The position numbers and the translations under genes were made by a program. From NCBI GenBank assembly GCA_029939945.1, contig JAOZRX010000001.1:43384-107383 (forward strand): 64,000 bases of DNA. The letters run 5' to 3'. The notes beneath the pieces were generated by a model, which saw only the letters and a list, made by a program, of their open reading frames with translations, had not been told where the DNA came from and made no database searches. Position 1 is the first letter of the stretch; each line of letters opens with the position of its first letter. Positions 1 through 64,000 of this stretch are shown in pieces. Source of the stretch: Candidatus Izemoplasma sp. Its GTDB lineage: Bacteria; Bacillota_I; Bacilli_A; Izemoplasmatales; Izemoplasmataceae.

Positions 1-1298
1 GTGAAAAAGCTCTTATCCAAGTCTATGAAGGTACCCAAGGAATTTCATTAGAGAATACAAAAACTGCTTTTTTAGGTCATCCTATTCGTATGGGACTTTC
101 AAAAGAAGTTCTTGGACGTGTATTTAGTGGAACAGGAGAACCAATTGATGATTTAGGTCCTATTTTTGTTGATGAGTATAAGGAAGTATATAGTTCACCT
201 TTAAATCCGATCTCTCGGATTTATCCAAGAAACTATATTCATACAGGTATTAGTACTATTGATGCTTTGACAACTTTAATAAGAGGGCAAAAATTACCGA
301 TATTTTCTGATTCAGGAATGCCACATGATAAACTAGCTGTTCAAATTGTAAAACAAGCACAAATTTCAAAAAATGAAAATGATAATTTTTGTATTGTGTT
401 TGCTGCAATGGGGGTTAAAAACGATGTTGCTGATTATTTTAAACGCTCATTTGAGGAAGCTGGAGTACTTGATAAAGTAGTTATGTTTTTGAACTTATCA
501 AACGATCCAATAATTGAAAGAATAATAACACCTAGGTGTGCCTTGACAACAGCGGAATATCTTGCTTTTCAACAGGATATGCACGTACTAGTTATCTTGA
601 CAGATGTTACATCATATTGTGAAGCATTACGTGAATTCTCTTCATCAAAAGGAGAAATTCCTGGACGTAAAGGGTTCCCAGGATATCTTTATTCTGACTT
701 AGCTTCAATATTTGAAAGAGCAGGAATAATTGAACAATCAAAAGGTTCAATAACACAAATTCCAATATTAACTATGCCAAATAACGATATTACTCATCCT
801 ATACCAGATTTAACTGGGTATATTACCGAAGGGCAAATCGTATTAGATAGTGAACTTAAGCAAAAAGGGATATACCCTCCTATGGGAATATTGCCTTCAT
901 TATCACGCTTGATGAAGGACGGAATCGGTGCTGGATATACTAGGGAAGATCATCAAGCTCTAGCAAATCAAATATTTGCTTCATATTCTAAAGTAGGAGA
1001 AGCGAGAAGCTTAGCTTCAGTAATTGGAGAGGATGAATTAAGCCCTGTTGATAAGGCTTATATTGATTTTGGGAATCTATTTGAAAAACATTTTATAAAT
1101 CAAGGGTTCACTGTTTCTCGTTCAATTGAAGAAACACTCGATTTAGGATGGCAACTCTTGAGTATGTTATCAAGAGAAGAACTTAACAGAACAGAAGATA
1201 GATTTTTAGACCAATTCTATAATCATAAACAAGCTGTTGAAGATTTTGGCTTAGAAGAAAAATCAATTATAACATCACTTAAAGAAATAGGTGATTAG
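1..1298 (+). CDS. ntpB: V-type ATP synthase subunit B (5' truncated by window edge)
   Basis: The frame is open from position 3 ([29 protein letters not shown] precedes the listed ATG at 90). Motifs [35 protein letters not shown] and [12 protein letters not shown] are collinear with enterococcal NtpB as I recall it. Confidence 0.95.
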
Positions 1299-1910
1299 AT
1301 GGCCCATAAACAAATATTTCCAACAAAAGGAAATCTTATTTCCATCAAGAAATCAAGTGATTTAGCCAAACTAGGTTATGATTTAATGTCACGAAAAAGA
1401 AACATCTTAATTAGAGAAATGATGTCATTATTAGATGATGTAAATAAATTACGTGATGAAATATCGATTACTTATAAAAAAGCGTATCAGGCATTACAAG
1501 AAGCTAATATAACACTTGGTTTTGTTAATGATATTGCAAGAGCAATACCGATAGATAATGGATTAGACATTTCTTTTAGAAGTGTAATGGGAGTAGAAAT
1601 TCCTAAAATCCATTATGAGAAAACAAAAATCAAACTAAAATATGGTATCGCTATGACAAACACTAAGTTTGATTATGCTTTTAGAATGTTTCAAAAGGTT
1701 AGAGATTTAACGATTCTTTTAGCTGAAGTAGATAATAGTGTATTTCGTTTAGCAAACGCTATTAGAAAAGTAACGAAAAGAGAAAATGCTTTGGAAAATA
1801 TTGTTATTCCTGAATTTGATTATCAAATTAAATTCATCTCTGATACATTAGAAGAGAAGGAACGCGAAGATTTAACAAGAAAAAAATTAATAAAACGCAA
1901 TAAAATGTAA
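1299..1910 (+). CDS. ntpD: V-type ATP synthase subunit D
   Basis: Starts 1 nt after the ntpB stop. The 203-aa coiled-coil protein has the N-terminal PTKGNLISIKK motif and C-terminal RENALENIVIPE motif typical of V/A-ATPase central-stalk subunit D. Confidence 0.9.
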   Translation: MAHKQIFPTKGNLISIKKSSDLAKLGYDLMSRKRNILIREMMSLLDDVNKLRDEISITYKKAYQALQEANITLGFVNDIARAIPIDNGLDISFRSVMGVEIPKIHYEKTKIKLKYGIAMTNTKFDYAFRMFQKVRDLTILLAEVDNSVFRLANAIRKVTKRENALENIVIPEFDYQIKFISDTLEEKEREDLTRKKLIKRNKM

Positions 1911-1940
1911 GCGTGAATTATTTCATGCTTACATTTTATT
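1904..1940 (+). terminator. intrinsic terminator after ntpD
   Basis: Stem AATGTAAGCGTGAA / TTCATGCTTACATT overlaps the stop codon and is followed by TTTATT. Confidence 0.6.
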
Positions 1941-2009
1941 ACTATATTGCAAATAGGTATTATTGTTTAATTAAATAACATAATATATTAATATAGAAGG
2001 AGAAAAATT

Positions 2010-2654
2010 ATGATTTATTTTGAAGTTGTATTTGATATACTCTATTTATTTTCCGTCTTTTATTTGGGGTATTTATTATTGAATAAAAGAACTGAAAACA
2101 TCCAATTTTTGATTTTTGGATTAATGGCTTTAACACTTGGGTTTGGAGATATGTTTCATCTTATTCCAAGAGTAATCGGGCATCTTACAACAGGACTTGA
2201 AGATTATACATCCTACTTAGGATTAGGGAAAGCAATAACATCATATACAATGACTGTTTTCTACTTGCTTGTGTTGTTTGCTTATGAAAAAAGATTTGAT
2301 GTAAAAAATGTATTTGTTAGAAGTATTATAGTTAGCCTATTAATTGTGAGAACTATCTTAGCTGTTTTACCTCAAAATGAGTGGCTCACAAATGGAGCGA
2401 CACTAGAATTCCAAATTATTAGAAATATTCCATTTGTTATTATGGGTATCTATTTAGTTTCTATAATCATTATTGAATCATTGAAGAAAAATGATAAAAC
2501 GTTCATAAAAATCGCAGTTGGAATATCACTTAGTTTTTTATTTTATATACCAGTAGTTATTTTTGCACAAAGTATACCTGTAATAGGGGCTTTGATGATG
2601 CCAAAAACATTAGCTTACGTTTATGTTATCTACATCGCATATAAGGAAATATAG
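2010..2654 (+). CDS. polytopic membrane protein, function unknown
   Basis: AAGGAG RBS. The 214-aa protein has about 6-7 hydrophobic helices. A hairpin plus T-run follows at 2659-2689. No recognisable catalytic motif. Confidence 0.6.
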   Translation: MIYFEVVFDILYLFSVFYLGYLLLNKRTENIQFLIFGLMALTLGFGDMFHLIPRVIGHLTTGLEDYTSYLGLGKAITSYTMTVFYLLVLFAYEKRFDVKNVFVRSIIVSLLIVRTILAVLPQNEWLTNGATLEFQIIRNIPFVIMGIYLVSIIIIESLKKNDKTFIKIAVGISLSFLFYIPVVIFAQSIPVIGALMMPKTLAYVYVIYIAYKEI

Positions 2655-2778
2655 TTAACCAAAAAAGATCGATTGGTCTTTTTTTTTTCTGAAATGACAA
2701 TTTTTAAAATATTATCTATTTTTTTCTATTCTTAATAATTGTATAATTATACTAGAGTGAAAAGATAGGAGTGTTTAG

Positions 2779-3945
2779 ATGTTAATAATTAAGAATGCTA
2801 ATTTAATCACAATGGCTAAAGATAATTATGTACTTGGAAGCATAGTGATGGATGGAAAAAAGATTATAGAAGTTGGGAAAGATATTGATTTAAGTAAATA
2901 TAAGGATGCTGAAGTAATTGATGCTTTAGGAAAATTAGTTACACCAGGATTAGTTGATCCACATTGTCATATTGGAGTAATGGAAGAAGGGATCCGTTTT
3001 GAAGGTAATGACACTAACGAAATGAGTGGACCAATTTATCCTGAACTTCGTGGAATAGATAGTATATTTGCTAAAGATATGGCTTTTGATTATACTTATA
3101 AAGCAGGTATTACTACAGTTAATACAGGTCCAGGTAGTGCCAATGTAATTGGGGGTACTTTCTGCGCTATTAAAACTGTTGGTGAAACTGTAGAAGATAT
3201 GGTTATCAAAGAAGAAACAGCTATGAAAATGGCTTTAGGAGAAAACCCTAAAAGAGTTTATGGAACAAATAATAAAAATCCAGGAACACGTATGGCAAGT
3301 GCTGCTTTAATGAGAGAATGGCTTTTTAAAGCTAAAGATTATCATAAAAAATTAAATGCATTTCTTAATAAAGAAGAAGATGCAAAAGAACCACCATTTG
3401 ATATGAAGTTACATTCTTTAATGAGAGTCTTTGATGGAATGATAGTTAAAATACATGCACATCGTAGTGATGACATTATGACTGCTATTAGAATTTCTAA
3501 AGAATTTGGATTAAATACAACAATTGAACATGCAACTGAAGCATATATGATTCCTAAAAGAATTAAACAAGAAAATGTAAGTTTAATCATTGGACCTACA
3601 CTTGGAATGGCTTCAAAATATGAGTTAATAAACAAAACATATAAATCTGCAAAAGTTTTAGAAGATAATGATATAACATTTGCAATAATGACAGACCACC
3701 CTGTTATTACATTAGATACTATGTTAGTTCAAGCTGCATTATTTATTAAAGAAGGTTTAAGTGAAATGAAAGCATTAGAAGCTTTAACAATTACAGCAGC
3801 TAAACTAAACGGTATTGAAGACAGAGTTGGCTCTTTAGAAGTAGGAAAAGATGCCGATGTTGTTGTATGGGATGGACCTATTTTCGACATAATGACAAGA
3901 ACAGAATATGTTGTAATTGATGGAAGAATAGTACACCAAAAATAA
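2779..3945 (+). CDS. metal-dependent amidohydrolase family protein
   Basis: N-terminal GLVDPHCHIG (HxH metal motif), later HAH and a C-terminal VGKDADVVVWD motif typical of the amidohydrolase superfamily (TIM-barrel hydrolases). A terminator follows at 3944-3970. Confidence 0.8.
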   Translation: MLIIKNANLITMAKDNYVLGSIVMDGKKIIEVGKDIDLSKYKDAEVIDALGKLVTPGLVDPHCHIGVMEEGIRFEGNDTNEMSGPIYPELRGIDSIFAKDMAFDYTYKAGITTVNTGPGSANVIGGTFCAIKTVGETVEDMVIKEETAMKMALGENPKRVYGTNNKNPGTRMASAALMREWLFKAKDYHKKLNAFLNKEEDAKEPPFDMKLHSLMRVFDGMIVKIHAHRSDDIMTAIRISKEFGLNTTIEHATEAYMIPKRIKQENVSLIIGPTLGMASKYELINKTYKSAKVLEDNDITFAIMTDHPVITLDTMLVQAALFIKEGLSEMKALEALTITAAKLNGIEDRVGSLEVGKDADVVVWDGPIFDIMTRTEYVVIDGRIVHQK

Positions 3946-4037
3946 AAGTGCAATTTTTTGCACTTTTTTCTTTAAAAATATATAAATATGAAAGCGCTTT
4001 ATGATATAATTTATATGTAAATAAACGAGGTGATCAA

Positions 4038-4352
4038 ATGCGAATAAAAGAACATCCCATTTTAAAATTTGAAGAAAAGAAAAAACTTTCTTTTTTCTTT
4101 GATGGGAAAGAAGTGTATGGGTATGAAGGAGACACTGTAGCATCAGCATTACATGCATTGGGTGTCAAAGTATTAAGTCACAGCATTGAACTCCATAGAC
4201 CACGTGGATTTTATTGTGCAATTGGTAACTGCTCATCATGTATGATGATTGTTGATGGCAAACCAAATGTAAAAACTTGTGTAACTCAATTACTTGAAAA
4301 TATGGTAGTTAAAACACAAGTAAATAAAGGTGATATTTATGAAGCAAATTGA
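4038..4352 (+). CDS. (2Fe-2S)-binding small subunit (HcnA / sarcosine-oxidase-alpha N-terminal-like)
   Basis: 104 aa. Has the G(Y)EGDTVASAL motif and the Cys cluster CAIGNCSSCMM...C. First gene of a coupled five-gene cluster. Confidence 0.75.
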   Translation: MRIKEHPILKFEEKKKLSFFFDGKEVYGYEGDTVASALHALGVKVLSHSIELHRPRGFYCAIGNCSSCMMIVDGKPNVKTCVTQLLENMVVKTQVNKGDIYEAN

Positions 4353-5418
4353 TCTTGTAATAATTGGTGGTGGACCTGCTGGATTATCTGCTGCAAAAAT
4401 GGCAGCCGAATCAGGGCTTGCATCATTAATAGTAGAACGTAATTTCAATGTTGGTGGTCAACTTGTGAAACAAACTCACATGTTCTTTGGAAGCGAAAAA
4501 CAATATGCTAAAACACGGGGTATTGATATTGCTAAAATTCTTGTTGATGATGTCTTAAAATTTCCTGATTTAATCGAGATAATGACTGATACTTCAGTAG
4601 TAGGTTTATACAAAGATAAAGTAGTAACTTTACTTCAAAAAGAGAAATATATTAAGGTTAAAACTAATGCCATAATTATTGCTACAGGAGCTAGTGAAAA
4701 AGTTCTTGCTTTTGAGAATAATGATCTCCCTGGAATATATGGAGCTGGTGCAGTTCAAACTTTGATGAATGTTCACGGAGTACTTCCAGGTAATGATGTT
4801 GTTATGGTAGGAAGTGGAAATATTGGACTAATAGTGAGTTACCAATTGATTCAAGCTGGAGTAAATGTTAAATGTGTGCTTGAGGCAGCTAGCACAATTG
4901 GTGGATACAAAGTTCACGCTTCAAAACTGAAAAGATTAGGTGTTGACATATTAACATCTCATTCAATAAAAAAAGCAATTGGAAAAAACTATTTAGAGAA
5001 AATCGTTATAGGTAAACTTGATGACAAATGGAAATTTATTGAAGGTACTGAAGAGGAAATAGAAGTAGACTCTTTATGTATTAGTGTAGGACTAAGTCCT
5101 CTATCAAATTTACTCAGCATGATTGGAGTAGATATGAAGTATGTAAGTACTTTAGGGGGACTTGTTCCTCTAATTGATAAAAACCATGAAACATCAATAA
5201 AAAATATTTTTGTAGCTGGTGATGTTTGTGGCGTTGAAGAAGCTAGTAGTGCAATTGTAGAGGGTTATCTAACAGGACTTGTAGTCGCAGAAAAGCTCGG
5301 ATTTAAACATCCTAATTATGATGAGTTATATCTTGATTTTAAGGATCAACTTCACAATTTAAGAAGTGGACCATTTGGAGAAAAATTAAGACTTGGCTTA
5401 CAAGAGATTATGAGGTGA
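4339..5418 (+). CDS. FAD/NAD(P)-binding pyridine nucleotide-disulfide oxidoreductase-like subunit
   Basis: Rossmann dinucleotide motifs VIIGGGPAGLSAA and VMVGSGNIGL, plus C-terminal FVAGDV. I prefer ATG 4339 (RBS AAAGGTG 6 nt upstream) over the listed GTG 4330. Confidence 0.8.
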   Translation: MKQIDLVIIGGGPAGLSAAKMAAESGLASLIVERNFNVGGQLVKQTHMFFGSEKQYAKTRGIDIAKILVDDVLKFPDLIEIMTDTSVVGLYKDKVVTLLQKEKYIKVKTNAIIIATGASEKVLAFENNDLPGIYGAGAVQTLMNVHGVLPGNDVVMVGSGNIGLIVSYQLIQAGVNVKCVLEAASTIGGYKVHASKLKRLGVDILTSHSIKKAIGKNYLEKIVIGKLDDKWKFIEGTEEEIEVDSLCISVGLSPLSNLLSMIGVDMKYVSTLGGLVPLIDKNHETSIKNIFVAGDVCGVEEASSAIVEGYLTGLVVAEKLGFKHPNYDELYLDFKDQLHNLRSGPFGEKLRLGLQEIMR

Positions 5419-5422
5419 TGAT

Positions 5423-5905
5423 ATGTTAAATACAAATGGTGTGCCTGATAAAGCATTAATAAAAACGAAATTTCCTGATGAGAAGTATTTAATTAAACCT
5501 TTAGCAATTACAGAATGTTATGAAAAAATACCTTGTAACCCTTGTTCTACAAGTTGTCCGTTTGATGCAATATATATCGGAGAAGATATAAACACAGCAC
5601 CTATTGTAGATTTTGAAAAATGTACAGGATGTGGAATATGTGTTTATAACTGTCCTGGACTTGCAATTTTTATTGTTCAAAAATTAAATGAAGAAAACGC
5701 TAGATTTAAAATACCTTATGAGTTAAGACCACTTCCAATAAAAGGTGAAACATGGAGTGGAGTTAACCGTGCAGGAGAAATTATAACAAAAGTCTTAATT
5801 GAAAAAGTATCTTTAACAAATAGACACGATAGAACTGCTCTTATCCAAGTACTAGTCCCTCTTGAATATATTAATGATTTTGTAACTATAAGGAGACAAA
5901 TATGA
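5423..5905 (+). CDS. 4Fe-4S ferredoxin-domain subunit
   Basis: CNPCSTSCP and CTGCGICVYNCP cluster motifs. GAGGTG RBS. Confidence 0.75.
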   Translation: MLNTNGVPDKALIKTKFPDEKYLIKPLAITECYEKIPCNPCSTSCPFDAIYIGEDINTAPIVDFEKCTGCGICVYNCPGLAIFIVQKLNEENARFKIPYELRPLPIKGETWSGVNRAGEIITKVLIEKVSLTNRHDRTALIQVLVPLEYINDFVTIRRQI

Positions 5906-6183
5906 ATAAAAAAGATGTTATAATTTGTCGTTGTGAGGATGTTACTTTAGAAGATCTTCACAATCTATTAGAAGAAGGATATACATCTTTCGAAGAAATC
6001 AAAAGAATCTTAAGAGTAGGGATGGGACCTTGCCAGGGAAATACATGTGGTCAACTAGTGCAAAGAGAATTAGCTAAGTTTACAAACACTCCAATAAATG
6101 AAATTCCAACACATAAAGTGAGACCCCTAATTACTGGTGTTAAACTAAAAGCAATAGTAGAGGCAACGAAAAATGAAAGCTAA
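5902..6183 (+). CDS. BFD-like (2Fe-2S)-binding small subunit
   Basis: 93 aa with CRCEDVT ... GPCQGNTC, the pattern of BFD-like [2Fe-2S] domains. Its start overlaps the upstream stop. Confidence 0.7.
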   Translation: MNKKDVIICRCEDVTLEDLHNLLEEGYTSFEEIKRILRVGMGPCQGNTCGQLVQRELAKFTNTPINEIPTHKVRPLITGVKLKAIVEATKNES

Positions 6184-7318
6184 CATTGTAATTGTAGGCG
6201 CAGGAATTAGTGGAGTAGCTATAGCGTATAATTTAGCTAAAAAAGGTGTTAAAGAAATAGTAGTATTTGATGATAATTATTTATCAGGTGGAGCAACTGG
6301 TAGATGTGGTGCAGGAATCAGACAACAGTGGGGAACAAAAAACAACTGTATTCTGGCTAAGAAAAGCGTTGAATTCTTTGAAACTGCCCAAGAAGAATTA
6401 GGATATCCTCGAGATATTGAATTTAAACAAGAAGGATATTTAGTTGTTGCTACAACAAAAGAAGAAGATATCCAATTTGCAAAGAATGTAATATTACAAA
6501 ACAGTTTAGGAATTCCGGCAAAAGTATTAACTCCAGAAGAAGCCCAAGGTATTGTGCCTCATCTGAATTTAGATATCGTTACGAGCGCAACCTTTTGTCC
6601 AACTGATGGACATCTAAATCCGTTCAAAGTAACAGACGCCTACTACTTAGCTGCGAAAAGACTTGGAGTTAAATTCTTCTATGAGGAAAAAGTTAAAGAA
6701 ATTATTGTTAAGAATAAAAAGATAGTAAAAGTCGTAACTGATAACTATGAAGTAATCACTAATAAAGTAGTTAATGCTGCTGGGGGGTATGCTAAAGAAG
6801 TTGGGGATATGGTAGGTATTGATATTCCAGTATACTCAGAAAATCATGAAATACTTGTAACTGAACCAATTGAAAAAATACAAGGACCAATGGTGATTTC
6901 ATTTTCTAAAAATATTTACTGCCAACAAGTACCACACGGAAGCTTTATAATGGGTCGAAGTGATCCCGATATGCCAAAAGGACATAATACCGATTCAAGT
7001 TGGCATTTCTTAGATGAAATGGCAAAGACAGTAGTTGAAATTTTACCACCTATTGGCGATTTAAGAGTAATTAGACAATGGGGAGGACTATATAATTTAA
7101 GTCCGGACAGACAACCAATTATTAGTGATGTTAAAGAATTACCTGGATTCTACTTAGCTTGTGGATTTAGTGGACATGGATTTATGTTTGCACCAATGAC
7201 TGGTTTACTTTTATCAGAAATTATCTTAGGTGAAAAAACAACCTTAGATACGACTGATTTACATATTGATCGTTTCAAAAACAGTGATTTCAAAGATTAT
7301 GAAAAAAGTGTTGTATAG
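6173..7318 (+). CDS. FAD-dependent amine/amino-acid dehydrogenase subunit (DAO family; sarcosine oxidase beta / proline dehydrogenase beta / HcnC-like)
   Basis: N-terminal VIVGAGISGVAIAY FAD fingerprint, C-terminal GFSGHGFMFAP motif, 381 aa. Confidence 0.85.
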   Translation: MKANIVIVGAGISGVAIAYNLAKKGVKEIVVFDDNYLSGGATGRCGAGIRQQWGTKNNCILAKKSVEFFETAQEELGYPRDIEFKQEGYLVVATTKEEDIQFAKNVILQNSLGIPAKVLTPEEAQGIVPHLNLDIVTSATFCPTDGHLNPFKVTDAYYLAAKRLGVKFFYEEKVKEIIVKNKKIVKVVTDNYEVITNKVVNAAGGYAKEVGDMVGIDIPVYSENHEILVTEPIEKIQGPMVISFSKNIYCQQVPHGSFIMGRSDPDMPKGHNTDSSWHFLDEMAKTVVEILPPIGDLRVIRQWGGLYNLSPDRQPIISDVKELPGFYLACGFSGHGFMFAPMTGLLLSEIILGEKTTLDTTDLHIDRFKNSDFKDYEKSVV

Positions 7319-7333
7319 AGAGGAGATTTACTA

Positions 7334-8890
7334 ATGGGAACTTATTTATATCAAACAGAACCTTTATTAGATTTTACTAATGAAGAAGTAATTAAAAAGT
7401 ATAAAGAAGGATTAAAATTAGTTGAAGGTTATTTAGGAGAAACATATCCATTAATTATAAATGGAGAAAAAAGAATTACTAATGAATTATATACATCAGT
7501 TAATCCAAGTAATCATTCTGAAGTAATTGGTAAGATTTACCAAGCAACTATCAATGATGCTGAAGATGCTATGAATGCAGCTTTAGTTGCATTCGAATCA
7601 TGGAAAAAAGTTAAAGCTAGCACACGTGCTGATGTCTTATTTAAATCAGCTGCAATTATTCGTAAACGTAAGTATGAATTTAGCGCTTTAATGACTAAAG
7701 AAGCTGGTAAGCCATGGCCTGAAGCTGATGCTGATACAGCTGAAGCAATTGATTTTTTAGAATATTATGGACGTCAAATGATGGAATTAACGACTGCAGA
7801 TAATAAAACTTTAAGTAGAAGAAACCTTGAAAGAAATGAATACAAATATATACCTCTTGGAGTAGCTGCTGTTATTACACCTTGGAATTTCCCTCTTGCA
7901 ATATTATCTGGTATGACAAGTGCTGCTGTAGTTGGAGGAAATACTGTATTATTAAAACCAGCAATAACAACTCAAGTAATTGCTTATAAATTTGTGGAAG
8001 TATTAGAAGAAGCAGGACTTCCAAAGGGTGTAGTTAACTTTATTCCAGGTGATGGACCTGAAATTGGAGACTACATGGTTAAGCATATCAAAACAAGATT
8101 TATATCATTCACAGGTAGTAGAGCAGTTGGGTGTTTAATTAATGAAAATGCAGCAAAAGTAAGAAAAGGACAAATTTGGCTAAAAAGAGTTATCGCTGAA
8201 ATGGGTGGGAAAGATGCTATTGTTGTAGACAACGATGCAGATTTAGATTTGGCAGCTGTTTCAATAGTCAAAAGTTCATTTGGGTTTAGTGGACAAAAAT
8301 GTAGCGCATGTTCACGCGCTATTGTCCATGAAGATGTCTATGATGAAATTGTCGCAAAAGTACTAAAACAAACACAAGAATTAACTTACGGTGACGTGAC
8401 AGATTTCAATAACTTTATGGGTCCTGTGACAGATCAAAAAGCATTTGATAAAATTATGGGTTATGTTGAAATTGGTAAAAAAGAAGGCAAACTAATTACT
8501 GGAGGAATTGGAGACGATTCTAAAGGATGGTTCATTCAACCTACAGTATTTATCGATGTAGATTCTAATGCAAGAATTGCTCAAGAAGAAGTATTTGGTC
8601 CTTTCCTTTCAATTACAAAGGTTAAATCTTTTGAAGAAGCAATGGATGTAGCAAATGGAACTGATTATGGATTAACTGGAGCTGTTATCTCGAACAATAG
8701 AGAACATCTAGAAATAGCTAGAGAAGATTTCCATGTTGGGAATCTGTATCTTAACCGTAAATGTACTGGTGCAATTGTAGGATATCAACCATTTGGTGGA
8801 TTTAATATGTCGGGAACCGACTCAAAAGCAGGCGGGCCTGAATATTTAATACTTCACATGCAAGCAAAATCAATCGCAGAAATGTTATGA
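7334..8890 (+). CDS. rocA: 1-pyrroline-5-carboxylate (L-glutamate gamma-semialdehyde) dehydrogenase
   Basis: 518-aa aldehyde dehydrogenase with EMGGKDA and the catalytic Cys in GQKCSACSR. The N-terminal [10 protein letters not shown]...YPLIINGEK resembles Bacillus RocA/PutC-type P5CDH. Confidence 0.9.
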
Positions 8891-8990
8891 TAATAATCAT
8901 CCAGAGATGGATGATTATTTATTGTCTGTGATTTTTTTGTTATTAGGAGTTATATATAGTAATATAGAAGAGGATGAAGAGGTGGGAAAA

Positions 8991-10262
8991 ATGGTAGATT
9001 TTAATAAAATTGAGAAGAACAATATTAAGATGCTAGGAATCTTAGTTAGATATAATCGTGTGAAAAAAGGATTCTCTTTGAGAGATTTAGCCCAACTCAC
9101 TAATATTTCTCATACATTAATATCGAATTTTGAAAAAGGTCAAGTAATTCCTCATAGAGATATAATAAAGGATATCTTTGATAAACTTGATTTAACCTTT
9201 TATGATAGCCCTGATATTTCAATTAAATTTAGGAAATTATATGATAAAATATTTCATCATATTCTTTATTATGAATATGCAGCTGCTGCAATCCTGATAA
9301 AAGAGATAGAAAAAGATCGTGAAACATATGAAAATAGTGTTGAAGTTATCAATGTAGCAATAATTAGATGCTTGTATTATACAATAGCAAATATTTTCTC
9401 ATCAGATAAAGATGAGTTAATTTCTCAATATGAAATTGTTCTAGATTTCTTTTCTCCAAATCAAAAACAGCTATTCTACTTTATTAAAGGGTTAGATTTG
9501 CTTAATCAAGAATCATATCGGGAATCTAGAGATAATTTTGAAATCGCCTTAAGCATGGGGGATGAAAATCTTGATTTATTGATAAAGGATTACTATGTTG
9601 TAACTTTGAGTAAATCAAGTAAGTATGTGGATGTGTGGAGAATATCCTCAGAATCTATTAAAAAATTCGAAGCTAATGCTAATTATATTAGAGCAATGAG
9701 ACTTCGTACTCGTATTGCTCATGACTATATTAGAATATTAAAGTACAAAGACGCAATCGATATCTATAATAAGGTATTAGAATTTGCAAAAAAATACAAA
9801 GTAAAAGACCTAGAAAACAGATGTAATACTTACTTAGGATTTATCGCAATTTTAAATGAGGATATGAAATTAGGTGAGAAGTATATTAACAGAGTTAAAC
9901 CACCTTATGAAAAGATTTATTACTATTTAAAATTTGATATTGCAGCTAAGAAAAATAACGATGAACAATTCTTGAAATTGTATAATGAGTATATCTCTTT
10001 AGACTGGGTACAAAAGTCGGCAAAAACAAAGAGATTTTTCGAAATGATTATAATGAGATATGATGAAAAATATATGGATAAAAATAAATACATAAAGAAC
10101 GCAGAAGAACTTATCAAATTGGGATTCAAGTCAGATGACGCTCAATTAATTGAAACTGCATGTCAATTTCTAATGAATGTATACAAGAAAGATAGACACT
10201 ATAAACAAGCATTAGAAGTCAATGAGAGATATTTACATTATATTAAATATGATACTAGATAA
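8991..10262 (+). CDS. XRE-family HTH transcriptional regulator with long helical-repeat (TPR-like) C-terminal domain
   Basis: HTH segment GFSLRDLAQLTNISHTLISNFEKGQ, followed by about 340 aa of helical repeats. I prefer ATG 8991 (RBS GAGGTGGG) over the listed ATG 8907, whose extension is hydrophobic and acidic filler. Confidence 0.7.
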   Translation: MVDFNKIEKNNIKMLGILVRYNRVKKGFSLRDLAQLTNISHTLISNFEKGQVIPHRDIIKDIFDKLDLTFYDSPDISIKFRKLYDKIFHHILYYEYAAAAILIKEIEKDRETYENSVEVINVAIIRCLYYTIANIFSSDKDELISQYEIVLDFFSPNQKQLFYFIKGLDLLNQESYRESRDNFEIALSMGDENLDLLIKDYYVVTLSKSSKYVDVWRISSESIKKFEANANYIRAMRLRTRIAHDYIRILKYKDAIDIYNKVLEFAKKYKVKDLENRCNTYLGFIAILNEDMKLGEKYINRVKPPYEKIYYYLKFDIAAKKNNDEQFLKLYNEYISLDWVQKSAKTKRFFEMIIMRYDEKYMDKNKYIKNAEELIKLGFKSDDAQLIETACQFLMNVYKKDRHYKQALEVNERYLHYIKYDTR

Positions 10263-10360
10263 GACAAATTAATTCACTAGTAAATCTATGCTAATTTACA
10301 AAGAGGTTTAAAATATAATTTTATACACTATATTGTTGTGATGTAAAGTAACATAAAAAT

Positions 10361-10541
10361 CTTGCTTTTATCTTAAAATATGCGATAATTATATTGTGAG
10401 TAAGGGCGGATTAGGACAGGGTGGGTTTCATTTACTTAAATTGCATCAGCAATTTATTGTTTGGAAAGAAATCTTAACGGACTCGGGGCCCTTGGATAAT
10501 CCAGTAACGAAAATAACGATTATTTTAATCGTTATTTTTTT
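10361..10541 (+). promoter_or_regulatory. promoter plus structured 5' leader ending in an intrinsic terminator, upstream of tdh-kbl (candidate riboswitch/attenuator, class unassigned)
   Basis: TTGCTT-17-GATAAT promoter. The leader has an outer stem GGATTA(10408-13)/TAATCC(10497-502) and an inner hairpin AAATTGC-ATCA-GCAATTT. The terminator is AAATAACGATT-ATTTT-AATCGTTATTT plus a T-run at 10511-10541, 100 nt before the tdh ATG. Confidence 0.45.
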
Positions 10542-10640
10542 ATGGAAAAATACCTCTAAACTACTTCACAAAATATATAATTATGTTATAATTATAATTG
10601 ATGAAAGCGTTTGTAAAATTAACTAAAAAGGAGAACGAAA

Positions 10641-11705
10641 ATGGAAGACAAATTTGATACCTTAATGACCTGCATTGTTAAAGATAAACCGGAAATTGGA
10701 CTTACTTTAGCTAAGAAGAAAATACCTAGTGATTTGGAAAACCATGAAGTGTTAATTAAAGTAAATTATACAAGTGTATGCGGCACTGATTACCACATTT
10801 ACATGTATGATGATTGGGCGAAAAAAAGACTGAAATTGCCATTTACTGCTGGACATGAATTTAGTGGTGAAATTGTTAAACTTGGAAGTGAAGTTACAAG
10901 AGTTGGACTTGGAGATATCGTTAGTGCTGAAACACACATAATTTGTAATACTTGTGAGTTTTGTTTAAGAGGAGATGGACACATTTGTGAAAATACGAAA
11001 ATTATCGGTGTTGATATAGATGGTTGTTTTGCTCAATATGTAAAAATCCCAGCAATGAACTGCTTTATCAATAGTAAAGATGCTAATCCTTTGCACTTAA
11101 GTGTTCAAGAACCACTTGGTAATGCAGTTCACACAATGACTCATTTCCCGATTGAAGGAAAAGATGTTGTAATAACTGGTTGTGGACCAATAGGTTTAAT
11201 GGGAGTCAATGTATCAAAAGCATATAAAGCAAAAAAAATAATCGCAATTGAAGTAAATGATTACCGATTAAAATTAGCTAAAGAATTAGGGGCAGATGTT
11301 GTAATAAATCCTCTTAAAGAAGACGTTGTAGCCAGAGTGCTAGAAGAGACTGGTGGTAGAGGAGCAGACGTAGTTGGTGAGTTTAGTGGGAATAAACACG
11401 CTATAGAGCAGGCTTTTAAATACGTTAAAGCAGGTGGCGGATTATCTCTACTTGGAATTCCAAGCAAGGATATCGAAATTGACTTAGCTAAATATATTGT
11501 TTTTAAAGGACTTCATATTTATGGAGTTGTCGGAAGAAGAATTTATGATACTTGGTATCAAGTAAAAGAATTAGTTGATAATAAAATGTTAGATTTTGAT
11601 AAAATAATTACCCATACTTTTAAACTAACTGAATATCAAAAAGCAATGGATTTAATGGGTGAAGGAAATTGTGGAAAAATAGTCTTAATTCCGGGGGAAG
11701 AATAA
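10641..11705 (+). CDS. tdh: L-threonine 3-dehydrogenase (Zn-dependent MDR family)
   Basis: [17 protein letters not shown], the structural-Zn Cys cluster [15 protein letters not shown], and ITGCGPIGL. Directly followed by kbl. Confidence 0.9.
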
Positions 11706-11706
11706 T

Positions 11707-12891
11707 ATGAGTAGCCATGAACTAAAATTTTTAAAAGATAAAATTGAAGAATTAAAAAAAGATGGAGTTTATCGAGAATTACCAGTTAACTTTGGCCCAT
11801 GTGACAATATTATAAACTTGAATGGAAAAGAAGTCGTGAATTTATCTAGTAACAACTATTTAGGACTGGCTAACCATCCTCGAGTTAAACAAGCAGCAAT
11901 AGATGCAGTTAATAAATATGGAGCAGGAGCAGGAGCTGTAAGAACAATCGTTGGTAATCAAGATATAATTGGAGAACTTGAAGATTTACTCGCAGAATTT
12001 AAACATGAGGATGCAGTTATGTGTTTCCAATCAGGACTCAATTGTAATATTGGGACAATTTCTGCAATTACGGAAAAAGGTGATTTAATAATTTCTGATG
12101 AATTAAATCATGCTTCAATTATTGATGGTGTAAGATTAAGCAAAGCAGATCGTGCAATTTATAAACATTCAGATATGAAAAATTTAGAGCAAATATTGAT
12201 TGAAAAAAGAGAACAATATAATCAAGTTTTGATCATAACTGACGGAGTATTTTCAATGGATGGCGATTTAGCAAAATTACCAGAAATTGTTGAACTAGCA
12301 GAGAAATATAATGCATTGACTTATGTGGATGATGCCCACGGTAGTGGTGTGCTTGGAGAAAGCGGTAGAGGAACTGTAGACCACTTCAAATTACACGGAA
12401 GAGTTGATTTTATTATAGGCACATTATCTAAAGCTATAGGTGTTGTTGGAGGATATGTTGCAAGTAAAAAAGAAACGAAATCTTGGTTGTCTCATCGTGC
12501 TCGTCCATTACTGTTTTCAACTGCACTTCCACCTGCTGCAACAGCCGCAGCAATTGAATCTGTTAAAATGTTAATGGAGAGTGAAGAGTATTCAAACAAG
12601 TTATGGAATAATGCAAATTACTTCAAAGAAAAATTAAGCAAATTAGGATTCGATACTGGACATAGTGAAACTCCTATTACTCCAGTTATGATAGGAAATG
12701 AAGCAAAAACAATGCAATTTAGCAAGGCATTATTAGAAGCTGGAGTTTATGTTTCTGGTATAGTCTTCCCTACAGTTCCAATGGGGAAGGGAAGATTACG
12801 TTGTATGATTAGTGCTTCTCATACTACTAAAGACCTAGACTATGCGTTAAAACAATTTGAAGAAGTTGGAAAAAAATTGAAGTTAATTTAA
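11707..12891 (+). CDS. kbl: 2-amino-3-ketobutyrate CoA ligase (glycine C-acetyltransferase)
   Basis: Alpha-oxoamine synthase family with [17 protein letters not shown] and the PLP-lysine motif GTLSKA. The tdh-kbl pairing is classic. Confidence 0.9.
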
Positions 12892-12893
12892 GT

Positions 12894-12931
12894 AAAAAAG
12901 GAGAAATTTATTTTCTCCTTTTTCTTTTTTT
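12894..12931 (+). terminator. intrinsic terminator after kbl
   Basis: AAGGAGAAA-TTTAT-TTTCTCCTT followed by a T-rich tract. Confidence 0.75.
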
Positions 12932-12968
12932 CTAAAAATTGTATAATTAAATTGAGGACGTGGTCGGT

Positions 12969-13925
12969 ATGGAGAAGTATTTAAGTAATTGGATTACTAT
13001 CATCGACGGAATAAAAAATGATAATACATATAGAGCATCATGGGGAAGAGCAATTATTGAGTGTATTGTTAATGAAGAATACGATGTAGTTAATGACGAA
13101 GTGATAGTAGAAGAGTATTTTATAGTTCAGAAGATTCTGAAATATTATTGGAACTTAAATTCCTTTTTTAAGCTATCACAAGGTGATTTTTTAGTAATAG
13201 AAAAAGTTACAAAAGAAATTTCAGATGATTACTACTTAAAAAAGAAGCATCGTAATCCTGTTTGGTATAATGAAATCGAAATATTCTTAAAAAGAAAACA
13301 AATTAAGTTTGAGAAAACAATAAATAGAATTATGAAAATACTTAATAAGAATATAGCTCATCGTTTTTTAAACCATAAAAGCAAGAAAATCAAATTATAT
13401 AAATTAGATTTAAAAACAAAATCTCTTAGATTTAAGCAAGTAGATGCAGAAATAATAAAAACTTACTCAAAGGTTCTTAATGAATTAATCAATTCTAAAT
13501 GGGCACTATATTTAGAAAATTACAATAACTCACCATATCTTCAAAGAAAAGTAATTGATTCTGCACAATCTAATCTTAAAAGACAAAACTTAAGATCAAT
13601 TAAAAATATATTAGTTGAGCATTTTCATAGTGAAGGTATTAAGGACTTCTATACTGGTGAACATCTAGAATATAAAGATATTAAGATGGTTCATGTTATT
13701 CCATATAATTATATTTATTGTAATAATATTTGGAATTTAGTAATCACAGGCAAAACAACAAAGTTTAAAATTACTCCAAGTGATGAAGATATGAGTAAAT
13801 TAAAAATTAGAAATAAGGCCTTACTAAAAGAACTTGAGAATGTAACTAATAAAGAAAAACAAGACCTAGAAAACGTAGTTAATAATAATTTACTAGATAA
13901 ATGCTTTATGGATATGAGAGGTTAA
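12969..13925 (+). CDS. hypothetical protein with C-terminal HNH-like (His-Me finger) motif
   Basis: C-terminal segment FYTGEHLEYKDIKMVHVIPYNYIYCNNIWNLVIT resembles the H...N...NL core of HNH nucleases but lacks the CxxC zinc pairs. The N-terminal ~230 aa are unassigned. I prefer ATG 12969 over GTG 12960 because of GAGGA spacing. Confidence 0.4.
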   Translation: MEKYLSNWITIIDGIKNDNTYRASWGRAIIECIVNEEYDVVNDEVIVEEYFIVQKILKYYWNLNSFFKLSQGDFLVIEKVTKEISDDYYLKKKHRNPVWYNEIEIFLKRKQIKFEKTINRIMKILNKNIAHRFLNHKSKKIKLYKLDLKTKSLRFKQVDAEIIKTYSKVLNELINSKWALYLENYNNSPYLQRKVIDSAQSNLKRQNLRSIKNILVEHFHSEGIKDFYTGEHLEYKDIKMVHVIPYNYIYCNNIWNLVITGKTTKFKITPSDEDMSKLKIRNKALLKELENVTNKEKQDLENVVNNNLLDKCFMDMRG

Positions 13926-13926
13926 T

Positions 13927-14250
13927 ATGATGGAAAAGTATAATAAATTAGTTAGAGACAATATACCAAATATTTTAGATATTGAGGGTAAAGAATATAA
14001 AACTAGAATATTATCTGAGGAAGAATACGAACTAGAATTAAGAAAAAAAATAATCGAAGAAGCCACTGAATTATCAAAGGCTGAAAGTATTGAAGAGATA
14101 ATTTATGAACTTGCTGATATTTATGAGCTTATTGAATATGTTTTAATGGTAAACAAAATTGATAAAAGAAAAATTGATATTACAAGAATTAAGAAAAATA
14201 TGAAGAATGGCGGATTTGATGATAAAGTCTTTTTGGAACATGTAAATTAA
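13927..14250 (+). CDS. small MazG-like all-alpha NTP pyrophosphohydrolase (phosphoribosyl-ATP pyrophosphohydrolase-like)
   Basis: 107 aa. YNKLVRDNIPNIL at the N-terminus, with acidic EExxE and ELADIYELIEY helices typical of the house-cleaning MazG-like family. ATG lies 1 nt after the upstream stop. Confidence 0.7.
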   Translation: MMEKYNKLVRDNIPNILDIEGKEYKTRILSEEEYELELRKKIIEEATELSKAESIEEIIYELADIYELIEYVLMVNKIDKRKIDITRIKKNMKNGGFDDKVFLEHVN

Positions 14251-14261
14251 AAGATATTTTT

Positions 14262-14290
14262 AAACAGTTCGGTTTTGAACTGTTTTTTCT
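14262..14290 (+). terminator. intrinsic terminator after the MazG-like gene
   Basis: AACAGTTC-GGTTTT-GAACTGTT followed by TTTTC. It lies inside the N-terminal extension of the listed ORF 14275. Confidence 0.75.
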
Positions 14291-14355
14291 TATCTATTTT
14301 ATTGAAAGAAAGCTATAAAATTGTTATAATTTTCATACATAAGGGGGTAATACTA

Positions 14356-15387
14356 ATGATTTATGTCTATATAGGAGTGCCAATATTTATAATATTAATA
14401 CCTGTTTTTTTATTGATTTATCTTACAATTACAGAATATAAGCCAAAAGCAATTGAAGACTCAACAATTTTACGAAATAATAACTCTCATTCTTTAAGTA
14501 AAAAGATAACTTTAACTACCTTGAATACAGGATATTCAAGTTTAGATAAAGACCAGGATTTTTTTGTTGAAGGCGGTAAAAACAGCAGATGTTTTTCTAA
14601 TGCAAAAACGATGACTAATTTATCTAATATTGCTAGAATGTTAAAAGAGATTGATAGTGACTTCTTTTTCTTACAGGAAGTAGATGAACCATGCAGAAGA
14701 AGTTGTTACACAAATCAAGTTAGATACTTGAGAAGCCGTTTAAACAAATATAACGCATCATTCGCATATAATTATAAAGTTAAGTATGTTCCCATTCCTT
14801 TAAAGAAGCCTATGGGAAGCGCAAAAAGCGGACTAATAACTTTATCGAAAGGTAAAATTGATGAATCTAAAAGATATCAATTTGCTGGTGATGAAGGATA
14901 TCCTAGAAGACTCTTTTTCTTAAAAAGATGTATGATGGTAAATAAATATAAAGTACATGACGATAAAGAACTTATATTAATTAACATCCACTTATCAGCT
15001 TATGATAAAGGTGGTCTTATAAGAAAATTACAAATTGAGCAATTAATAAAGTTTATTAACGAAATATCTAAAGAAAATAAATATGTAATAATTGGTGGAG
15101 ACTGGAATCATTTACTAGATAATAGCATCTACAAAGAAGACATGCCAGTATGGGTTAGTTTATTACCTGATTCTCTATATGATACATCATACAGAATTAT
15201 CTTTGATAAAGAGGTAAACACAGTGAGAAGTGAGGATACACCGTATGTTTTAGGGAGAAACTTTGAAACAATTATTGATGGGTTTCTTGTAAGCCCTAAT
15301 ATCCATGTATTAGAGGTTGAAGGATTGGATTATAAATACAAATATACTGATCATAATCCTGTAAAATTGACATTCAAACTTAAGTAG
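14356..15387 (+). CDS. membrane-anchored endonuclease/exonuclease/phosphatase (EEP) family protein
   Basis: One N-terminal TM helix, then LQEVD, INIHLSAYD, GGDWNH and a terminal TDHNPV motif characteristic of EEP (DNase I/sphingomyelinase-like) enzymes. ATG 14356 with an AAGGGGG RBS; terminator at 15400-15436. Confidence 0.75.
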   Translation: MIYVYIGVPIFIILIPVFLLIYLTITEYKPKAIEDSTILRNNNSHSLSKKITLTTLNTGYSSLDKDQDFFVEGGKNSRCFSNAKTMTNLSNIARMLKEIDSDFFFLQEVDEPCRRSCYTNQVRYLRSRLNKYNASFAYNYKVKYVPIPLKKPMGSAKSGLITLSKGKIDESKRYQFAGDEGYPRRLFFLKRCMMVNKYKVHDDKELILINIHLSAYDKGGLIRKLQIEQLIKFINEISKENKYVIIGGDWNHLLDNSIYKEDMPVWVSLLPDSLYDTSYRIIFDKEVNTVRSEDTPYVLGRNFETIIDGFLVSPNIHVLEVEGLDYKYKYTDHNPVKLTFKLK

Positions 15388-15556
15388 AAGATAAATAAAA
15401 AAAGAGATGAATTCTTTAAGATTTCATCTCTTTTTTACATTTAAGCAACACATTTTATAAATAAGCCTTTTTCTTAATTATAAATATGCTTATATCATTA
15501 GCGTTATATATGCATATAAAATATAATTGCAATGTAGACAAAAAGGAGTGATTCTA

Positions 15557-15787
15557 ATGGAAAATAGTGTAGAAAAGAAAATTAAAGAAGTTATTGAAAG
15601 AACAAGAGTATTTCTTCAACAAGATGGTGGAGATGTAGAGTATGTAGATTTTAAAGAAGGAATCGTATATGTTAGATTAACAGGAGCATGTGTTGGATGT
15701 TCTGCAATTAACGTTACATTATATGATGGTATTGAAAGTATCTTACTTGCTGAGGTTCCTGAAGTTATAGGAATCGAGCATGTATAA
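15557..15787 (+). CDS. NifU C-terminal-domain-like Fe-S scaffold/carrier protein
   Basis: LQQDGGDVEYVDF...VYVRLTGACVGCS contains the Nfu/NifU CxxC motif. ATG 15557 with an AAAGGAG RBS. Confidence 0.8.
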   Translation: MENSVEKKIKEVIERTRVFLQQDGGDVEYVDFKEGIVYVRLTGACVGCSAINVTLYDGIESILLAEVPEVIGIEHV

Positions 15788-16977
15788 TGATTACAACAAA
15801 AAGTACATTATCTGAAGTATTATCAAAATATCCAAAACTTAAAAATGTTTTTGAAAACAATGGATTTAAAGGACTAGACAATAAATTAATTTTAAAGCAA
15901 ATAGGCTCTATACAACTAGATGACCTATTAAGAAATAAACAGATCAATGTTGGTCTGTTTATTGATATGTTAAATGAATATTTAAAAGAAGACTTAGTAG
16001 ATGTTACTTTAATGGATAATATCCATAAAGAAGACGCTATAAATATTATTGGTTTATTACCTTGTCCAGTTAGAATACCTTTACTTGAAAGATTTACTAC
16101 TTTATCTAACTTAGATAAAATAAATCATAACTTAAAGGCAGCTAGTGAAGGACTTGATTGGTTAAAAGAAAAAGTAATCACAGCTAAAAATGAAGATGAT
16201 TTAGCTGATATATATATTAGTGCTGGATTTGATTTATTCTTCGAACAAGACTTAATGAAGAAATTTAAAGATGAGAAAGTATTTGAGGATTATTATACTG
16301 ATATTCCTTACAATACTGATTTTGAGAATGACTACTTACAACTTAAAGATCCAAATGGAGATTATTCTATGCTTGGAGTAGTTCCTGCTGTATTTTTAGT
16401 AAATACAAAAGTGCTTGGTGATAGACCTATACCTAAAACATGGGAAGACATACTTGATCCAATTTTTGAAAATAGTATTAGTTTACCAGTAAGTGATTTT
16501 GATTTATTCAACGCTATCTTAATTCATTTACATCATGAATTTGGTATGGAAGCAATTACTAAATTAGGTAAAAGTATGATTAAGAGTATGCATCCAGCTG
16601 AAATGGTAAAAAGTGATAAAAGAAACAGAGTAAGACCAGCTATTTCTATTATGCCTTACTTCTTCACAAGAATGGCACTTCCAGGAAGTGTAATGGAAGC
16701 AGTATGGCCTGAAGATGGTGCGATTATTTCTCCAATATTCATGTTGACAAAAAGAAGTAAAAAAGAAGAGTTAAAAGAAATAGCGGATATGTTCGTTTCA
16801 GTTGAAACTGGAGAAATATTATCTCATAAAGGATTATTTCCTTCAATTAACCATGATGTTGATAATAAACTTACTGGAAAGATATTTAAGTGGGTTGGAT
16901 GGGATTATATCAATAATAATGATTTAGGTAAATTACTAACTGAATGTATGAACGCTTTCGAAGAAGGAAGGGAATAA
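15787..16977 (+). CDS. signal-less DUF1858-like N-domain fused to a periplasmic-binding-protein-like domain
   Basis: N-terminal TLSEVLSKYPKLKNVFENNGF resembles DUF1858 (hybrid-cluster-protein-associated redox domain). The remainder resembles ABC solute-binding proteins, but no signal peptide or lipobox is present. TAATG overlap with the NifU-like gene. Confidence 0.5.
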   Translation: MITTKSTLSEVLSKYPKLKNVFENNGFKGLDNKLILKQIGSIQLDDLLRNKQINVGLFIDMLNEYLKEDLVDVTLMDNIHKEDAINIIGLLPCPVRIPLLERFTTLSNLDKINHNLKAASEGLDWLKEKVITAKNEDDLADIYISAGFDLFFEQDLMKKFKDEKVFEDYYTDIPYNTDFENDYLQLKDPNGDYSMLGVVPAVFLVNTKVLGDRPIPKTWEDILDPIFENSISLPVSDFDLFNAILIHLHHEFGMEAITKLGKSMIKSMHPAEMVKSDKRNRVRPAISIMPYFFTRMALPGSVMEAVWPEDGAIISPIFMLTKRSKKEELKEIADMFVSVETGEILSHKGLFPSINHDVDNKLTGKIFKWVGWDYINNNDLGKLLTECMNAFEEGRE

Positions 16978-16978
16978 G

Positions 16979-17677
16979 ATGGATTTAATCACAGTAAGTG
17001 GACCACCCTCATCAGGAAAGACTTCAGTTTTAATAAAAACAATTGAAAACTTTTTAAAAAGAGATATTAGTGTTGGTGTTGTTAAGTTTGATTGTTTATT
17101 TACTGATGATGATATTTATTTTAAGAAATTAGGAATCCCTGTTAAAAAAGGATTAAGTGGATCACTTTGTCCTGATCATTACTTTGTTTCAAATATTGAA
17201 GAAGTAGTTGAATGGGGATTAAAAGAAAATGTTGATGTACTAATCACAGAGTCCGCAGGACTATGTAATAGATGTTCTCCATATATTCAAGATATAAAGG
17301 CAGTTTGTGTTATTGATAACTTAAGTGGAATTAACACTCCTAAGAAAATTGGACCAATGTTAAAAAGCGCAGATATAGTAGTTATTACAAAGGGTGATAT
17401 TGTCTCACAAGCTGAAAGAGAAGTATTTACTATGAAAGTCCAAAGTGTTAATCCAAAAGCGATTATAATGCATGTAAATGGCCTTTCTGGACAAGGTGCG
17501 TTTGAGTTGAGTACTTTCATTCATGATGAAACAAAACATGTTGACACTTTAGAAGGAATGAAACTAAGATACCCGATGCCAGCGGCATTGTGTAGTTATT
17601 GTTTAGGTGAAACAAGAATAGGGAAAAGTCACCAATTAGGAAATATTAGAAAAATAGATTTGAGTGATATTAAATGA
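16979..17677 (+). CDS. G3E-family (HypB/UreG/CobW-like) P-loop GTPase metallochaperone
   Basis: Walker A GPPSSGKTS, ESAGLCNRC (Walker B-like plus a CxxC pair), ITKGD (NKxD-like) and a C-terminal CSYC. Confidence 0.7.
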   Translation: MDLITVSGPPSSGKTSVLIKTIENFLKRDISVGVVKFDCLFTDDDIYFKKLGIPVKKGLSGSLCPDHYFVSNIEEVVEWGLKENVDVLITESAGLCNRCSPYIQDIKAVCVIDNLSGINTPKKIGPMLKSADIVVITKGDIVSQAEREVFTMKVQSVNPKAIIMHVNGLSGQGAFELSTFIHDETKHVDTLEGMKLRYPMPAALCSYCLGETRIGKSHQLGNIRKIDLSDIK

Positions 17678-18690
17678 GTTTAGAAAACTTACTAAAATTA
17701 TCAATCGGTGACTTATTTTTAAAATTCCCTTATACAAAAGATTTCTTTATTGATCACCTAGTTCCTTATAAAGGACATGAAAACTATACGATTAATCAAT
17801 TATTTAATAACATGGATGAAGAAGTAATTGAAGATAACGCAATTAATACTGAATTATTTATTAGTAGTTTAGTTGAGTATATTGAACTAATGAATTCATA
17901 TTTTGCAAGTGAACAAGTAGTGGAAAATACTGTAACTATTTATCCAGGTACTTATAAAGATGGAACTGATGAAAACTTTACTAAGATTGAAATTAGTAAA
18001 GGAGAAATCATATCAATAGTTGGACCTACAGGTAGTGGTAAATCAAGATTACTTGCTGATATTGAATGGGCAGCAAATGAAGATACACCTACCAAAAGAA
18101 AAGTACTAATTAATGGTAGAGTATTAGAACCTCATGAAAGATTTAGTGCATCTAATAAACTAGTTGCTCAGTTATCACAAAACATGAACTTTGTAATGGA
18201 CTTATCAGTTCGTGAATTCCTTGATTTACATGCCACAAGTAGAATGGTTGAAAATAAAGAGGAAATGATTATAAAGATTTATGATAAAGCTAATGAATTA
18301 GCTGGAGAAGGTTTTAGTGAAGATACACCTATCACAGAACTATCAGGTGGACAGTCCCGTGCTTTAATGATTGCGGATACCGCAATCTTATCAAAGTCAC
18401 CAATTATATTAATTGATGAAATTGAAAATGCTGGGATAGATCGCCAAAAAGCACTTGAGTTGCTAATTAGTGAAGATAAGATAGTATTAATGAGTACCCA
18501 TGATCCAATTCTTGCTTTAATGGGTGACAAAAGAATTGTTATTAATAACGGTGGAATTGAATCAGTTATTGAAACAAGTGAAGAAGAAAGAAGTATTTTA
18601 TCTAAATTAGAAAACTTAGATAAAACACTTATGGATATGCGTAATAGATTACGTTTAGGTAAAAGATTAAAATTCGAGGAGGAATTATAA
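17674..18690 (+). CDS. ABC-type ATPase with N-terminal DUF1858-like extension (no membrane partner in cluster)
   Basis: Walker A GPTGSGKS, signature LSGGQSRAL, Walker B ILIDEIE, H-loop STHD. N-terminal LSIGDLFLKFPYTKDFF resembles the N-domain of the 15787 protein. ATGA overlap with the upstream gene. Confidence 0.8.
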   Translation: MSLENLLKLSIGDLFLKFPYTKDFFIDHLVPYKGHENYTINQLFNNMDEEVIEDNAINTELFISSLVEYIELMNSYFASEQVVENTVTIYPGTYKDGTDENFTKIEISKGEIISIVGPTGSGKSRLLADIEWAANEDTPTKRKVLINGRVLEPHERFSASNKLVAQLSQNMNFVMDLSVREFLDLHATSRMVENKEEMIIKIYDKANELAGEGFSEDTPITELSGGQSRALMIADTAILSKSPIILIDEIENAGIDRQKALELLISEDKIVLMSTHDPILALMGDKRIVINNGGIESVIETSEEERSILSKLENLDKTLMDMRNRLRLGKRLKFEEEL

Positions 18691-18936
18691 ATGAGTGAAC
18701 ATGATGGATGCAGTGCATCATTTGAAAATGGACAACAAACTGTAGATAAAGTAAGACAAATGGGATTTAGTGAGGGACTACTTCCAATGGCTCATACGAT
18801 AGAGTGTGAATGTGGAACTAAATTTGAAATGGAATACTTTGAAGACAAATGCCCATCATGTGGTATGGTTTATGGAGTTACTCCTTGTCATTCTCATGAT
18901 CCTGCTGGATGTAAAGCTGCAGGGAAAGATTACTAA
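18691..18936 (+). CDS. small Cys/His-rich (zinc-ribbon-like) protein
   Basis: 81 aa with CEC...CPSC...CHSH...C. Starts immediately after the ABC gene stop. Terminator at 18941-18968. Confidence 0.55.
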   Translation: MSEHDGCSASFENGQQTVDKVRQMGFSEGLLPMAHTIECECGTKFEMEYFEDKCPSCGMVYGVTPCHSHDPAGCKAAGKDY

Positions 18937-19114
18937 TAATAAAACAGCAAATTTTGCTGTTTTTTATTTGCAAATTTGTAGTTTGAGTTCAAATATATGT
19001 AAGATAGCCCTAAAGCGTTCTATTTTAGACGAGTTCTTGTTATTATGGAAGAGTCTTAGTTAAGAAAGTAGTGTTATGATGCTTTCATAAAAAAATTAAA
19101 AAGGGGAGTTTATT

Positions 19115-20536
19115 ATGAAAAAAGTTTCATTATTTATTACAGTTTTAATGATGGTGTTTATGTTAGGTGGATGTACAGATTCTAGTTTAGATAATTTAAA
19201 GGTATCAGAAGAAGGTGGAATAATTCCTTTGTCTGGAGATACAACTGATGACACTGGAGATGATTACACATACAGATATACTGATGGTGTTGCTACTGAA
19301 GGTATTTCTACTGAGGGTATTCCTTCTTTAGTTGATGGAGGATCTTACGATATGTCTGGTGACTCTGTATTAGTCTCAGGAGTTGTTACTAAAGCAACTA
19401 GTTCAAGTGTTGGTGAGTTAATTGAAGGTGGAGAAATTGAAGAGTTAACAAATGGACCACAAGCTGGACTTATGTCAGCTAGTGAATGGAGTGACTTACT
19501 AGAATACGAATTCTATTTATCATTATTTGAAGTTTCACAGGATATGTCTGGAGGTATCTTCAAAACATATTTTGATAAAGGATACTTTGATACATTACAT
19601 ATGGTTAAAGTAAAAGTAGAAAGTAACGAAGTAAATTTAAATGGTGCAGTAGTAGCTTTATTAAACTCACAAGATGAAGTTATTTATAAAGCAACAAGTA
19701 ATGCAAATGGATTTGCTTACTTATTCCCACAAACTGATCAATTAGATTTAGTTTCAAATCTTGTTACTGTATATGATGGACAAGTATTAGAACAAGATTA
19801 TATTTACTCAGTTGAAAATAACACATTAACAATTGAAGTGAATACACAAAATATTACTCATGAAGATATCATTGAAATTATGTTTGTTATAGATACAACT
19901 GGTTCAATGGGTGATGAAATAGCTTTTTTCAAAGCTGAAATTGATTATGTAATTGATGAAATCAGTATTGCTAATCCTGAATCAATAATTAAATTAGCAT
20001 TATTATTCTATCGTGACAATTCAGATAATTATGTAACTAGATATTTTGATTTCACAACCGATATAGCATCTCAAAAAGAAAACTTAGAAGAACAATCTGC
20101 TAGAGGCGGAGGAGACTTCCCTGAGGCAGTAGATGTAGCACTAGAAGAAGCGATTAATAAAAACTGGAGTGAAGGTAATACTACTAAGTTATTAGTTCAT
20201 GTACTTGATGCTCCTCCTCATTACAATCAAGAAGATATGACTAGATATTATGATGCTTTATTCACAGCTTCAGAAAAAGGTATTCGTGTTATCCCTATCG
20301 CATCAAGTGGAATAGATAAATATACAGAATATTTACTTAGAAATAGCGCATTGATGACTGGTGGAACATATATTTTTATTACAAATGATTCGGGAATTGG
20401 TGGATCACATATTGAAGCAACTGTCGGAGAAACAGAAGTTGAATACTTAAATCAATTATTAATTCGTGTAATTAATGAATTTCATACTGGTGTTGAAGGA
20501 TTTGTAATTCCTTATTCTTCAAATCCACAACAATAA
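19115..20536 (+). CDS. lipoprotein with von Willebrand factor A (VWA) domain
   Basis: Lipobox MLGGC. MIDAS-like VIDTTGSMGDE, then GGGDFPEA and ALMTGGTYIFI, typical of VWA domains. Confidence 0.8.
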   Translation: MKKVSLFITVLMMVFMLGGCTDSSLDNLKVSEEGGIIPLSGDTTDDTGDDYTYRYTDGVATEGISTEGIPSLVDGGSYDMSGDSVLVSGVVTKATSSSVGELIEGGEIEELTNGPQAGLMSASEWSDLLEYEFYLSLFEVSQDMSGGIFKTYFDKGYFDTLHMVKVKVESNEVNLNGAVVALLNSQDEVIYKATSNANGFAYLFPQTDQLDLVSNLVTVYDGQVLEQDYIYSVENNTLTIEVNTQNITHEDIIEIMFVIDTTGSMGDEIAFFKAEIDYVIDEISIANPESIIKLALLFYRDNSDNYVTRYFDFTTDIASQKENLEEQSARGGGDFPEAVDVALEEAINKNWSEGNTTKLLVHVLDAPPHYNQEDMTRYYDALFTASEKGIRVIPIASSGIDKYTEYLLRNSALMTGGTYIFITNDSGIGGSHIEATVGETEVEYLNQLLIRVINEFHTGVEGFVIPYSSNPQQ

Positions 20537-20764
20537 TATAATAAAAAGATATATAGTAGAATTCTAATTGTTTTGCATAAAGTAATCACTTAGAATATAA
20601 TAATGTCATAGAAGGTAAACACATAGAAAGAGGATACTATAATGGATAAGCATTGCTAAGAATTACATAAAGACCAAAATCTTTTTGGTCTTTTTTTGTT
20701 GATTATATGAAACATAATCATAGTTTGAGAAAGCAAAAAAATGGACTTAGAATGGAGGGATTAA

Positions 20765-21148
20765 TTGGACAATAAAGAGTTTATAGCAAAGTTAGAAGAA
20801 TTAGGTGGTAAGAAACTTACAGATGAAGAGTTAAAAGAATTTGAAGTAATGAGTGAAGAAGAAAAACAAAAAGCTATTCAGTCTTTTGAAGATTTATCAG
20901 GTCTTGCTGATGTAATTACAAATATGAGTGATGAGGAAAAAGCAGCGATAAAAACTTCAATTGAAGCATCTCAAGAATTAGCTCAAAAAATGCAAGAAGA
21001 AGGTTGTGTGGAAGAGGGATATGGTGATGATGGTGAAAAGCTTACTCTTGAAGAATCTGAGGCAAGGGTAGAAGAAATGGAAAAACAACTAGCAGAGAGT
21101 AAAACGTTTTGGGGGAAACTAAAAGCAATTTTTAGAAGTATTTTTTAG
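20765..21148 (+). CDS. acidic coiled-coil hypothetical protein (TTG start)
   Basis: 127 aa, E/K-rich. RBS GGAGGGA 5 nt upstream of the TTG. Terminator at 21181-21217. Confidence 0.45.
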   Translation: MDNKEFIAKLEELGGKKLTDEELKEFEVMSEEEKQKAIQSFEDLSGLADVITNMSDEEKAAIKTSIEASQELAQKMQEEGCVEEGYGDDGEKLTLEESEARVEEMEKQLAESKTFWGKLKAIFRSIF

Positions 21149-21328
21149 ATTTATAAATTTCTTTCTCAAACTAATACTAAAAAAGTCAATGAAAATTAAT
21201 TTCATGTGACTTTTTTAGTTACGATTATATATAATATTAATATATATTTATGTTATAATATCAAATAAGAGGTGTAAGGAATTTTTGAATGTCCTTATTC
21301 TTGGACTTTTTTTAATAGGAGGCTACAC

Positions 21329-24300
21329 ATGAAAACAATACAAAATATAATAAAAGTCTTTTTGTTAATTAGTATATTATCTGGATTAACTGCTTGTGAT
21401 TTATACCTTCCAAAGGATGATGAAATTCTTTGTGATATAGGATATATACTAGTTGATGATGAATGTGTATTAGATGAACAACCCCTTACTTGTGAAGATG
21501 GTTATTCTTTAGTAGATGATGAATGTGTCTTGGATGAACAACCCCTTACTTGTGAAGATGGTTATTCTTTAGTAGATAATGAATGTGTCTTAGACGATGA
21601 ACCATTAATTTGTGAAGATGGATACACTTTAGTAGATGAACAATGTGTATTAGACGATGAACCATTAATTTGTGAAGATGGATACATTCTAGTTGGTGAT
21701 GAATGTGTTTTAGATGTTACAACAGACTTTATGAATGAATCTACTGTCTTAAATGTGATTGATTATGCAGAAGATTATACTTTTTCTGCACTAACACTTC
21801 AAACTTATACAAATAAAGAAGATTCAAGTATTTCATATGTAAGTATTGAAGAATTTTTACAATTAGTAGATGAAGGATTAGTTCAACTGATTATTCAAAA
21901 GGATAATTCATTTAAACTAAACTTTTCATATGATGTACCATATTATTTAACAGATGAATATGGTGATTCAGGATATATTTTTGAAATGGAATTTTTAGCT
22001 GATGAAAATCAATTTAAAATAAACGATACTAATATGTTTAGTGCAATAAACGAGGATTATGATTTCGATTACTATACTTATCTTATATACGATGATATGA
22101 CAAGAATATCAGAGGATCCATCTTTAACAATAGATTTAGATGATTATGGTATGGATATTGTTAAAGAAGATGGAATGTATTATATTCCTTTATATTTAGC
22201 TAATCTATTTTTAACAGGAGCATCTTTGAATGTTTACGAAATGGGAACAGATATTTATATTTTTGATTCAAATATAAGTGTTTCTGTATTTGAAGAATTT
22301 TATATTGATGACTCTACTGTGACTGTGTCAGACATTGCTCTTCATACAGAAAACTACTTAGAACTTTATTTTGATTACTTTTACGGATTAATAGATTATA
22401 AAGGTATTGATTCTTATACTGATATTATTGAATCATATAATCTAACAGAACAAAATACATTTGAGGACTTCCATACAGTATTAGAACAATTTATAAATGA
22501 TCAAAATGATTTACATACAAGAATCTTATCAGTTGGTTATACTGATCAAGATTTTGAGTTTAGTACTGATTATATTGAAGGAACAAAAATATTTGATTAT
22601 AAAAAAGCATATAATGATAAATCTTGTGATTTAGAAACAGAAGAAATGACAATTGAATATATTTATGGAATATATTACGTAAAGATAAGATCCTTTACAT
22701 TAGAAACTGTTAATTTATTAAAAGAATTTAATGATTTTTATCGTGGAAGAGACGTTGTAATTGATGTATCTTGTAATCCTGGAGGAACACTTCTTGGAGT
22801 ATTAGAACTATTAACTTATATGACAAATGAACCAATTGAAATTAATTCGATTAATCCTGCAACTGGAGAAATGAATACTGATAGTTTTATTTCAAATCAT
22901 GACAGAGCTTTAGATGCTAATTTCTATGTAATTACATCTAACTCATCATATAGCGCAGCAAATTTATTTGCTTCGATAGTAAAAGATATGGGACTAGCTG
23001 TAATTATTGGAGAAGATACTTTAGGTGGTGCATCAGCAATTCAGTTAACTGTATTGCCTGATGGAAGCATCTTAGTAAGTTCAAGTAACTACACTTTACT
23101 TAATCTAGAGGGAACTGTTATTGAAGATGGAATAAGTGTTGATATTGAAAAAGAGTTTCCAATAGATTGGAGTACTTATGCTTATGAACTTGATACAATT
23201 TATAATATGTCTTATGATTATACACTCGATGTAAGGCAAGTTGAGAATACAGTCTTCATTGACTTTGAAGATACATTATTAATTGATTCGTTAGATAACG
23301 TTACTTATAAATTAAAAGTACAAGGAGAATTTGATGGTCTTGTCTGGCTTGAAGAAGATTATACTGATGATTTTAATTTCGACTTTACAATGGATTATCA
23401 TTATATTGCATATGATCTAGTTATTGAAGTTAGTTATAGTTTAAACGGAGAGACAATTATTGAGGAAATCTTTATTGAAACATTTGATGATCATTATGAT
23501 TATGTCTCTGAAGGTGTTTATGAATTAGTAATTGGTGAAACAGTAAGTGGCGGAAAACATAATAGATATGATTTAGATTGTTTTAAAATAGTTATTACAG
23601 AAGCTGGAATGTACCGTATATCTTTAAATTATGGAGATTTCCCATATGTAAAAATATTAGATTCTGAGGGTAATTATCTGTATAGTGGACTAGACTTTGA
23701 TTTAACTCCAGGAACATATTATGCTCAAGTAGAATATCCTAGTTATATATTATATGAAGTAGAATTAATTAAACTTGTTGATGATACATTAGAAGGTACA
23801 GAGATTGATATTCCTTTAGGAACTAGTACGCATAGTTTATATGTGGATTATAGCTTTGATCCTGAATGGTTTGAATTTACAGTAACTGAGCAAACATTAA
23901 TGACATTTTCATTAGATTTAGATGAATTTCAATATTATGAAATTAGATCTATAAATAATCGTCCTATTAATGATCATGCTGAAGATATAATTGGAAATAA
24001 AGAAATGACATTTTATATTAATCCAGGAACTTATAAAGTGCAGATTATTACTGTAAACCCTGGAACGGTAACTTTAACTACTACTGCAACAACGGATTTT
24101 GTTGATTATACAGATATTGGTGATTTAGATCCTGATCGTAATTATGGAGAACTAGTAATAGGTGAAAACATAATTTCTTTTGAAGCAACAGGAGATATCG
24201 ATATGTATACTTTAACTCTTACTGAAAATGCAAGTATTGCCTTTGATTATGATAGTACTTTAGGATTTATGCATCGTATATATCCTCATCACTATAGTTT

Positions 24301-25039
24301 TGTAAGAACTGGGGATATAATATATTTAGAAGCTGGAGTTCACTATTTTGAGTTCCAGACATATGATTATATGGTTAGTCCAACAATGACTTACTCATTA
24401 GTTGTAATAGATGATACATATGATGATGATATTGTTAAGGTGCTTGAATTTGGAGTAACTGTGAATAATACTTTTATTTCAGAAGATGATATTGATTATT
24501 TTGAATTTACAATAACTGAAATGGGAGCCTACATCTTCACAACAACCGGAAGAGATTTGATGTATCGAATCTATGATGAAGATTACAACATGATTTATCA
24601 AACTAGTGGGAATAGAACTTACTCATTCTTACCAGGAACTTATACAATTGAAATGGGTCTCTTTGGGGCTTCGTTTAGTTCTGTTGAGTTTGTCACTATG
24701 ATGATTGATTATCAAGTAAGTGATGATGAATATGTCGATTTGATGGGCTTAGACTTAAGTGAGTATACGGTATTAGGAGAAGGATATGATAGTAGAGTAT
24801 CTTCAAGTTTAGAATATGAATATGATTATGATATTTTTATCTTCTATCTTGATGAAACAACCGTTGTAAATGTTGAATGTCTCGGTGATGTATATACTAA
24901 AATATATGGACTTGATGGCGAATCTTATTCTACAAAATATGGTGTTGAGTTAGAAGCGGGAACATATTATTTAATGATATACTCTCGATACGGATATTAT
25001 GATAAAGAATATGAAGTATGGATCGCAATTTACGAATAA
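21329..25039 (+). CDS. 1236-aa surface lipoprotein: Cys-pair stalk repeats, S41 (tail-specific protease)-like domain, five PPC-like beta-sandwich modules
   Basis: Lipobox LSGLTAC and 5 x 20-aa CEDGYxLVDxECVLD repeats. S41-like motifs VIDVSCNPGGT and SSYSAANLFAS. Five D-x-D-aromatic motifs follow: YDLDCFKIVITE, DPEWFEFTVTE, DIDMYTLTLTE, DIDYFEFTITE, DYDIFIFYLDE. Confidence 0.8.
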   Translation: MKTIQNIIKVFLLISILSGLTACDLYLPKDDEILCDIGYILVDDECVLDEQPLTCEDGYSLVDDECVLDEQPLTCEDGYSLVDNECVLDDEPLICEDGYTLVDEQCVLDDEPLICEDGYILVGDECVLDVTTDFMNESTVLNVIDYAEDYTFSALTLQTYTNKEDSSISYVSIEEFLQLVDEGLVQLIIQKDNSFKLNFSYDVPYYLTDEYGDSGYIFEMEFLADENQFKINDTNMFSAINEDYDFDYYTYLIYDDMTRISEDPSLTIDLDDYGMDIVKEDGMYYIPLYLANLFLTGASLNVYEMGTDIYIFDSNISVSVFEEFYIDDSTVTVSDIALHTENYLELYFDYFYGLIDYKGIDSYTDIIESYNLTEQNTFEDFHTVLEQFINDQNDLHTRILSVGYTDQDFEFSTDYIEGTKIFDYKKAYNDKSCDLETEEMTIEYIYGIYYVKIRSFTLETVNLLKEFNDFYRGRDVVIDVSCNPGGTLLGVLELLTYMTNEPIEINSINPATGEMNTDSFISNHDRALDANFYVITSNSSYSAANLFASIVKDMGLAVIIGEDTLGGASAIQLTVLPDGSILVSSSNYTLLNLEGTVIEDGISVDIEKEFPIDWSTYAYELDTIYNMSYDYTLDVRQVENTVFIDFEDTLLIDSLDNVTYKLKVQGEFDGLVWLEEDYTDDFNFDFTMDYHYIAYDLVIEVSYSLNGETIIEEIFIETFDDHYDYVSEGVYELVIGETVSGGKHNRYDLDCFKIVITEAGMYRISLNYGDFPYVKILDSEGNYLYSGLDFDLTPGTYYAQVEYPSYILYEVELIKLVDDTLEGTEIDIPLGTSTHSLYVDYSFDPEWFEFTVTEQTLMTFSLDLDEFQYYEIRSINNRPINDHAEDIIGNKEMTFYINPGTYKVQIITVNPGTVTLTTTATTDFVDYTDIGDLDPDRNYGELVIGENIISFEATGDIDMYTLTLTENASIAFDYDSTLGFMHRIYPHHYSFVRTGDIIYLEAGVHYFEFQTYDYMVSPTMTYSLVVIDDTYDDDIVKVLEFGVTVNNTFISEDDIDYFEFTITEMGAYIFTTTGRDLMYRIYDEDYNMIYQTSGNRTYSFLPGTYTIEMGLFGASFSSVEFVTMMIDYQVSDDEYVDLMGLDLSEYTVLGEGYDSRVSSSLEYEYDYDIFIFYLDETTVVNVECLGDVYTKIYGLDGESYSTKYGVELEAGTYYLMIYSRYGYYDKEYEVWIAIYE
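21431..21716 (+). repeat. in-frame 60-bp tandem repeat, about 4.8 copies
   Basis: Units start at 21431, 21491, 21551, 21611 and 21671. Units 2 and 3 are nearly identical at nucleotide level. Confidence 0.9.
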
Positions 25040-25047
25040 TTATATAA

Positions 25048-25077
25048 GAAAAGCAGACTAGAAAGTCTGCTTTTTTA
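25048..25077. terminator. bidirectional terminator between convergent genes
   Basis: AAGCAGACT-AGAA-AGTCTGCTT flanked by an A-run and a T-run. Confidence 0.75.
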
Positions 25078-25081
25078 GTTA

Positions 25082-26317
25082 CTATATTACGAAATTACCA
25101 TCTTTAAAGATTGTTACTTTAGTTCCATCTTGCATAAGACCTTCAATGTTCATATCAATACTACCAAACATAAAGTCTGAATGAGCCATTGATAAGTTAG
25201 AACCAGCATCTAGTAATTCTTTTTCACTCATTTTAACTCCGCCCAAAACATTCATTGGATAAGCTCTACCAAGAGCTAAGTGACAACTTGCGTTTTCATC
25301 AAATAATGTATTCAAGAATAAAATATTAGAGTTATTAATTGGTGAATCATAACTAATTAATGCAACTTCACCTAAATAACAACTTCCTTCATCTAATTCA
25401 ATTAGACTTTTTAGTGTCTCTTTTTGTTTTGCTGCATCGTAGTTAACTACTTTTCCATCTTTAAATTCAATCCAGAAATCTTCAATTAAATTACCTTGAT
25501 ATAGTAATGGTTTTGAAGCAACTACTTTACCATTAACTCCATATTTGTAAGGCATTGTGAAGTTTTCTTCAGTTGGAATGTTTGGATTAAAGTAAACACC
25601 TTTAGAAGAGTCTTCTCCACCACCTGCCCAAACATGATTCTTAACAAGTTCAACAACTAAATCTGTTCCTAAACTATTTTTAAAATGTAAAGATTTAAAG
25701 TTATAATCGTTTAAGACTTTATTATGAGCTAGCATACTTGTATTATGATCTGCCCATTCTTCTATTGGATCATTTGATTCAGTTACTCTACTTGCTTGTA
25801 AAATAGCATCCCATAAAGCTTCAACTGCGTCTTCACCTTTTAATTTAGGAAATACTTTCTCTGCCCAAACTGTGTTTGGAGCAGCAATTACTGTCCATTG
25901 TGTATGGTTACCCATCATGTGGTCTCGATAGAATTTTAATGCTTTACTTGAAGCAATTCCTGCTTGTTGCATTTTATATGGATCAATTCCAGCATTTAAT
26001 CCTGGGATTGGAGATGTAATGCTAATAGCACATCCACCTTCTTCAACAAAATATTTAAATTTATCAATTCTCCACTGTGGAACTTTAACTAGTTCTTCAA
26101 TTTCCATTGATTCATATCCGTATCTAGATACATAATCATCATTCCATTGAACAATCACTCTTTTAGCTCCAGCGTTATAAGCAGCTTTAGCAATTAATCT
26201 AGCTAAATCTTTTGTTTCTGTTGAAGTATTTATTCCAACTAACTGATTCTTTTGAACATTAGCTCCAACTTCAACTATTAACTTTGCATATTTTTCTAAT
26301 AATTCTAATTTTGGCAT
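25082..26317 (-). CDS. M29-family aminopeptidase (AmpS/PepS-like)
   Basis: LEKYAKLIVEVGANVQKNQ at the N-terminus, with HLALG and a C-terminal H(S)DFMFG motif characteristic of thermophilic metalloaminopeptidase family M29. I prefer the ATG at 26317 over the listed 26341. Confidence 0.85.
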   Translation of the reverse strand: MPKLELLEKYAKLIVEVGANVQKNQLVGINTSTETKDLARLIAKAAYNAGAKRVIVQWNDDYVSRYGYESMEIEELVKVPQWRIDKFKYFVEEGGCAISITSPIPGLNAGIDPYKMQQAGIASSKALKFYRDHMMGNHTQWTVIAAPNTVWAEKVFPKLKGEDAVEALWDAILQASRVTESNDPIEEWADHNTSMLAHNKVLNDYNFKSLHFKNSLGTDLVVELVKNHVWAGGGEDSSKGVYFNPNIPTEENFTMPYKYGVNGKVVASKPLLYQGNLIEDFWIEFKDGKVVNYDAAKQKETLKSLIELDEGSCYLGEVALISYDSPINNSNILFLNTLFDENASCHLALGRAYPMNVLGGVKMSEKELLDAGSNLSMAHSDFMFGSIDMNIEGLMQDGTKVTIFKDGNFVI

Positions 26318-26514
26318 ATTATCATTCCTTTCACAATTCACATTATAGCACGGATTTCACTTTTATTTAATATGTATATTTGTTACTTTTCATCTTTCTA
26401 TTATTTTAGATATATAGTATAATAAATATTAGATGTTTTACTGCTTGGGATAAGGGATATGTTGTCCAAAGCGGTTTGCTTTGGATATTTTTATTATAAA
26501 AAAAGAGGTGCAAT

Positions 26515-26832
26515 ATGAAAGATATAATAGATCGACTAATAAAATTTAGAGATGATAGAAATTGGGAACAATTTCATACACCAGAAAACTTAGCTAAATC
26601 AATCGCAATTGAATCTTCTGAATTACTAATTAATTATCAGTATGGTGATACATATTTTAATATTGAAAATGTTAAAGAAGAGATTGCGGATGTTATGGCG
26701 TATTGTTTATTGCTTAGTGAACATTATGGTTTTGATATCAAAACCATAATGAATGAAAAGATTTCTAAGAATGCGGAAAAATACCCAATAGGTAAGGCTT
26801 ATGGTAAGGCTGATAAGTATAATAAATTATAA
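26515..26832 (+). CDS. MazG-like nucleotide pyrophosphohydrolase (YpjD/dCTPase-like small form)
   Basis: FRDDRNWEQFHTPENLAKSIAIESSELL and EEIADVMAYCLLL acidic helices. Confidence 0.75.
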   Translation: MKDIIDRLIKFRDDRNWEQFHTPENLAKSIAIESSELLINYQYGDTYFNIENVKEEIADVMAYCLLLSEHYGFDIKTIMNEKISKNAEKYPIGKAYGKADKYNKL

Positions 26833-26855
26833 TAATAGGAAAAGAGGTTAACGTT

Positions 26856-28232
26856 ATGAAAAAAGTGTTAATAGTTTTTGGGATATTTATATTTTTACTT
26901 ACAGGTTGTGAAACAAAAGAAAAAACGGGTGATGATCCAATTATTTGTGATGATGGATACTCTCTTATAGATAACGAATGTGTCTTAGATGATGTTACTC
27001 CAGAAGTGTACGTTGCTAGTTATGATTTTTCTACTGATACAGTCTCTACTAGAGATGAAGTGATTGAGAAAGTAGTATTTTATCAAGGTAAAATTCAAAA
27101 TCTTATAGGATCAAGTGCCGAGGGTGAATTAAGTAGTGGATTAACAAGGCTTTCTACAGGCGAAACTTTTTACACAAGAGAAGATTTTGCTTTATATGAT
27201 AATCAAGAATATAACGAAACATCATTTGTTGATATTGAATCATTAATGAATACAGAAATGACAATTTCTACATTAAAAGATACTATTAGTAGATGTGAAA
27301 GTTTTGTTGAAGGTGAGTTTTGTGATGTAGCTGCTTTGGATTATGAATATGCACCTGATAGCCGTATTTTAATGCAAACAGATGGAGATAGATTATATAT
27401 CGAATCATATCGTTATAATGCTAATCTTAATTATGTTTCTGCTGAAATAATGTTTTTTGATTTAATAGATGGATTAGTTTATTTTGAATATGTTAGAGAT
27501 AATAATGAAAATATTGGAGAAGTATTATTTGAAAATGTTTATTATGATCGTTTCATAGAAGGTTTTGGAGCAACTGCTGTTGCGATAAGAGCTGGAGGAG
27601 AAATATATTATCAGTTTGATAGTACAGATGGACTAGATAGATTAAATTTTAGAATTCTTGAGGGAGAGAAATATATCTCTTATAGAAGTAGAGAAAATCA
27701 AATATACTACACATATTCATACTCTCAATATAGAGATACTGACAAATATTATATTGATTTTCAACGTGGAACCAAATCGTTCTTAAAATATAAATTTAAC
27801 TCTTTTAATACAGATGTTATTGTTCAATGGAATCTACTTGAAACAACAGGTTGGGATAAAATAGGTTTAACAGAATCAAACGAATGTCATATCTACAATG
27901 GCGATGTTGAAATCTTGACTGATTTTTATAGAAATGCTTTCCATTCTTATGTAGAATATGCAGAAATTGCACGTGATTACGATGAATCTGAGTTAACTCA
28001 AAGCATCATTGATTTAAGTGATTATGGACTATTATTTAGCGAAGTTACTTTAGAACAGATTAACACTGAAAGAGATAATCTTATAGATAACTTTGATATA
28101 TTAAAAACGTATCATGGATTTTCAGAATCAGATGATTTAAATAGACAAGAACTACTAGATATGTATCCATTCTTTGCAAATGAAGATATCATTGCTGAAT
28201 TATCAGCATTAGTTGTTTTAGATGATGAGTAA
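26856..28232 (+). CDS. lipoprotein of unknown function with one CDDGYSLIDNECVLDD module
   Basis: Lipobox LLTGC. One copy (26946-26993) of the Cys-pair module that is repeated in the 21329 protein. Confidence 0.7.
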   Translation: MKKVLIVFGIFIFLLTGCETKEKTGDDPIICDDGYSLIDNECVLDDVTPEVYVASYDFSTDTVSTRDEVIEKVVFYQGKIQNLIGSSAEGELSSGLTRLSTGETFYTREDFALYDNQEYNETSFVDIESLMNTEMTISTLKDTISRCESFVEGEFCDVAALDYEYAPDSRILMQTDGDRLYIESYRYNANLNYVSAEIMFFDLIDGLVYFEYVRDNNENIGEVLFENVYYDRFIEGFGATAVAIRAGGEIYYQFDSTDGLDRLNFRILEGEKYISYRSRENQIYYTYSYSQYRDTDKYYIDFQRGTKSFLKYKFNSFNTDVIVQWNLLETTGWDKIGLTESNECHIYNGDVEILTDFYRNAFHSYVEYAEIARDYDESELTQSIIDLSDYGLLFSEVTLEQINTERDNLIDNFDILKTYHGFSESDDLNRQELLDMYPFFANEDIIAELSALVVLDDE

Positions 28233-28267
28233 AATTAATACACTATATATAGAAGGGATTGATGTGA

Positions 28268-28615
28268 ATGGATAAAAGAGTAGAAAAAATATTTAGAGAA
28301 AGAGTTTATAATAGTGAAAAAGCAAAAGCAAAGTACTTAGTTGAAAAGAAATTATATGATATTGAATATATTGAAAATATTGATAATAAATTTAAAAGCT
28401 TAAGTACAGGTGCTGTTATATCTAAAATAAACGAAATGCAGTATTTTTGTGAGAGAATAGAGGATTCAAAATTCGTTGTAGTATATAAAGTTTCTGAGGG
28501 GAATGATAATTTCAAACAAGGTAAGAAATATGGAGTAAATATACCAATTGAGATTAATGATGAAGATTATCATAATCTAATATCAAGTGAGGATAGTAAA
28601 CTAATAATTCAATAA
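28268..28615 (+). CDS. hypothetical protein
   Basis: 115-aa ORF with no recognisable motif. Confidence 0.4.
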   Translation: MDKRVEKIFRERVYNSEKAKAKYLVEKKLYDIEYIENIDNKFKSLSTGAVISKINEMQYFCERIEDSKFVVVYKVSEGNDNFKQGKKYGVNIPIEINDEDYHNLISSEDSKLIIQ

Positions 28616-28902
28616 GTAGTTTTTTAAAAGGATTTGCGATAACTTATTATGTTTTCGCAGCTCTAGTTGCAGTTATAGGGTTATCTTTATCCATAGAGGA
28701 AGAATCATGGATGTTCATGGGAGTACTCGCAGTAGTAGCAATGATTGTGTTTAACGGATTAATAATACATGCATTATCTTATTTACTTACCAATGTAGTG
28801 AGTATAAATAGAAAAATCAAATAGATCGATAATGATTATTGAAACAATATTTACTTTTGATGTTTAGTGTTATAATAAAGATATAAAGGAGATGAGCAAG
28901 AA

Positions 28903-29670
28903 ATGGATATATTTATTTATATATTAATAATAGTTTTTATCATATTCTTATGTGGTATAAGAATAGACAGAGAGTACGAAAGAAGTGTTGTATTTAGATT
29001 AGGTAGATTTAAACATATTAAAGGTCCTGGTATATACTGGGTAATACCTTTGATAGACATAAAGAAAAAAGCAGACTTAAGAATAAGAACACTAGACGTA
29101 GCAAGTCAAGAAACAGTTACTAAAGATTCAGTAACTATTAGAATTGATGCTGTTCTTTATTACAGAGTAGAATACCCTGAAAAAGCAATTATTAAGGTTA
29201 GAAATTACCAACATGCTATTGGACAAAAAGCATTAACTACATTAAGAAATGTTATTGGACAACATAATTTAGATGAGTTATTGAATAACCGTACATCTAT
29301 TAATGAATCAATTAGTGTTATTGTTGATCACGTAAGTGATGAATGGGGATTAAAAGTAACAGCTATTGATATTAAAGATGTAGAAATTCCAAAAGACATG
29401 CAAAGAGCTATGGCTAAAGAAGCAGAAGCTGTCAGAGAAAAAAGAGCTAGAATCATTAAAGCAGAAGCAGAGCAAGAAGCTGCTAGTAAACTAACAGAAG
29501 CTGCAAGTATGATAGCTAAAAACCCTATGTCTTTAGAACTTAGAAGAATGCAAATGGTAACAGAAGTAGGAGCAGAACAAAATACTACTACATTATTAAT
29601 GATGCCATCTGAATTTGTTAATCTGGCAAAAGCAATGTCAGATCATTTCACTGATAAAGATAAAAAATAA
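28903..29670 (+). CDS. SPFH/band-7 (stomatin-like) membrane protein
   Basis: N-terminal TM helix, EYERSVVFRLGR, VDAVLYYRV and an AEAEQEA coiled tail typical of prokaryotic stomatins. Confidence 0.85.
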   Translation: MDIFIYILIIVFIIFLCGIRIDREYERSVVFRLGRFKHIKGPGIYWVIPLIDIKKKADLRIRTLDVASQETVTKDSVTIRIDAVLYYRVEYPEKAIIKVRNYQHAIGQKALTTLRNVIGQHNLDELLNNRTSINESISVIVDHVSDEWGLKVTAIDIKDVEIPKDMQRAMAKEAEAVREKRARIIKAEAEQEAASKLTEAASMIAKNPMSLELRRMQMVTEVGAEQNTTTLLMMPSEFVNLAKAMSDHFTDKDKK

Positions 29671-29686
29671 ATCTATTAATGCTACA

Positions 29687-29727
29687 AAGGTATATTCCTG
29701 AAAACTAAGGAATATACCTTTTTTTTA
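29687..29727 (+). terminator. intrinsic terminator
   Basis: 12-bp stem AAGGTATATTCC/GGAATATACCTT followed by T8. Confidence 0.8.
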
Positions 29728-29752
29728 TCTCCTTGGAACATCATAAAAAAAC

Positions 29753-29817
29753 AAATCTTAAATAAATCTTAACTCAATCCTCAACCCTTTGACCTCATTC
29801 GAATATCAAGGTAGTAT
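29753..29817 (+). promoter_or_regulatory. tandem 11-bp direct repeat (candidate OmpR-type regulator site) plus promoter, site a
   Basis: AAATCTTAAAT AAATCTTAACT, 14 bp, TTGACC, 17 bp, TAGTAT. Confidence 0.65.
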
Positions 29818-29947
29818 ACTCGTGAAAGAAAAATAAACGCCAAAATTGGAGTGATCCAGTGACGGAAAACTAAAGGGTCTCAAGAAGATAGCCAGTTGCC
29901 TTTCTAGGTAACTTTTTTGTTACGAAAAATTAAAGGAGGATCTTATA

Positions 29948-30430
29948 ATGATCAGAAAATTATCAATTTTGTTAGTAGTATTAGCAGCATTTGGAGGGAC
30001 AGTATCTGCATATTCATGGTGGGATACATTACAAGTTACACAAAGTGAAACATTAACAATTGGAGAAGGAACAGATTTAGTATTGGCAGTTAACGCAACT
30101 GCACCTGCAGGAAAAGTATTAGTACCAGATGGTGTTGTTTTAGGAGTTAATGATGTAGACGAAATCGTCTTAAGTTATGATGTTAACTTAAGTAAAGAAG
30201 CTCAAAGTGATTTAGAACTTAATACAAGCGTATCTAATTTATTAATTGACGGAGACGATACTTACATTTCATATGTAGTTATCGATGTTACACCATCAAC
30301 TGTAGATATTAACGATGATACAATAACTGTAACAGTAACAGTTACACTTACTGAACCACTAACTGAAGTTATTTATAACGCTGTAGTTAATGGAGACATC
30401 ACATTTGATTTAACATTTAACGCTTCATAA
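29948..30430 (+). CDS. secreted acidic protein with SipW-cognate-type signal peptide (paralog family member 1)
   Basis: N-terminal LLVVLAAFGGTVSAYSWWD, then ETLTIGEG...GKVLVP...ITFDLTFNAS, collinear with the 33189, 39026 and 40766 proteins. AAAGGAGG RBS. Confidence 0.7.
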   Translation: MIRKLSILLVVLAAFGGTVSAYSWWDTLQVTQSETLTIGEGTDLVLAVNATAPAGKVLVPDGVVLGVNDVDEIVLSYDVNLSKEAQSDLELNTSVSNLLIDGDDTYISYVVIDVTPSTVDINDDTITVTVTVTLTEPLTEVIYNAVVNGDITFDLTFNAS

Positions 30431-30461
30431 TTAAAGAAAAATAACATAAGGAGGTGGCAAT

Positions 30462-31313
30462 ATGAAAAAATTATTAATTATATTATTAGTTACAACTATC
30501 ATAATTTCAAATAGTGCCATTTCCAAAGGTTATGGCTTCTTTGATACAAAAACCGATACAGCTAATGAACTATTAGATATCGGTTTTTGGGATTTTATAC
30601 CATTACCAATCGGGCCTGATTTCGCTAGTAAATTATCCATATATGTTGATGATGCTATAGCAGAAGACCCCGATTCGAAATTGAAATACATCTATTCACA
30701 AACAGATGTACCAAATAATAAAACAGCTAAAATAAATGAAATAGATGTTTTTGGATATACATGGAAATTTGAGGGAAAAGGTAAAACTACCAATTATCCT
30801 ACTATGGGATATCCTGTATTGATTGATAGAGCATTAGATGAATTTGGAAATCCAGTTCACGATATAGCTCCAGCATATTCAACTACACCACTATATCCAG
30901 AATACAACTATTTTACAGCTTATGATGCAATGAATCTTCACACTAATAATCAATATAGTCTTAGATTAAATTATATGGATTACTTAAGTACAACAACATC
31001 TATTGGAAAAGTATCAAACATATCTTTTTATGCAAACATTGGACTAAGTGACCCTGATGATGCAGAAAGTATAAGAAGAGCAAGATTTTATGTTTTTGTA
31101 TCAGACCGTAATGGAGGTTGGACACGTATAGGTAATGTAAGAAGCACATTAGTAGCTTCTGAAAGTGAGTACTTCACTCATCACTCATTTGATGTCCCAG
31201 GAAACTTGTTAGGTGAAGAACTATTCGTTAAAATTGCATTTTATGGGCAAACGTACTCTGCTGGATTTAGTAGGTTGATTATAGATGATCTTATAATCAC
31301 AATGGTAGATTAG
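30462..31313 (+). CDS. secreted protein with SipW-cognate-type signal peptide (distinct family, accessory-like)
   Basis: N-terminal hydrophobic segment followed by SKGYGFFDTKTD, resembling the GTxAxF(S/T)D class of signal. 283 aa with no other motif. Confidence 0.6.
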   Translation: MKKLLIILLVTTIIISNSAISKGYGFFDTKTDTANELLDIGFWDFIPLPIGPDFASKLSIYVDDAIAEDPDSKLKYIYSQTDVPNNKTAKINEIDVFGYTWKFEGKGKTTNYPTMGYPVLIDRALDEFGNPVHDIAPAYSTTPLYPEYNYFTAYDAMNLHTNNQYSLRLNYMDYLSTTTSIGKVSNISFYANIGLSDPDDAESIRRARFYVFVSDRNGGWTRIGNVRSTLVASESEYFTHHSFDVPGNLLGEELFVKIAFYGQTYSAGFSRLIIDDLIITMVD

Positions 31314-31321
31314 GTGATATT

Positions 31322-31894
31322 ATGAAAAAAAATAGATATAAAAAAGAAATTATTGATACAATTAAATTTATATTATTACTTATTGTTATAGTTGTAGTAT
31401 TCAAACTTGTTTTCACCTATGTTCCACCACTTAATAAATACGACCTATATGTTATTAAAACTGACTCTATGGATCCAATTATTCTGCCTGGGGATATTGT
31501 TGTAATTAAAGAAATAGATTCAGGTGATATTAAAGTCGGAGATATAATGGCGTTTCATGTGGATATTAATGGTGATAATGTAGATGATGTTGTAGTACAT
31601 TATATTGCTGAAATAAATTCAAATAATAATGAATTAATCTTTAAAACAAAACCACATGTTAGTGAATTACACGATAGATGGACAATTGAAGAACAAGATT
31701 TAATCGGAATATATACATATCAAGTAAATTATCTAGGTAAAATTATCATGTTTGCACAATCATGGGTAGGAAAAATCATACTTGTGGCAGATGTAATAAT
31801 CATTTCAGTTATTTACGATGTATTATTTAGTAAGAAGAAGAAAACAAAAATCAAGGGAAAAAAGGATGATATAGAAAACATCTCTGTTAAATAG
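31322..31894 (+). CDS. sipW: archaeal/ER-type signal peptidase I (S26B, SipW-like), copy 1
   Basis: N-terminal TM, catalytic-Ser box KTDSMDP, GDIVVIKE, GDIMAF, His box VVHYI, plus a C-terminal TM and basic tail. Terminator at 31877-31906. Confidence 0.75.
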   Translation: MKKNRYKKEIIDTIKFILLLIVIVVVFKLVFTYVPPLNKYDLYVIKTDSMDPIILPGDIVVIKEIDSGDIKVGDIMAFHVDINGDNVDDVVVHYIAEINSNNNELIFKTKPHVSELHDRWTIEEQDLIGIYTYQVNYLGKIIMFAQSWVGKIILVADVIIISVIYDVLFSKKKKTKIKGKKDDIENISVK

Positions 31895-32399
31895 AGATGT
31901 TTTTTTGAATTGTCTGCTACATAGTGAACACTCCCACTACTTACAATAGACATTGTTGAAGTAGGGGCTTCTCGGGTAGTGCGCACTACCATGCGCAAAT
32001 TAATCGAGCTATCAAGGTTGTCCCATCCTCTTATACTAGTATTGCTTAGTTTTCTATTTTACTCCTTTTAATATATTTATCTAGATTTATTATAACAATT
32101 GCTTATTGAAAGGACAAAATGCAGAAAACGCATTTTTTTATAATAAAACTTAATTTTTGAACCAGAAATTACATCTGTTCATCTCACCAGTTACGATATT
32201 ATCAATTAAAAAATGAAGTCACAAGACTTCATTTATTTTAAATTCATTTTATTCTCCTTATATTTACATTTGTTTTTTGCTTTTCTATTTTATATAATCG
32301 TATAGTATCATCCTTGAGATTTTCATTCAATATACAGAGAATCGAGTTAATATTAATGTAAAAATTACATGAAAAGATAATGTTAAATATATATGTTAT

Positions 32400-32463
32400 A
32401 AATCTTACATTAATATTAATTTGAATAGACAGTAATTGACTATTGAAGACGAAATGGTAATAT
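32400..32463 (+). promoter_or_regulatory. direct-repeat site plus promoter, site b (upstream of pilin-like gene)
   Basis: AAATCTTACAT TAATATTAATT, 14 bp, TTGACT, 16 bp, TAATAT. Confidence 0.55.
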
Positions 32464-32530
32464 TAGTATGAAATCGGAAATGAATTGATTTATAGAAAAG
32501 GTTTCTTACATAGCAATTGGAGGTGTAAAT

Positions 32531-32965
32531 ATGATAAAAGGAAATAAAGGTGTTACACTAGTAGAATTATTAATTGTAATAGTAGTAATGGGAATCATAG
32601 CTACATTCTCAATTGTATCTGTTAGGAAAATTATTGAAAATACAAAAAAAGATCGTGTTTATGCAGATGCTTTAATGGTTGCTGAGGCAGTAACATTATA
32701 TTGTATAAGTGATGGATGTGAACCAAAAGAGGGTGCTACTAATACCCATGTTAAGTGGAAACACATAAAGATGTATATAGATGGGATTGATGAGGAATAC
32801 TATAATTTACCAGATGGATTTTTAGTTTCGATAGTTCAAGCAGGAGAAATAGAAAGTCCTAGAGTTAGATTAAGAGCAATAGACCCAACAGATTATTCAT
32901 GGTATATATTTAGAGATCCGAGTGATCCAGATAATGATAGAGATAATGTAACTACTCGAGAGTAA
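32531..32965 (+). CDS. type IV pilin / pseudopilin-like protein (prepilin-type N-terminal cleavage/methylation signal)
   Basis: MIKGNKG|VTLVELLIVIVVMGIIA has a Gly at -1, Glu at +5 and a hydrophobic helix. 144 aa. Terminator at 32997-33029. Confidence 0.8.
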   Translation: MIKGNKGVTLVELLIVIVVMGIIATFSIVSVRKIIENTKKDRVYADALMVAEAVTLYCISDGCEPKEGATNTHVKWKHIKMYIDGIDEEYYNLPDGFLVSIVQAGEIESPRVRLRAIDPTDYSWYIFRDPSDPDNDRDNVTTRE

Positions 32966-33091
32966 TAATAGTAGATAACAAAAAAATATGAAAAAGAATA
33001 CTAGATATTAGATTATCTAGTATTTTTTATAGATATTAGATAATCTAATGGATAATTACTAAGAATTTGAATTTAGAGAGTTTTAGATTTG

Positions 33092-33156
33092 AAATCTTAA
33101 ATAAATCTTACAGTCACTCCTTTGTAATTGTTTTTTTTGATAAGCTACCATACAAT
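33092..33156 (+). promoter_or_regulatory. direct-repeat site plus promoter, site c
   Basis: AAATCTTAAAT AAATCTTACAG, 14 bp, TTGTTT, 17 bp, TACAAT. An inverted degenerate half-site TTAGATTT abuts at 33083-33090. Confidence 0.6.
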
Positions 33157-33188
33157 AAAATTATAATAAGCAAAAGGAGGGTATCCAA

Positions 33189-34196
33189 ATGAAGAATAAA
33201 CCTTATAAAATTCATCGAAAAATAGTTGGTTATTTATTAGTGTTATCATTAATTCTCACAACCGGTACTTTTGCTTATTGGGCAAATTATGTAGAGGGAA
33301 CAAATAATGAAATAACTGAAACATTAACTGTTGGGTCTGCGAAAAGCGTTAAATCAAGATTTGATATCGCAAATGAATTACATAGCGGAGGAAGACTTGT
33401 ACCTAGTAATCAAGTTGAAAATAGTGAAGCAAATGCAGTTGCAAAAATAGATTTAGCATACAATATTGCCTGGTTAGAAGATTCAAATGTAACACAATTA
33501 AATGGAACTTCAACTATGGGCTTAATAGGTATATCTCATAGTCTTATTATTGTAGTGAATGGTGAAGAATTAGACTCAAGTGTATATCCAAAAATATTTG
33601 AATTAATTAATGTAAATTATGATGTAAATAATAAAACTCAATTAGTATTTAAAGGAGAATCTGAAACATTCTTCTTTAGTGTAACAATGGATGAACCTGA
33701 AAATCAAAGAGAGTATTTACTTATTAGAAATGCTAGTATAACTATAGAATTCACTTTTAGTATCCATGATAGTTTAATCGAAACAACTAATAATACTGAT
33801 GATGATTTAGAACCTGCTTCTCCATATGGAGATACATTATCTGAGATAGCACCTAGTATTATTAATGATATGCAAGAGAAACTATCTTCAACAGGATCAT
33901 ATGGTAGATCTTGGGGGAAATACAGATATACAGATTTAGGATTAGACCCTGAAAACTGGGATGAAGCAATTATGCATATTCATTATAAGCCTTCTGGAAG
34001 CAGCTTGTTTTTACGCCCTGAAGACGGATATGGATTCACAGTATATAATTTTGATAACGATGAGTTCTCATTAGATTCAACATATAATTGGAATTTGATT
34101 TATAGTGATATAGATGGGAATTGGTATTTCCATAGTATTACAGAATCAAATATAATTGATATAAATACTCTCGTAGTTGAAAGTATTACGGATTAG
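33189..34196 (+). CDS. secreted acidic protein with SipW-cognate-type signal (paralog family member 2, with about 135-aa C-terminal extension)
   Basis: LILTTGTFAYWANYVEGTNNE, then ETLTVGS...GGRLVP...VTMDEPENQREY...ITIEFTFSI. Terminator at 34245-34290. Confidence 0.7.
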   Translation: MKNKPYKIHRKIVGYLLVLSLILTTGTFAYWANYVEGTNNEITETLTVGSAKSVKSRFDIANELHSGGRLVPSNQVENSEANAVAKIDLAYNIAWLEDSNVTQLNGTSTMGLIGISHSLIIVVNGEELDSSVYPKIFELINVNYDVNNKTQLVFKGESETFFFSVTMDEPENQREYLLIRNASITIEFTFSIHDSLIETTNNTDDDLEPASPYGDTLSEIAPSIINDMQEKLSSTGSYGRSWGKYRYTDLGLDPENWDEAIMHIHYKPSGSSLFLRPEDGYGFTVYNFDNDEFSLDSTYNWNLIYSDIDGNWYFHSITESNIIDINTLVVESITD

Positions 34197-34427
34197 TATA
34201 TGAGTACAAAGATACTTTTGCACATAAGAAATTAGAATATTTAAAAAACAGACTATAATAGAATTTGATTTGTATAGTCTGTTTTATTTTTATTGAGTAA
34301 TTTAATATTAAACATAAATTATCTAAAGTTATAAAGAAGTAAGTTATTAAATATGAAAATGTGTTACAATTATTTTATAATATAATAGATATGTATATAA
34401 GCATATAAGTTTATTTGGAGGTGCTTT

Positions 34428-37400
34428 ATGAAAAAGAAATTGTCTCTAAAAGAGATCTTAGTGTACGGGAGTTTAATGTTCATATTTGTGTTTGCTATTG
34501 TTTTTTTGGTTACTTTAGAAGAAGAAACAGTAGGAATAGAATACTTTCATGTATATCAATCAAATTATGATGATCCAATTGAGATAAAAATCGGGGTACT
34601 AGCAAATCAAGGCACTGTTGCTGCACATAATCGCTGGGATGAAACTGCAGAATACTTGAATAATAAAATTGTTGATCATACATTTGTAATTGTACCGTTA
34701 TCATTTGATGATGTTAGTCAAAAGGTGGTAAGTGAAGAAGTTGATTTTGTGTTGGTTAACTCATCTTTTTATATTGACTTAAATGTAAATATTGGTGTTA
34801 CAAGTATTGTTACAATGAATAATCTAAATCTAGATGTTGAATTAACTTCTTTCGGAGGAGTGGTTTTTACAAGAAGTGATAATGATGATATAAGTGACTT
34901 CTCTGATATTAGGAATAAAGACTTTGCTGCGGTAGATGAAAATTCATTTGGTGGATGGCAGACTGCCTTAAAAGAATTTATAGATCATGATATTGATCCT
35001 TTTTCTGATTTTAAAAGTGTTACATTTATCGGAACTCAAAATGAAGTTGTATTAGACGTAATAAATGGAACTTACGATGCAGGTACCATTCGAACAGGTA
35101 TTATAGAAGAAATGATTGAAGATGGTTTAATCAACTCAAATGAGATAAAAGTAATTCATGAGGAAACCCCGGATTTTCCTGTCTTGATTTCTACTCAATT
35201 ATATCCTGAGTGGCCCCTTGCAAAAACAGCGCATATATCAAATGATTTAGCAAATCAGGTTGCAGATGCTTTAATTCATATGAGTAGAACTGATCAAGCA
35301 GCCATTGATAGTGGTATTGCAGGTTGGACAATTCCTCAAAATTATCAAGACGTACGTCAAACACTAAAACTTATTAAAGCTTCACCATATGAAGATTATG
35401 GTTCAGTGTCATTTAATAATTCGTTGTATTATAGTCGTGTTTTCTTAATCATTATTTTATGGGCCTTGTTAATAATTGTATCAATTGTTTTTTGGTTAGT
35501 TCACACTCGTGAAAAAATGGTTTATTTAACAAAAAGATCAAAAGTAATGGAAAAAATAGCAGTCGAGGCAAATGAGGCTAAAGGTGAATTTTTAGCCAAT
35601 ATGTCTCATGAAATCCGAACACCTATGACTGCTATAATTGGATTGTCTACGCTGTTAGATAGTACTGAATTATCTATTAGACAACGTGATTATAATCATA
35701 AACTAAAAAGTTCAGCAGTTAACTTGCTAGGGATAATTGAGAACATTTTAGACTATTCAAAAATTGATGCAAAAAAAATGAAAGTTGAAAAAATAGAATT
35801 TGAACTAAATGATGTTCTATATAATCTTTCAAATGTAGTAACACTGAAGGCAATGGAAAAAAATATTGAATTCTTATTTAGTATTCAATCAAAGTTACCT
35901 AAAAAGTTTATTGGAGATCAACTAAGGATAGGTCAAGTTTTAATTAATTTGGTTACAAATGCAATTAAGTTTACTGATAAGGGACAAGTTGTCTTAGAAA
36001 TAAATACAGAACTTAAAAATAATAAACCATATTTATCATTTGCTGTAAAAGATTCAGGCATTGGAATGACTACGAAGCAAATAAATGAAATATTAAATCC
36101 ATTTACTCAAGCTGACAGTTCATTTACTAGAAAATATGGTGGAACAGGACTTGGATTAACAATAACTAATCAATTGATAAGATTAATGGGAGGAGAATTA
36201 TACATTTCAAGTGTAGAAGGAGTGGGAAGTACTTTTGCATTCTCAATACCATTAAAACCAGTTGATGAGGATAATGATTCATTTGTTATTCCAGAAAAAC
36301 TATTAAATCTTAATGTGATGATAGTTGATGATAATGAAACCTCATTAAATATATTAGAAGAAATATGTGTTTCCCTAGGATTTAATACAAAGATAGTATT
36401 ATCACCTTTTGAAGCTATAAAAATACTAGAACAAAAGGAATTTATTCCTGATATTATAGTTCTTGATTATGTAATGCCAGAATTAAATGGTATTGAATTA
36501 GCAATAAAATTAAGAGAGAAAGAATTATTAACAGATACACAATCATTATTGATGGTGTCAGCATTTGGTAAAGAAAGTGTTATTAACGATGCTATGGATG
36601 CAGGTATTTCTGAATTTCTTGATAAACCAATTAATCCATCGTTTTTCTATAATACAATACTGAGTTTGTTTGATGAAACAGAATTCAAGAAAAGCAGTAG
36701 ACATGAAAATAGAAAAAAAGTAAATTTAGTAAAACCAGGAACAAATATTATTCTTGCAGAAGACAATAAAATAAATCAACAAATCGTTTATGAATTGTTA
36801 TCAAGAGAAGGTTTTGACGTAACGATTGCAAATGATGGTGTTGAAGTAATTGATTTACTCGAGGCAGATGAGTTTGATTATCAACTAATACTAATGGATA
36901 TTCAAATGCCTAATTTAAATGGTAGAGATGCTACAATAAAAATTCGTGAAACTGAAAGTAAATATCAAAATATACCAATTGTTGCAATGACAGCACATGC
37001 TTTAGAAATTGAACGTAAAAAGTCTCTTCAGGCAGGAATGAATGATTTCTTAACTAAACCTCTTGAGATACCAAAATTATTTAATGCATTATCAAAATAT
37101 ATTGATATTGTTTCTGTAGCAATAGATAATAAAAAATCTGGCACAGTAAATCTAGACTTTTTAGATACAAAAGAGGGATTAAAAAACCTTTCAGGTGATG
37201 AAGCATTCTATATTGAAATATTATATAATTTCTTAACTGATTATAAGGGTTATGACAAAGTACTAGAAAATTTATTTGGTGATGAAGATGAAGAAGATAT
37301 AATCATAGAATGTCATACAATAAAAGGATTGGCTGCTACTATAGGTGCAAAAGAACTGCAAAAAAATGCGGAAAACTTAGAAAGTAACTTAAGAGAAGGC

Positions 37401-37508
37401 AATTTTGATTATGGTAGCTTTTCTAAATTCGTTGAATCGTTGAAAGAATTAAATAAAAAGTTGGATAGTTATTTCAATGATAACCCTTTTAAACGAATTA
37501 AACGCTAA
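34428..37508 (+). CDS. hybrid sensor histidine kinase (extracytoplasmic PhnD/SBP-like domain, HisKA-HATPase, two receivers, HPt)
   Basis: Two TM helices bracket about 310 aa with [10 protein letters not shown]...[11 protein letters not shown]-box SHEIRTPM, N-box [10 protein letters not shown]-boxes DSGIGM and GGTGLGL. Receivers carry VLDYVMP and LMDIQMP. HPt motif is [12 protein letters not shown]. Confidence 0.9.
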
Positions 37509-37537
37509 ACTATTATCACAGATATGGAGATGTTGAT

Positions 37538-38305
37538 ATGGATGTCAAAAATAGATTAAAGAAAAACAAGAGGAAAATCTTGCTAGTAGAAGACAATCAC
37601 TTAAATATCCGAATCATGAGTAGATTATTACAAGGCATGGGTGTGGATATTGTAGAAGCAAGTAGTAAGAAAGAAGCAATAAAAATAGCTGTAGAAGAAA
37701 ACTTTTCAATGATCTTTATATGTATTTTCATGCCGGAAACTATTGGATATGAAATCATAAAGAAAATACGCGAACTAAGCGAAATAAATAAAGATACACC
37801 AATCATCGCAGTATCATCTAGCAGTTACAATTCTATGACAAATAAAATGATGGAATGGGGTATTGAGGATGTCATTTCAAAACCATTAAAGGAAAGTGAA
37901 TTGCTAATTTTGTTTAAGAAGTATACAGTTGAGAAAATTCTATCTAAGCCACAAACAACTATGAACTTTAGTATGTTTGATAATAAAGAATTTGAGTCTT
38001 TTTATAATGATGATAGTCTTCAAAAAGAAATAATCTTAACATTTATTAATGAAAGAGATAATGATTTAGATAGAATGAATGAAGCCTTTCATTCTAAAAA
38101 TATTGATAAAATATATGAAGCTCTGCATTATATGAAAGGTTCATTTTCATATTTAAAAGCAAAAAAGATTTTGGAACTTACTCAGCAAATATTAGATTTA
38201 CTAAAAGTTAAAAATTTAAAAGATGCATTACTTCTTGAGAGAACATTTTATAACAACTATAATACATTATTTAAAGAGTTAAATTTCTATATTAATAGTT
38301 TGTGA
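37538..38305 (+). CDS. receiver-like domain (Asp to Cys at acceptor position) fused to HPt domain
   Basis: LLVEDN ... MIFICIFMPETIGYE aligns with the DxxMP acceptor segment, with Cys (TGT 37721-37723) in place of Asp. Conserved IAVSS and SKPL are retained. The C-terminal HPt motif is HYMKGSFSYL. Confidence 0.75.
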   Translation: MDVKNRLKKNKRKILLVEDNHLNIRIMSRLLQGMGVDIVEASSKKEAIKIAVEENFSMIFICIFMPETIGYEIIKKIRELSEINKDTPIIAVSSSSYNSMTNKMMEWGIEDVISKPLKESELLILFKKYTVEKILSKPQTTMNFSMFDNKEFESFYNDDSLQKEIILTFINERDNDLDRMNEAFHSKNIDKIYEALHYMKGSFSYLKAKKILELTQQILDLLKVKNLKDALLLERTFYNNYNTLFKELNFYINSL

Positions 38306-38338
38306 AAATTGATGATATTTAGAAAGAAGGTATAGAAT

Positions 38339-38878
38339 ATGAGTGCTATAAAAAATATTATGTATTATATTCTTGTAATATTTTTAGTTATATATGTATC
38401 TATACTGGCATTTAGTCCTGATAGAATGATTGAATTTATTGGATTCAGAGCATTTATTGTTCTTTCTAATTCAATGGAACCCACTATAAATATTGAGGAC
38501 ATGGTAATCTGTAAAAGAGTAGATGAAGAAGATTTAGATATTGGAGATGTTATAACATTTAATGTCTATATTCCTGAAATGGATTCCTTAGTTTACGTTA
38601 CTCATTACATCGGAAATATAGAAGAAAGTGATGGAGTGAAAATATATTACACAAGAGGGGAACAACAAGCAGAAAATACATATGACGAGTGGAAAGATAA
38701 AGATGGAAACCCTGTAGATATCACATTTGATGATATTGAAGGAAAATATTTTTTCAAAATCCCATATATTGGACATGTAAAAAACGCTTTAACAGAACCA
38801 GTAATACTTACTTTAGTGATATTAAATGGTGGTGTTATATATATATTAGTTAAATATATACGTCGTAAAGGTAAATAA
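38339..38878 (+). CDS. sipW: archaeal/ER-type signal peptidase I (SipW-like), copy 2
   Basis: N-terminal TM, SNSMEP, GDVITF, VTHYI, C-terminal TM and RRKGK tail. Terminator at 38893-38925. Confidence 0.75.
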   Translation: MSAIKNIMYYILVIFLVIYVSILAFSPDRMIEFIGFRAFIVLSNSMEPTINIEDMVICKRVDEEDLDIGDVITFNVYIPEMDSLVYVTHYIGNIEESDGVKIYYTRGEQQAENTYDEWKDKDGNPVDITFDDIEGKYFFKIPYIGHVKNALTEPVILTLVILNGGVIYILVKYIRRKGK

Positions 38879-38925
38879 TGTAAAACTAGGTAAAAAGGAT
38901 CAGAATAATTTCTGATCCTTTTTTG

Positions 38926-38989
38926 AAATCTTACATAATTATTAACTATTTAACAAATTACTTGTCAAAAAAACTTAACTTAATACAAT
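38926..38989 (+). promoter_or_regulatory. direct-repeat site plus promoter, site d
   Basis: AAATCTTACAT AATTATTAACT, 14 bp, TTGTCA, 16 bp, TACAAT. Confidence 0.55.
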
Positions 38990-39025
38990 AGAGGTATCAA
39001 AACGAATTTGAAAGTTGGGTTATTT

Positions 39026-39640
39026 ATGAAAAAAGTTAAGGAGAAAAAGCAATACAAGTTTCTATCAATAAGATTTATTGTTAAAATCTTGTTGATAGTA
39101 TCGTTCATTATGACATCTAATACATTTGCATACTGGGCAGATACGGTTGTAGGAACTAATACATCTATCACAACCACTTTTTCAGTAGGCTCTCCTTCAT
39201 TTGTTAATCATGAATTTGTACTAACGGATGAAATAAATACCTTTAGCTATGTAATCCCACTAGAAGAATTATTAAGTGATCCAGATAATAGTATCGATGA
39301 TGTAATATTTGGAATTATTTGGAATGACGAGGAATTATTAGAAGAACTTCAAAATCTTGATGCTTCAGCAGAAGTCGAAGTAACTTACGATATCTTAATT
39401 ACTGAAAATGGTAAAGAAGTAAAAAAATGGAGATATAAAAGACTTGTTAAATTAATTAATTTAGAGTTAGATGAAGATAATCCTAATACAATTAGTTATG
39501 GTAATACACCAGAAACATTTGGATTTAGTGTTTCATTAAACGAAGAGCAAAGAAAAAATGATTATAGACTTTTAGCAAAACATGAAGTTACTATCGTAGT
39601 TAGTTATACAATAATAGAGGATACTATTGTTAGTGATTAA
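39026..39640 (+). CDS. secreted protein with SipW-cognate-type signal (paralog family member 3)
   Basis: FIMTSNTFAYWADTVVGTNTS, then TTFSVGS...VSLNEEQRKNDY...VTIVVSYTI. I prefer ATG 39026 over the listed TTG 39008. Terminator at 39680-39736. Confidence 0.65.
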   Translation: MKKVKEKKQYKFLSIRFIVKILLIVSFIMTSNTFAYWADTVVGTNTSITTTFSVGSPSFVNHEFVLTDEINTFSYVIPLEELLSDPDNSIDDVIFGIIWNDEELLEELQNLDASAEVEVTYDILITENGKEVKKWRYKRLVKLINLELDEDNPNTISYGNTPETFGFSVSLNEEQRKNDYRLLAKHEVTIVVSYTIIEDTIVSD

Positions 39641-39820
39641 TCTATTTCAATAAACTGAATAAGATGATAAAGTAAAAATAACTGCACCTAATACTTGGAC
39701 ATAGCCAACTATGACAAATTAGGATGCAGTTTTTATATGTGATATCTTCTTGTAGAATATTCCCTATTTTGATATAATATGTTTGTTAGGATTTTATTTC
39801 ATAACTAGGGAGGGCATAGT

Positions 39821-40537
39821 ATGAAACGTATTCTTCTAGTAGAAGATAATAAGGTAGTATGTAAGACAATTGAAAGGCATCTAGTTAATAATGGATATAA
39901 GGTCGATTGTGTGTTTAATGCAGAAGATGGATTACTTGAAGTGAATAAGCATCAATACACAGCTATAGTACTAGATTTAAACTTACCAAAAATGAGTGGT
40001 TATGCTTTCATACAAATTTTGCGTAAGAAATCAGATATTCCAGTTATTATTAATACTGCGCATGCTAGTGTAAAATCAAGGGTTAAACTTATTAATGTTG
40101 GAGCTAGTGATTTTATAGAAAAATCGATGCATCCAGATGAAATTATAGAAAGCATCAAAATTATTTTAGAAGATCGAGATGAAATGAAAAATAAGAATAA
40201 GACATTTAAGTATAAAGATATTGTAATAGACTTTTCAACGAGAACAGTAAAGAAAAATGGAAAAGTATTAGAACTTACCTCAAAAGAGATTGATATATTA
40301 AAGACTTTACTTGATAATCCTAATAGAGCATTTTCAAGAGAACAATTATATTTAGTTGTATGGGGTGAACATTATTCTGAATCTGTTGATAATACAATTA
40401 ATGTACATATTAAGAGATTAAGAAATAAAATTGAGGAAACACCAAAAAAACCTGAAATTATTGAAACGGTATACGCTTATGGATATCGTTTAGGTAAATC
40501 AGTTGTTGATATGCTTCAACAAAGAATGGAACAATAA
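39821..40537 (+). CDS. OmpR/PhoB-family response regulator
   Basis: Receiver with LLVEDN, IVLDLNLP and a conserved Lys. The winged-helix output has LTSKEIDILKTL...VHIKRLRNKIE...YGYRL. Own promoter TTGTAG-17-TATAAT. Confidence 0.9.
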   Translation: MKRILLVEDNKVVCKTIERHLVNNGYKVDCVFNAEDGLLEVNKHQYTAIVLDLNLPKMSGYAFIQILRKKSDIPVIINTAHASVKSRVKLINVGASDFIEKSMHPDEIIESIKIILEDRDEMKNKNKTFKYKDIVIDFSTRTVKKNGKVLELTSKEIDILKTLLDNPNRAFSREQLYLVVWGEHYSESVDNTINVHIKRLRNKIEETPKKPEIIETVYAYGYRLGKSVVDMLQQRMEQ

Positions 40538-40630
40538 ACAAAGAGTGAATCGAATGATTCACTTTTTTTATGTCGAAATACAAATTTAATAAACGGCTAA
40601 AACAAGAGGAAAAACAATATCTAACATACT

Positions 40631-40695
40631 AAATCTTAATTAAATCTTAACTAGATACTGCATCCATTGACTAAGAATACTATGGATGATACTAT
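40631..40695 (+). promoter_or_regulatory. direct-repeat site plus promoter, site e
   Basis: AAATCTTAATT AAATCTTAACT, 14 bp, TTGACT (40667-72, which is the listed TTG start), 17 bp, TACTAT. Confidence 0.65.
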
Positions 40696-40765
40696 ACGAT
40701 TATACAAAGGAAAAAAAGCAAGAAAAACTATAAAAACTAAAAAAGAAAATATAAGGAGAAAAACA

Positions 40766-41374
40766 ATGAAAAAAGAACAAAATAAAAATTCAAGAAAAAA
40801 GGTAATCGCTATATTAGTAATGTTATCACTAGTATTAACAACAGGAACATTCGCATATTGGGCAAGTTACGTTGAAGGAACTGATGCAGAAGTAACAGAA
40901 ACTTTAGTAGTAGGTTCAGGAGACACAATCGAAACAACATTTGATATATCAGATGATAATACTATAGGTGGATTATTAGTGCCAGTTGGACAAGCAGTTA
41001 ATTCAAGTTTATATGCAATTGAAGAAATCAATTTATCATTTGATGTACAATGGTACGAAGATGAAGACCAAACTCAAACTTACGGTATAGATTCAATTGG
41101 ACAAATCGTTATTGATCATGAATTATTAATCGTAATTGATGGAGAAGAATTAGATCATGATGACTATTCAGATATTTATGACTTAGTAAACGTATTATAT
41201 AGTGAAGACAATGCAACAGATATGTATTTAGATAATACAGATTCATTCTCATTCCAAATTACAATGGATGAACCAGCTAATCAAGAAGAATATAATTTAA
41301 TCGCATTCGCAGAAATTTCAGTAACATTCTCATTCACAATTGACACAGATGATATTGAAAGTACTGATTATTAA
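40766..41374 (+). CDS. secreted acidic protein with SipW-cognate-type signal (paralog family member 4)
   Basis: ATG 40766 with an AAGGAG RBS. LVLTTGTFAYWASYVEGTDAE, then ETLVVGS...GGLLVP...ITMDEPANQEEY...VTFSFTI. 3' hairpin at 41418-41452. Confidence 0.75.
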   Translation: MKKEQNKNSRKKVIAILVMLSLVLTTGTFAYWASYVEGTDAEVTETLVVGSGDTIETTFDISDDNTIGGLLVPVGQAVNSSLYAIEEINLSFDVQWYEDEDQTQTYGIDSIGQIVIDHELLIVIDGEELDHDDYSDIYDLVNVLYSEDNATDMYLDNTDSFSFQITMDEPANQEEYNLIAFAEISVTFSFTIDTDDIESTDY

Positions 41375-41500
41375 TAATATTAATAACAGTAATAATGTTC
41401 ATATCCACCCTTTTAATAGAGAAGAATTATACTTATCGTATAATTCTTCTCTTATATATTATAGTAAAGAACTAACATTTTTTTGTTATTCACAGAAATT

Positions 41501-41564
41501 GAATCTTAAATAATAATTAACTCAATTATCATTTATTGACTGTGATAATTATCAATGATATTAT
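41501..41564 (+). promoter_or_regulatory. direct-repeat site plus promoter, site f (upstream of sipW-like copy 3)
   Basis: GAATCTTAAAT AATAATTAACT, 13 bp, TTGACT, 17 bp, TATTAT. Confidence 0.5.
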
Positions 41565-41613
41565 ACAAGGGAGAAGAAAAGACTAGGATATTGATTAAAG
41601 GAGATGGTGAATT

Positions 41614-42213
41614 ATGAAGAATGTAATTGACAACATTAAATTAGGATTATATATGGGAATAATTGGAATAATCTTACTATACATTGGTACTTTGATATTT
41701 ATGCCAGACTTAACGGTAAAAATATTTCGTTTTAAACCTTTTGTAGTTGTAACAGAATCAATGGAACCTTACATTAATGTTAATGATATGGTAGTTGTTG
41801 GTGTTTTCGATATTGATGAAGCAGAAGTTGGAGATATTATCACATTCGAAGCTGATATAGATTATAATGGAACAAAAGAAATTGTGACACATTATATTTA
41901 TGAAATCGATAGAACTAGAGATGAAGCAGTTATTCGAACAAATAGATATTTTGATGAAGATCAAACGATAACTCCAGATACATGGATAATCCCAGAAAAT
42001 AATGTTATTGGATCATATAGTTTTCATATTCCATACATGGGATATCTAGTAGGATTTATAAAGAGTATTTACGGAATCATTATAATTGGAATTAATGTTC
42101 TCATATTTGGGGGAATAAAATATATTAATAGAAAAACTAAACAAAAAGAATTGTTAGAAAAAGAGAATAAAAAAGAAGAAGAATTAGAAGAGGAAATTAA
42201 ACAATTAGATTAG
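41614..42213 (+). CDS. sipW: archaeal/ER-type signal peptidase I (SipW-like), copy 3
   Basis: N-terminal TM, TESMEP, GDIITF, VTHYI, C-terminal TM and a long K/E-rich tail. Confidence 0.75.
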   Translation: MKNVIDNIKLGLYMGIIGIILLYIGTLIFMPDLTVKIFRFKPFVVVTESMEPYINVNDMVVVGVFDIDEAEVGDIITFEADIDYNGTKEIVTHYIYEIDRTRDEAVIRTNRYFDEDQTITPDTWIIPENNVIGSYSFHIPYMGYLVGFIKSIYGIIIIGINVLIFGGIKYINRKTKQKELLEKENKKEEELEEEIKQLD

Positions 42214-42324
42214 TAAAATTAATGTACTTATATAAGAGTGAATCGAATGATTCACTCTTTTTTATGTCGAAACATCAATTTAACAAATGGCTAAAATAAG
42301 AGGAAAAACAATATCTAACATACT

Positions 42325-42389
42325 AAATCTTAATTAAATCTTAACTAGATACTGCATCCATTGACTAAGAATACTATGGATGATACTAT
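42325..42389 (+). promoter_or_regulatory. direct-repeat site plus promoter, site g (copy of site e)
   Basis: Identical sequence to site e. Confidence 0.65.
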
Positions 42390-42459
42390 ACGATTATACA
42401 AAGGAAAAAAAGCAAGAAAAACTATAAAAACTAAAAAAGAAAATATAAGGAGAAAAACA

Positions 42460-43068
42460 ATGAAAAAAGAACAAAATAAAAATTCAAGAAAAAAGGTAAT
42501 CGCTATATTAGTAATGTTATCACTAGTATTAACAACAGGAACATTCGCATATTGGGCAAGTTACGTTGAAGGAACTGATGCAGAAGTAACAGAAACTTTA
42601 GTAGTAGGTTCAGGAGACACAATCGAAACAACATTTGATATATCAGATGATAATACTATAGGTGGATTATTAGTGCCAGTTGGACAAGCAGTTAATTCAA
42701 GTTTATATGCAATTGAAGAAATCAATTTATCATTTGATGTACAATGGTACGAAGATGAAGACCAAACTCAAACTTACGGTATAGATTCAATTGGACAAAT
42801 CGTTATTGATCATGAATTATTAATCGTAATTGATGGAGAAGAATTAGATCATGATGACTATTCAGATATTTATGACTTAGTAAACGTATTATATAGTGAA
42901 GACAATGCAACAGATATGTATTTAGATAATACAGATTCATTCTCATTCCAAATTACAATGGATGAACCAGCTAATCAAGAAGAATATAATTTAATCGCAT
43001 TCGCAGAAATTTCAGTAACATTTTCATTCACAATCGACACAGACGATATTGAAAGTACTGATTATTAA
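42460..43068 (+). CDS. secreted acidic protein, identical at protein level to the 40766 product (paralog family member 5)
   Basis: The ORF-track translations of the two copies are identical. I saw only synonymous nucleotide differences, for example ATTGACACAGATGAT versus ATCGACACAGACGAT. Confidence 0.75.
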   Translation: MKKEQNKNSRKKVIAILVMLSLVLTTGTFAYWASYVEGTDAEVTETLVVGSGDTIETTFDISDDNTIGGLLVPVGQAVNSSLYAIEEINLSFDVQWYEDEDQTQTYGIDSIGQIVIDHELLIVIDGEELDHDDYSDIYDLVNVLYSEDNATDMYLDNTDSFSFQITMDEPANQEEYNLIAFAEISVTFSFTIDTDDIESTDY

Positions 43069-43262
43069 TAATAGTAATAATAGTAATAATAGTAATAATG
43101 TTCATACCCCCCCTTCTAAGAGAGAAGAATTATACTTAGCGTATAATTCTTCTCTTATATATTGGAGTAAAAAAAATAGAAATTATCTTTACAATCAGTA
43201 TATACTGTCATCAAAATTGGGAATTAAAATAGAAAAAAAACAACTTCAAATCAAAGTTGTTT

Positions 43263-43817
43263 TTATTTTGAGATACAATATTCACTTAAGTATTCATTTG
43301 CTTTTTCATATGCAATATTTACACATTTGTCAAAGTCTCTTATGAAGTCTTCCCAACGGTAAATAGATATGAATGAATCATAGTTAACATTGTTCTTATT
43401 TTGAATTACTATTTCATTATGAATATTAGAAGAAATAATTTCAGGTAATTTAGTCTTATCAACACCCCAAATACCTTTTTGTCCCTTTTTCATAATATAA
43501 CTATAGTCATTACCTTTATCTGGGATAACAACTCCAATAATACCTTTTGTTGAACTAGAGAATGTATTATTCAATGAGTATTTTATTTCATATGGAATAG
43601 TGTCACTACTAAGTATGTTTCTTGATATTAGTACTACAGTAACATCTGTATGAGAAATCTTTTTTTCAAGTTTTAATAAAGACTCTTCAGTGTGTGGTAA
43701 TAAGTCGGTATCTTCATTTGAGTATTTATATTTTCTTCCTTTAAATTTATCCATAATTTTAAATTTAAAGTTCATTGAATCTGAATGGATATATGATATG
43801 TATATATTTCTTTTCAT
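43263..43817 (-). CDS. TIR-like domain protein (DUF1863 / ThsB-like pattern)
   Basis: 184 aa. N-terminal IYISYIHSD, then VTVVLISRNILSSDTIPYEIKYSL and KGIIGVVIP match the strand-helix pattern of bacterial TIR-like proteins as I recall it. AGGAGG RBS. Confidence 0.45.
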   Translation of the reverse strand: MKRNIYISYIHSDSMNFKFKIMDKFKGRKYKYSNEDTDLLPHTEESLLKLEKKISHTDVTVVLISRNILSSDTIPYEIKYSLNNTFSSSTKGIIGVVIPDKGNDYSYIMKKGQKGIWGVDKTKLPEIISSNIHNEIVIQNKNNVNYDSFISIYRWEDFIRDFDKCVNIAYEKANEYLSEYCISK

Positions 43818-43894
43818 TTTGGTTCCTCCTAACAGTGCTTTGCTGAATTAGTATACCAGTTTCTTTTGATACTTACAACATTATTATGTTAAGT

Positions 43895-44593
43895 TCACTT
43901 ATTGGTAATATAAGCTTCTGTGGTGATTGGGATTGGATTGTTTTCGTAGGGAGCATCGAAGCGATTATCAAAGGCTTCATTTCTCTTTAGTTGTGAATCC
44001 CAATACTTGTTTGTTAATCCAAACAGACTCATAATTTTTAGAAGAAATATTGAAAATCTTGAACTTTTTTCTTTTCCAAATAGAAATTTAAGGTCTTTTT
44101 TATTGTATGGTTCATTATTTTTAAATGAAACTGCCAATCTAGAAACTGCTTGTCTTTTCTTTTTAGTCATGATATCAGGCATTAATCTAAAACCTTCGCT
44201 TCCTGGGATTATAATAACACCACGATTATCTAGATTCATTATTTTTGAGAATCTATTACAGTATTGTTCTAGTGCTCTACTTTGGATTCCATCAGAGAAA
44301 CCTGAATGGATTATAAAAGTAATCTGTTTGTCTTTTAGTTCTTCTTTAAATGAAGATAATATTTCGTAAAAGTTCTTAACTTGTCCGGGCATACCATCAA
44401 CATAAAGTGCAAAAATCATTAATACATGATCATATTTACTCATCTCTTCTGCGTATTCAAGATGTTGTTTAAACTTTTTAAGAAATCTTATTTCAACATT
44501 TTCTTTCCCGTAACCTTCTAAAAACCAAGAAGTAATAACTGAAGAGTTACTGCTTTCTCCTCTAGGGCTTCCGTTATAAACGATCAAAGACAT
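43895..44593 (-). CDS. flavodoxin-fold NAD(P)H-dependent FMN reductase-like protein
   Basis: N-terminal LIVYNGSPRGESSNS phosphate-binding-loop-like motif. Overlaps the upstream gene by 20 nt. Confidence 0.6.
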   Translation of the reverse strand: MSLIVYNGSPRGESSNSSVITSWFLEGYGKENVEIRFLKKFKQHLEYAEEMSKYDHVLMIFALYVDGMPGQVKNFYEILSSFKEELKDKQITFIIHSGFSDGIQSRALEQYCNRFSKIMNLDNRGVIIIPGSEGFRLMPDIMTKKKRQAVSRLAVSFKNNEPYNKKDLKFLFGKEKSSRFSIFLLKIMSLFGLTNKYWDSQLKRNEAFDNRFDAPYENNPIPITTEAYITNK

Positions 44594-45122
44594 CTTTTAC
44601 ACCTCCAGCATTATCTATTGTAACAAATTTTGAAGTATCATCTTTTCTAAAATTAAGAGCATTTCTAAAGTAAGTGGAAGAAATTAAATTGATATCTTCT
44701 TCTGTAGTGTCATCATCTGTGATTAACATCACACTGATGTCAGGCATTTTTTCATATCTTCTTACATGATGTTGTTCACCTTTATGAATAGATATATATG
44801 GATGAGCTGAACCAATACTTCTATCTTTACATGTTTTAAGAATAGAAGATTCATATCCTAAAATAACTGGAGATATGTATAAAATCATATCAACATTAGG
44901 CATTCTGCTTAATATTTGTTCGTGATCATCTTTGATTCCACAACGTCCTGGGGTTTTAACCCAACAATCCCAACAACCACGACAGTAGTTGATATTCATG
45001 TCTCTTAATCTGAAATAATCAATCTCACAAGTAGTATTTTGTGATACTTCTTTTTCGATTTCTTTCTCATAAGCTTTGTATTTTTCATCTTGTGGTATAC
45101 CGTTTAATATAAGTAATCTCAT
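44574..45122 (-). CDS. iron-sulfur flavoprotein-like (flavodoxin fold with compact Cys cluster)
   Basis: LLILNG at the N-terminus and CRGCWDCWVKTPGRC, as in Isf-type proteins. ATG overlaps the TetR gene stop (TAATG). Confidence 0.6.
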   Translation of the reverse strand: MRLLILNGIPQDEKYKAYEKEIEKEVSQNTTCEIDYFRLRDMNINYCRGCWDCWVKTPGRCGIKDDHEQILSRMPNVDMILYISPVILGYESSILKTCKDRSIGSAHPYISIHKGEQHHVRRYEKMPDISVMLITDDDTTEEDINLISSTYFRNALNFRKDDTSKFVTIDNAGGVKDVFDRL

Positions 45123-45757
45123 TATTTAAATACCTCCTCAATATTAACTTGTTTACTTACTTTCTTCATAAGTTTCTCAATAACTTCTTCATATTTACCA
45201 GAACTATATAGATGATACTTCATAAGTGAACTACCATTTTGCTCTAATTTTTCTTGATAATATTTAAGGTCTTGATGTTTATCTGCACCAATACATATTA
45301 CAGTAGCAAGTCCATAAGTATAAATTGACATATCATAAAAGATTGACTTTAATTGTTCATCACTTAGTACTGAAATAAACGGATTTTGCTTCATTTGATC
45401 TATATATGAATGATCATTATTTGTGAAGTTAGATAAAGGGTTATCCATTGTTAAGAAAAAATCGTTAAATATAAGTTTGTTCTCTAAAACATAAGCTATG
45501 TAACCAATACCTACATTTAGAAATTGACTCACTGTTCTTTTCTCTTGAGTACTATTGAATAATTGCTGCTTAATGAAAATGTATAGATCCTCAAAAATAG
45601 CTTCAATACTTGGATACTGAGTATAGATAGGAGCAGTAGATTTTCCTAGACATTTTCCTATTTCACGAATAGTAATTGCATTTTTTCCTTTTTCTCTTGC
45701 GATGTTATAAGCACATTGAATAATCTGTGCTTTATTTAATATTGCTGTTCTCGCCAT
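45122..45757 (-). CDS. TetR/AcrR-family transcriptional regulator
   Basis: N-terminal HTH segment AITIREIGKCLGKSTAPIYTQYPS. I prefer the ATG at 45757 (GGAGG RBS) over the listed 45814. Confidence 0.8.
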   Translation of the reverse strand: MARTAILNKAQIIQCAYNIAREKGKNAITIREIGKCLGKSTAPIYTQYPSIEAIFEDLYIFIKQQLFNSTQEKRTVSQFLNVGIGYIAYVLENKLIFNDFFLTMDNPLSNFTNNDHSYIDQMKQNPFISVLSDEQLKSIFYDMSIYTYGLATVICIGADKHQDLKYYQEKLEQNGSSLMKYHLYSSGKYEEVIEKLMKKVSKQVNIEEVFK

Positions 45758-46047
45758 TATAAAACCTCCAATTAATAAAAAAACAATTGTTTTAATATAA
45801 GGCAATAATAGCATTAAAATATGGATAGTGCAAGAAAATAATAAAATATTTTCAATAAACTAACTTTTAAAAAAACAAGTGTATTATTAAACTATGTTTC
45901 ACTTTTGTTAATATAATTGTTAATAATTTGCTGCCTTAGTGAATTGGGATTTGAAAGATGTATTATTGTATATATAATGGTAACTGAACAGTAAATTCTC
46001 ATCAAAGCTCTGTTATTATGTTATAATTGATTCAAGGAGTTGATATA

Positions 46048-46851
46048 ATGTATCCATTTTTATTTCCTGAGGTATTTGGCTATACTATAGCAATGTATGA
46101 TTTGCTACTTTTAATTGGTATTTTTGCTATGGTTACATATGTTATTTATAGATTTGAAAACTATGATGGTTTCACAAGAAAGCAAACTAATAGATTAATA
46201 GTATTACTAGCTGTGAGTCTCTTATTTGCCTTGCTATTTTCATATTTATTTGATGGAGTCTTTCATTCGATAAAAGAAGGAGAATTAACTTTCGGGTCAA
46301 TTACTTTTCTAGGAGGATTGATTGGTGGGGTTTCAGCATTTTTAATATTGTTAAAGTATTATTATAAAGACGATAATAAAGATGTGAAAAAGATAATGAA
46401 TACAGGTATCACTGGAGTTGTTTTAGCTCATGCATTTGGTAGAATTGGCTGTTATTTAGCTGGATGTTGTTTCGGAATTCCAACTGATTCTTTTCTTGGA
46501 GTAGTTTTCCCAGATGGACATGCTCATGATGCTTTCCCAGATATAGCGATATACCCAACACAATTATTTGAATCATTTTTCTTATTTATATTGTTTATTT
46601 CACTTAATAAAGTAAAAAAAATCAAAAACTTCAAAATTGAAACATATTTGATTGGATATGGAGTATGGAGAATCCTTATTGAATTTATTCGTGGGGATGA
46701 TAGAGGAAGTTTATTCCCTTTAGTTACTACTGAATATAATATTTTTCCAACACCATCACAATTCATTAGTGTGCTTATGATATTGCTTGGAGGGTATATG
46801 TTACAAAGATCATTTAGAAAAAAAGGAAATGATCATAGTATTGTATCTTAG
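46048..46851 (+). CDS. lgt: prolipoprotein diacylglyceryl transferase
   Basis: Multi-TM protein with HAFGRIGCYLAGCCFG and YPTQLFES motifs typical of Lgt. ATG 46048 with an AAGGAG RBS. Confidence 0.8.
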   Translation: MYPFLFPEVFGYTIAMYDLLLLIGIFAMVTYVIYRFENYDGFTRKQTNRLIVLLAVSLLFALLFSYLFDGVFHSIKEGELTFGSITFLGGLIGGVSAFLILLKYYYKDDNKDVKKIMNTGITGVVLAHAFGRIGCYLAGCCFGIPTDSFLGVVFPDGHAHDAFPDIAIYPTQLFESFFLFILFISLNKVKKIKNFKIETYLIGYGVWRILIEFIRGDDRGSLFPLVTTEYNIFPTPSQFISVLMILLGGYMLQRSFRKKGNDHSIVS

Positions 46852-46893
46852 GGATACTTTGAATATGTAATAAAAACGGAAGAGATGTTGAAA

Positions 46894-47694
46894 ATGAAAT
46901 TAATAAAAAAATTGAATAATAATACTTCATATATTTCTATATGCTTAACACTAATTATTATTGTTGAAATTGTAGGTGTCCCCTTATTCAACAATCAAAT
47001 TGCAACTAGAATGATAGAGGACAGTATTTCTCGAATACTTGGAGGAATTATTTTTATGATAATTCTCATTTCTCTGGGTTATAAAACTATTTTTAATTTT
47101 AAGAGCCCATTCCTAATATCTCTTATAATTATTATTCCAAGTTTAATAATATCAATTAATAATTTCCCTATTATTGCATTCTTTGATGGAAGAGCAGTGC
47201 TCACTGAACCTCTTTATACAATATATATTTATATTATAGAATGTCTCACTATCGGCTTCTTTGAAGAAATAATTTTTCGAGGTTTGATACTTGCTGTACT
47301 TCTACAAAAATTACCTCAGACACAAAAAGGAATTTTTCTAGCTATAATATTTTCTTCTGCTTTATTTGGGATTTCCCATATTGTAAATATATTTGCTGGT
47401 TCAAGTGTTGGTGATACATTTCAGCAAGTAGGATATTCATTTTTAATGGGTATTATGTGGGCAATCGTTTTTTTGAAAACAAAGAATATATGGCTATCAA
47501 TGTTTTTACATGCTACTTATAATTTCTTTGGTCAGATTATGTTTGCACTAGGTACAGTTGATGGTAGATATGATACTATAACAATAATAGTAACAGTATC
47601 TATAGCGATGCTTGTTGCTGTATATATGATATATTTATTACACAAAATAAAATCTGAACAAATTAAAGAATTATATACACCTATGCTTATTTGA
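46894..47694 (+). CDS. CPBP-family intramembrane glutamic endopeptidase (CAAX protease-like)
   Basis: EEIIFRGL, FGISH and HATYNF motifs in a polytopic membrane protein. Confidence 0.85.
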   Translation: MKLIKKLNNNTSYISICLTLIIIVEIVGVPLFNNQIATRMIEDSISRILGGIIFMIILISLGYKTIFNFKSPFLISLIIIIPSLIISINNFPIIAFFDGRAVLTEPLYTIYIYIIECLTIGFFEEIIFRGLILAVLLQKLPQTQKGIFLAIIFSSALFGISHIVNIFAGSSVGDTFQQVGYSFLMGIMWAIVFLKTKNIWLSMFLHATYNFFGQIMFALGTVDGRYDTITIIVTVSIAMLVAVYMIYLLHKIKSEQIKELYTPMLI

Positions 47695-47723
47695 TATAAA
47701 AAAAGATAATATTATCAACAAAT

Positions 47724-47775
47724 AAAAAAGCCCATAAGTTCAAAATAAACTTATGGGCTTTTCTTATTTTTTTTG
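47724..47775. terminator. bidirectional terminator
   Basis: AGCCCATAAGT / ACTTATGGGCT stem flanked by A- and T-runs, between convergent genes. Confidence 0.8.
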
Positions 47776-47795
47776 TCAGTTTAATAAATATCTTC

Positions 47796-49499
47796 TTAGT
47801 TAATTATAGTTCCACTATCTTTTTCAACATAAAAGACATCAGTAATAGTCATTGTTTTGAATGGATCCATTTTAAATTCTTCATTTATTGCTAAAGGTAA
47901 TTGCAAAACATAAAAATCAGTTGTTTCTCTTACGATAATAAAGGGGATATCTAATCCATTATAGGTATATTCATTTGGATTATATACAATTGGACTTGTT
48001 GTGTTAGGACCATAATAACCAACTGCATCAGGGTTTAAGATAATAATCGGATAATGATTACGGTCTTTAAAGCCTAAAGCTTTATCTATTCTGTAATAGT
48101 ATCCTGCAATTTTTTCACCCCAGAAAGCATCACTAGCATATTTATAATTCATACCTTGATTTTTATTTCCGAAGTTTGTTCCAAATGATACTGAATATGA
48201 TGGATCAAAGTAACGGGGTTGTAAAAAGTTTTCAGTATGGTATACAATACATTCCTCAATAGAATCAAAACTCAAAGCTGCATCATAAGGATTAGCGTCA
48301 ACTGCATTGATTCCAAAAAGATTAAATTTTGTTCTAGCAATTAAAGAACCTCCCCATCCGCTTTCATGAATAGCGAAAGATAATTCCATTGCTGCATTAA
48401 TAAAGACATTATCTTGAGCGTTAATAAATTGTTCACCACTATCTCTTAAGACACTAGTTTGTGTAACGATTGAGTTTAAGTAAGTATTTAATTCTTCTGC
48501 AGTATAATTTGTTTTTGAACGGAATGACAAATATTGATAGTAGTTATAATAAGGCGTTTCGTAATTAATTGAATTTTCATATGTTTCATTAGTTAAATCA
48601 TCAGTCATTGTAATGATATCTGTATAAAAATAACGATTATCGTAACTATAGTATTTATGACCTTCTTCTAAATAATTTGGAGCTATATCAATAGGCCCTA
48701 ATAAATGGTATCCACGACTTTCAAGATCATACGAGACATAGTGGTATAGTTCACCTGATTGATTCTCATAGTAGGAGTATGTATCGTTTAATTGAATATG
48801 GGGGATTAACTGTATATCGTTAGTCATAACTTCAAATTTAACACCAGATATCATTCCATAAGTGAAAATGCTATCAGTGTATAAGAATACTGCATCTACA
48901 TTATAATATCCATTAATATAAGTAGTTATCGGGAAACCTGGACGACCTAATATAATTATTTGTGATGGATCAGGATTCTTAAAATTAACTACTCCATATT
49001 TCATAGCGACAACATCATTATTGTATAAAACAACTACATTTGGATTATTGCTTCCATTAATAATTTTTCGAGCTAGTTTTAATGTTTTGTAAGTCCCAAT
49101 TATTGTGAAAGTATCATCTGCATTTGCTTCAGCATATGTGAATAGACATTCACTTTCCCCAAGGTCTTCACAAGTTAAAATATCTTCAGCTTCACAAGTA
49201 TAATGATCAGGTAATAAATTGCAATTAACTTCAACAACTTGGCACTCAGCGTGTTCAGGAGTAACAAGACAATTAACATCTTCGACCTTACAGTCAGCGT
49301 GTTCAGGAGTAACAGAGCAATTAACTTCTTCAATTTGACAGTCGACATGTTCAGGAGTTAATTCACAGTTAACTTCTTCAGTTTGACAGTCAACATGTTC
49401 AGGAGTTAAATCACAGTTAATGTCTTCAACTTTAGGAATAGTAGTACAACTACTTAAGATAAAGACTAAAATAAGGGTCAATAAACCTAATTTTTTCAT
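47796..49499 (-). CDS. lipoprotein peptidoglycan hydrolase (GH73 N-acetylglucosaminidase domain) with Cys-pair stalk repeats
   Basis: Lipobox ILSSC and 5 x 16-aa NCxLTPEHxDCxxEEV repeats. The GH73 motif is AIHESGWGGSLIARTKFNLFGI. Confidence 0.8.
   Translation of the reverse strand: MKKLGLLTLILVFILSSCTTIPKVEDINCDLTPEHVDCQTEEVNCELTPEHVDCQIEEVNCSVTPEHADCKVEDVNCLVTPEHAECQVVEVNCNLLPDHYTCEAEDILTCEDLGESECLFTYAEANADDTFTIIGTYKTLKLARKIINGSNNPNVVVLYNNDVVAMKYGVVNFKNPDPSQIIILGRPGFPITTYINGYYNVDAVFLYTDSIFTYGMISGVKFEVMTNDIQLIPHIQLNDTYSYYENQSGELYHYVSYDLESRGYHLLGPIDIAPNYLEEGHKYYSYDNRYFYTDIITMTDDLTNETYENSINYETPYYNYYQYLSFRSKTNYTAEELNTYLNSIVTQTSVLRDSGEQFINAQDNVFINAAMELSFAIHESGWGGSLIARTKFNLFGINAVDANPYDAALSFDSIEECIVYHTENFLQPRYFDPSYSVSFGTNFGNKNQGMNYKYASDAFWGEKIAGYYYRIDKALGFKDRNHYPIIILNPDAVGYYGPNTTSPIVYNPNEYTYNGLDIPFIIVRETTDFYVLQLPLAINEEFKMDPFKTMTITDVFYVEKDSGTIIN
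49191..49430 (-). repeat. in-frame 48-bp tandem repeat, about 5 copies
   Basis: The repeated unit (TCAGGAGT-containing on the + strand) encodes the NC..TPEH.DC motif. Confidence 0.85.
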
Positions 49500-49512
49500 A
49501 AAATGTCACTTC

Positions 49513-50682
49513 CTATTCTATTTCTTGATTACTTAGTATATACGAGTATCCATTCCAAGCACTAATTAACTCAAATAAAAGGTATTCCCTAATAACTGCT
49601 TCATCTGTATATTCAGCAGGGTCATTAACAAGAGCATACCAAGAATCATTTTCATATTTAAGACCATGTAAAACAATTAAATGTCCAGCAGGATAAGCCA
49701 TAATAGTTCCTTCTAAAGCATTTGATGAACTTGTTTTAATTGATAATACTAAAGGAATATCTTTGGATAAATATGATAATACAGTACTAAAATCATGAAT
49801 ATATTCAACTCTTGAAAAGAGATTCTCAAATCCTCCAGCATAAGATGCATTAAAAGACCAGTTTCCATAAATTGAAGCTCCTTGATCACGGACAAATCCA
49901 GCTACATCACTAGGATTTAAATCTTGGTCATAATAAGCTAGAACCATTGCTAAAGAAGTAGGAGAGCAAATTGAGTTCCCAATAACGGGAATACTCAATT
50001 GTTGTTTAGCAGGTATAAAAACATCATAGTCTAATAATACTGTTTCATCAAATATCCAAATTGAATTAGTGGGGACTGTTGTGAAAGAAAGGTTTTTCAT
50101 CATAAAATTACCATTCTCAAATGTAATTGTGAATGATATTTGATCAAGTGAAATATCTTGACTTATTAAGGTATCAATATTAATTCTAGCGTAATCATTT
50201 ATTTGGTTAGATATTGATGTTTTGTAATTCAAGGTCCAGTATCCTAATATGAATTCCTCACTCATACTATCTTTATTACCTACACTTACTTTGACTCTGA
50301 TTTTAACATCATTATCAATTATAATATTCCACGAAGGGACAAGTTCTTCAAATTGTTCAACAGAAAATATAGAAGTTGTTAAAGACGCTTCTGTGATACC
50401 TTCCTTATATTGAATAACACCATCAACTAACTCGAGACCAACGCAAGATATACTGTTATTCCATAAGAATTCAGCGTTTAAAGTAGACGTGGAATTTAGA
50501 ACTACTAATTCGCTATTTGCTTTACAATTATTATCTTCCACAATGGGATCCTCCTCATCGATTTTTGGATTTTCTTCATTATTTTCGTTAGGAACTTCAT
50601 AAATAATATTAGATGATGTTTCACATCCAACTAAGAGAAAAAATACCATGAATATAACTAGTAAATTATTAATTAGTTTCAT
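49513..50682 (-). CDS. lipoprotein with C-terminal C39-like (papain-fold) cysteine peptidase domain
   Basis: Lipobox LLVGC. GNSICSPTSLAMVLAYY (nucleophile Cys) and AGHLIVLHG (His). Confidence 0.65.
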   Translation of the reverse strand: MKLINNLLVIFMVFFLLVGCETSSNIIYEVPNENNEENPKIDEEDPIVEDNNCKANSELVVLNSTSTLNAEFLWNNSISCVGLELVDGVIQYKEGITEASLTTSIFSVEQFEELVPSWNIIIDNDVKIRVKVSVGNKDSMSEEFILGYWTLNYKTSISNQINDYARINIDTLISQDISLDQISFTITFENGNFMMKNLSFTTVPTNSIWIFDETVLLDYDVFIPAKQQLSIPVIGNSICSPTSLAMVLAYYDQDLNPSDVAGFVRDQGASIYGNWSFNASYAGGFENLFSRVEYIHDFSTVLSYLSKDIPLVLSIKTSSSNALEGTIMAYPAGHLIVLHGLKYENDSWYALVNDPAEYTDEAVIREYLLFELISAWNGYSYILSNQEIE

Positions 50683-50965
50683 TTCATTTCCTCCTTGTTA
50701 TTTGATAATAATATTGTACTAGATGAAAATAATTAATGCAATAGAGTTAAAACTATCAAAATGCACTACTTTAAACCTTTAAAGTGCTTGTTTATATGAT
50801 AAATCAAATAAAGACACATAGGAAATTTTGAATAACATTTCCAAAGTTTGAAAAAAATTTGATATTATTTCAAGACTATTTAACTTAATAATAATTTATG
50901 GTATTTTAAAAGTAAGGATTAATATCTTATTATCTTCTAATAAATATAAACAAAGGAGAATATCT

Positions 50966-52363
50966 ATGAAATCATTTATGTTTAATCAAAGACCAAAAAA
51001 ACTATTACAATTAGACCAAGATTATATTCCAATGATTCTAGCGAATATTGCTTTTGAAAAAGCAGTTAAAGAATCAATTGATTTTGTTCAAGTTAAGATT
51101 GCAATTGAGAGAAGTAAAGGTCAAATTGCGACTCAAATAGCATATATATTCAGTGAAAAAGAGAATCAATTTGACGCTAATTATCGATATATAGAGCGAT
51201 TAGTTAAAACTTTATTATGGCTTAAAGGTGGATGGAAAGTAATATACGGAGGACCAAAAAAACTAGGAATCAAACTTCAATCAGCTTACCAAATTGGTGG
51301 AGATAGAGAATTTGATTTTACTTTTATGGGAAATATATATGAAAAAGAATTTACTTTTAATGTTGTTGAATTAAATGAAGTGCCAAAGACTAACGAACAA
51401 TCGAAACCTTTAGGTAGACATTTAGATGGTTACCGTATTGGATTCGATGCAGGAGGAAGTGACAGAAAAGTTTCTGCTGTTGTAAATGGCGAAGCTATTT
51501 ATAGTGAAGAAGTAGTATGGCATCCTAAATTACAAACAAATCCACAATATATTAAAGATGGAGTATTCGACTCAGTAAAGCGAGCAGCATCGAAAATGCC
51601 AAGAGTTGATGCTATTGGAGTTAGTTCTGCTGGTATCTTTATAGATAACAGAGTTGCAGCAGCATCATTATTTTTAAAAGTACCAAAAGAGTTATTTGAT
51701 AAAGAAGGAAGAAATATGTATTTAGATATTGCCTCAAAAATGGGAGATATACCAATTGAAGTATGTAATGATGGAGACGTTACAGCTTTAGCTGGAGCAA
51801 TGAGTTTGGGAGAAAATAAAGTTTTAGGAATTGCAATGGGGACTAGTGAAGCAGCTGGGTATGTAGATGAATTAGGCAATATTACAGGATGGCTTAATGA
51901 GTTATGTTTTGTACCAGTTGACTATAATCCTAATTCTATCATTGATGAATGGTCTTTAGATGCTGGATGTGGAGTGAAGTATTTTTCACAAGATTCAGTT
52001 ATTAAATTAGCAAAAAAGGCAAAAATAGAAATAGATGATAATTTATCTCCTGCAGAAAAGCTAAAAGTTGTACAAAAACTATTAGTTGAAAATAATGCTC
52101 TTGCTAAAATGATATTTGAAACAATTGGTGTATACTTAGGTTATACAGTTGCATATTATGCTAGGTTTTATGATATATCAAATATCTTAGTATTGGGCCG
52201 TGTAACATCTGGAGAAGCTGGTAATATAATGATAAGAGTAGCAAATAATATTCTAAAAGATGAATTTAACGATTTATACCAAAAGATAAATTTAATTTTA
52301 CCTGATGAAAAAAGTAGGAGAGTTGGTCAATCTATTGCCGCAGCTAGCTTACCAAAAATATAG
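50966..52363 (+). CDS. ROK/ASKHA-fold sugar kinase-like protein with about 150-aa N-terminal extension
   Basis: IGFDAGGSDRK, IGVSSAGI, CNDGDVTALAGA and GIAMGTSEAAG resemble ROK-family phosphate and adenosine motifs. Confidence 0.6.
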   Translation: MKSFMFNQRPKKLLQLDQDYIPMILANIAFEKAVKESIDFVQVKIAIERSKGQIATQIAYIFSEKENQFDANYRYIERLVKTLLWLKGGWKVIYGGPKKLGIKLQSAYQIGGDREFDFTFMGNIYEKEFTFNVVELNEVPKTNEQSKPLGRHLDGYRIGFDAGGSDRKVSAVVNGEAIYSEEVVWHPKLQTNPQYIKDGVFDSVKRAASKMPRVDAIGVSSAGIFIDNRVAAASLFLKVPKELFDKEGRNMYLDIASKMGDIPIEVCNDGDVTALAGAMSLGENKVLGIAMGTSEAAGYVDELGNITGWLNELCFVPVDYNPNSIIDEWSLDAGCGVKYFSQDSVIKLAKKAKIEIDDNLSPAEKLKVVQKLLVENNALAKMIFETIGVYLGYTVAYYARFYDISNILVLGRVTSGEAGNIMIRVANNILKDEFNDLYQKINLILPDEKSRRVGQSIAAASLPKI

Positions 52364-52379
52364 AAAGAAGGTATCATTT

Positions 52380-53228
52380 ATGAAGTTAAATAAACCTACA
52401 GCTGAATTTTATATTCCTGATAATACAAATATTGATAAAGCAATACAAAGAACTACATTAATGGCAATTGGTGCTCATCAAGATGACCTAGAGATTATGG
52501 CTTATGATGGAATCTTAAAATGTTTTCAAAAAGATGATAAATGGTTTACTGGAGTTGTTGTAACTAATGGTTCAGGTAGTGCTAGAGATGGGGCTTATAA
52601 AGATTATTCTAATGATGAAATGATCGAAGTTCGTCGTTTAGAACAAAAAAAAGCAGCATTTACAGGTGAATTTGGAGCATTAATTTCACTTGATTATCAA
52701 AGTAAAGAGGTTAAGGATCCTAGTAATAAAGAAATAATTAAGGAATTAGCTATATTAATCAAACAAGCTAATCCAAAAATAGTATATACTCATAATCTAG
52801 CAGATAAACACAATACTCATTTAGGTGTGGTTACTAAAACTATTAAAGCTATAAGATTACTAGAAAAAAAGGACCGTCCTAAACATTTATATGGTTGTGA
52901 AGTATGGCGTGATTTAGACTGGATGGTAGATAGTGAAAAAGTGAGTTTTGATATATCGGGACATCCTAATTTAGCACTAGGATTAGTGCAAATATTTGAT
53001 TCTCAAATTATTGGAGGGAAGAGATATGATTTAGCTGCAATTGGGAGAAGATTAGCTAACGCAACCTTCTCTTCATCGCATACAATAGATGAATCAAATG
53101 CAATTACTTATGCTATGGATTTAACTCCTCTAATTGAAGATGATAGTCTTGATATCTTAACCTATGTAACTGGCCACATTCATCGCTTTTTACAAGATGT
53201 TGAGAATAAACTTAAGAAAGTATTATAA
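52380..53228 (+). CDS. PIG-L/LmbE-family N-acetylglucosaminyl deacetylase
   Basis: AIGAHQDDLEIMAYDG (the AHPDD-type motif) and HNTHLG. I prefer ATG 52380 (GAAAGAAGG RBS) over the listed 52305, which overlaps the upstream gene. Terminator at 53238-53273. Confidence 0.75.
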   Translation: MKLNKPTAEFYIPDNTNIDKAIQRTTLMAIGAHQDDLEIMAYDGILKCFQKDDKWFTGVVVTNGSGSARDGAYKDYSNDEMIEVRRLEQKKAAFTGEFGALISLDYQSKEVKDPSNKEIIKELAILIKQANPKIVYTHNLADKHNTHLGVVTKTIKAIRLLEKKDRPKHLYGCEVWRDLDWMVDSEKVSFDISGHPNLALGLVQIFDSQIIGGKRYDLAAIGRRLANATFSSSHTIDESNAITYAMDLTPLIEDDSLDILTYVTGHIHRFLQDVENKLKKVL

Positions 53229-53452
53229 AAAGTATGTAAAGCACCTTACTTAAATTTTGTGAGGTGTTTTTTTGTCTTTAATATTGGAAAAATATATCAT
53301 CCTCAAATTGGGTAGGTAATGTAAATAGATTATAATATAATTGAACATAATTTCCCAATACTGAAAAAACAATATAGAATGATTGAATACTCTTTTTTAT
53401 TCATAATATCTATGATATTGTAAAATTGAATAAGTATGTAGAGGTGAACAAT

Positions 53453-54244
53453 ATGAACATAATTACATGTATTAAGCAAGTACCAGCATCATCAAAAGTT
53501 GAAGTTGACCCTGAAACAGGAGTATTAATTAGGGATGGTAATAATGTTAAGATGAATCCTTATGATTTATACGCTCTTGAAACAGCATATCAAGTGAAGA
53601 GTATGAGTGAAGAGTGTCGTATTCATTCAGTAACTATGGGACCCCCAAGTGCTAAAAGCGTCTTAGAAGAAGCATTATATATGGGGTCAGATGAGGCAAC
53701 TTTAATAAGTGATAGAAGATTTGCTGGGGCAGACGTACTCGCTACTGCGTATACTCTAAGTCAGCTAATTGAACATATTCATGATTACGAATTAATAATT
53801 TGTGGAAAACAAACAACTGATGGAGATACAGCTCAAGTTGGTCCGGAAATCGCTGAATTTTTAAGTATCCCTCATGTTCCATATGTTAAGGAAATTATTG
53901 ATGTTAAAGATAAAACAATTTTAGTGAGAAGTGCATATGACGACTATGATGAATTAGTTGAAGTTGCATTCCCGTGTTTAATTACGGTTGAAAAAGGATT
54001 AAATGTACCAAGATTACCTTCTTATAAAAGAAGAATTGAAAAACAAGATTACAAAATTAAAACAGTTACAATGCGTAACTTGAAGGATAAAAATCCAGAT
54101 AACTATGGATTAAACGGTTCACCAACACAAGTTGATGAAATCTTTCCACCAACTAAAAGAACAGATTCGATAAAAATCGAAGGCTCATCAGATGAATTAT
54201 CAAAAAGCATCGTTGAGATACTTCAAGAGAGTCGATTTTTATAG
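53453..54244 (+). CDS. etfB: electron transfer flavoprotein beta subunit
   Basis: MNIITCIKQVP ... CGKQTTDGDTAQVGP is the classic EtfB pattern. ATG 53453 with a GAGGTG RBS. Confidence 0.9.
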   Translation: MNIITCIKQVPASSKVEVDPETGVLIRDGNNVKMNPYDLYALETAYQVKSMSEECRIHSVTMGPPSAKSVLEEALYMGSDEATLISDRRFAGADVLATAYTLSQLIEHIHDYELIICGKQTTDGDTAQVGPEIAEFLSIPHVPYVKEIIDVKDKTILVRSAYDDYDELVEVAFPCLITVEKGLNVPRLPSYKRRIEKQDYKIKTVTMRNLKDKNPDNYGLNGSPTQVDEIFPPTKRTDSIKIEGSSDELSKSIVEILQESRFL

Positions 54245-54252
54245 GTGATATT

Positions 54253-55440
54253 ATGGGTTATATAAAAATAAATCAAGAAAAAATAACAAAAGAAATTGCT
54301 CAAGAACTAATCGATGTTTGTCCTTTCAATGCATTTGATTATATTGATTCAAATTTATCAGTTAATTCTGGATGTAAAATATGTAAAATCTGCGTGAAAA
54401 AAGGACCTGTTGGTACTTGTGAATTAGTAGAAGAAAAGAAAGAAAAAATTGATAAAACAAAATATAAAGGAATTGTTGTTTACATCGAGCAAAGAAACAA
54501 TATTGCTCATCGTGTTTCTTGGGAATTAATTGGAAAAGCTAAAGAACTTGCTTTGAAGACTAAAGAACCAGTTTATGCAGTTGTAGTTGGTAATAATGTT
54601 TCAAAAATCGCAGAGGAAGCTCTGCGATTTGGAGTCGATAAAATATATGTTTATGAAGATGATATATATGAAGATTTCAATGTAGAAATCTATACAAATG
54701 TATTAAGTGAATTCTATGATAAACATCAAGTTAATATCATCTTATTTGGTGGTACAGCACAAGGGAGAAGTTTTGCCCCTAGAGTTGCTGCTAGATTGAA
54801 AACTGGATTAACCGCTGATTGTACTATGTTAGACATCACAGATGAAGGCGATTTATTGCAAATTAGACCTGCTTTTGGTGGTAATATTATGGCAAAAATT
54901 AACACACCAAATCATCGCCCTCAATTAGCTACTATTAGATATAAAATGTTTAATGAACCAGAACTAATTACACCGAATGGTGAGATAGTTCATGAAGATA
55001 GTACGAACATCAAAAAAGAAACAAGTATTAAACTACTTGAAACATATGAAAAACCTCAAGTTAGCGATATTTCAGATGCAGAAATCATTATTGCTTTAGG
55101 ACGTGCATTTAAGAAAAAGAAAGATTTAGATTTAATTGAACCCTTGCGTAAAAGACTAAATGCTGAACTTGCTTGTACAAGACCATTAATTGAAAATGGT
55201 TGGTTTGATGCAAGAAAGCAAATAGGGTTAAGTGGTAGAACTGTTAAACCTAAACTAATTATTAATTTAGGTATTAGTGGTGCAGTTCAATTCATTGAAG
55301 GAATGAAAGAATCGGAATTAATAATCTCTGTTAATAATGACGAGCATAATAAATTATTTGATATTAGCCATTATTCAATTCATGGTGATATCTTTGAGGT
55401 ACTACCAAAACTAAATGATCTTCTAGATCAAATCCTGTAG
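54253..55440 (+). CDS. etfA: electron transfer flavoprotein alpha subunit with N-terminal ferredoxin-like extension
   Basis: N-terminal CP...CKICKIC cluster motif. EtfA core with RPAFGGN, LACTRP and GISGAVQ. Confidence 0.9.
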   Translation: MGYIKINQEKITKEIAQELIDVCPFNAFDYIDSNLSVNSGCKICKICVKKGPVGTCELVEEKKEKIDKTKYKGIVVYIEQRNNIAHRVSWELIGKAKELALKTKEPVYAVVVGNNVSKIAEEALRFGVDKIYVYEDDIYEDFNVEIYTNVLSEFYDKHQVNIILFGGTAQGRSFAPRVAARLKTGLTADCTMLDITDEGDLLQIRPAFGGNIMAKINTPNHRPQLATIRYKMFNEPELITPNGEIVHEDSTNIKKETSIKLLETYEKPQVSDISDAEIIIALGRAFKKKKDLDLIEPLRKRLNAELACTRPLIENGWFDARKQIGLSGRTVKPKLIINLGISGAVQFIEGMKESELIISVNNDEHNKLFDISHYSIHGDIFEVLPKLNDLLDQIL

Positions 55441-56847
55441 GTGAAAAACATGGAATATAAGAAAATGAATCAGCAAGACTTTTTGTTTATTGAAAAAATT
55501 GTTGGAAAAGAAAATACTTCAATAAAAGATGAAATTGAAGAAGACTTAGCTCATGATGAGTTAAAAACAGTATTTTCTTACCCTGAAATACATGTAATAG
55601 TAATTGACAAAACACAGATTATGGAAATCATGAAGTATGCGAATAAGAATCTAATCCCAGTTACTGTAAGAGGTAGTGGAACAGGATTAGTTGGTTCTTG
55701 TGTTGCAATTTACGGTGGGATATTACTAGATACAACAAAAATGAATAAAATTATTGAATTTGATAAAATAAATATGACTTTAAGAGTTGAACCAGGAGTT
55801 TTATTAATGGAGATAGCAGAATGTGTTGAAAAAGACAACTATTTTTATGCTCCAGATCCAGGTGAGAAAAGTGCAACTATCGGAGGGAATATAGCAACAA
55901 ACGCAGGAGGAATGCGAGCAGTTAAATATGGTGTTACAAGAGATTGGATTCGCGGTTTAGAAATTGTTACTCCTGACGGTGAACTTATTACTACAGGTGG
56001 AAAAATAGTCAAGGACTCTTCAGGATATTCTTTGAAAGATTTAATTATTGGAAGTGAAGGGACACTTGGAATTATTGTTGAAGCGACTTTGAAATTAATA
56101 CCATTACCTAAAAAAACTGTTAGTTTATTAATACCTTTTGAAAACAGAGAAGATGCAATAAAGGCAGTACCAAGAGTAATAATGGAACACTCAATCCCAA
56201 CAGCAGTTGAATTTTTAGAAAAAGAATCTCTACGTTTTAGTGAAGAATTTTTAGGTAAAAAAATTCCTAATGCGGACTATAATTCATACTTATTAGTTAG
56301 TTATGATGGGAACACTGATTATCAAATAAGTAGTGACGTAGAAATAATAAGTAATTTATGTGTTAATGAATTAAAAGCTATTGATGTATATTTGGTTGAT
56401 ACAGAAGAAAGATTGGATAGCGTTTGGAGTGCTCGTGGAGCCTTCTTAGAAGCAATAAAAGCAAGTACTACAGAAATTGATGAATGTGATGTTGTTATAC
56501 CAAGATCAAACATTAGTGAATACTTAGAATTCACTCATAATATAAGTGAAGAACTAAATATTAGAATTCCTTACTTTGGCCATGCTGGTGATGGTAATTT
56601 ACATATTTATTTTTGTAAAGATGACCTAACAGAGGAAGAATGGAACAAAAAAATAGAAATTGGATTTAAAAAAATGTATGATAAAGCATTTAGTTTTGGT
56701 GGACTAGTATCTGGTGAACATGGAATAGGTTACGCTAAAAAAGTATACTTAGTTCAACAAGTTGGTTCAAAACAAATAGAAATCATGAAGGGAATTAAAT
56801 ATGCATTTGACCCTAATAATATTTTGAATCCAGGAAAAATCATTTAA
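55441..56847 (+). CDS. FAD-linked oxidase (GlcD / Etf-dependent lactate dehydrogenase-like)
   Basis: FAD-binding PCMH-type motifs RGSGTGLVG and GGNIATNAGG, with C-terminal SGEHGIG. The gene order etfB-etfA-glcD-like is as in lctBCD clusters. Confidence 0.8.
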   Translation: MKNMEYKKMNQQDFLFIEKIVGKENTSIKDEIEEDLAHDELKTVFSYPEIHVIVIDKTQIMEIMKYANKNLIPVTVRGSGTGLVGSCVAIYGGILLDTTKMNKIIEFDKINMTLRVEPGVLLMEIAECVEKDNYFYAPDPGEKSATIGGNIATNAGGMRAVKYGVTRDWIRGLEIVTPDGELITTGGKIVKDSSGYSLKDLIIGSEGTLGIIVEATLKLIPLPKKTVSLLIPFENREDAIKAVPRVIMEHSIPTAVEFLEKESLRFSEEFLGKKIPNADYNSYLLVSYDGNTDYQISSDVEIISNLCVNELKAIDVYLVDTEERLDSVWSARGAFLEAIKASTTEIDECDVVIPRSNISEYLEFTHNISEELNIRIPYFGHAGDGNLHIYFCKDDLTEEEWNKKIEIGFKKMYDKAFSFGGLVSGEHGIGYAKKVYLVQQVGSKQIEIMKGIKYAFDPNNILNPGKII

Positions 56848-57034
56848 TTAATAAATTTCATGTCTACTCTTTTCATAAAAGTAATTCTCCTTTGGAAAGG
56901 CTCGGAAGAGCCTTTTTGATTGGTTTTCTTTGAAATCGGTTAAGCGCTGAAAAAAACACCTCGATTTTACTTACTTTTTTTCACGAAAAATGATATAATT
57001 TATATAGAGATTTAAATTATATCAATAGATTGAG

Positions 57035-57889
57035 GTGGGTAAAATTAGTATTATGTTAAATATGCTTAAATATAAAGAAGAATTAAGTATGGCAGAAAGA
57101 TCTGTACTAGACTACTTATTGGATAATAAAGCCGTTTTAAAGAACTTTAACGTTGAAAAAATTGCTGAGGCTGCTTATACTTCTCCGGCTTCGGTTGTTA
57201 GAATGTGTAAAAAATTAGGATATAATGGCTTCAAAGATTTTAAAATTGATTTTATTTTAGCTAATGCTAAAGTCCCAATTCCTGATAATAGAGAGTATAA
57301 GGATGTTATTTTAGCAAAAGACTCAAATTATGGGAAGGCTGTTATTGAGAATAATATTAGAATATTAGAAGAAACTTTAAAACTTCATGATGCAGAAGCA
57401 CTTCATAGCGCAGCGCAAATAATTATGAAAGCTCGAAAAATTCTAATTTTTGGTAAAGGTTCTTCATATTTAGTATGTAAGGATTTAGAAATGAAATTAC
57501 GAAGAATAAATAAATTTTGTATTGCTCAGGGAGAATCACATGAGCAATTAGTAGATGCATCATTTATAAATCACAATGATGTTATTATTTTTATTTCAAA
57601 CTCAGGAACTACTAAAGAGATAATAAGTGCTGCTTTGCTAGCACGAGATAATAAAGCTAAGATTGTTAGTCTTGTTAAATTAGGAACTTCATTATTAGCA
57701 GAACTATCAGATATAGTTCTGTATACTTCATCACTAGAAAGTGAATTTAGAAGTGCAGCTATGACATCAAGAATTTCTCAATTAGCATTAGTTGATGCAT
57801 TATTTACAAACTGTGCATATATCAATATTGATCGTTCTGTTAGAACATTAGAAAGAACATTTAGAACATTTAAAAAATATATGAGATAA
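57035..57889 (+). CDS. RpiR/MurR-family transcriptional regulator (HTH plus SIS domain)
   Basis: HTH segment KIAEAAYTSPASVVRMCKKLGYNGF and SIS segment IFGKGSSYLVCKDLEMKL. Start uncertain (GTG 57035 or ATG 57053). Terminator at 57904-57958. Confidence 0.8.
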   Translation: MGKISIMLNMLKYKEELSMAERSVLDYLLDNKAVLKNFNVEKIAEAAYTSPASVVRMCKKLGYNGFKDFKIDFILANAKVPIPDNREYKDVILAKDSNYGKAVIENNIRILEETLKLHDAEALHSAAQIIMKARKILIFGKGSSYLVCKDLEMKLRRINKFCIAQGESHEQLVDASFINHNDVIIFISNSGTTKEIISAALLARDNKAKIVSLVKLGTSLLAELSDIVLYTSSLESEFRSAAMTSRISQLALVDALFTNCAYINIDRSVRTLERTFRTFKKYMR

Positions 57890-58132
57890 CTCATTAAAAT
57901 ATTAAACTGTGTCAAGCTTAAAATATAAATTATATGTTTAAGCAGACACAGTTTTTTTAATTGAAAAACTAGCATGAAAATATCTATAAATAGGTAATTA
58001 TAGCCGTTTATATAAAAATATAATATTGTCATGATAGCGTTTTTTTTATATTTGAAAAAAACAATCTTTTCTTACTCAATTCATTGAATTTTTACACATA
58101 TGTTCTATAATTAGATATAAAAGGGTGATAAT

Positions 58133-59284
58133 ATGATGAAGATAGCTGTTGGTATTATGAGTGGTACTTCAATGGATGGTATTGATGTAGTGATAACCGA
58201 GATTGAAGGAACTAATTTGAAGACAAAACTTAATGTTTTGGCATATGATACTATTGACTATAATGAAAAACTACTTTTAAGGATTAAAAAAGGTTTTAGT
58301 ATTAGCGAAAGTAATTCAGAATTACTTTGTAGTCTTAATTTTGAACTTGGATATGCATATGCAGATGCTGTCAAACAAGTTTGCATAAAAAATAAAATTC
58401 TTCTAGAAGATATAGATTTCATTGCTTCTCATGGACAAACAATTTATCACATTGGTAAAGATGATTCAAGTAACATTTTATCTTCTTTACAATTAGGAGA
58501 AGGTGCAGTAATTGCTAATTTATGTAACACTACTGTCGTTTCAAACTTTAGAACCGCAGATATCGCAGTTGGGGGACAAGGAGCTCCTTTAGTACCATAT
58601 GCTGATTATGTATTATTTAAGGATGATAAAGTAAACCGTGTCATGAATAATATTGGGGGAATATCAAATGTAACAGTATTACCTAAAAATGGATCGATTA
58701 ATGATGTTATTGCTTTTGATACCGGTCCTGGCAATATGATGATTGATTATGCTTGTAAAAAAATGTTGAATTTAAATTATGATGATTTGGGAAATATTAG
58801 TAGAACTGGTAAATTGATTCCTGAAATGTTGCAAGAGTTATTAACTCATAGATTTTTTAAACTTATTCCACCAAAATCAACAGGTAGAGAAGATTTTGGT
58901 GATGCTTATACACTGTCAATGATAGAGAAATATAATAATAAAGATTTTAAAGATATCTTATGCACTTTGACACATTTCACCGCAGATTCTATTGCGAATG
59001 CATATAAAAAATACATAATACCAAAATTTGCTGTAGACGAGATTGTAGTTTCAGGTGGGGGAGTTTACAACATTTTTTTGATGGAGTTATTACAAGTCAA
59101 TTTACCTGATATTAAGATTAGAAAATTAGAAGATTTAGGATATAATAGCTCAATAAAAGAGGCATTAGCTTTTGTAATTCTTGGCAATGAAACATTGAAT
59201 ATGAATTATTCTAATGTTTCAAGTGCTACAGGTGCAAAGAAATCAGTAATATTAGGACAAGTTAACTATGTCCTAAACAAATAA
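58133..59284 (+). CDS. anmK: anhydro-N-acetylmuramic acid kinase
   Basis: GIMSGTSMDGIDV at the N-terminus, with GGQGAPLVP, GPGNMMID and SGGGVYN. Confidence 0.9.
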   Translation: MMKIAVGIMSGTSMDGIDVVITEIEGTNLKTKLNVLAYDTIDYNEKLLLRIKKGFSISESNSELLCSLNFELGYAYADAVKQVCIKNKILLEDIDFIASHGQTIYHIGKDDSSNILSSLQLGEGAVIANLCNTTVVSNFRTADIAVGGQGAPLVPYADYVLFKDDKVNRVMNNIGGISNVTVLPKNGSINDVIAFDTGPGNMMIDYACKKMLNLNYDDLGNISRTGKLIPEMLQELLTHRFFKLIPPKSTGREDFGDAYTLSMIEKYNNKDFKDILCTLTHFTADSIANAYKKYIIPKFAVDEIVVSGGGVYNIFLMELLQVNLPDIKIRKLEDLGYNSSIKEALAFVILGNETLNMNYSNVSSATGAKKSVILGQVNYVLNK

Positions 59285-59305
59285 TCAAATACCGGAGATG
59301 ATTTT

Positions 59306-60268
59306 ATGAAATATATCATTGCTGTAGACGGTGGTGGAACAAAAACAGAAATCGCTGTTTTAGATTTAGATGGAAAATTATATTATGAAGAGATTGGCCC
59401 TGGATGTAATTATGTTGCAATAGGTAAAGATAAATTCTCAGAAGTTATTAGTGAACTATATTTGAATGTAATTAAATCTTTGAATATATTTCCTAATGAA
59501 ATAGAACTTATCTACTTAGGGTTATCAGGTGCGGATTTAGAATCTGATTTTCTAAGATTAAATAATACATGTGCTGAAATCTTTAAAAAAGTGCCATTTA
59601 AAATTGTTAATGATGCTTGGTTAATTATGAGAAGTGGATTAGACAAACCGTATGGTGCAGTGGCAATTAGTGGTACTGGAACAAATTCAGCTGCTATAAA
59701 CAAAGATGGAAAAAGAGCAATTCTAAGATCCTTAGGGTTTACGTTGGGGATATATGGTGGAGGGTTAGATATCGCTAGAGAAGCTTTGCATTATGCTTTT
59801 CGAGCAGATGAATTAACTTATAGAGATACTATGTTAAAAGAAGAAATACCAAAACTTCTTAACTTGAAAGAAATGAATGAAGTAGTTGAGTTATTTTATC
59901 CTGTTAAGAGAATTGATAAAGTAAAATTTGGTGAAATTACAGGTCTTGTTAATAAGTGTGCAATAAAAGGCGATCAGGTTTCAATTGAGATTTTAGCAAG
60001 AAACGGTAAATTTGTAGGACTCCAAACAACCGGTGTAATAAGACAACTAAAAATGGAAAATGAAAAGGTTCCTGTTGTTATTGGTGGTCGTGTATTTCAA
60101 AGTGAGTCACCAGTATTCTTAAATGAATTTACAAAATATTTACATGAAATATGCCCAAAAGCAGATATTGTAAATTCAAAATATAAACCAGTATTTGGTG
60201 CATATCTATCTGCTTTAGATGAATTAGGAATAAAACAAACAATAAATCATACAAAAAATCTTAAATGA
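59306..60268 (+). CDS. BadF/BadG/BcrA/BcrD-type ATPase (N-acetylglucosamine kinase-like)
   Basis: IIAVDGGGTKTE and ISGTGTNS motifs. Confidence 0.75.
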   Translation: MKYIIAVDGGGTKTEIAVLDLDGKLYYEEIGPGCNYVAIGKDKFSEVISELYLNVIKSLNIFPNEIELIYLGLSGADLESDFLRLNNTCAEIFKKVPFKIVNDAWLIMRSGLDKPYGAVAISGTGTNSAAINKDGKRAILRSLGFTLGIYGGGLDIAREALHYAFRADELTYRDTMLKEEIPKLLNLKEMNEVVELFYPVKRIDKVKFGEITGLVNKCAIKGDQVSIEILARNGKFVGLQTTGVIRQLKMENEKVPVVIGGRVFQSESPVFLNEFTKYLHEICPKADIVNSKYKPVFGAYLSALDELGIKQTINHTKNLK

Positions 60269-60281
60269 AAGTAGGGCTAAT

Positions 60282-61595
60282 ATGAAACAAGGAATTAAGA
60301 TAGTTACTATTGGTGGTGGGTCATCATATACTCCCGAACTTATTGAAGGTTTTATAAAAAGATACGATGAATTACCAGTTAGAGAGTTATGGTTAGTTGA
60401 TATTATAGAAGGAAAAGAAAAATTAGAAATAGTTGGAGCATTAGCTAAAAGAATGGTTAAAGAAGCAAAAATACCGATGGAAATATACTTAACATTAGAT
60501 CGAAGAAAAGCATTAAAAAATGCTGATTATGTAACTACTCAGTTTAGAGTAGGGCAATTAAATGCTCGTATTTTGGATGAAAGAATACCAGCTAAATATG
60601 GAATGTTAGGACAAGAAACAAATGGCGCAGGAGGAGTATTTAAAGCGTTAAGAACTGTTCCTGTCATTTATGATATAATCAAAGACATTCTTGAATTATG
60701 TGAGGATGCATGGCTAATTAATTTCACAAATCCAGTAGGTGTAGTTAGTGAGGCTGTATTTAGATATACTGAATTTGAACGATATATTGGTGTCTGTAAC
60801 GTACCTATCAACCTGCAAAATCATTTTGCTTCTGTTTTAAATGTGAAATCAAAAAATATAGTCCCATATTTTGCTGGACTAAATCATATGTCTTACGTTT
60901 TAAAGTTATATCATAGAGGAAAAAACAGATTGTTTGAAATTATTGAAAATGTTAAAGATAAGCAAATTACGATGAAAAACATTGATCCTTTAGCTTGGGA
61001 TTATGAGTTTATAAAAGAACTAGGAGTTTATCCTAGTCCTTACCATAAATATTCTTATTATTTTGAAGACATGTTAGAAAAGAACTTAACACAATATAAA
61101 AAGGGAGAAACAAGGGCAGAAATAGTTAAGACTATTGAAAAAACCCTTTTTGATAAATATAAAGATGTTAACTTAAAAGTTAAGCCGAAAGAACTAGAAG
61201 AACGAGGTGGAGCTTATTACAGTGACGTAGCTTGTAATGTTATTAGTTCTATTTATAATGATAAAAGAGATTATCAAGCAGTAAATACAATTAATAACGG
61301 TTATATAACAGACCTTTCAGACGGATGTGCTATTGAGATTACTTCTCGGATAACTAAGGATGGGCCAGTACCTGTATATATCGGTAAACTGCCCGTTCAG
61401 ATTAGAGGTAAAGTTCAAGAAATGAAGGCTTATGAAGAACTATTAGTAGATGCTATATACGAGAAAAATCTTGATAAAGCTTTGTTTGCTTTACAAATAA
61501 GTCCTTATGTAAAATCAATTACTAATACAAAACAGGTGTTTGATGAGTTAGTGATAGCCCATCGTCAATACTTAGATTACTATTTCGAGGTATAA
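60282..61595 (+). CDS. GH4-family 6-phospho-glycosidase (NAD/Mn-dependent)
   Basis: KIVTIGGGSSYTPEL at the N-terminus, with NFTNPVG, CNVPI and GLNH motifs of family 4 glycosidases. Confidence 0.85.
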   Translation: MKQGIKIVTIGGGSSYTPELIEGFIKRYDELPVRELWLVDIIEGKEKLEIVGALAKRMVKEAKIPMEIYLTLDRRKALKNADYVTTQFRVGQLNARILDERIPAKYGMLGQETNGAGGVFKALRTVPVIYDIIKDILELCEDAWLINFTNPVGVVSEAVFRYTEFERYIGVCNVPINLQNHFASVLNVKSKNIVPYFAGLNHMSYVLKLYHRGKNRLFEIIENVKDKQITMKNIDPLAWDYEFIKELGVYPSPYHKYSYYFEDMLEKNLTQYKKGETRAEIVKTIEKTLFDKYKDVNLKVKPKELEERGGAYYSDVACNVISSIYNDKRDYQAVNTINNGYITDLSDGCAIEITSRITKDGPVPVYIGKLPVQIRGKVQEMKAYEELLVDAIYEKNLDKALFALQISPYVKSITNTKQVFDELVIAHRQYLDYYFEV

Positions 61596-61599
61596 AAAG

Positions 61600-62811
61600 A
61601 TGAAACTTAATAAATTTATCGAACCAAATGAACCGATTAATTACCTGAATACTAATAAGCAAATAATTATCCCAGAAAAGTATTTACAAAAAGAAATTCG
61701 TGCAGTTTGGGTTTCAAATGTTGTAAATATTGATTTACCCACGGTTGAAAATATTGAAGAATATCAGAAAAAAGTAACTACTTTATTTGATACTTTTGGT
61801 GAATTTAATATTAATTGTGTTTATTTCCAAGTAAGATCAAATAACGATGCATTTTATGAATCTAAATTAAATCCATATAGTAGATATCTAACTGGAAAAG
61901 AAGGATTAAAGCCACCGTTTGATATTCTAAATTGGGTCATTTCAGAAGCAAGAAAACGAAACTTTGAATTTCATGCTTGGTGCAATCCTTATCGAATTTC
62001 AACCGATGGCAAACTATCAATTGAAGAATATTTAGATACTTGTGATGATTTAAACTTTGCAAAAAAATATCCTGAATATATCATTTTAGATAAAAGTGGG
62101 AAGTTAATTCTAAATCCAAGTAAAAAAGAAGTAATAGATTTTGTTATTGCATCAATGGTTGAACTTGCTACAAATTATGATATTGACGGTATTCATTTTG
62201 ATGATTACTTTTTCCCATATAGCGGATTAAGTGATATATTTAATGATTTGCCTGATTATGAACAAAGAAAAGATAAGACGCTTAGCTTGGGTGATTTTAG
62301 AAGAAAAAATGTCAATGAAGTAATAAAGGGTGTTTATGATAATCTTAAAAAAATCAATATAGAATTACAATTTGGTATTAGCCCTTTTGGAATCTGGAAA
62401 AATAAACAAAGTGATAAACTAGGATCAAATACTGCTCCAACTTGTAGTGAAAGCTATTATGGACAATTTGCTGATTCTTACAAGTGGGTAAAAGATGGAA
62501 TTATTGATTATATATGTCCACAAATATATTGGCAGTTTGGACATAAAGTTGCTCCTTTCGCAGATATTTTAGATTGGTGGGTTAGTGTTTGTGAAAATAC
62601 TGATGTTGACTTATTTATCGGTCATCCAGCATATCGTTTGGGAGAAGTTGGAGAGTTTGAGAATAGTCTAGAAATAGTGAATCAAGTGAAATATGCTAAT
62701 CAATTTGAAACAGTTAAAGGTAATGTCTTTTTTACAGCAAAGACATTTATTGATAAAGAAAAAGCGAAACCAGGAATGGAAAAATTAAAGAAATTACTAA
62801 ATGAGGTGTAA
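61600..62811 (+). CDS. glycosyl hydrolase-like family 10 (DUF187/YngK-like) protein, no signal peptide
   Basis: IRAVWVSNV..., FHAWCNPYR, DGIHFDDYFFPY and YICPQIYW motifs. Confidence 0.7.
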   Translation: MKLNKFIEPNEPINYLNTNKQIIIPEKYLQKEIRAVWVSNVVNIDLPTVENIEEYQKKVTTLFDTFGEFNINCVYFQVRSNNDAFYESKLNPYSRYLTGKEGLKPPFDILNWVISEARKRNFEFHAWCNPYRISTDGKLSIEEYLDTCDDLNFAKKYPEYIILDKSGKLILNPSKKEVIDFVIASMVELATNYDIDGIHFDDYFFPYSGLSDIFNDLPDYEQRKDKTLSLGDFRRKNVNEVIKGVYDNLKKINIELQFGISPFGIWKNKQSDKLGSNTAPTCSESYYGQFADSYKWVKDGIIDYICPQIYWQFGHKVAPFADILDWWVSVCENTDVDLFIGHPAYRLGEVGEFENSLEIVNQVKYANQFETVKGNVFFTAKTFIDKEKAKPGMEKLKKLLNEV

Positions 62812-62815
62812 TAAT

Positions 62816-64000
62816 TTGAAAACATTAAAAATTATATTAATGTGTGTTACTATCTTTTCCTTAATTGGATTAAATAGCAATTATGAAGTTTCATCTATAG
62901 GAGAACTTGAAGTGTTGAAAAAAGATGGCACTAGCGTTTTTCATTTTTGGACGAGTGATCCAGTTATGATCCCGACTACTTATAATGAGAAAAGTGAAGA
63001 ATTTAGAGGAGTATGGGTTGCAACTGTATATAACTTAAATATGCCAGCATATTCAAATGAAACACAATATAAAACAGCATTTCAAGATTTAGTTAATGAG
63101 ATGCTAGCTGATAATTTAAATGCTATGGTCTTTCAAGTAAGACCACAGAGTGATGCTTTTCATGATTCAGCGTATGCACCTTGGAGTAGATGGTTAACTG
63201 GAGTTGAGGGTGGCGACCCAGGATGGGACATTGTCCAATATATGATTGATACATGTCATGCGAATGATATTGAATTCCATGCTTGGATGAATCCTTATCG
63301 TGTTGCTAATTCTTCTGCAAGCGAATCTACAGTTTTAGGAGCATTACATTCCGAAAACTTCGCAAGACAAAATCCAGCTTTAGTTGTTGCTGGAAATATG
63401 GACTCACATGGACGTTATCCATACATTTTAAACCCAGGAGAACCTGCTGTTAAAACATATATTAGAGATGTAGTTACTGAAATGTATACAATGTATGATA
63501 TTGATGGTATTCATTTTGATGATTATTTTTATCCTTATTCAGGAATAAGTTCTGATACAGCAACATGGAATACTTATAAAGAAGAAGGGGAAACAATCGA
63601 AGACTTTAGAAGAGAAAATGTTAATGACGTTATTAGAGAAATAAAAGAAGATATAGATGCCCATAATTTGGCTAACGGGACAGAGGTTAAATTTGGAGTA
63701 AGCCCATTTGGTTTATGGGGAAGCGGTATTGAGGGATATGCTGATTATTTACCTGGGGGATCTAATACTGGACCTACTAATATGACATCTTATATAGATC
63801 AATACGCTGACTCTAAAAAATGGGTAGAAGAAGAATGGCTTCATTATATATGTCCACAAGTTTATTGGGAATTCACACATACAACTGCACCTTACGCTGA
63901 TGTTGTAGATTGGTGGGCAAGTGTTGCAAGAGGAACAAGTGTAGATTTGATAATTGGACAAGCTATTTCAAGTGCTGATTTATATGATTGGGACGATGAT
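62816..64000 (+). CDS. DUF187/YngK-like paralog with signal peptide (3' truncated by window edge; absent from ORF track)
   Basis: TTG 62816, 6 nt after GAGGTG. My own translation gives LKTLKIILMCVTIFSLIG...EFRGVWVATVYNLNMP...FHAWMNPYR...DGIHFDDYFYPY...YICPQVYW. The frame stays open to the window end. Confidence 0.7.
   Translation, partial: MKTLKIILMCVTIFSLIGLNSNYEVSSIGELEVLKKDGTSVFHFWTSDPVMIPTTYNEKSEEFRGVWVATVYNLNMPAYSNETQYKTAFQDLVNEMLADNLNAMVFQVRPQSDAFHDSAYAPWSRWLTGVEGGDPGWDIVQYMIDTCHANDIEFHAWMNPYRVANSSASESTVLGALHSENFARQNPALVVAGNMDSHGRYPYILNPGEPAVKTYIRDVVTEMYTMYDIDGIHFDDYFYPYSGISSDTATWNTYKEEGETIEDFRRENVNDVIREIKEDIDAHNLANGTEVKFGVSPFGLWGSGIEGYADYLPGGSNTGPTNMTSYIDQYADSKKWVEEEWLHYICPQVYWEFTHTTAPYADVVDWWASVARGTSVDLIIGQAISSADLYDWDDD

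Follow-up and report, generated by a model that had tools for sequence, protein, structure and literature searches.

The locus occupies positions ∼29753-43174 of a 64-kb window (the whole stretch of DNA analysed) from a wall-less marine bacterium, a relative of Izemoplasma. Every open reading frame of a preliminary description of this DNA was found where it had been placed. The features are:

29754..29773, +, tandem direct repeat AATCTTAA-ATA-AATCTTAA with an 11-bp period; putative regulator site, ending 15 nt upstream of the operon 1 -35
29789..29817, +, sigma-70-like promoter of operon 1 (TTGACC, 17 nt, TAGTAT; a consensus match only)
29829..29903, +, c-di-GMP-I riboswitch aptamer (RF01051, 54.2 bits; gathering score 35)
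29894..29913, +, intrinsic terminator hairpin, then a U-run; its 5' arm is the aptamer's 3' strand (expression platform)
29948..30430, +, subunit A, 160 aa, a distant FAYW-family member with signal ...GGTVSA↓YSWWD
30462..31313, +, protein B, 283 aa, a secreted accessory protein with a GYGFFD-type signal, unrelated to the FAYW family
31322..31894, +, SipW1, ER/archaeal-type signal peptidase I (DSMDP, VHYI; TIGR02228 66.1 bits)
32243..32367, -, relic of an E-type promoter with its 5'UTR and RBS; a 4-codon ORF and a bidirectional terminator (32211-32234) follow
32531..32965, +, type IV pilin-like gene, prepilin signal KG↓VTLVE
33093..33112, +, putative regulator motif upstream of C (motif search)
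33189..34196, +, subunit C, 335 aa, FAYW domain and a 135-aa C-terminal extension
34428..37508, +, hybrid sensor kinase: PhnD-like extracytoplasmic domain, TM, HisKA, HATPase, two REC, HPt
37538..38305, +, pseudo-receiver-HPt protein (Asp to Cys in the receiver)
38339..38878, +, SipW2, ER/archaeal-type signal peptidase I (TIGR02228 70.6 bits), in its own orthologue clade
38927..38946, +, putative regulator motif upstream of D (motif search)
39026..39640, +, subunit D, 204 aa, FAYW family, 27% identical to E (E-value 1e-27)
39821..40537, +, OmpR/PhoB-type response regulator (REC, Trans_reg_C)
40632..40651, +, putative regulator motif upstream of E (motif search)
40766..41374, +, subunit E, 202 aa, FAYW family
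41502..41521, +, putative regulator motif upstream of SipW3 (motif search)
41614..42213, +, SipW3, ER/archaeal-type signal peptidase I (TIGR02228 69.1 bits; aligned to SEC11C)
42234..43174, +, second copy of a ∼930-nt duplication (E' 42460-43068, terminator 43121-43155)
42326-42345, +, putative regulator motif upstream of E', within that copy (motif search)

The three genes at 31322, 38339 and 41614 had been described as archaeal/ER-type signal peptidases I with serine and histidine boxes and membrane anchors at both termini, and this assignment holds. All three products score above the curated cut-off of TIGR02228 (sigpep_I_arch, 51.85 bits), both boxes are kept in 18 homologues, and the translations carry hydrophobic segments at both ends. 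Their closest PDB relatives are human SEC11C and SEC11A, with the SMEP serine and HYI histidine falling on the ER-type catalytic Ser/His; together these results identify them as ER/archaeal-type rather than LepB-type enzymes with a Ser/Lys dyad. The paralogs are 24-31% identical to one another and form separate orthologue clades, each with its own gene partner. SipW1 groups with the Izimaplasma HR1 copy, and the order A-B-SipW1 is kept in that genome; the SipW3 clade adjoins E in Izemoplasmatales and Acholeplasmataceae. Judged by sequence, the paralogs diverged long ago, and across genomes each stays linked to a gene module of its own. A survey of relatives found the gene order conserved, and a subunit gene adjoins a SipW gene in nearly all 18 genome loci (Izemoplasmatales, Xianfuyuplasma, Acholeplasmataceae, Mycoplasmatota), two SipWs per operon being usual in Acholeplasmataceae. 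It seems very unlikely that the three enzymes are instead general signal peptidases of a LepB-less lineage, their gene position carrying no functional specificity. It would suit that explanation that lipoproteins, which require only signal peptidase II, account for many of the window's other exported proteins. However, the gene neighbour of each of the three clades stays the same from order to order, a separate copy of the regulator motif precedes SipW3, SipW1 is co-transcribed behind a riboswitch, and the FAYW-type signal is confined to the locus within the window.

Six genes, not the seven first counted, encode a SipW-type signal peptide; the signal scores 14.5-14.9 bits with TIGR04088, under its cut-off of 19. 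The proposed five-member subunit family stands in part: the products of 29948, 33189, 39026, 40766 and 42460 are paralogous, but those of 40766 and 42460 are identical and that of 30462 is unrelated, leaving four distinct FAYW-family members (A, C, D and E) plus B. The A-type profile matches the E family at 99.1% probability (hhalign), and C is 46% identical to E across 202 aa. The C-terminal extension of C has no Pfam match; C is a candidate adhesin-bearing subunit and E a candidate major subunit. Protein B, also without a Pfam match and with faint F5/8-type-C hints in 3 of 28 homologues, is possibly a carbohydrate-binding or anchoring partner. We place the true start of E at ATG 40766 because TTG 40667 falls within the -35 hexamer. 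The first copy of the duplication spans 40541-41471, so that the two copies flank SipW3. The E and E' proteins are identical and their flanks 89-98% identical, as might be expected if the duplication, and hence the fifth family member, were an assembly artefact. We give this explanation hardly any credence: the flanking repeats differ (98% and 89%), an independent metagenome assembly has the order E, SipW3, E, and a further related locus and GCA_002919055.1 also carry two identical copies of E.

The FAYW superfamily comprises at least 624 clusters at 50% identity (E-value ≤ 1e-3) and was found in wall-less Bacilli only. The earlier statement that the mature domains have no assignable family agrees with our Pfam and NCBIfam searches, which gave no match, nor are these domains enzymes or solute-binding proteins; an hmmsearch of PDB sequences with the subunit family also returned nothing. 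Profile comparison with TasA/camelysin placed the signal peptide and N-terminal strand in register but left the mature domain unaligned (2.8-23% probability, hhalign). The AF2 model is a β-sandwich (pLDDT 85.6, pTM 0.78). Its top PDB match in Foldseek is TasA (5of1_A, prob 0.82), although the match is below significance (E-value 5.6e-3, TM 0.32, rmsd ∼12 Å); TasA ranked second with a first, less good model. No PDB entry matched the AF2 model at E ≤ 1e-3, and the TasA fibre form and archaeal bundling pilins were absent from the fold matches. On these comparisons the mature domain has no significant homology to TasA/camelysin. Mature residues 1-10 are disordered in the monomer model (pLDDT 38) and form the second most conserved block of the family, with W2 at 99%. 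The BsaA donor strand has been described as behaving in a like manner, disordered in the monomer model and conserved (PMC11580942). Long family members bear CBM5/12, BspA-LRR, Flg_new, Bact_surface_Ig-like and GA domains.

We favour, with some reserve, a model in which the locus encodes a regulated surface-adhesion/matrix apparatus: membrane-anchored adhesive fibres that work like those of TasA/BsaA, built by three SipW modules and controlled by a phosphorelay and c-di-GMP. Proteins A, B, C, D and E would be exported via Sec on a signal consisting of a hydrophobic core followed by G-T-F-A↓Y-W-A, and cut by the three Ser/His peptidases, probably after the small residue, as TasA is at TWA↓AF. 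After cleavage, the conserved N-terminal segment of each subunit would enter its neighbour's sheet through the donor-strand exchange known from TasA/BsaA, giving short fibres held in the membrane. The major subunit would be E, and C, which in relatives has CBM5/12-, LRR- and Ig-bearing versions, would supply adhesin-carrying subunits. We infer that the FAYW proteins polymerize. Less probably, though still a serious competitor, they are monomeric secreted or membrane-proximal surface proteins (adhesins, coat) that do not polymerize, the β-sandwich being a stalk module and the SipWs merely processing signals, with regulation unchanged. The mature domain, lacking significant sequence or fold homology to any fibre subunit, would fit such monomers, as would the resemblance of the long members to ordinary modular adhesins; the conserved N-terminus could reflect peptidase recognition alone. 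However, several short co-regulated paralogs have no adhesin domain, and this genome and two others each encode the presumed major subunit twice, in identical copies, fitting a structural polymer. TasA is also the first or second fold match in the two models, and the N-terminal segment is conserved yet disordered, like the BsaA donor strand.

The signalling genes of the preliminary description are present as claimed. The hybrid kinase has Phosphonate-bd, HisKA, HATPase, two REC and HPt domains and is conserved in three related loci. The degenerate receiver-HPt protein has its phospho-acceptor Asp replaced by Cys, and the OmpR-type regulator (REC and Trans_reg_C) has orthologues 59-77% identical wherever a syntenic locus contains the complete gene. 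That the modules share one regulator motif was likewise borne out: AATCTTAA-N3-AATCTTAA occurs 6 times in the 64 kb, where 0.35 matches were expected, and each occurrence is inside the locus and upstream of a gene. At A, D, E, E' and SipW3, 14-16 nt separate the end of the repeats from the downstream -35 hexamer; at C, a similar repeat lies 24 nt upstream of the -35. We infer that the OmpR-type regulator binds these repeats. Phosphate would reach it from the kinase by way of the kinase's own REC and HPt domains, a transfer that the pseudo-receiver-HPt protein may modulate, and the regulator would then bind ahead of A, C, D, E, E' and SipW3.

The preliminary description overlooked the c-di-GMP-I riboswitch ahead of the first operon. 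Ligand-contact positions are conserved in the aptamer (29829-29903), and the overlap of terminator and aptamer recurs in the HR1-like locus L022. A-type genes are preceded by orthologous riboswitches in L013, L017, L018, L019, L020 and L022/L023; like the window, every related locus with available upstream DNA has one ahead of A, and this link between riboswitch and subunit recurs in Izemoplasmatales and Acholeplasmataceae genomes. We suggest that the riboswitch is an ON switch. Binding of c-di-GMP would hold the aptamer's 3' strand and so block the overlapping terminator; the A-B-SipW1 operon would therefore act as a two-signal AND gate, requiring both the regulator and c-di-GMP. Clostridial c-di-GMP-I riboswitches control adhesin and pilus genes, among them C. 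difficile CD2831, CD3246 and pilA1. As proposed here, a c-di-GMP leader RNA turns on those surface adhesion genes via a terminator platform, but the C. difficile cargo consists of sortase-anchored adhesins and type IV pili rather than SipW-dependent proteins. In the literature searched, we met no c-di-GMP riboswitch reported ahead of a sipW-type operon.

The orphan type IV pilin-like gene does carry the prepilin N-methylation motif, and at 32400, upstream of it, the regulator motif recurs in weak form. Both would accord with a type IV pilus- or pseudopilus-related secretion system built around this gene, with the FAYW proteins as cargo, and PilA3-dependent secretion of BsaC, proposed in C. perfringens, offers a precedent (PMC11580942). 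We nevertheless regard this as highly improbable, since PilB, PilC and PilD machinery is missing from the 64-kb window, the pilin-like gene is absent from all related loci examined and so is not conserved with the system, and a wall-less cell presents no peptidoglycan barrier to cross.

The arrangement is less singular than first claimed. The C. perfringens sipW-bsaABCRSD locus is already similar: it unites SipW with several paralogs that resemble TasA, a two-component system encoded in the operon and functional links to type IV pilins, and its membrane-anchored fibres rely on that two-component system (PMC7395162, PMC11580942). It is the closest precedent. Both loci cluster a SipW-type peptidase with secreted paralogous subunits, accessory secreted proteins and their own signalling genes; they also share membrane rather than peptidoglycan anchoring (here proposed) and an N-terminal segment disordered in monomer models. 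They differ in that C. perfringens has one SipW and a simple two-component system, whereas here there are three SipW paralogs, a phosphorelay made up of a hybrid kinase and a pseudo-receiver-HPt protein, a c-di-GMP riboswitch and a host without a cell wall. The present locus lacks a vWA BsaC-like gene and the conserved N-E-K isopeptide triad, and its subunits have no detectable homology to TasA/BsaA past the N-terminus. Under the favoured fibre model, the known biofilm-fibre theme of TasA/BsaA is varied here with a new subunit family rather than replaced by a wholly new kind of system.

B. subtilis tapA-sipW-tasA and B. cereus sipW-tasA-calY also place a dedicated ER-type SipW beside its substrates, with a G-T-(W/F)-A↓(A/Y)-(F/W) signal in the same register and, in TasA, the best (weak) PDB fold match of the subunit model; the accessory TapA of B. 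subtilis has its counterpart in B. However, TasA and calY belong to Peptidase_M73 (PF12389), which the subunits do not match, nor do their mature domains show profile homology to it. The peptidases score 55-58 bits against a cut-off of 190 in the Bacillus SipW equivalog model, and regulation is by SinR, Spo0A and RemA in Bacillus rather than by an OmpR-type regulator and c-di-GMP. The archaeal bundling pili AbpA/AbpB resemble the proposed fibres in their divergent β-sandwich subunit and proposed donor-strand mechanism, and automated structure comparison with monomeric TasA failed for them as well (PMC9245690). AbpA matches PF12389 at 97% in profile comparison (PMC9245690), unlike the FAYW family, and has no dedicated peptidase, whereas the present locus has three.

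The SipW-type locus lies in a window of 29% G+C, and all of its genes, listed here by start position, are read from the plus strand between 29.7 and 43.2 kb.

29948, plus strand: A, secreted subunit, 160 aa
30462, plus strand: B, unrelated secreted protein, 283 aa
31322, plus strand: peptidase SipW1
32531, plus strand: pilin-like gene
33189, plus strand: C, secreted subunit, 335 aa
34428, plus strand: hybrid kinase, 1026 aa
37538, plus strand: REC-HPt protein
38339, plus strand: peptidase SipW2
39026, plus strand: D, secreted subunit, 204 aa
39821, plus strand: OmpR-type regulator
40766, plus strand: E, secreted subunit, 202 aa
41614, plus strand: peptidase SipW3
42460, plus strand: E', second copy, identical to E

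A, C, D and E belong to one family, which we call FAYW after its signal. C and E share 46% identity over 202 residues and D is 27% identical to E (E 1e-27). A is distant (22% identity to E, E 2e-5), and an A-type profile aligned to the E-family profile with 99.1% probability over 164 columns (hhalign). B is unrelated to these proteins and has a signal of similar flavour (GYGFFD, in B homologues GYSYWD); the B family has no PDB or Pfam assignment, with just faint hints of an F5/8-type-C domain. A motif scan of the whole window found the signal in five genes, all within the locus, and the variant VSAYSWW in A brings the number to six. The preliminary description had counted seven such genes; the count becomes six genes encoding five distinct proteins. 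Against the TIGR04088 model of SipW-type signals C and E score 14.5 and 14.9 bits (cut-off 19), and 6 of 141 family representatives match it at E ≤ 0.01. Strong conservation within the family falls on the columns W, G, L-V-P, W, E-P and Y. As already remarked from the sequence, the mature domains carry no motif of a characterised family: the subunit family has no Pfam or NCBIfam model, and Pfam offers no match for the C-terminal extension of C. Some homologues are labelled by JGI, after the TIGR04088 model, as 'ribosomally synthesized peptide with SipW-like signal peptide'. We do not accept this label as a function, since the products are predicted to be folded β-sandwich domains of ∼170 residues.

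E and E' sit in a ∼930 nt duplication whose flanks are 89-98% identical. The order E, SipW3, E recurs in L003, an independent metagenome assembly of the same organism, and identical paired copies of E occur in two further genomes. We therefore take the duplication to be probably genuine; it may increase the gene dose of a major subunit. In L003 the SipW3 gene is broken into two ORFs (341-956), through either a frameshift or an assembly error.

Close homologues come only from Izemoplasmatales and other Tenericutes MAGs, none of them with a Pfam domain. An exhaustive profile search (E ≤ 1e-3) gathered at least 624 clusters at 50% identity, making the locus a widespread candidate, conserved in two orders. 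Among species-representative genomes the family occurs in Izemoplasmatales, Xianfuyuplasma, Acholeplasmataceae, Mariniplasma and unclassified Mycoplasmatota or Bacilli, and its genes nearly always adjoin a SipW gene. The neighbourhood survey proposed in the preliminary description found the order kinase, REC-HPt, SipW2, D, regulator, E, SipW3 kept wholly or partly in seven Izemoplasmatales loci. In Izimaplasma HR1, A-B-SipW1 forms a separate operon. Acholeplasmataceae have a compact version consisting of A, E, a CBM5/12-repeat protein with the same signal, SipW, a TM protein and a second SipW. The large repeat proteins of these operons (L019 5870-7453 and L020 10656-11936, both Acholeplasmataceae loci) point to chitin or another polysaccharide as binding target. 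The conserved TM protein of ∼205 aa between the two SipWs (L019 8126-8734, L020 12658-13281) has no family match and is not detectably SipW-like; its reading as a degenerate SipW is not supported. Long FAYW members fuse the module to BspA-type LRR, Listeria-Bacteroides repeat, surface Ig-like or GA-like domains as well as to CBM5/12. These adhesin-domain fusions support an adhesive surface role, and the division into short and long members resembles that between major subunit and tip adhesin in pili.

All three peptidases exceed the curated cut-off (51.85 bits) of TIGR02228, sigpep_I_arch, with 66.1 (SipW1), 70.6 (SipW2) and 69.1 bits (SipW3); the Acholeplasmataceae counterparts reach 64.1 and 68.7 bits. 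They score just 57.2, 55.4 and 58.0 bits against the Bacillus SipW equivalog NF046067 (cut-off 190 bits) and also fall below the bacterial LepB-type model. On these profile scores we class SipW1-3 as SipW-like in type, not as orthologues of B. subtilis SipW. Their closest PDB relatives are human SEC11C and SEC11A, in an alignment that places the serine box TESMEP on SGSMEP and the histidine box VTHYI on IVHRV; both boxes, SMxP and H(R/Y)(I/V), are conserved in 18 homologues. This match to the SEC11 Ser and His marks them as Ser/His enzymes rather than enzymes with the Ser/Lys dyad of LepB, which the preliminary description had named as one finding that would refute its reading of the locus. 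SipW1-3 are only 24-31% identical to one another. A tree of SipW1-3 and 15 homologues from related loci shows three clades, and within each clade the neighbour stays the same across genomes: A-B beside SipW1, the kinase and D beside SipW2, E beside SipW3. They appear to be ancient specialised paralogs, not recent duplicates, with the neighbouring secreted proteins as putative substrates. Three such paralogs, each with its own module, offer a natural experiment in signal-peptidase specificity.

The preliminary description had recommended a comparison of the products with TasA/camelysin (M73). At the sequence level no homology of the mature domains emerged. None of the four distinct subunits matched PF12389 (Peptidase_M73) at E ≤ 0.1, and an hmmsearch of the E-family profile against PDB sequences gave chance-level matches only. 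Aligned by hhalign to a 34-sequence TasA/CalY profile, the E family matched over 59 columns covering the signal and N-terminal strands only (probability 23%); with a single TasA sequence, checked against 8aur and 5of1, the probability was 2.8%, and for the A-type profile against TasA it was 0.6%, both in the signal/N-terminal region only. The signals align in the expected register, TFA|YWAS to TWA|AFND. At the level of fold, a first model of E (pLDDT 73.7) returned TasA (5of1) at rank 2, and a model from a deeper alignment (pLDDT 85.6, pTM 0.78) placed 5of1_A at rank 1 with probability 0.82, E 5.6e-3 and TM 0.32; no match reached E ≤ 1e-3. The models are thus suggestive of a TasA-like jelly-roll fold at a level that is not significant. 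Sequences within the TasA/BsaA superfamily diverge extremely (PMC11580942), and automated structural comparison to monomeric TasA failed even for AbpA, a proven TasA homologue (PMC9245690). In the monomer model the first ten residues of mature E are disordered (pLDDT 38), yet as a block they rank second in conservation across the family (W2 at 99%). The donor strand of BsaA behaves similarly in monomer models (PMC11580942), and this combination of disorder and conservation gives indirect support to donor-strand assembly. We infer both the polymerisation and the cleavage site of the FAYW subunits.

Ahead of A lies a c-di-GMP-I riboswitch (RF01051, 29829-29903), overlooked in the preliminary description, which scores 54.2 bits against a gathering score of 35 and covers the full model (positions 1-87). 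The ligand contacts, which we take from the Vc2 structure to be the G before P1a, the junction A and the 3' C, are canonical here: the unpaired G, the AAA junction and GCC are all conserved in the RF01051 alignment. An intrinsic terminator (29894-29913) uses the aptamer's own 3' strand as its 5' arm, coupling the expression platform to the aptamer, and in the minimum-energy fold without ligand the terminator forms and the P2 helix of the aptamer does not. From this overlap and the folding we infer an ON switch that acts on transcription. This design is shared by the HR1 orthologue, in which the loop differs and a stem position is compensated, and a riboswitch precedes the A gene in every related locus with upstream DNA (L013, L017, L018, L019, L020, L022/L023). 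In the HR1-like locus L022 two riboswitch and A-type gene units follow one another (8656-9406); the first aptamer abuts the RBS and has no obvious terminator, which suggests translational control. A permissive Rfam scan found no riboswitch or leader in the locus besides the c-di-GMP aptamer.

A second layer of control may act at the promoters. The tandem repeat AATCTTAA-N3-AATCTTAA occurs six times in the window against 0.35 matches expected by chance, and all six are in the locus. At A, D, E, E', SipW3 and a weaker copy before the pilin gene, 14-16 nt separate the end of the motif from a TTGAC-type -35 hexamer downstream of it; at C the distance is 24 nt, and the kinase and regulator genes have no motif. 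Such spacing upstream of the -35 is the usual class-I activator position of OmpR/PhoB-type regulators, and we regard the repeats as putative binding sites of the locus regulator. A TTG start for E/E' (40667/42361) was rejected because this TTG belongs to the -35 hexamer; the conserved start is the ATG at 40766/42460. Among related loci the exact motif is found only in L003 and L012, and differing direct repeats of 11-bp period (TTAACTA, AATAGATATTA, AATCTTAA) lie upstream of subunit genes in L004, L005, L008 and L012. This pattern suggests, as a consistent reading rather than proof, binding sites that co-evolve with the regulator of each lineage. The hybrid kinase combines a PhnD-like sensor, HisKA, HATPase, two receivers with Asp and an HPt domain, and in the separate REC-HPt protein Cys occupies the place of the acceptor. 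Since operon 1 (A-B-SipW1) bears both motif and riboswitch, it would behave as a two-signal AND gate. Together, the riboswitch and the putatively phosphorelay-dependent promoter motif provide a regulatory handle on the system.

An E-type promoter with 5'UTR and RBS survives as a relic (32243-32367, minus strand) that is ∼70% identical to 40630-40770. It drives just a 4-codon ORF followed by a bidirectional terminator (32211-32234) and is the trace of an earlier rearrangement between modules 1 and 2. Between SipW1 and this relic, the GC-richer non-coding stretch 31905-32075 contains local hairpins; it has no Rfam match and no copy elsewhere in the window, and its folding is not significant on either strand (z ∼ -0.65). 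The pilin-like product of 32531 carries a prepilin cleavage/methylation motif (PF07963, 27.7 bits; TIGR02532, 26.6 bits). No type IV pilus assembly genes are present within the 64-kb window and no related locus examined has a homologue, and this gene is outside the core of the system.

The closest characterised system is sipW-bsaABCRSD of C. perfringens, in which SipW and TasA-like paralogs are encoded together with accessory secreted proteins and an essential two-component system inside the operon, and whose fibres are membrane-anchored, with pilin links (PMC7395162, PMC11580942). Our locus likewise clusters sipW, at least two paralogous secreted subunits and a two-component system, so that the general design is already known. 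BsaA has an Asn-Glu-Lys isopeptide triad, whereas neither Asn nor Lys is found among the strongly conserved FAYW columns. New are a subunit family that has neither detectable TasA homology nor a family model, three SipW paralogs that have co-evolved, a phosphorelay of a hybrid kinase and a pseudo-receiver-HPt protein, a conserved c-di-GMP riboswitch and the occurrence of the system in a lineage that lacks a wall by EM (PMC8397711). In full-text literature searches no paper connected Acholeplasma or Izemoplasma with SipW or with c-di-GMP riboswitches, and none connected a c-di-GMP riboswitch with a TasA or camelysin operon. The searched literature likewise described no surface-fibre or biofilm-matrix apparatus and no c-di-GMP output for free-living wall-less bacteria of these two groups, which are abundant in sediments and on hosts. 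Tentatively, and with rather less than even confidence, we propose that FAYW proteins are a hitherto unrecognised class of extracellular fibre subunits specific to wall-less Bacilli (Izemoplasmatales, Acholeplasmatales). After cleavage by co-evolved, substrate-specific SipWs they would assemble by strand exchange on the bare membrane, bear chitin-, glycan- or protein-binding tips and, gated by a kinase signal AND c-di-GMP, constitute the first attachment or matrix organelle under c-di-GMP control to be described in a Mollicutes-related lineage. If the fibres are real, the donor-strand matrix principle of TasA/BsaA/Abp extends to cells whose membrane is the sole anchor, and the CBM5/12 variants would indicate particles of chitin or another polysaccharide as the attachment target.

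The locus is flanked by unrelated genes: upstream one for an SPFH protein, downstream those for a TIR-domain protein and flavoproteins, which are encoded on the opposite strand. The TIR/ThsB-like domain protein directly downstream (43263-43817, minus strand) is an orphan whose neighbours are FMN reductases, with no ThsA-like partner among them. About 10 kb upstream is a vWA-domain lipoprotein (19115-20536, plus strand); BsaC of C. perfringens is also a vWA protein, and the one seen here differs in its lipoprotein signal and in lying outside the regulon. Two lipoproteins (21329-25039 and 26856-28232, plus strand), one of them an S41 peptidase of 1236 aa, share an N-terminal Cys-rich repeat, C(D/E)DGYSL(I/V)D(N/D)ECVLD. 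Further downstream, 47796-62811 is a peptidoglycan/amino-sugar salvage cluster (glucosaminidase, C39-like peptidase, PIG-L deacetylase, ROK, AnmK, GH4 and GHL10), which in a lineage described as wall-less suggests that foreign cell-wall material is scavenged.

Follow-up and report, generated by a model that had tools for sequence, protein, structure and literature searches.

A 22-base tandem repeat marks the promoters of a surface-fibre gene cluster in a wall-less marine bacterium and is a predicted regulator docking site

The inducible promoters of a surface-fibre gene cluster in a wall-less, marine Izemoplasmatales bacterium are marked by a 22-base tandem repeat that is conserved in relatives, and, judging from sequence, this repeat is most likely a docking site read by the cluster's own two-component response regulator. 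A first-pass annotation of the window, the 64-kb stretch of DNA analysed here, had proposed a shared cis-regulatory signature tied to an OmpR-family regulator of the same locus, and this proposal was supported by every computational test that we ran. In orthologous promoters the repeat stands out as a conserved footprint among bases that are not conserved, it is accompanied by orthologues of the regulator encoded at 39821 that are 59-90% identical and share an invariant recognition helix, promoter-like copies in a metagenome-wide scan lie only upstream of homologues of cluster genes, and the start of a riboswitch is consistent with one of the predicted -10 boxes. The regulon had been called locus-specific, but "system-specific" is the better term, since one relative has, about 1.27 Mb away from the main locus, an orphan subunit copy with a motif promoter. 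The scanned area comprised the 64 kb of this genome and about 20 kb around each relative's locus, and further regulon members or candidate regulators may lie outside it.

All seven plus-strand sites that had been claimed match their description (Table 1). In each, a first 11-mer reading (A/G)AATCTTA(A/C)NT is directly followed by a second, more degenerate one, after which come 14 bp (13 bp at 41501), TTGNNN, 16 to 17 bp, and TANNAT. The overall consensus is AAAT(C/A)TTAA(A/C)T AAAT(C/A)TTAACT, i.e., an xTTAA-N6-xTTAA format that is present as (C/A)TTAA-N6-(C/A)TTAA at all sites. Both in the window and in the relatives, the two 11-mers always form a direct and not an inverted tandem, and every site is co-oriented with its gene. 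Each of the seven sites has a terminator before it and a same-strand gene after it. T4, TTAA, T11, and the C of TTAACT are invariant while the adjoining A/T-rich bases vary, and the information content of the gap and the spacer is about 0 to 0.4 bits. An inverted half-site that had been pointed out near the subC promoter (TTAGATTT at 33083-33090) is indeed present.

The notion that the repeat abuts the -35 box in the classic geometry proved wrong, as a non-conserved 14-bp gap separates it from an intact -35 box that is near consensus, mostly TTGACx. The repeat is centred at about -61 and spans about -71 to -50, with 37 to 38 bp between its end and the -10 box. This placement is class-I-like, in contrast to that of PhoB and CiaR boxes, which lie 10 bp upstream of the -10 box and replace the -35 box (class II; CiaR geometry in PMC3091779); such a class II geometry was rejected here because the repeat ends before an intact TTGNNN.

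In the window, the first 11-mer (RAATCTTAMNT) is present in 11 copies where 3.4 would be expected, and 10 of these copies are in the locus, all on the plus strand. The composite AATCTTAMNT-N5-TTA-N16/17-TTG was found 7 times against 0.01 expected, a number that no shuffle reached. When both strands of the 64 kb were scored with a 20-position consensus, every score of 18 or more was one of the seven sites. The only other sequences scoring 17 (9842 on the minus strand and 55246 on the plus strand) are without -35/-10 geometry. The reported absence of the motif upstream of the kinase and the regulator was confirmed for the window, where the best scores, 15/20 and 14/20, were not accompanied by promoter geometry. 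A scan of the window for a generic sigma-70 consensus gave 118 matches against 105 expected, with no enrichment in this AT-rich DNA, and the signal is thus the repeat with its fixed spacing and not the hexamers alone.

The motif was also said to precede every subunit gene, the pilin-like gene, and sipW3. This is true of subA, subC, subD, both copies of subE, the pilin-like gene, and sipW3, but subB has no site of its own; together with sipW1, which also lacks one, it lies behind subA in one transcription unit, so that promoter 1 drives riboswitch-subA-subB-sipW1. The sipW2 gene, again without its own site, lies behind the kinase genes. Since sites 40631 and 42325 lie within a single tandem duplication (40564-40863 versus 42258-42557, 98% identical), only six of the seven sites are independent, and among these six promoters similarity is limited to the repeat, the -35 box, and the -10 box, with different gaps, spacers, and upstream flanks. 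One more complete site, the eighth, had been overlooked; it lies on the minus strand. Promoter 40631 has an identical -10 box and leader (ggatgaTACTATacgattata), downstream of the eighth site there are only a 4-codon open reading frame (32247-32233) and a terminator (32234-32211), and this site is probably an inverted copy of the subE promoter left as a relic.

Table 1. Features of the locus, with positions counted from the first base of the window
Feature	Position	Strand	Details
Promoter 1	29753..29817	+	repeat 29753-29774 (AAATCTTAAAT AAATCTTAACT), -35 TTGACC 29789-29794, -10 TAGTAT 29812-29817
c-di-GMP-I aptamer and overlapping terminator	29829..29913	+	leader of promoter 1; aptamer 29829-29903, terminator 29894-29913
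subA, subB, sipW1	29948..31894	+	target operon, ORFs; subA 29948-30430, subB 30462-31313, sipW1 31322-31894
Eighth site	32302..32366	-	repeat 32366-32345 (AATTTTTACAT TAATATTAACT), 14-bp gap, -35 TTGAAT 32330-32325, 17-bp spacer, -10 TACTAT 32307-32302
Promoter of pilin-like gene	32400..32463	+	repeat 32400-32421, -35 TTGACT 32436-32441, -10 TAATAT 32458-32463
Pilin-like target gene	32531..32965	+	prepilin-type N-terminal methylation motif (PF07963, TIGR02532)
subC promoter	33092..33156	+	repeat 33092-33113, -35 TTGTTT 33128-33133, -10 TACAAT 33151-33156
subC	33189..34196	+	335 aa; subE paralogue, 46% identical
Signalling unit without motif	34428..38878	+	Pfam; no site upstream
Hybrid histidine kinase	34428-37508	+	PhnD-like sensor, HisKA, HATPase, 2 REC, Hpt
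REC-Hpt protein	37538-38305	+	Pfam
sipW2	38339-38878	+	in signalling unit
subD promoter	38926..38989	+	repeat 38926-38947, -35 TTGTCA 38962-38967, -10 TACAAT 38984-38989, 16-bp spacer
subD target gene	39026..39640	+	ORF
OmpR/PhoB-family response regulator	39821..40537	+	REC and Trans_reg_C; proposed binder
subE promoter	40631..40695	+	repeat 40631-40652, -35 TTGACT 40667-40672, -10 TACTAT 40690-40695
subE target gene	40766..41374	+	ORF; 202 aa from ATG at 40766
sipW3 promoter	41501..41564	+	repeat 41501-41522, 13-bp gap, -35 TTGACT 41536-41541, -10 TATTAT 41559-41564
sipW3 target gene	41614..42213	+	assigned by homology
Promoter of duplicated subE copy	42325..42389	+	identical to 40631-40695
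Duplicated subE copy	42460-43068	+	gene behind promoter 42325

The same arrangement was found in the loci of relatives (L001-L008) that were retrieved by subunit protein homology only and have 50-62% amino-acid identity: the repeat, 14 bp, and then the -35 box stand before 8 of 8 subE orthologues, with TTG in 7 of them. In relatives, the repeat also precedes subD (L001, L002, L017, L060, and L066), sipW3, and a kinase gene, the latter in three cases (in L066 and L049 it is the main kinase, in L001 a second kinase-like gene). When the upstream regions of 13 subE genes were aligned with MAFFT without an anchor, mean identity was 45% and 16 columns were invariant; the repeat accounts for 10 of these, the -35 box for 2, and the -10 box for 3, and the remaining one is in the gap immediately before the -35 box. 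Of about 30 sites found by means other than the metagenome DNA pattern, all but two have a 14-bp gap, the exceptions being 41501 and L006, where the -35 box reads TAGACA. When the scan was run metagenome-wide for nothing but the DNA pattern, 53 matches came up. The 18 that have a -10 box at 17 bp are all upstream of subA, subE, sipW3, pilin-like, or kinase homologues, and regulator orthologues (70-90% identical) are adjacent on every scan contig long enough to show the neighbourhood; the remaining 35 are on unrelated contigs and have no -10 box. In the distant relatives L009-L014 (Acholeplasmataceae and Erysipelotrichaceae), the subunit genes and the riboswitch are present while the two-component genes and the motif are absent, and so the fibre system as such does not require the motif.

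The protein encoded at 39821 has a receiver domain (PF00072, E = 9.5e-25) and a winged-helix Trans_reg_C domain (PF00486, E = 5.9e-26), as expected from its annotation as an OmpR/PhoB-family regulator. Many NCBIfam family models match it, all below their equivalog cutoffs, and its DNA-binding domain is a generic family member that is not specially close to SaeR. The SaeR domain ranks about 23rd among its PDB matches (E = 2.7e-11), behind MtrA, RstA, WalR, CovR, and OmpR, and an assignment as a SaeR orthologue was rejected because the domains of the first four match better. Invariant across 12 orthologues are the stretches VEDN, LD, NT, and DFIEK, which we take to be the acidic pocket, the phospho-acceptor Asp, and the conserved Thr and Lys, as well as the recognition helix DNTINVHxKRLRNKIE. 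The regulator gene has its own promoter, TTGTAG-17-TATAAT, just upstream, behind a hairpin and without the motif.

We consider it likely that the repeat is the operator of this regulator, acting as an upstream activator. The hybrid kinase would phosphorylate the regulator via its own REC and Hpt domains, perhaps also via the REC-Hpt protein, and a regulator dimer would bind head-to-tail with one monomer per 11-bp half-site. From this position, with 14 bp between the site and an ordinary sigma-A -35 box, it would exert class-I-like activation at each separately terminated unit, i.e., subA-subB-sipW1, the pilin-like gene, subC, subD, the two copies of subE, and sipW3. The first unit would additionally need c-di-GMP to get past a riboswitch-controlled terminator. 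The c-di-GMP-I aptamer (Rfam RF01051) in its 5' leader scores 54.2 bits against a gathering threshold of 35, and in the ligand-free fold the terminator takes up the aptamer's 3' strand. The aptamer starts 76-78 nt after the first base of the repeat in five loci (the window, L023/L031, L044, L046, and L048) and 12 nt after the predicted -10 box, a position that fits the predicted transcription start. We infer the identity of the binder, activation over repression, the order of the phosphorelay, and the ON logic of the riboswitch; with -35 boxes this near consensus, the promoters may not be strictly activator dependent.

It is unlikely that the repeat is a genuine operator of a different transcription factor encoded elsewhere and that 39821 controls something else. 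The link between protein and site is indirect, only a fraction of any genome is visible, and L023/L031 has another, unrelated two-component pair beside the locus. However, an orthologue of 39821 lies within the locus on every sufficiently long contig (L001-L005, L017, L023/31, L034, L041, L044, L048, L060, and L066), the recognition helix does not vary across 12 orthologues, a tandem direct repeat with an 11-bp period is what the OmpR family binds, and Pfam detected no other DNA-binding protein encoded in the locus. We would likewise be surprised if the regulator bound the repeat as a repressor or dual regulator, e.g., by occluding an upstream element or by oligomerising: the fairly strong -35 and -10 boxes make basal activity without an activator plausible, but a site near -61 is clear of both boxes and poorly placed for steric repression, the orientation relative to transcription is the same at all sites, and BsaR/BsaS, which comes closest in function, regulates positively (PMC7395162). 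It is very unlikely that the repeat is a protein-independent promoter element, either phased A/T tracts (curved DNA) or a UP-like element, for all its A/T richness and its phasing at one helical turn upstream of promoters; specific bases within it are invariant while their A/T-rich neighbours vary, the UP-element zone from -49 to -36 coincides with the non-conserved gap, and the element is limited to one gene system and not general to strong promoters. That the similarity is a functionless by-product of gene and promoter duplication is scarcely credible despite the duplicated sites 40631 and 42325 and the -10 box and leader shared by the minus-strand site, as this reading is already contradicted by the footprint pattern, with six independent promoters alike only in three blocks and the same blocks in orthologues at 50-60% protein identity.

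The genes predicted to be activated belong to a locus in which SipW-like signal peptidase I genes adjoin secreted subunit genes. With 66 and 71 bits, sipW1 and sipW2 exceed the 51.85 cutoff of TIGR02228, the model for SipW-type (archaeal-type) signal peptidase I, and the Bacillus SipW equivalog model stays below its cutoff. Examined for membership of the TasA/camelysin (Peptidase_M73)/BsaA family, the subunits gave no Pfam match even at E <= 10, and a PDB profile search with them came back empty. An hhalign comparison with TasA, using an approximate TasA sequence, had a probability of 0.1, and a fold search with a poor AlphaFold model of a subunit (pLDDT 59) found nothing. Some subunit homologues carry the JGI label "SipW-like signal peptide."

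In Clostridium perfringens, expression of the sipW-bsa operon depends on BsaR/BsaS, with BsaR binding to PsipW (PMC7395162). In both that locus and ours, a SipW-type peptidase and secreted subunits of a fibre or matrix are encoded together with a two-component system, and both have a functional link to type IV pilins (PMC7395162, PMC11580942). C. perfringens has one promoter and one operon, whereas here at least six separate promoters each have a site, the kinase is of the hybrid type, with a phosphorelay, there is an additional c-di-GMP riboswitch, the host is wall-less, and the subunits are without detectable sequence similarity to TasA or BsaA. The format of the site resembles that of SaeR in Staphylococcus aureus, GTTAAN6GTTAA, in which TTAA is essential and the G dispensable (PMC5083920), with xTTAA direct repeats, 6-bp spacing, and an 11-bp period upstream of target promoters in both. 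The sae regulator genes are also served by a constitutive promoter of their own (PMC5083920), and the regulator gene here has a separate promoter as well. However, the half-site here is longer, with AAAT flanking it and a T trailing it, each promoter has one site, set at one fixed distance, and the match to SaeR is an analogy only. The PhoB pho box and the CiaR box, NTTAAG-N5-TTTAAG (PMC3091779), are also tandem direct repeats with an 11-bp period that OmpR-family dimers bind, and the CiaR half-site shares the TTAA, although on the same strand it reads TTAAG and ours CTTAA. Conservation of the recognition helix was used as an argument for conserved specificity in the CiaR study (PMC3091779). 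Class I c-di-GMP riboswitches control adhesin and pilus genes in Firmicutes, e.g., in Clostridioides difficile and the Bacillus cereus group (PMC6200980, PMC11218506), and there, as here, a surface-structure operon has the aptamer in its leader and a terminator serving as expression platform; the difference is that ours is in series with a promoter predicted to depend on a response regulator and precedes an uncharacterised SipW-dependent subunit family.

In conclusion, we regard the regulon prediction as sound yet fairly ordinary, a new instance within an already known type.

The seven promoters for which the first-pass annotation had described a shared tandem repeat were read directly, and all of them carry the 11-mer pair followed by TTGNNN and TANNAT boxes; the observation is confirmed overall. 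The first 11-mer is AAATCTTAMNT, or GAATCTTAAAT at 41501, and the second follows directly as AAATCTTAACT, TAATATTAATT, AAATCTTACAG, AATTATTAACT or AATAATTAACT. At every site, 14 bp (13 bp at 41501) then lead to TTGNNN and a further 16 to 17 bp to TANNAT. For the composite AATCTTAMNT-N5-TTA-N16/17-TTG, 0.01 occurrences were expected and 7 observed; the first 11-mer pattern by itself has 11 matches in the 64-kb window (3.4 expected), always on the plus strand and with 10 of the 11 inside the locus. Scores of at least 18 on the 20-position consensus belong exclusively to the seven sites, and the only other positions scoring 17 (9842, minus strand, and 55246, plus strand) lack promoter geometry. 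A generic sigma-70 consensus scan of the window gave 118 matches against 105 expected and was dropped as uninformative by itself in 30% GC DNA (29.7% for the window). Because that consensus is not enriched, it is the repeat and its constant spacing that carry the signal.

Features of the fibre locus and its promoters (sub, secreted subunit genes; sipW, SipW-type signal peptidase genes)
Feature	Position	Strand	Description
Fibre locus	29.7-43.2 kb		Five secreted proteins, subA to subE, without Pfam family (subE duplicated); three SipW-type signal peptidases; protein with prepilin N-terminal motif; hybrid histidine kinase (PhnD-like sensor, HisKA, HATPase, two REC, one Hpt); REC-Hpt protein; OmpR-family response regulator
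Site	29753	+	Riboswitch-subA-subB-sipW1
Site	32400	+	Pilin-like gene
Site	33092	+	subC
Site	38926	+	subD
Site	40631	+	subE copy
Site	41501	+	sipW3
Site	42325	+	subE copy
c-di-GMP-I riboswitch	29829-29903	+	RF01051, 54 bits (Rfam); between promoter 1 and subA
Tandem duplication	40564-41471 and 42258-43174		89-98% identical, offset 1694-1703 bp

All seven sites are present, but 40631 and 42325 lie inside a 98% tandem duplication that takes in the promoter, gene and downstream sequence of the entire subE unit and flanks sipW3, so that six are independent. The proposal that the repeat abuts the -35 box was wrong, as a 14-bp gap intervenes. Placing the -10 at -12 to -7 and allowing 17 bp for the spacer puts the repeat at about -71 to -50, centred near -61, and the nonconserved gap runs from -49 to -36 before an intact -35, which is a class-I-like upstream position. 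Counting the TTG as a third half-site was abandoned, since TTGAC falls 2 bp off the 11-bp register. The inverted half-site TTAGATTT reported at 33083-33090 does exist; joined to the first repeat, it gives AGATTT-G-AAATCT. No subC promoters were found in relatives for comparison. A loosely conserved AC-N3-T(G/A)TA(A/C) also occurs at many motif promoters, paralogous as well as orthologous, 1 to 10 nt past the -10 and near the predicted start (29818-29827, 40696-40705; 0.2 to 0.8 bits), for example, TAGTAT ACAGTTACAA and TAATAT ACGATTGTAA.

Terminator-like hairpins lie directly upstream of 29753, 38926, 40631, 41501 and 42325, which indicates that the motif promoters head separate transcription units. 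The kinase and regulator genes have promoters of their own and, as annotated, no site in the window, where read-through autoregulation is unsupported because the regulator gene is set apart from subD by a hairpin and a separate promoter. In contrast to the window kinase, a kinase gene is preceded by a full motif promoter at three relatives' loci, the main kinase in L066 (3640) and L049 (566, minus strand) and a second kinase-like gene in L001 (4898), and this sequence arrangement suggests positive feedback.

The minus strand holds an eighth complete site, not annotated previously, at 32366-32345 (AATTTTTACAT TAATATTAACT, 14 bp, TTGAAT, 17 bp, TACTAT), which diverges from the pilin promoter. 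It has exactly the -10 and leader of the subE promoter, and downstream (to 32211) there are just an RBS, a 4-codon ORF (MNLK, 32247-32233) and a bidirectional terminator. The site is probably a leftover promoter copy in inverted orientation, or else may give a tiny regulated transcript. On the same strand, 31880-32117 has a TG-extended promoter-like TTGTCC-17-TATAAT, after which about 200 nt of locally G+C-rich sequence run to the sipW1 bidirectional terminator. Rfam, tRNA and tmRNA searches of this region gave no match, and a small RNA at 32082-31880 was dropped given a fold z-score of -1.16 and no conservation in the fetched loci.

Conservation of the repeat was assessed in loci chosen independently of it: 22 subE homologues were aligned, and with this alignment, not with the DNA motif, 14 loci were retrieved from species-representative genomes. 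At 8 of 8 Izemoplasmatales loci, the subE orthologue (50 to 62% protein identity) is preceded by the 11-mer pair, 14 bp, a -35 (TTG in seven; TAGACA in L006), about 17 bp and a -10, as in L003 (AAATATTAAAT AAATATTAACT, 14 bp, TTGACG, 17 bp, TAATAT). The identical architecture stands before subD (L001 and L002), sipW3 (L002 and L003) and the second kinase gene (L001). The genes also keep a conserved order (kinase, REC-Hpt, subD, regulator, subE, sipW3). When 13 subE upstream regions were aligned with MAFFT, anchored at the start codon rather than at the motif, mean identity was 45% with 16 invariant columns, 10 of them in the 22-bp repeat, 2 in the -35, 3 in the -10 and 1 in the gap directly before the -35. 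Information reached 1 to 1.9 bits over the repeat cores and about 0 to 0.4 bits in the gap, spacer and upstream flank. Such conservation in blocks is a phylogenetic footprint and not shared ancestry of the whole promoter. A claim of conservation beyond Izemoplasmatales was rejected, the L011 match being weak with a 17-bp gap and L012 and L009 having none. Some relatives' loci carry additional elements: a third upstream half-site copy in L003 (2373) and L001, a third copy within the 14-bp gap in L047 (973, minus strand) and L054 (737), and, also in L001, a perfect 20/20 tandem site, inverted and without a promoter, between the regulator and subE (L001 positions 9837 and 9732, the latter on the minus strand).

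A scan of a metagenome collection (241 million records) with AAATMTTAMNT-NNN-TMTTAACT-N14-TTG gave 53 matches on 50 contigs. A TANNNT box stands 17 bp past the TTG box in 18 of these, and all 18 precede homologues of subA, subE, sipW3, pilin-like genes or the kinase or, on contigs ending early, lie upstream of the riboswitch; a regulator orthologue (70 to 90% identical) is adjacent wherever the contig is long enough. The remaining 35 are on unrelated contigs and lack a -10. The pattern is thus specific enough as a search key for DNA alone to retrieve members of the system from this collection. At locus L062 (51-1477), a motif promoter drives a 440-amino-acid protein with a prepilin N terminus followed by many GDGNDTV-type acidic repeats. 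In the main locus of the 1.95-Mb relative GCA_002919055.1, sites precede the kinase, subD, subE and sipW3; some 1.27 Mb away, subE occurs again as an identical copy with a motif promoter of its own (L065, 9855-10615), the pattern expected of a trans-acting regulator. This distant copy sits amid housekeeping genes.

The protein encoded at 39821 has REC and Trans_reg_C domains. Its VEDN, LD, NT and DFIEK stretches, which we take to be the phospho-acceptor and pocket residues of the receiver, are invariant in 12 orthologues (59 to 90% identical), and so is the recognition helix DNTINVHxKRLRNKIE, matching the conserved half-site. Most likely, the phosphorylated regulator has the repeat as its operator and would from there activate all fibre transcription units, the first of them further gated by c-di-GMP; the evidence for a response-regulator operator signature is strong, although indirect. 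The half-sites, (C/A)TTAA-N6-(C/A)TTAA, match the format of the SaeR binding sequence GTTAAN6GTTAA, in which TTAA is essential and the G dispensable (PMC5083920). The DNA-binding domain is generic within its family, and MtrA, RstA, WalR and CovR outscore SaeR. Pho boxes and CiaR boxes replace the -35, CiaR boxes lying 10 bp from the -10 (PMC3091779), whereas the repeat in the window stands upstream of an intact -35.

The nearest functional precedent is the sipW-bsaABCRSD operon of C. perfringens, whose expression requires BsaR/BsaS. The sipW promoter is a binding target of BsaR, and type IV pilins interact with the system (PMC7395162, PMC11580942). The window locus differs in its many separate promoters, hybrid-kinase phosphorelay and added riboswitch, and no similarity of its subunits to TasA or BsaA could be detected. 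For subE, an AlphaFold2 model (22-sequence alignment) had a pLDDT of 58.7, too low for the structure to be of use, with no Foldseek match in the PDB at E <= 0.001, a PDB profile search was empty, a Pfam search at E <= 10 gave noise only, and hhalign against an approximate TasA sequence gave a probability of 0.1; a TasA-like label was dropped accordingly. The subunit homologues are labelled Izimaplasma, Izemoplasmatales, Xianfuyuplasma and "Tenericutes," and from these labels the host is a free-living wall-less relative of the Bacilli.

The riboswitch in the subA leader (29829-29913 with its overlapping terminator) had not been annotated in the first pass. The terminator, at 29894-29913, also uses the 3' strand of the riboswitch and is present in the ligand-free minimum-energy fold, and from this model we infer an ON switch. 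The promoter-riboswitch arrangement recurs in L023/L031, L046 and L048, and in L044 it precedes a pilin-like gene. At five loci, the aptamer begins 76 to 78 nt past the first base of the repeat, 12 nt past the predicted -10, which independently supports the predicted start site. At six loci of Acholeplasmataceae and Erysipelotrichaceae, subunits and sipW are kept, the two-component genes and motif are absent, and three (L009, L011 and L012) have a riboswitch ahead of the subA homologue. Retention of the riboswitch in such distant relatives indicates that this layer is probably older than the two-component and repeat layer.

A local regulon of an OmpR-family regulator defined by tandem direct repeats is textbook in principle and of a known kind; the undescribed part is the system organized here, no paper in our literature search pairing SipW with Izemoplasma, Acholeplasma or Tenericutes. 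Taken as a whole, the following picture is tentative, and we give it slightly less than an even chance of being right in all its parts. Izemoplasmatales, which lack a wall, would build a multisubunit, SipW-peptidase-dependent surface fibre from subunit families without recognizable relatives. One phosphorelay-driven regulator at a fixed upstream site would switch all the dispersed transcription units together, and the founding operon would also need c-di-GMP, so that a second messenger and a two-component signal would be combined in an AND gate. The riboswitch layer, shared with Acholeplasmataceae, would be the older, and the two-component and repeat layer would have been added in Izemoplasmatales, spreading with duplicated subunit genes. 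The prediction, which is directly testable, names one regulator, one 22-bp operator, at least six target promoters with predicted starts and a c-di-GMP checkpoint.
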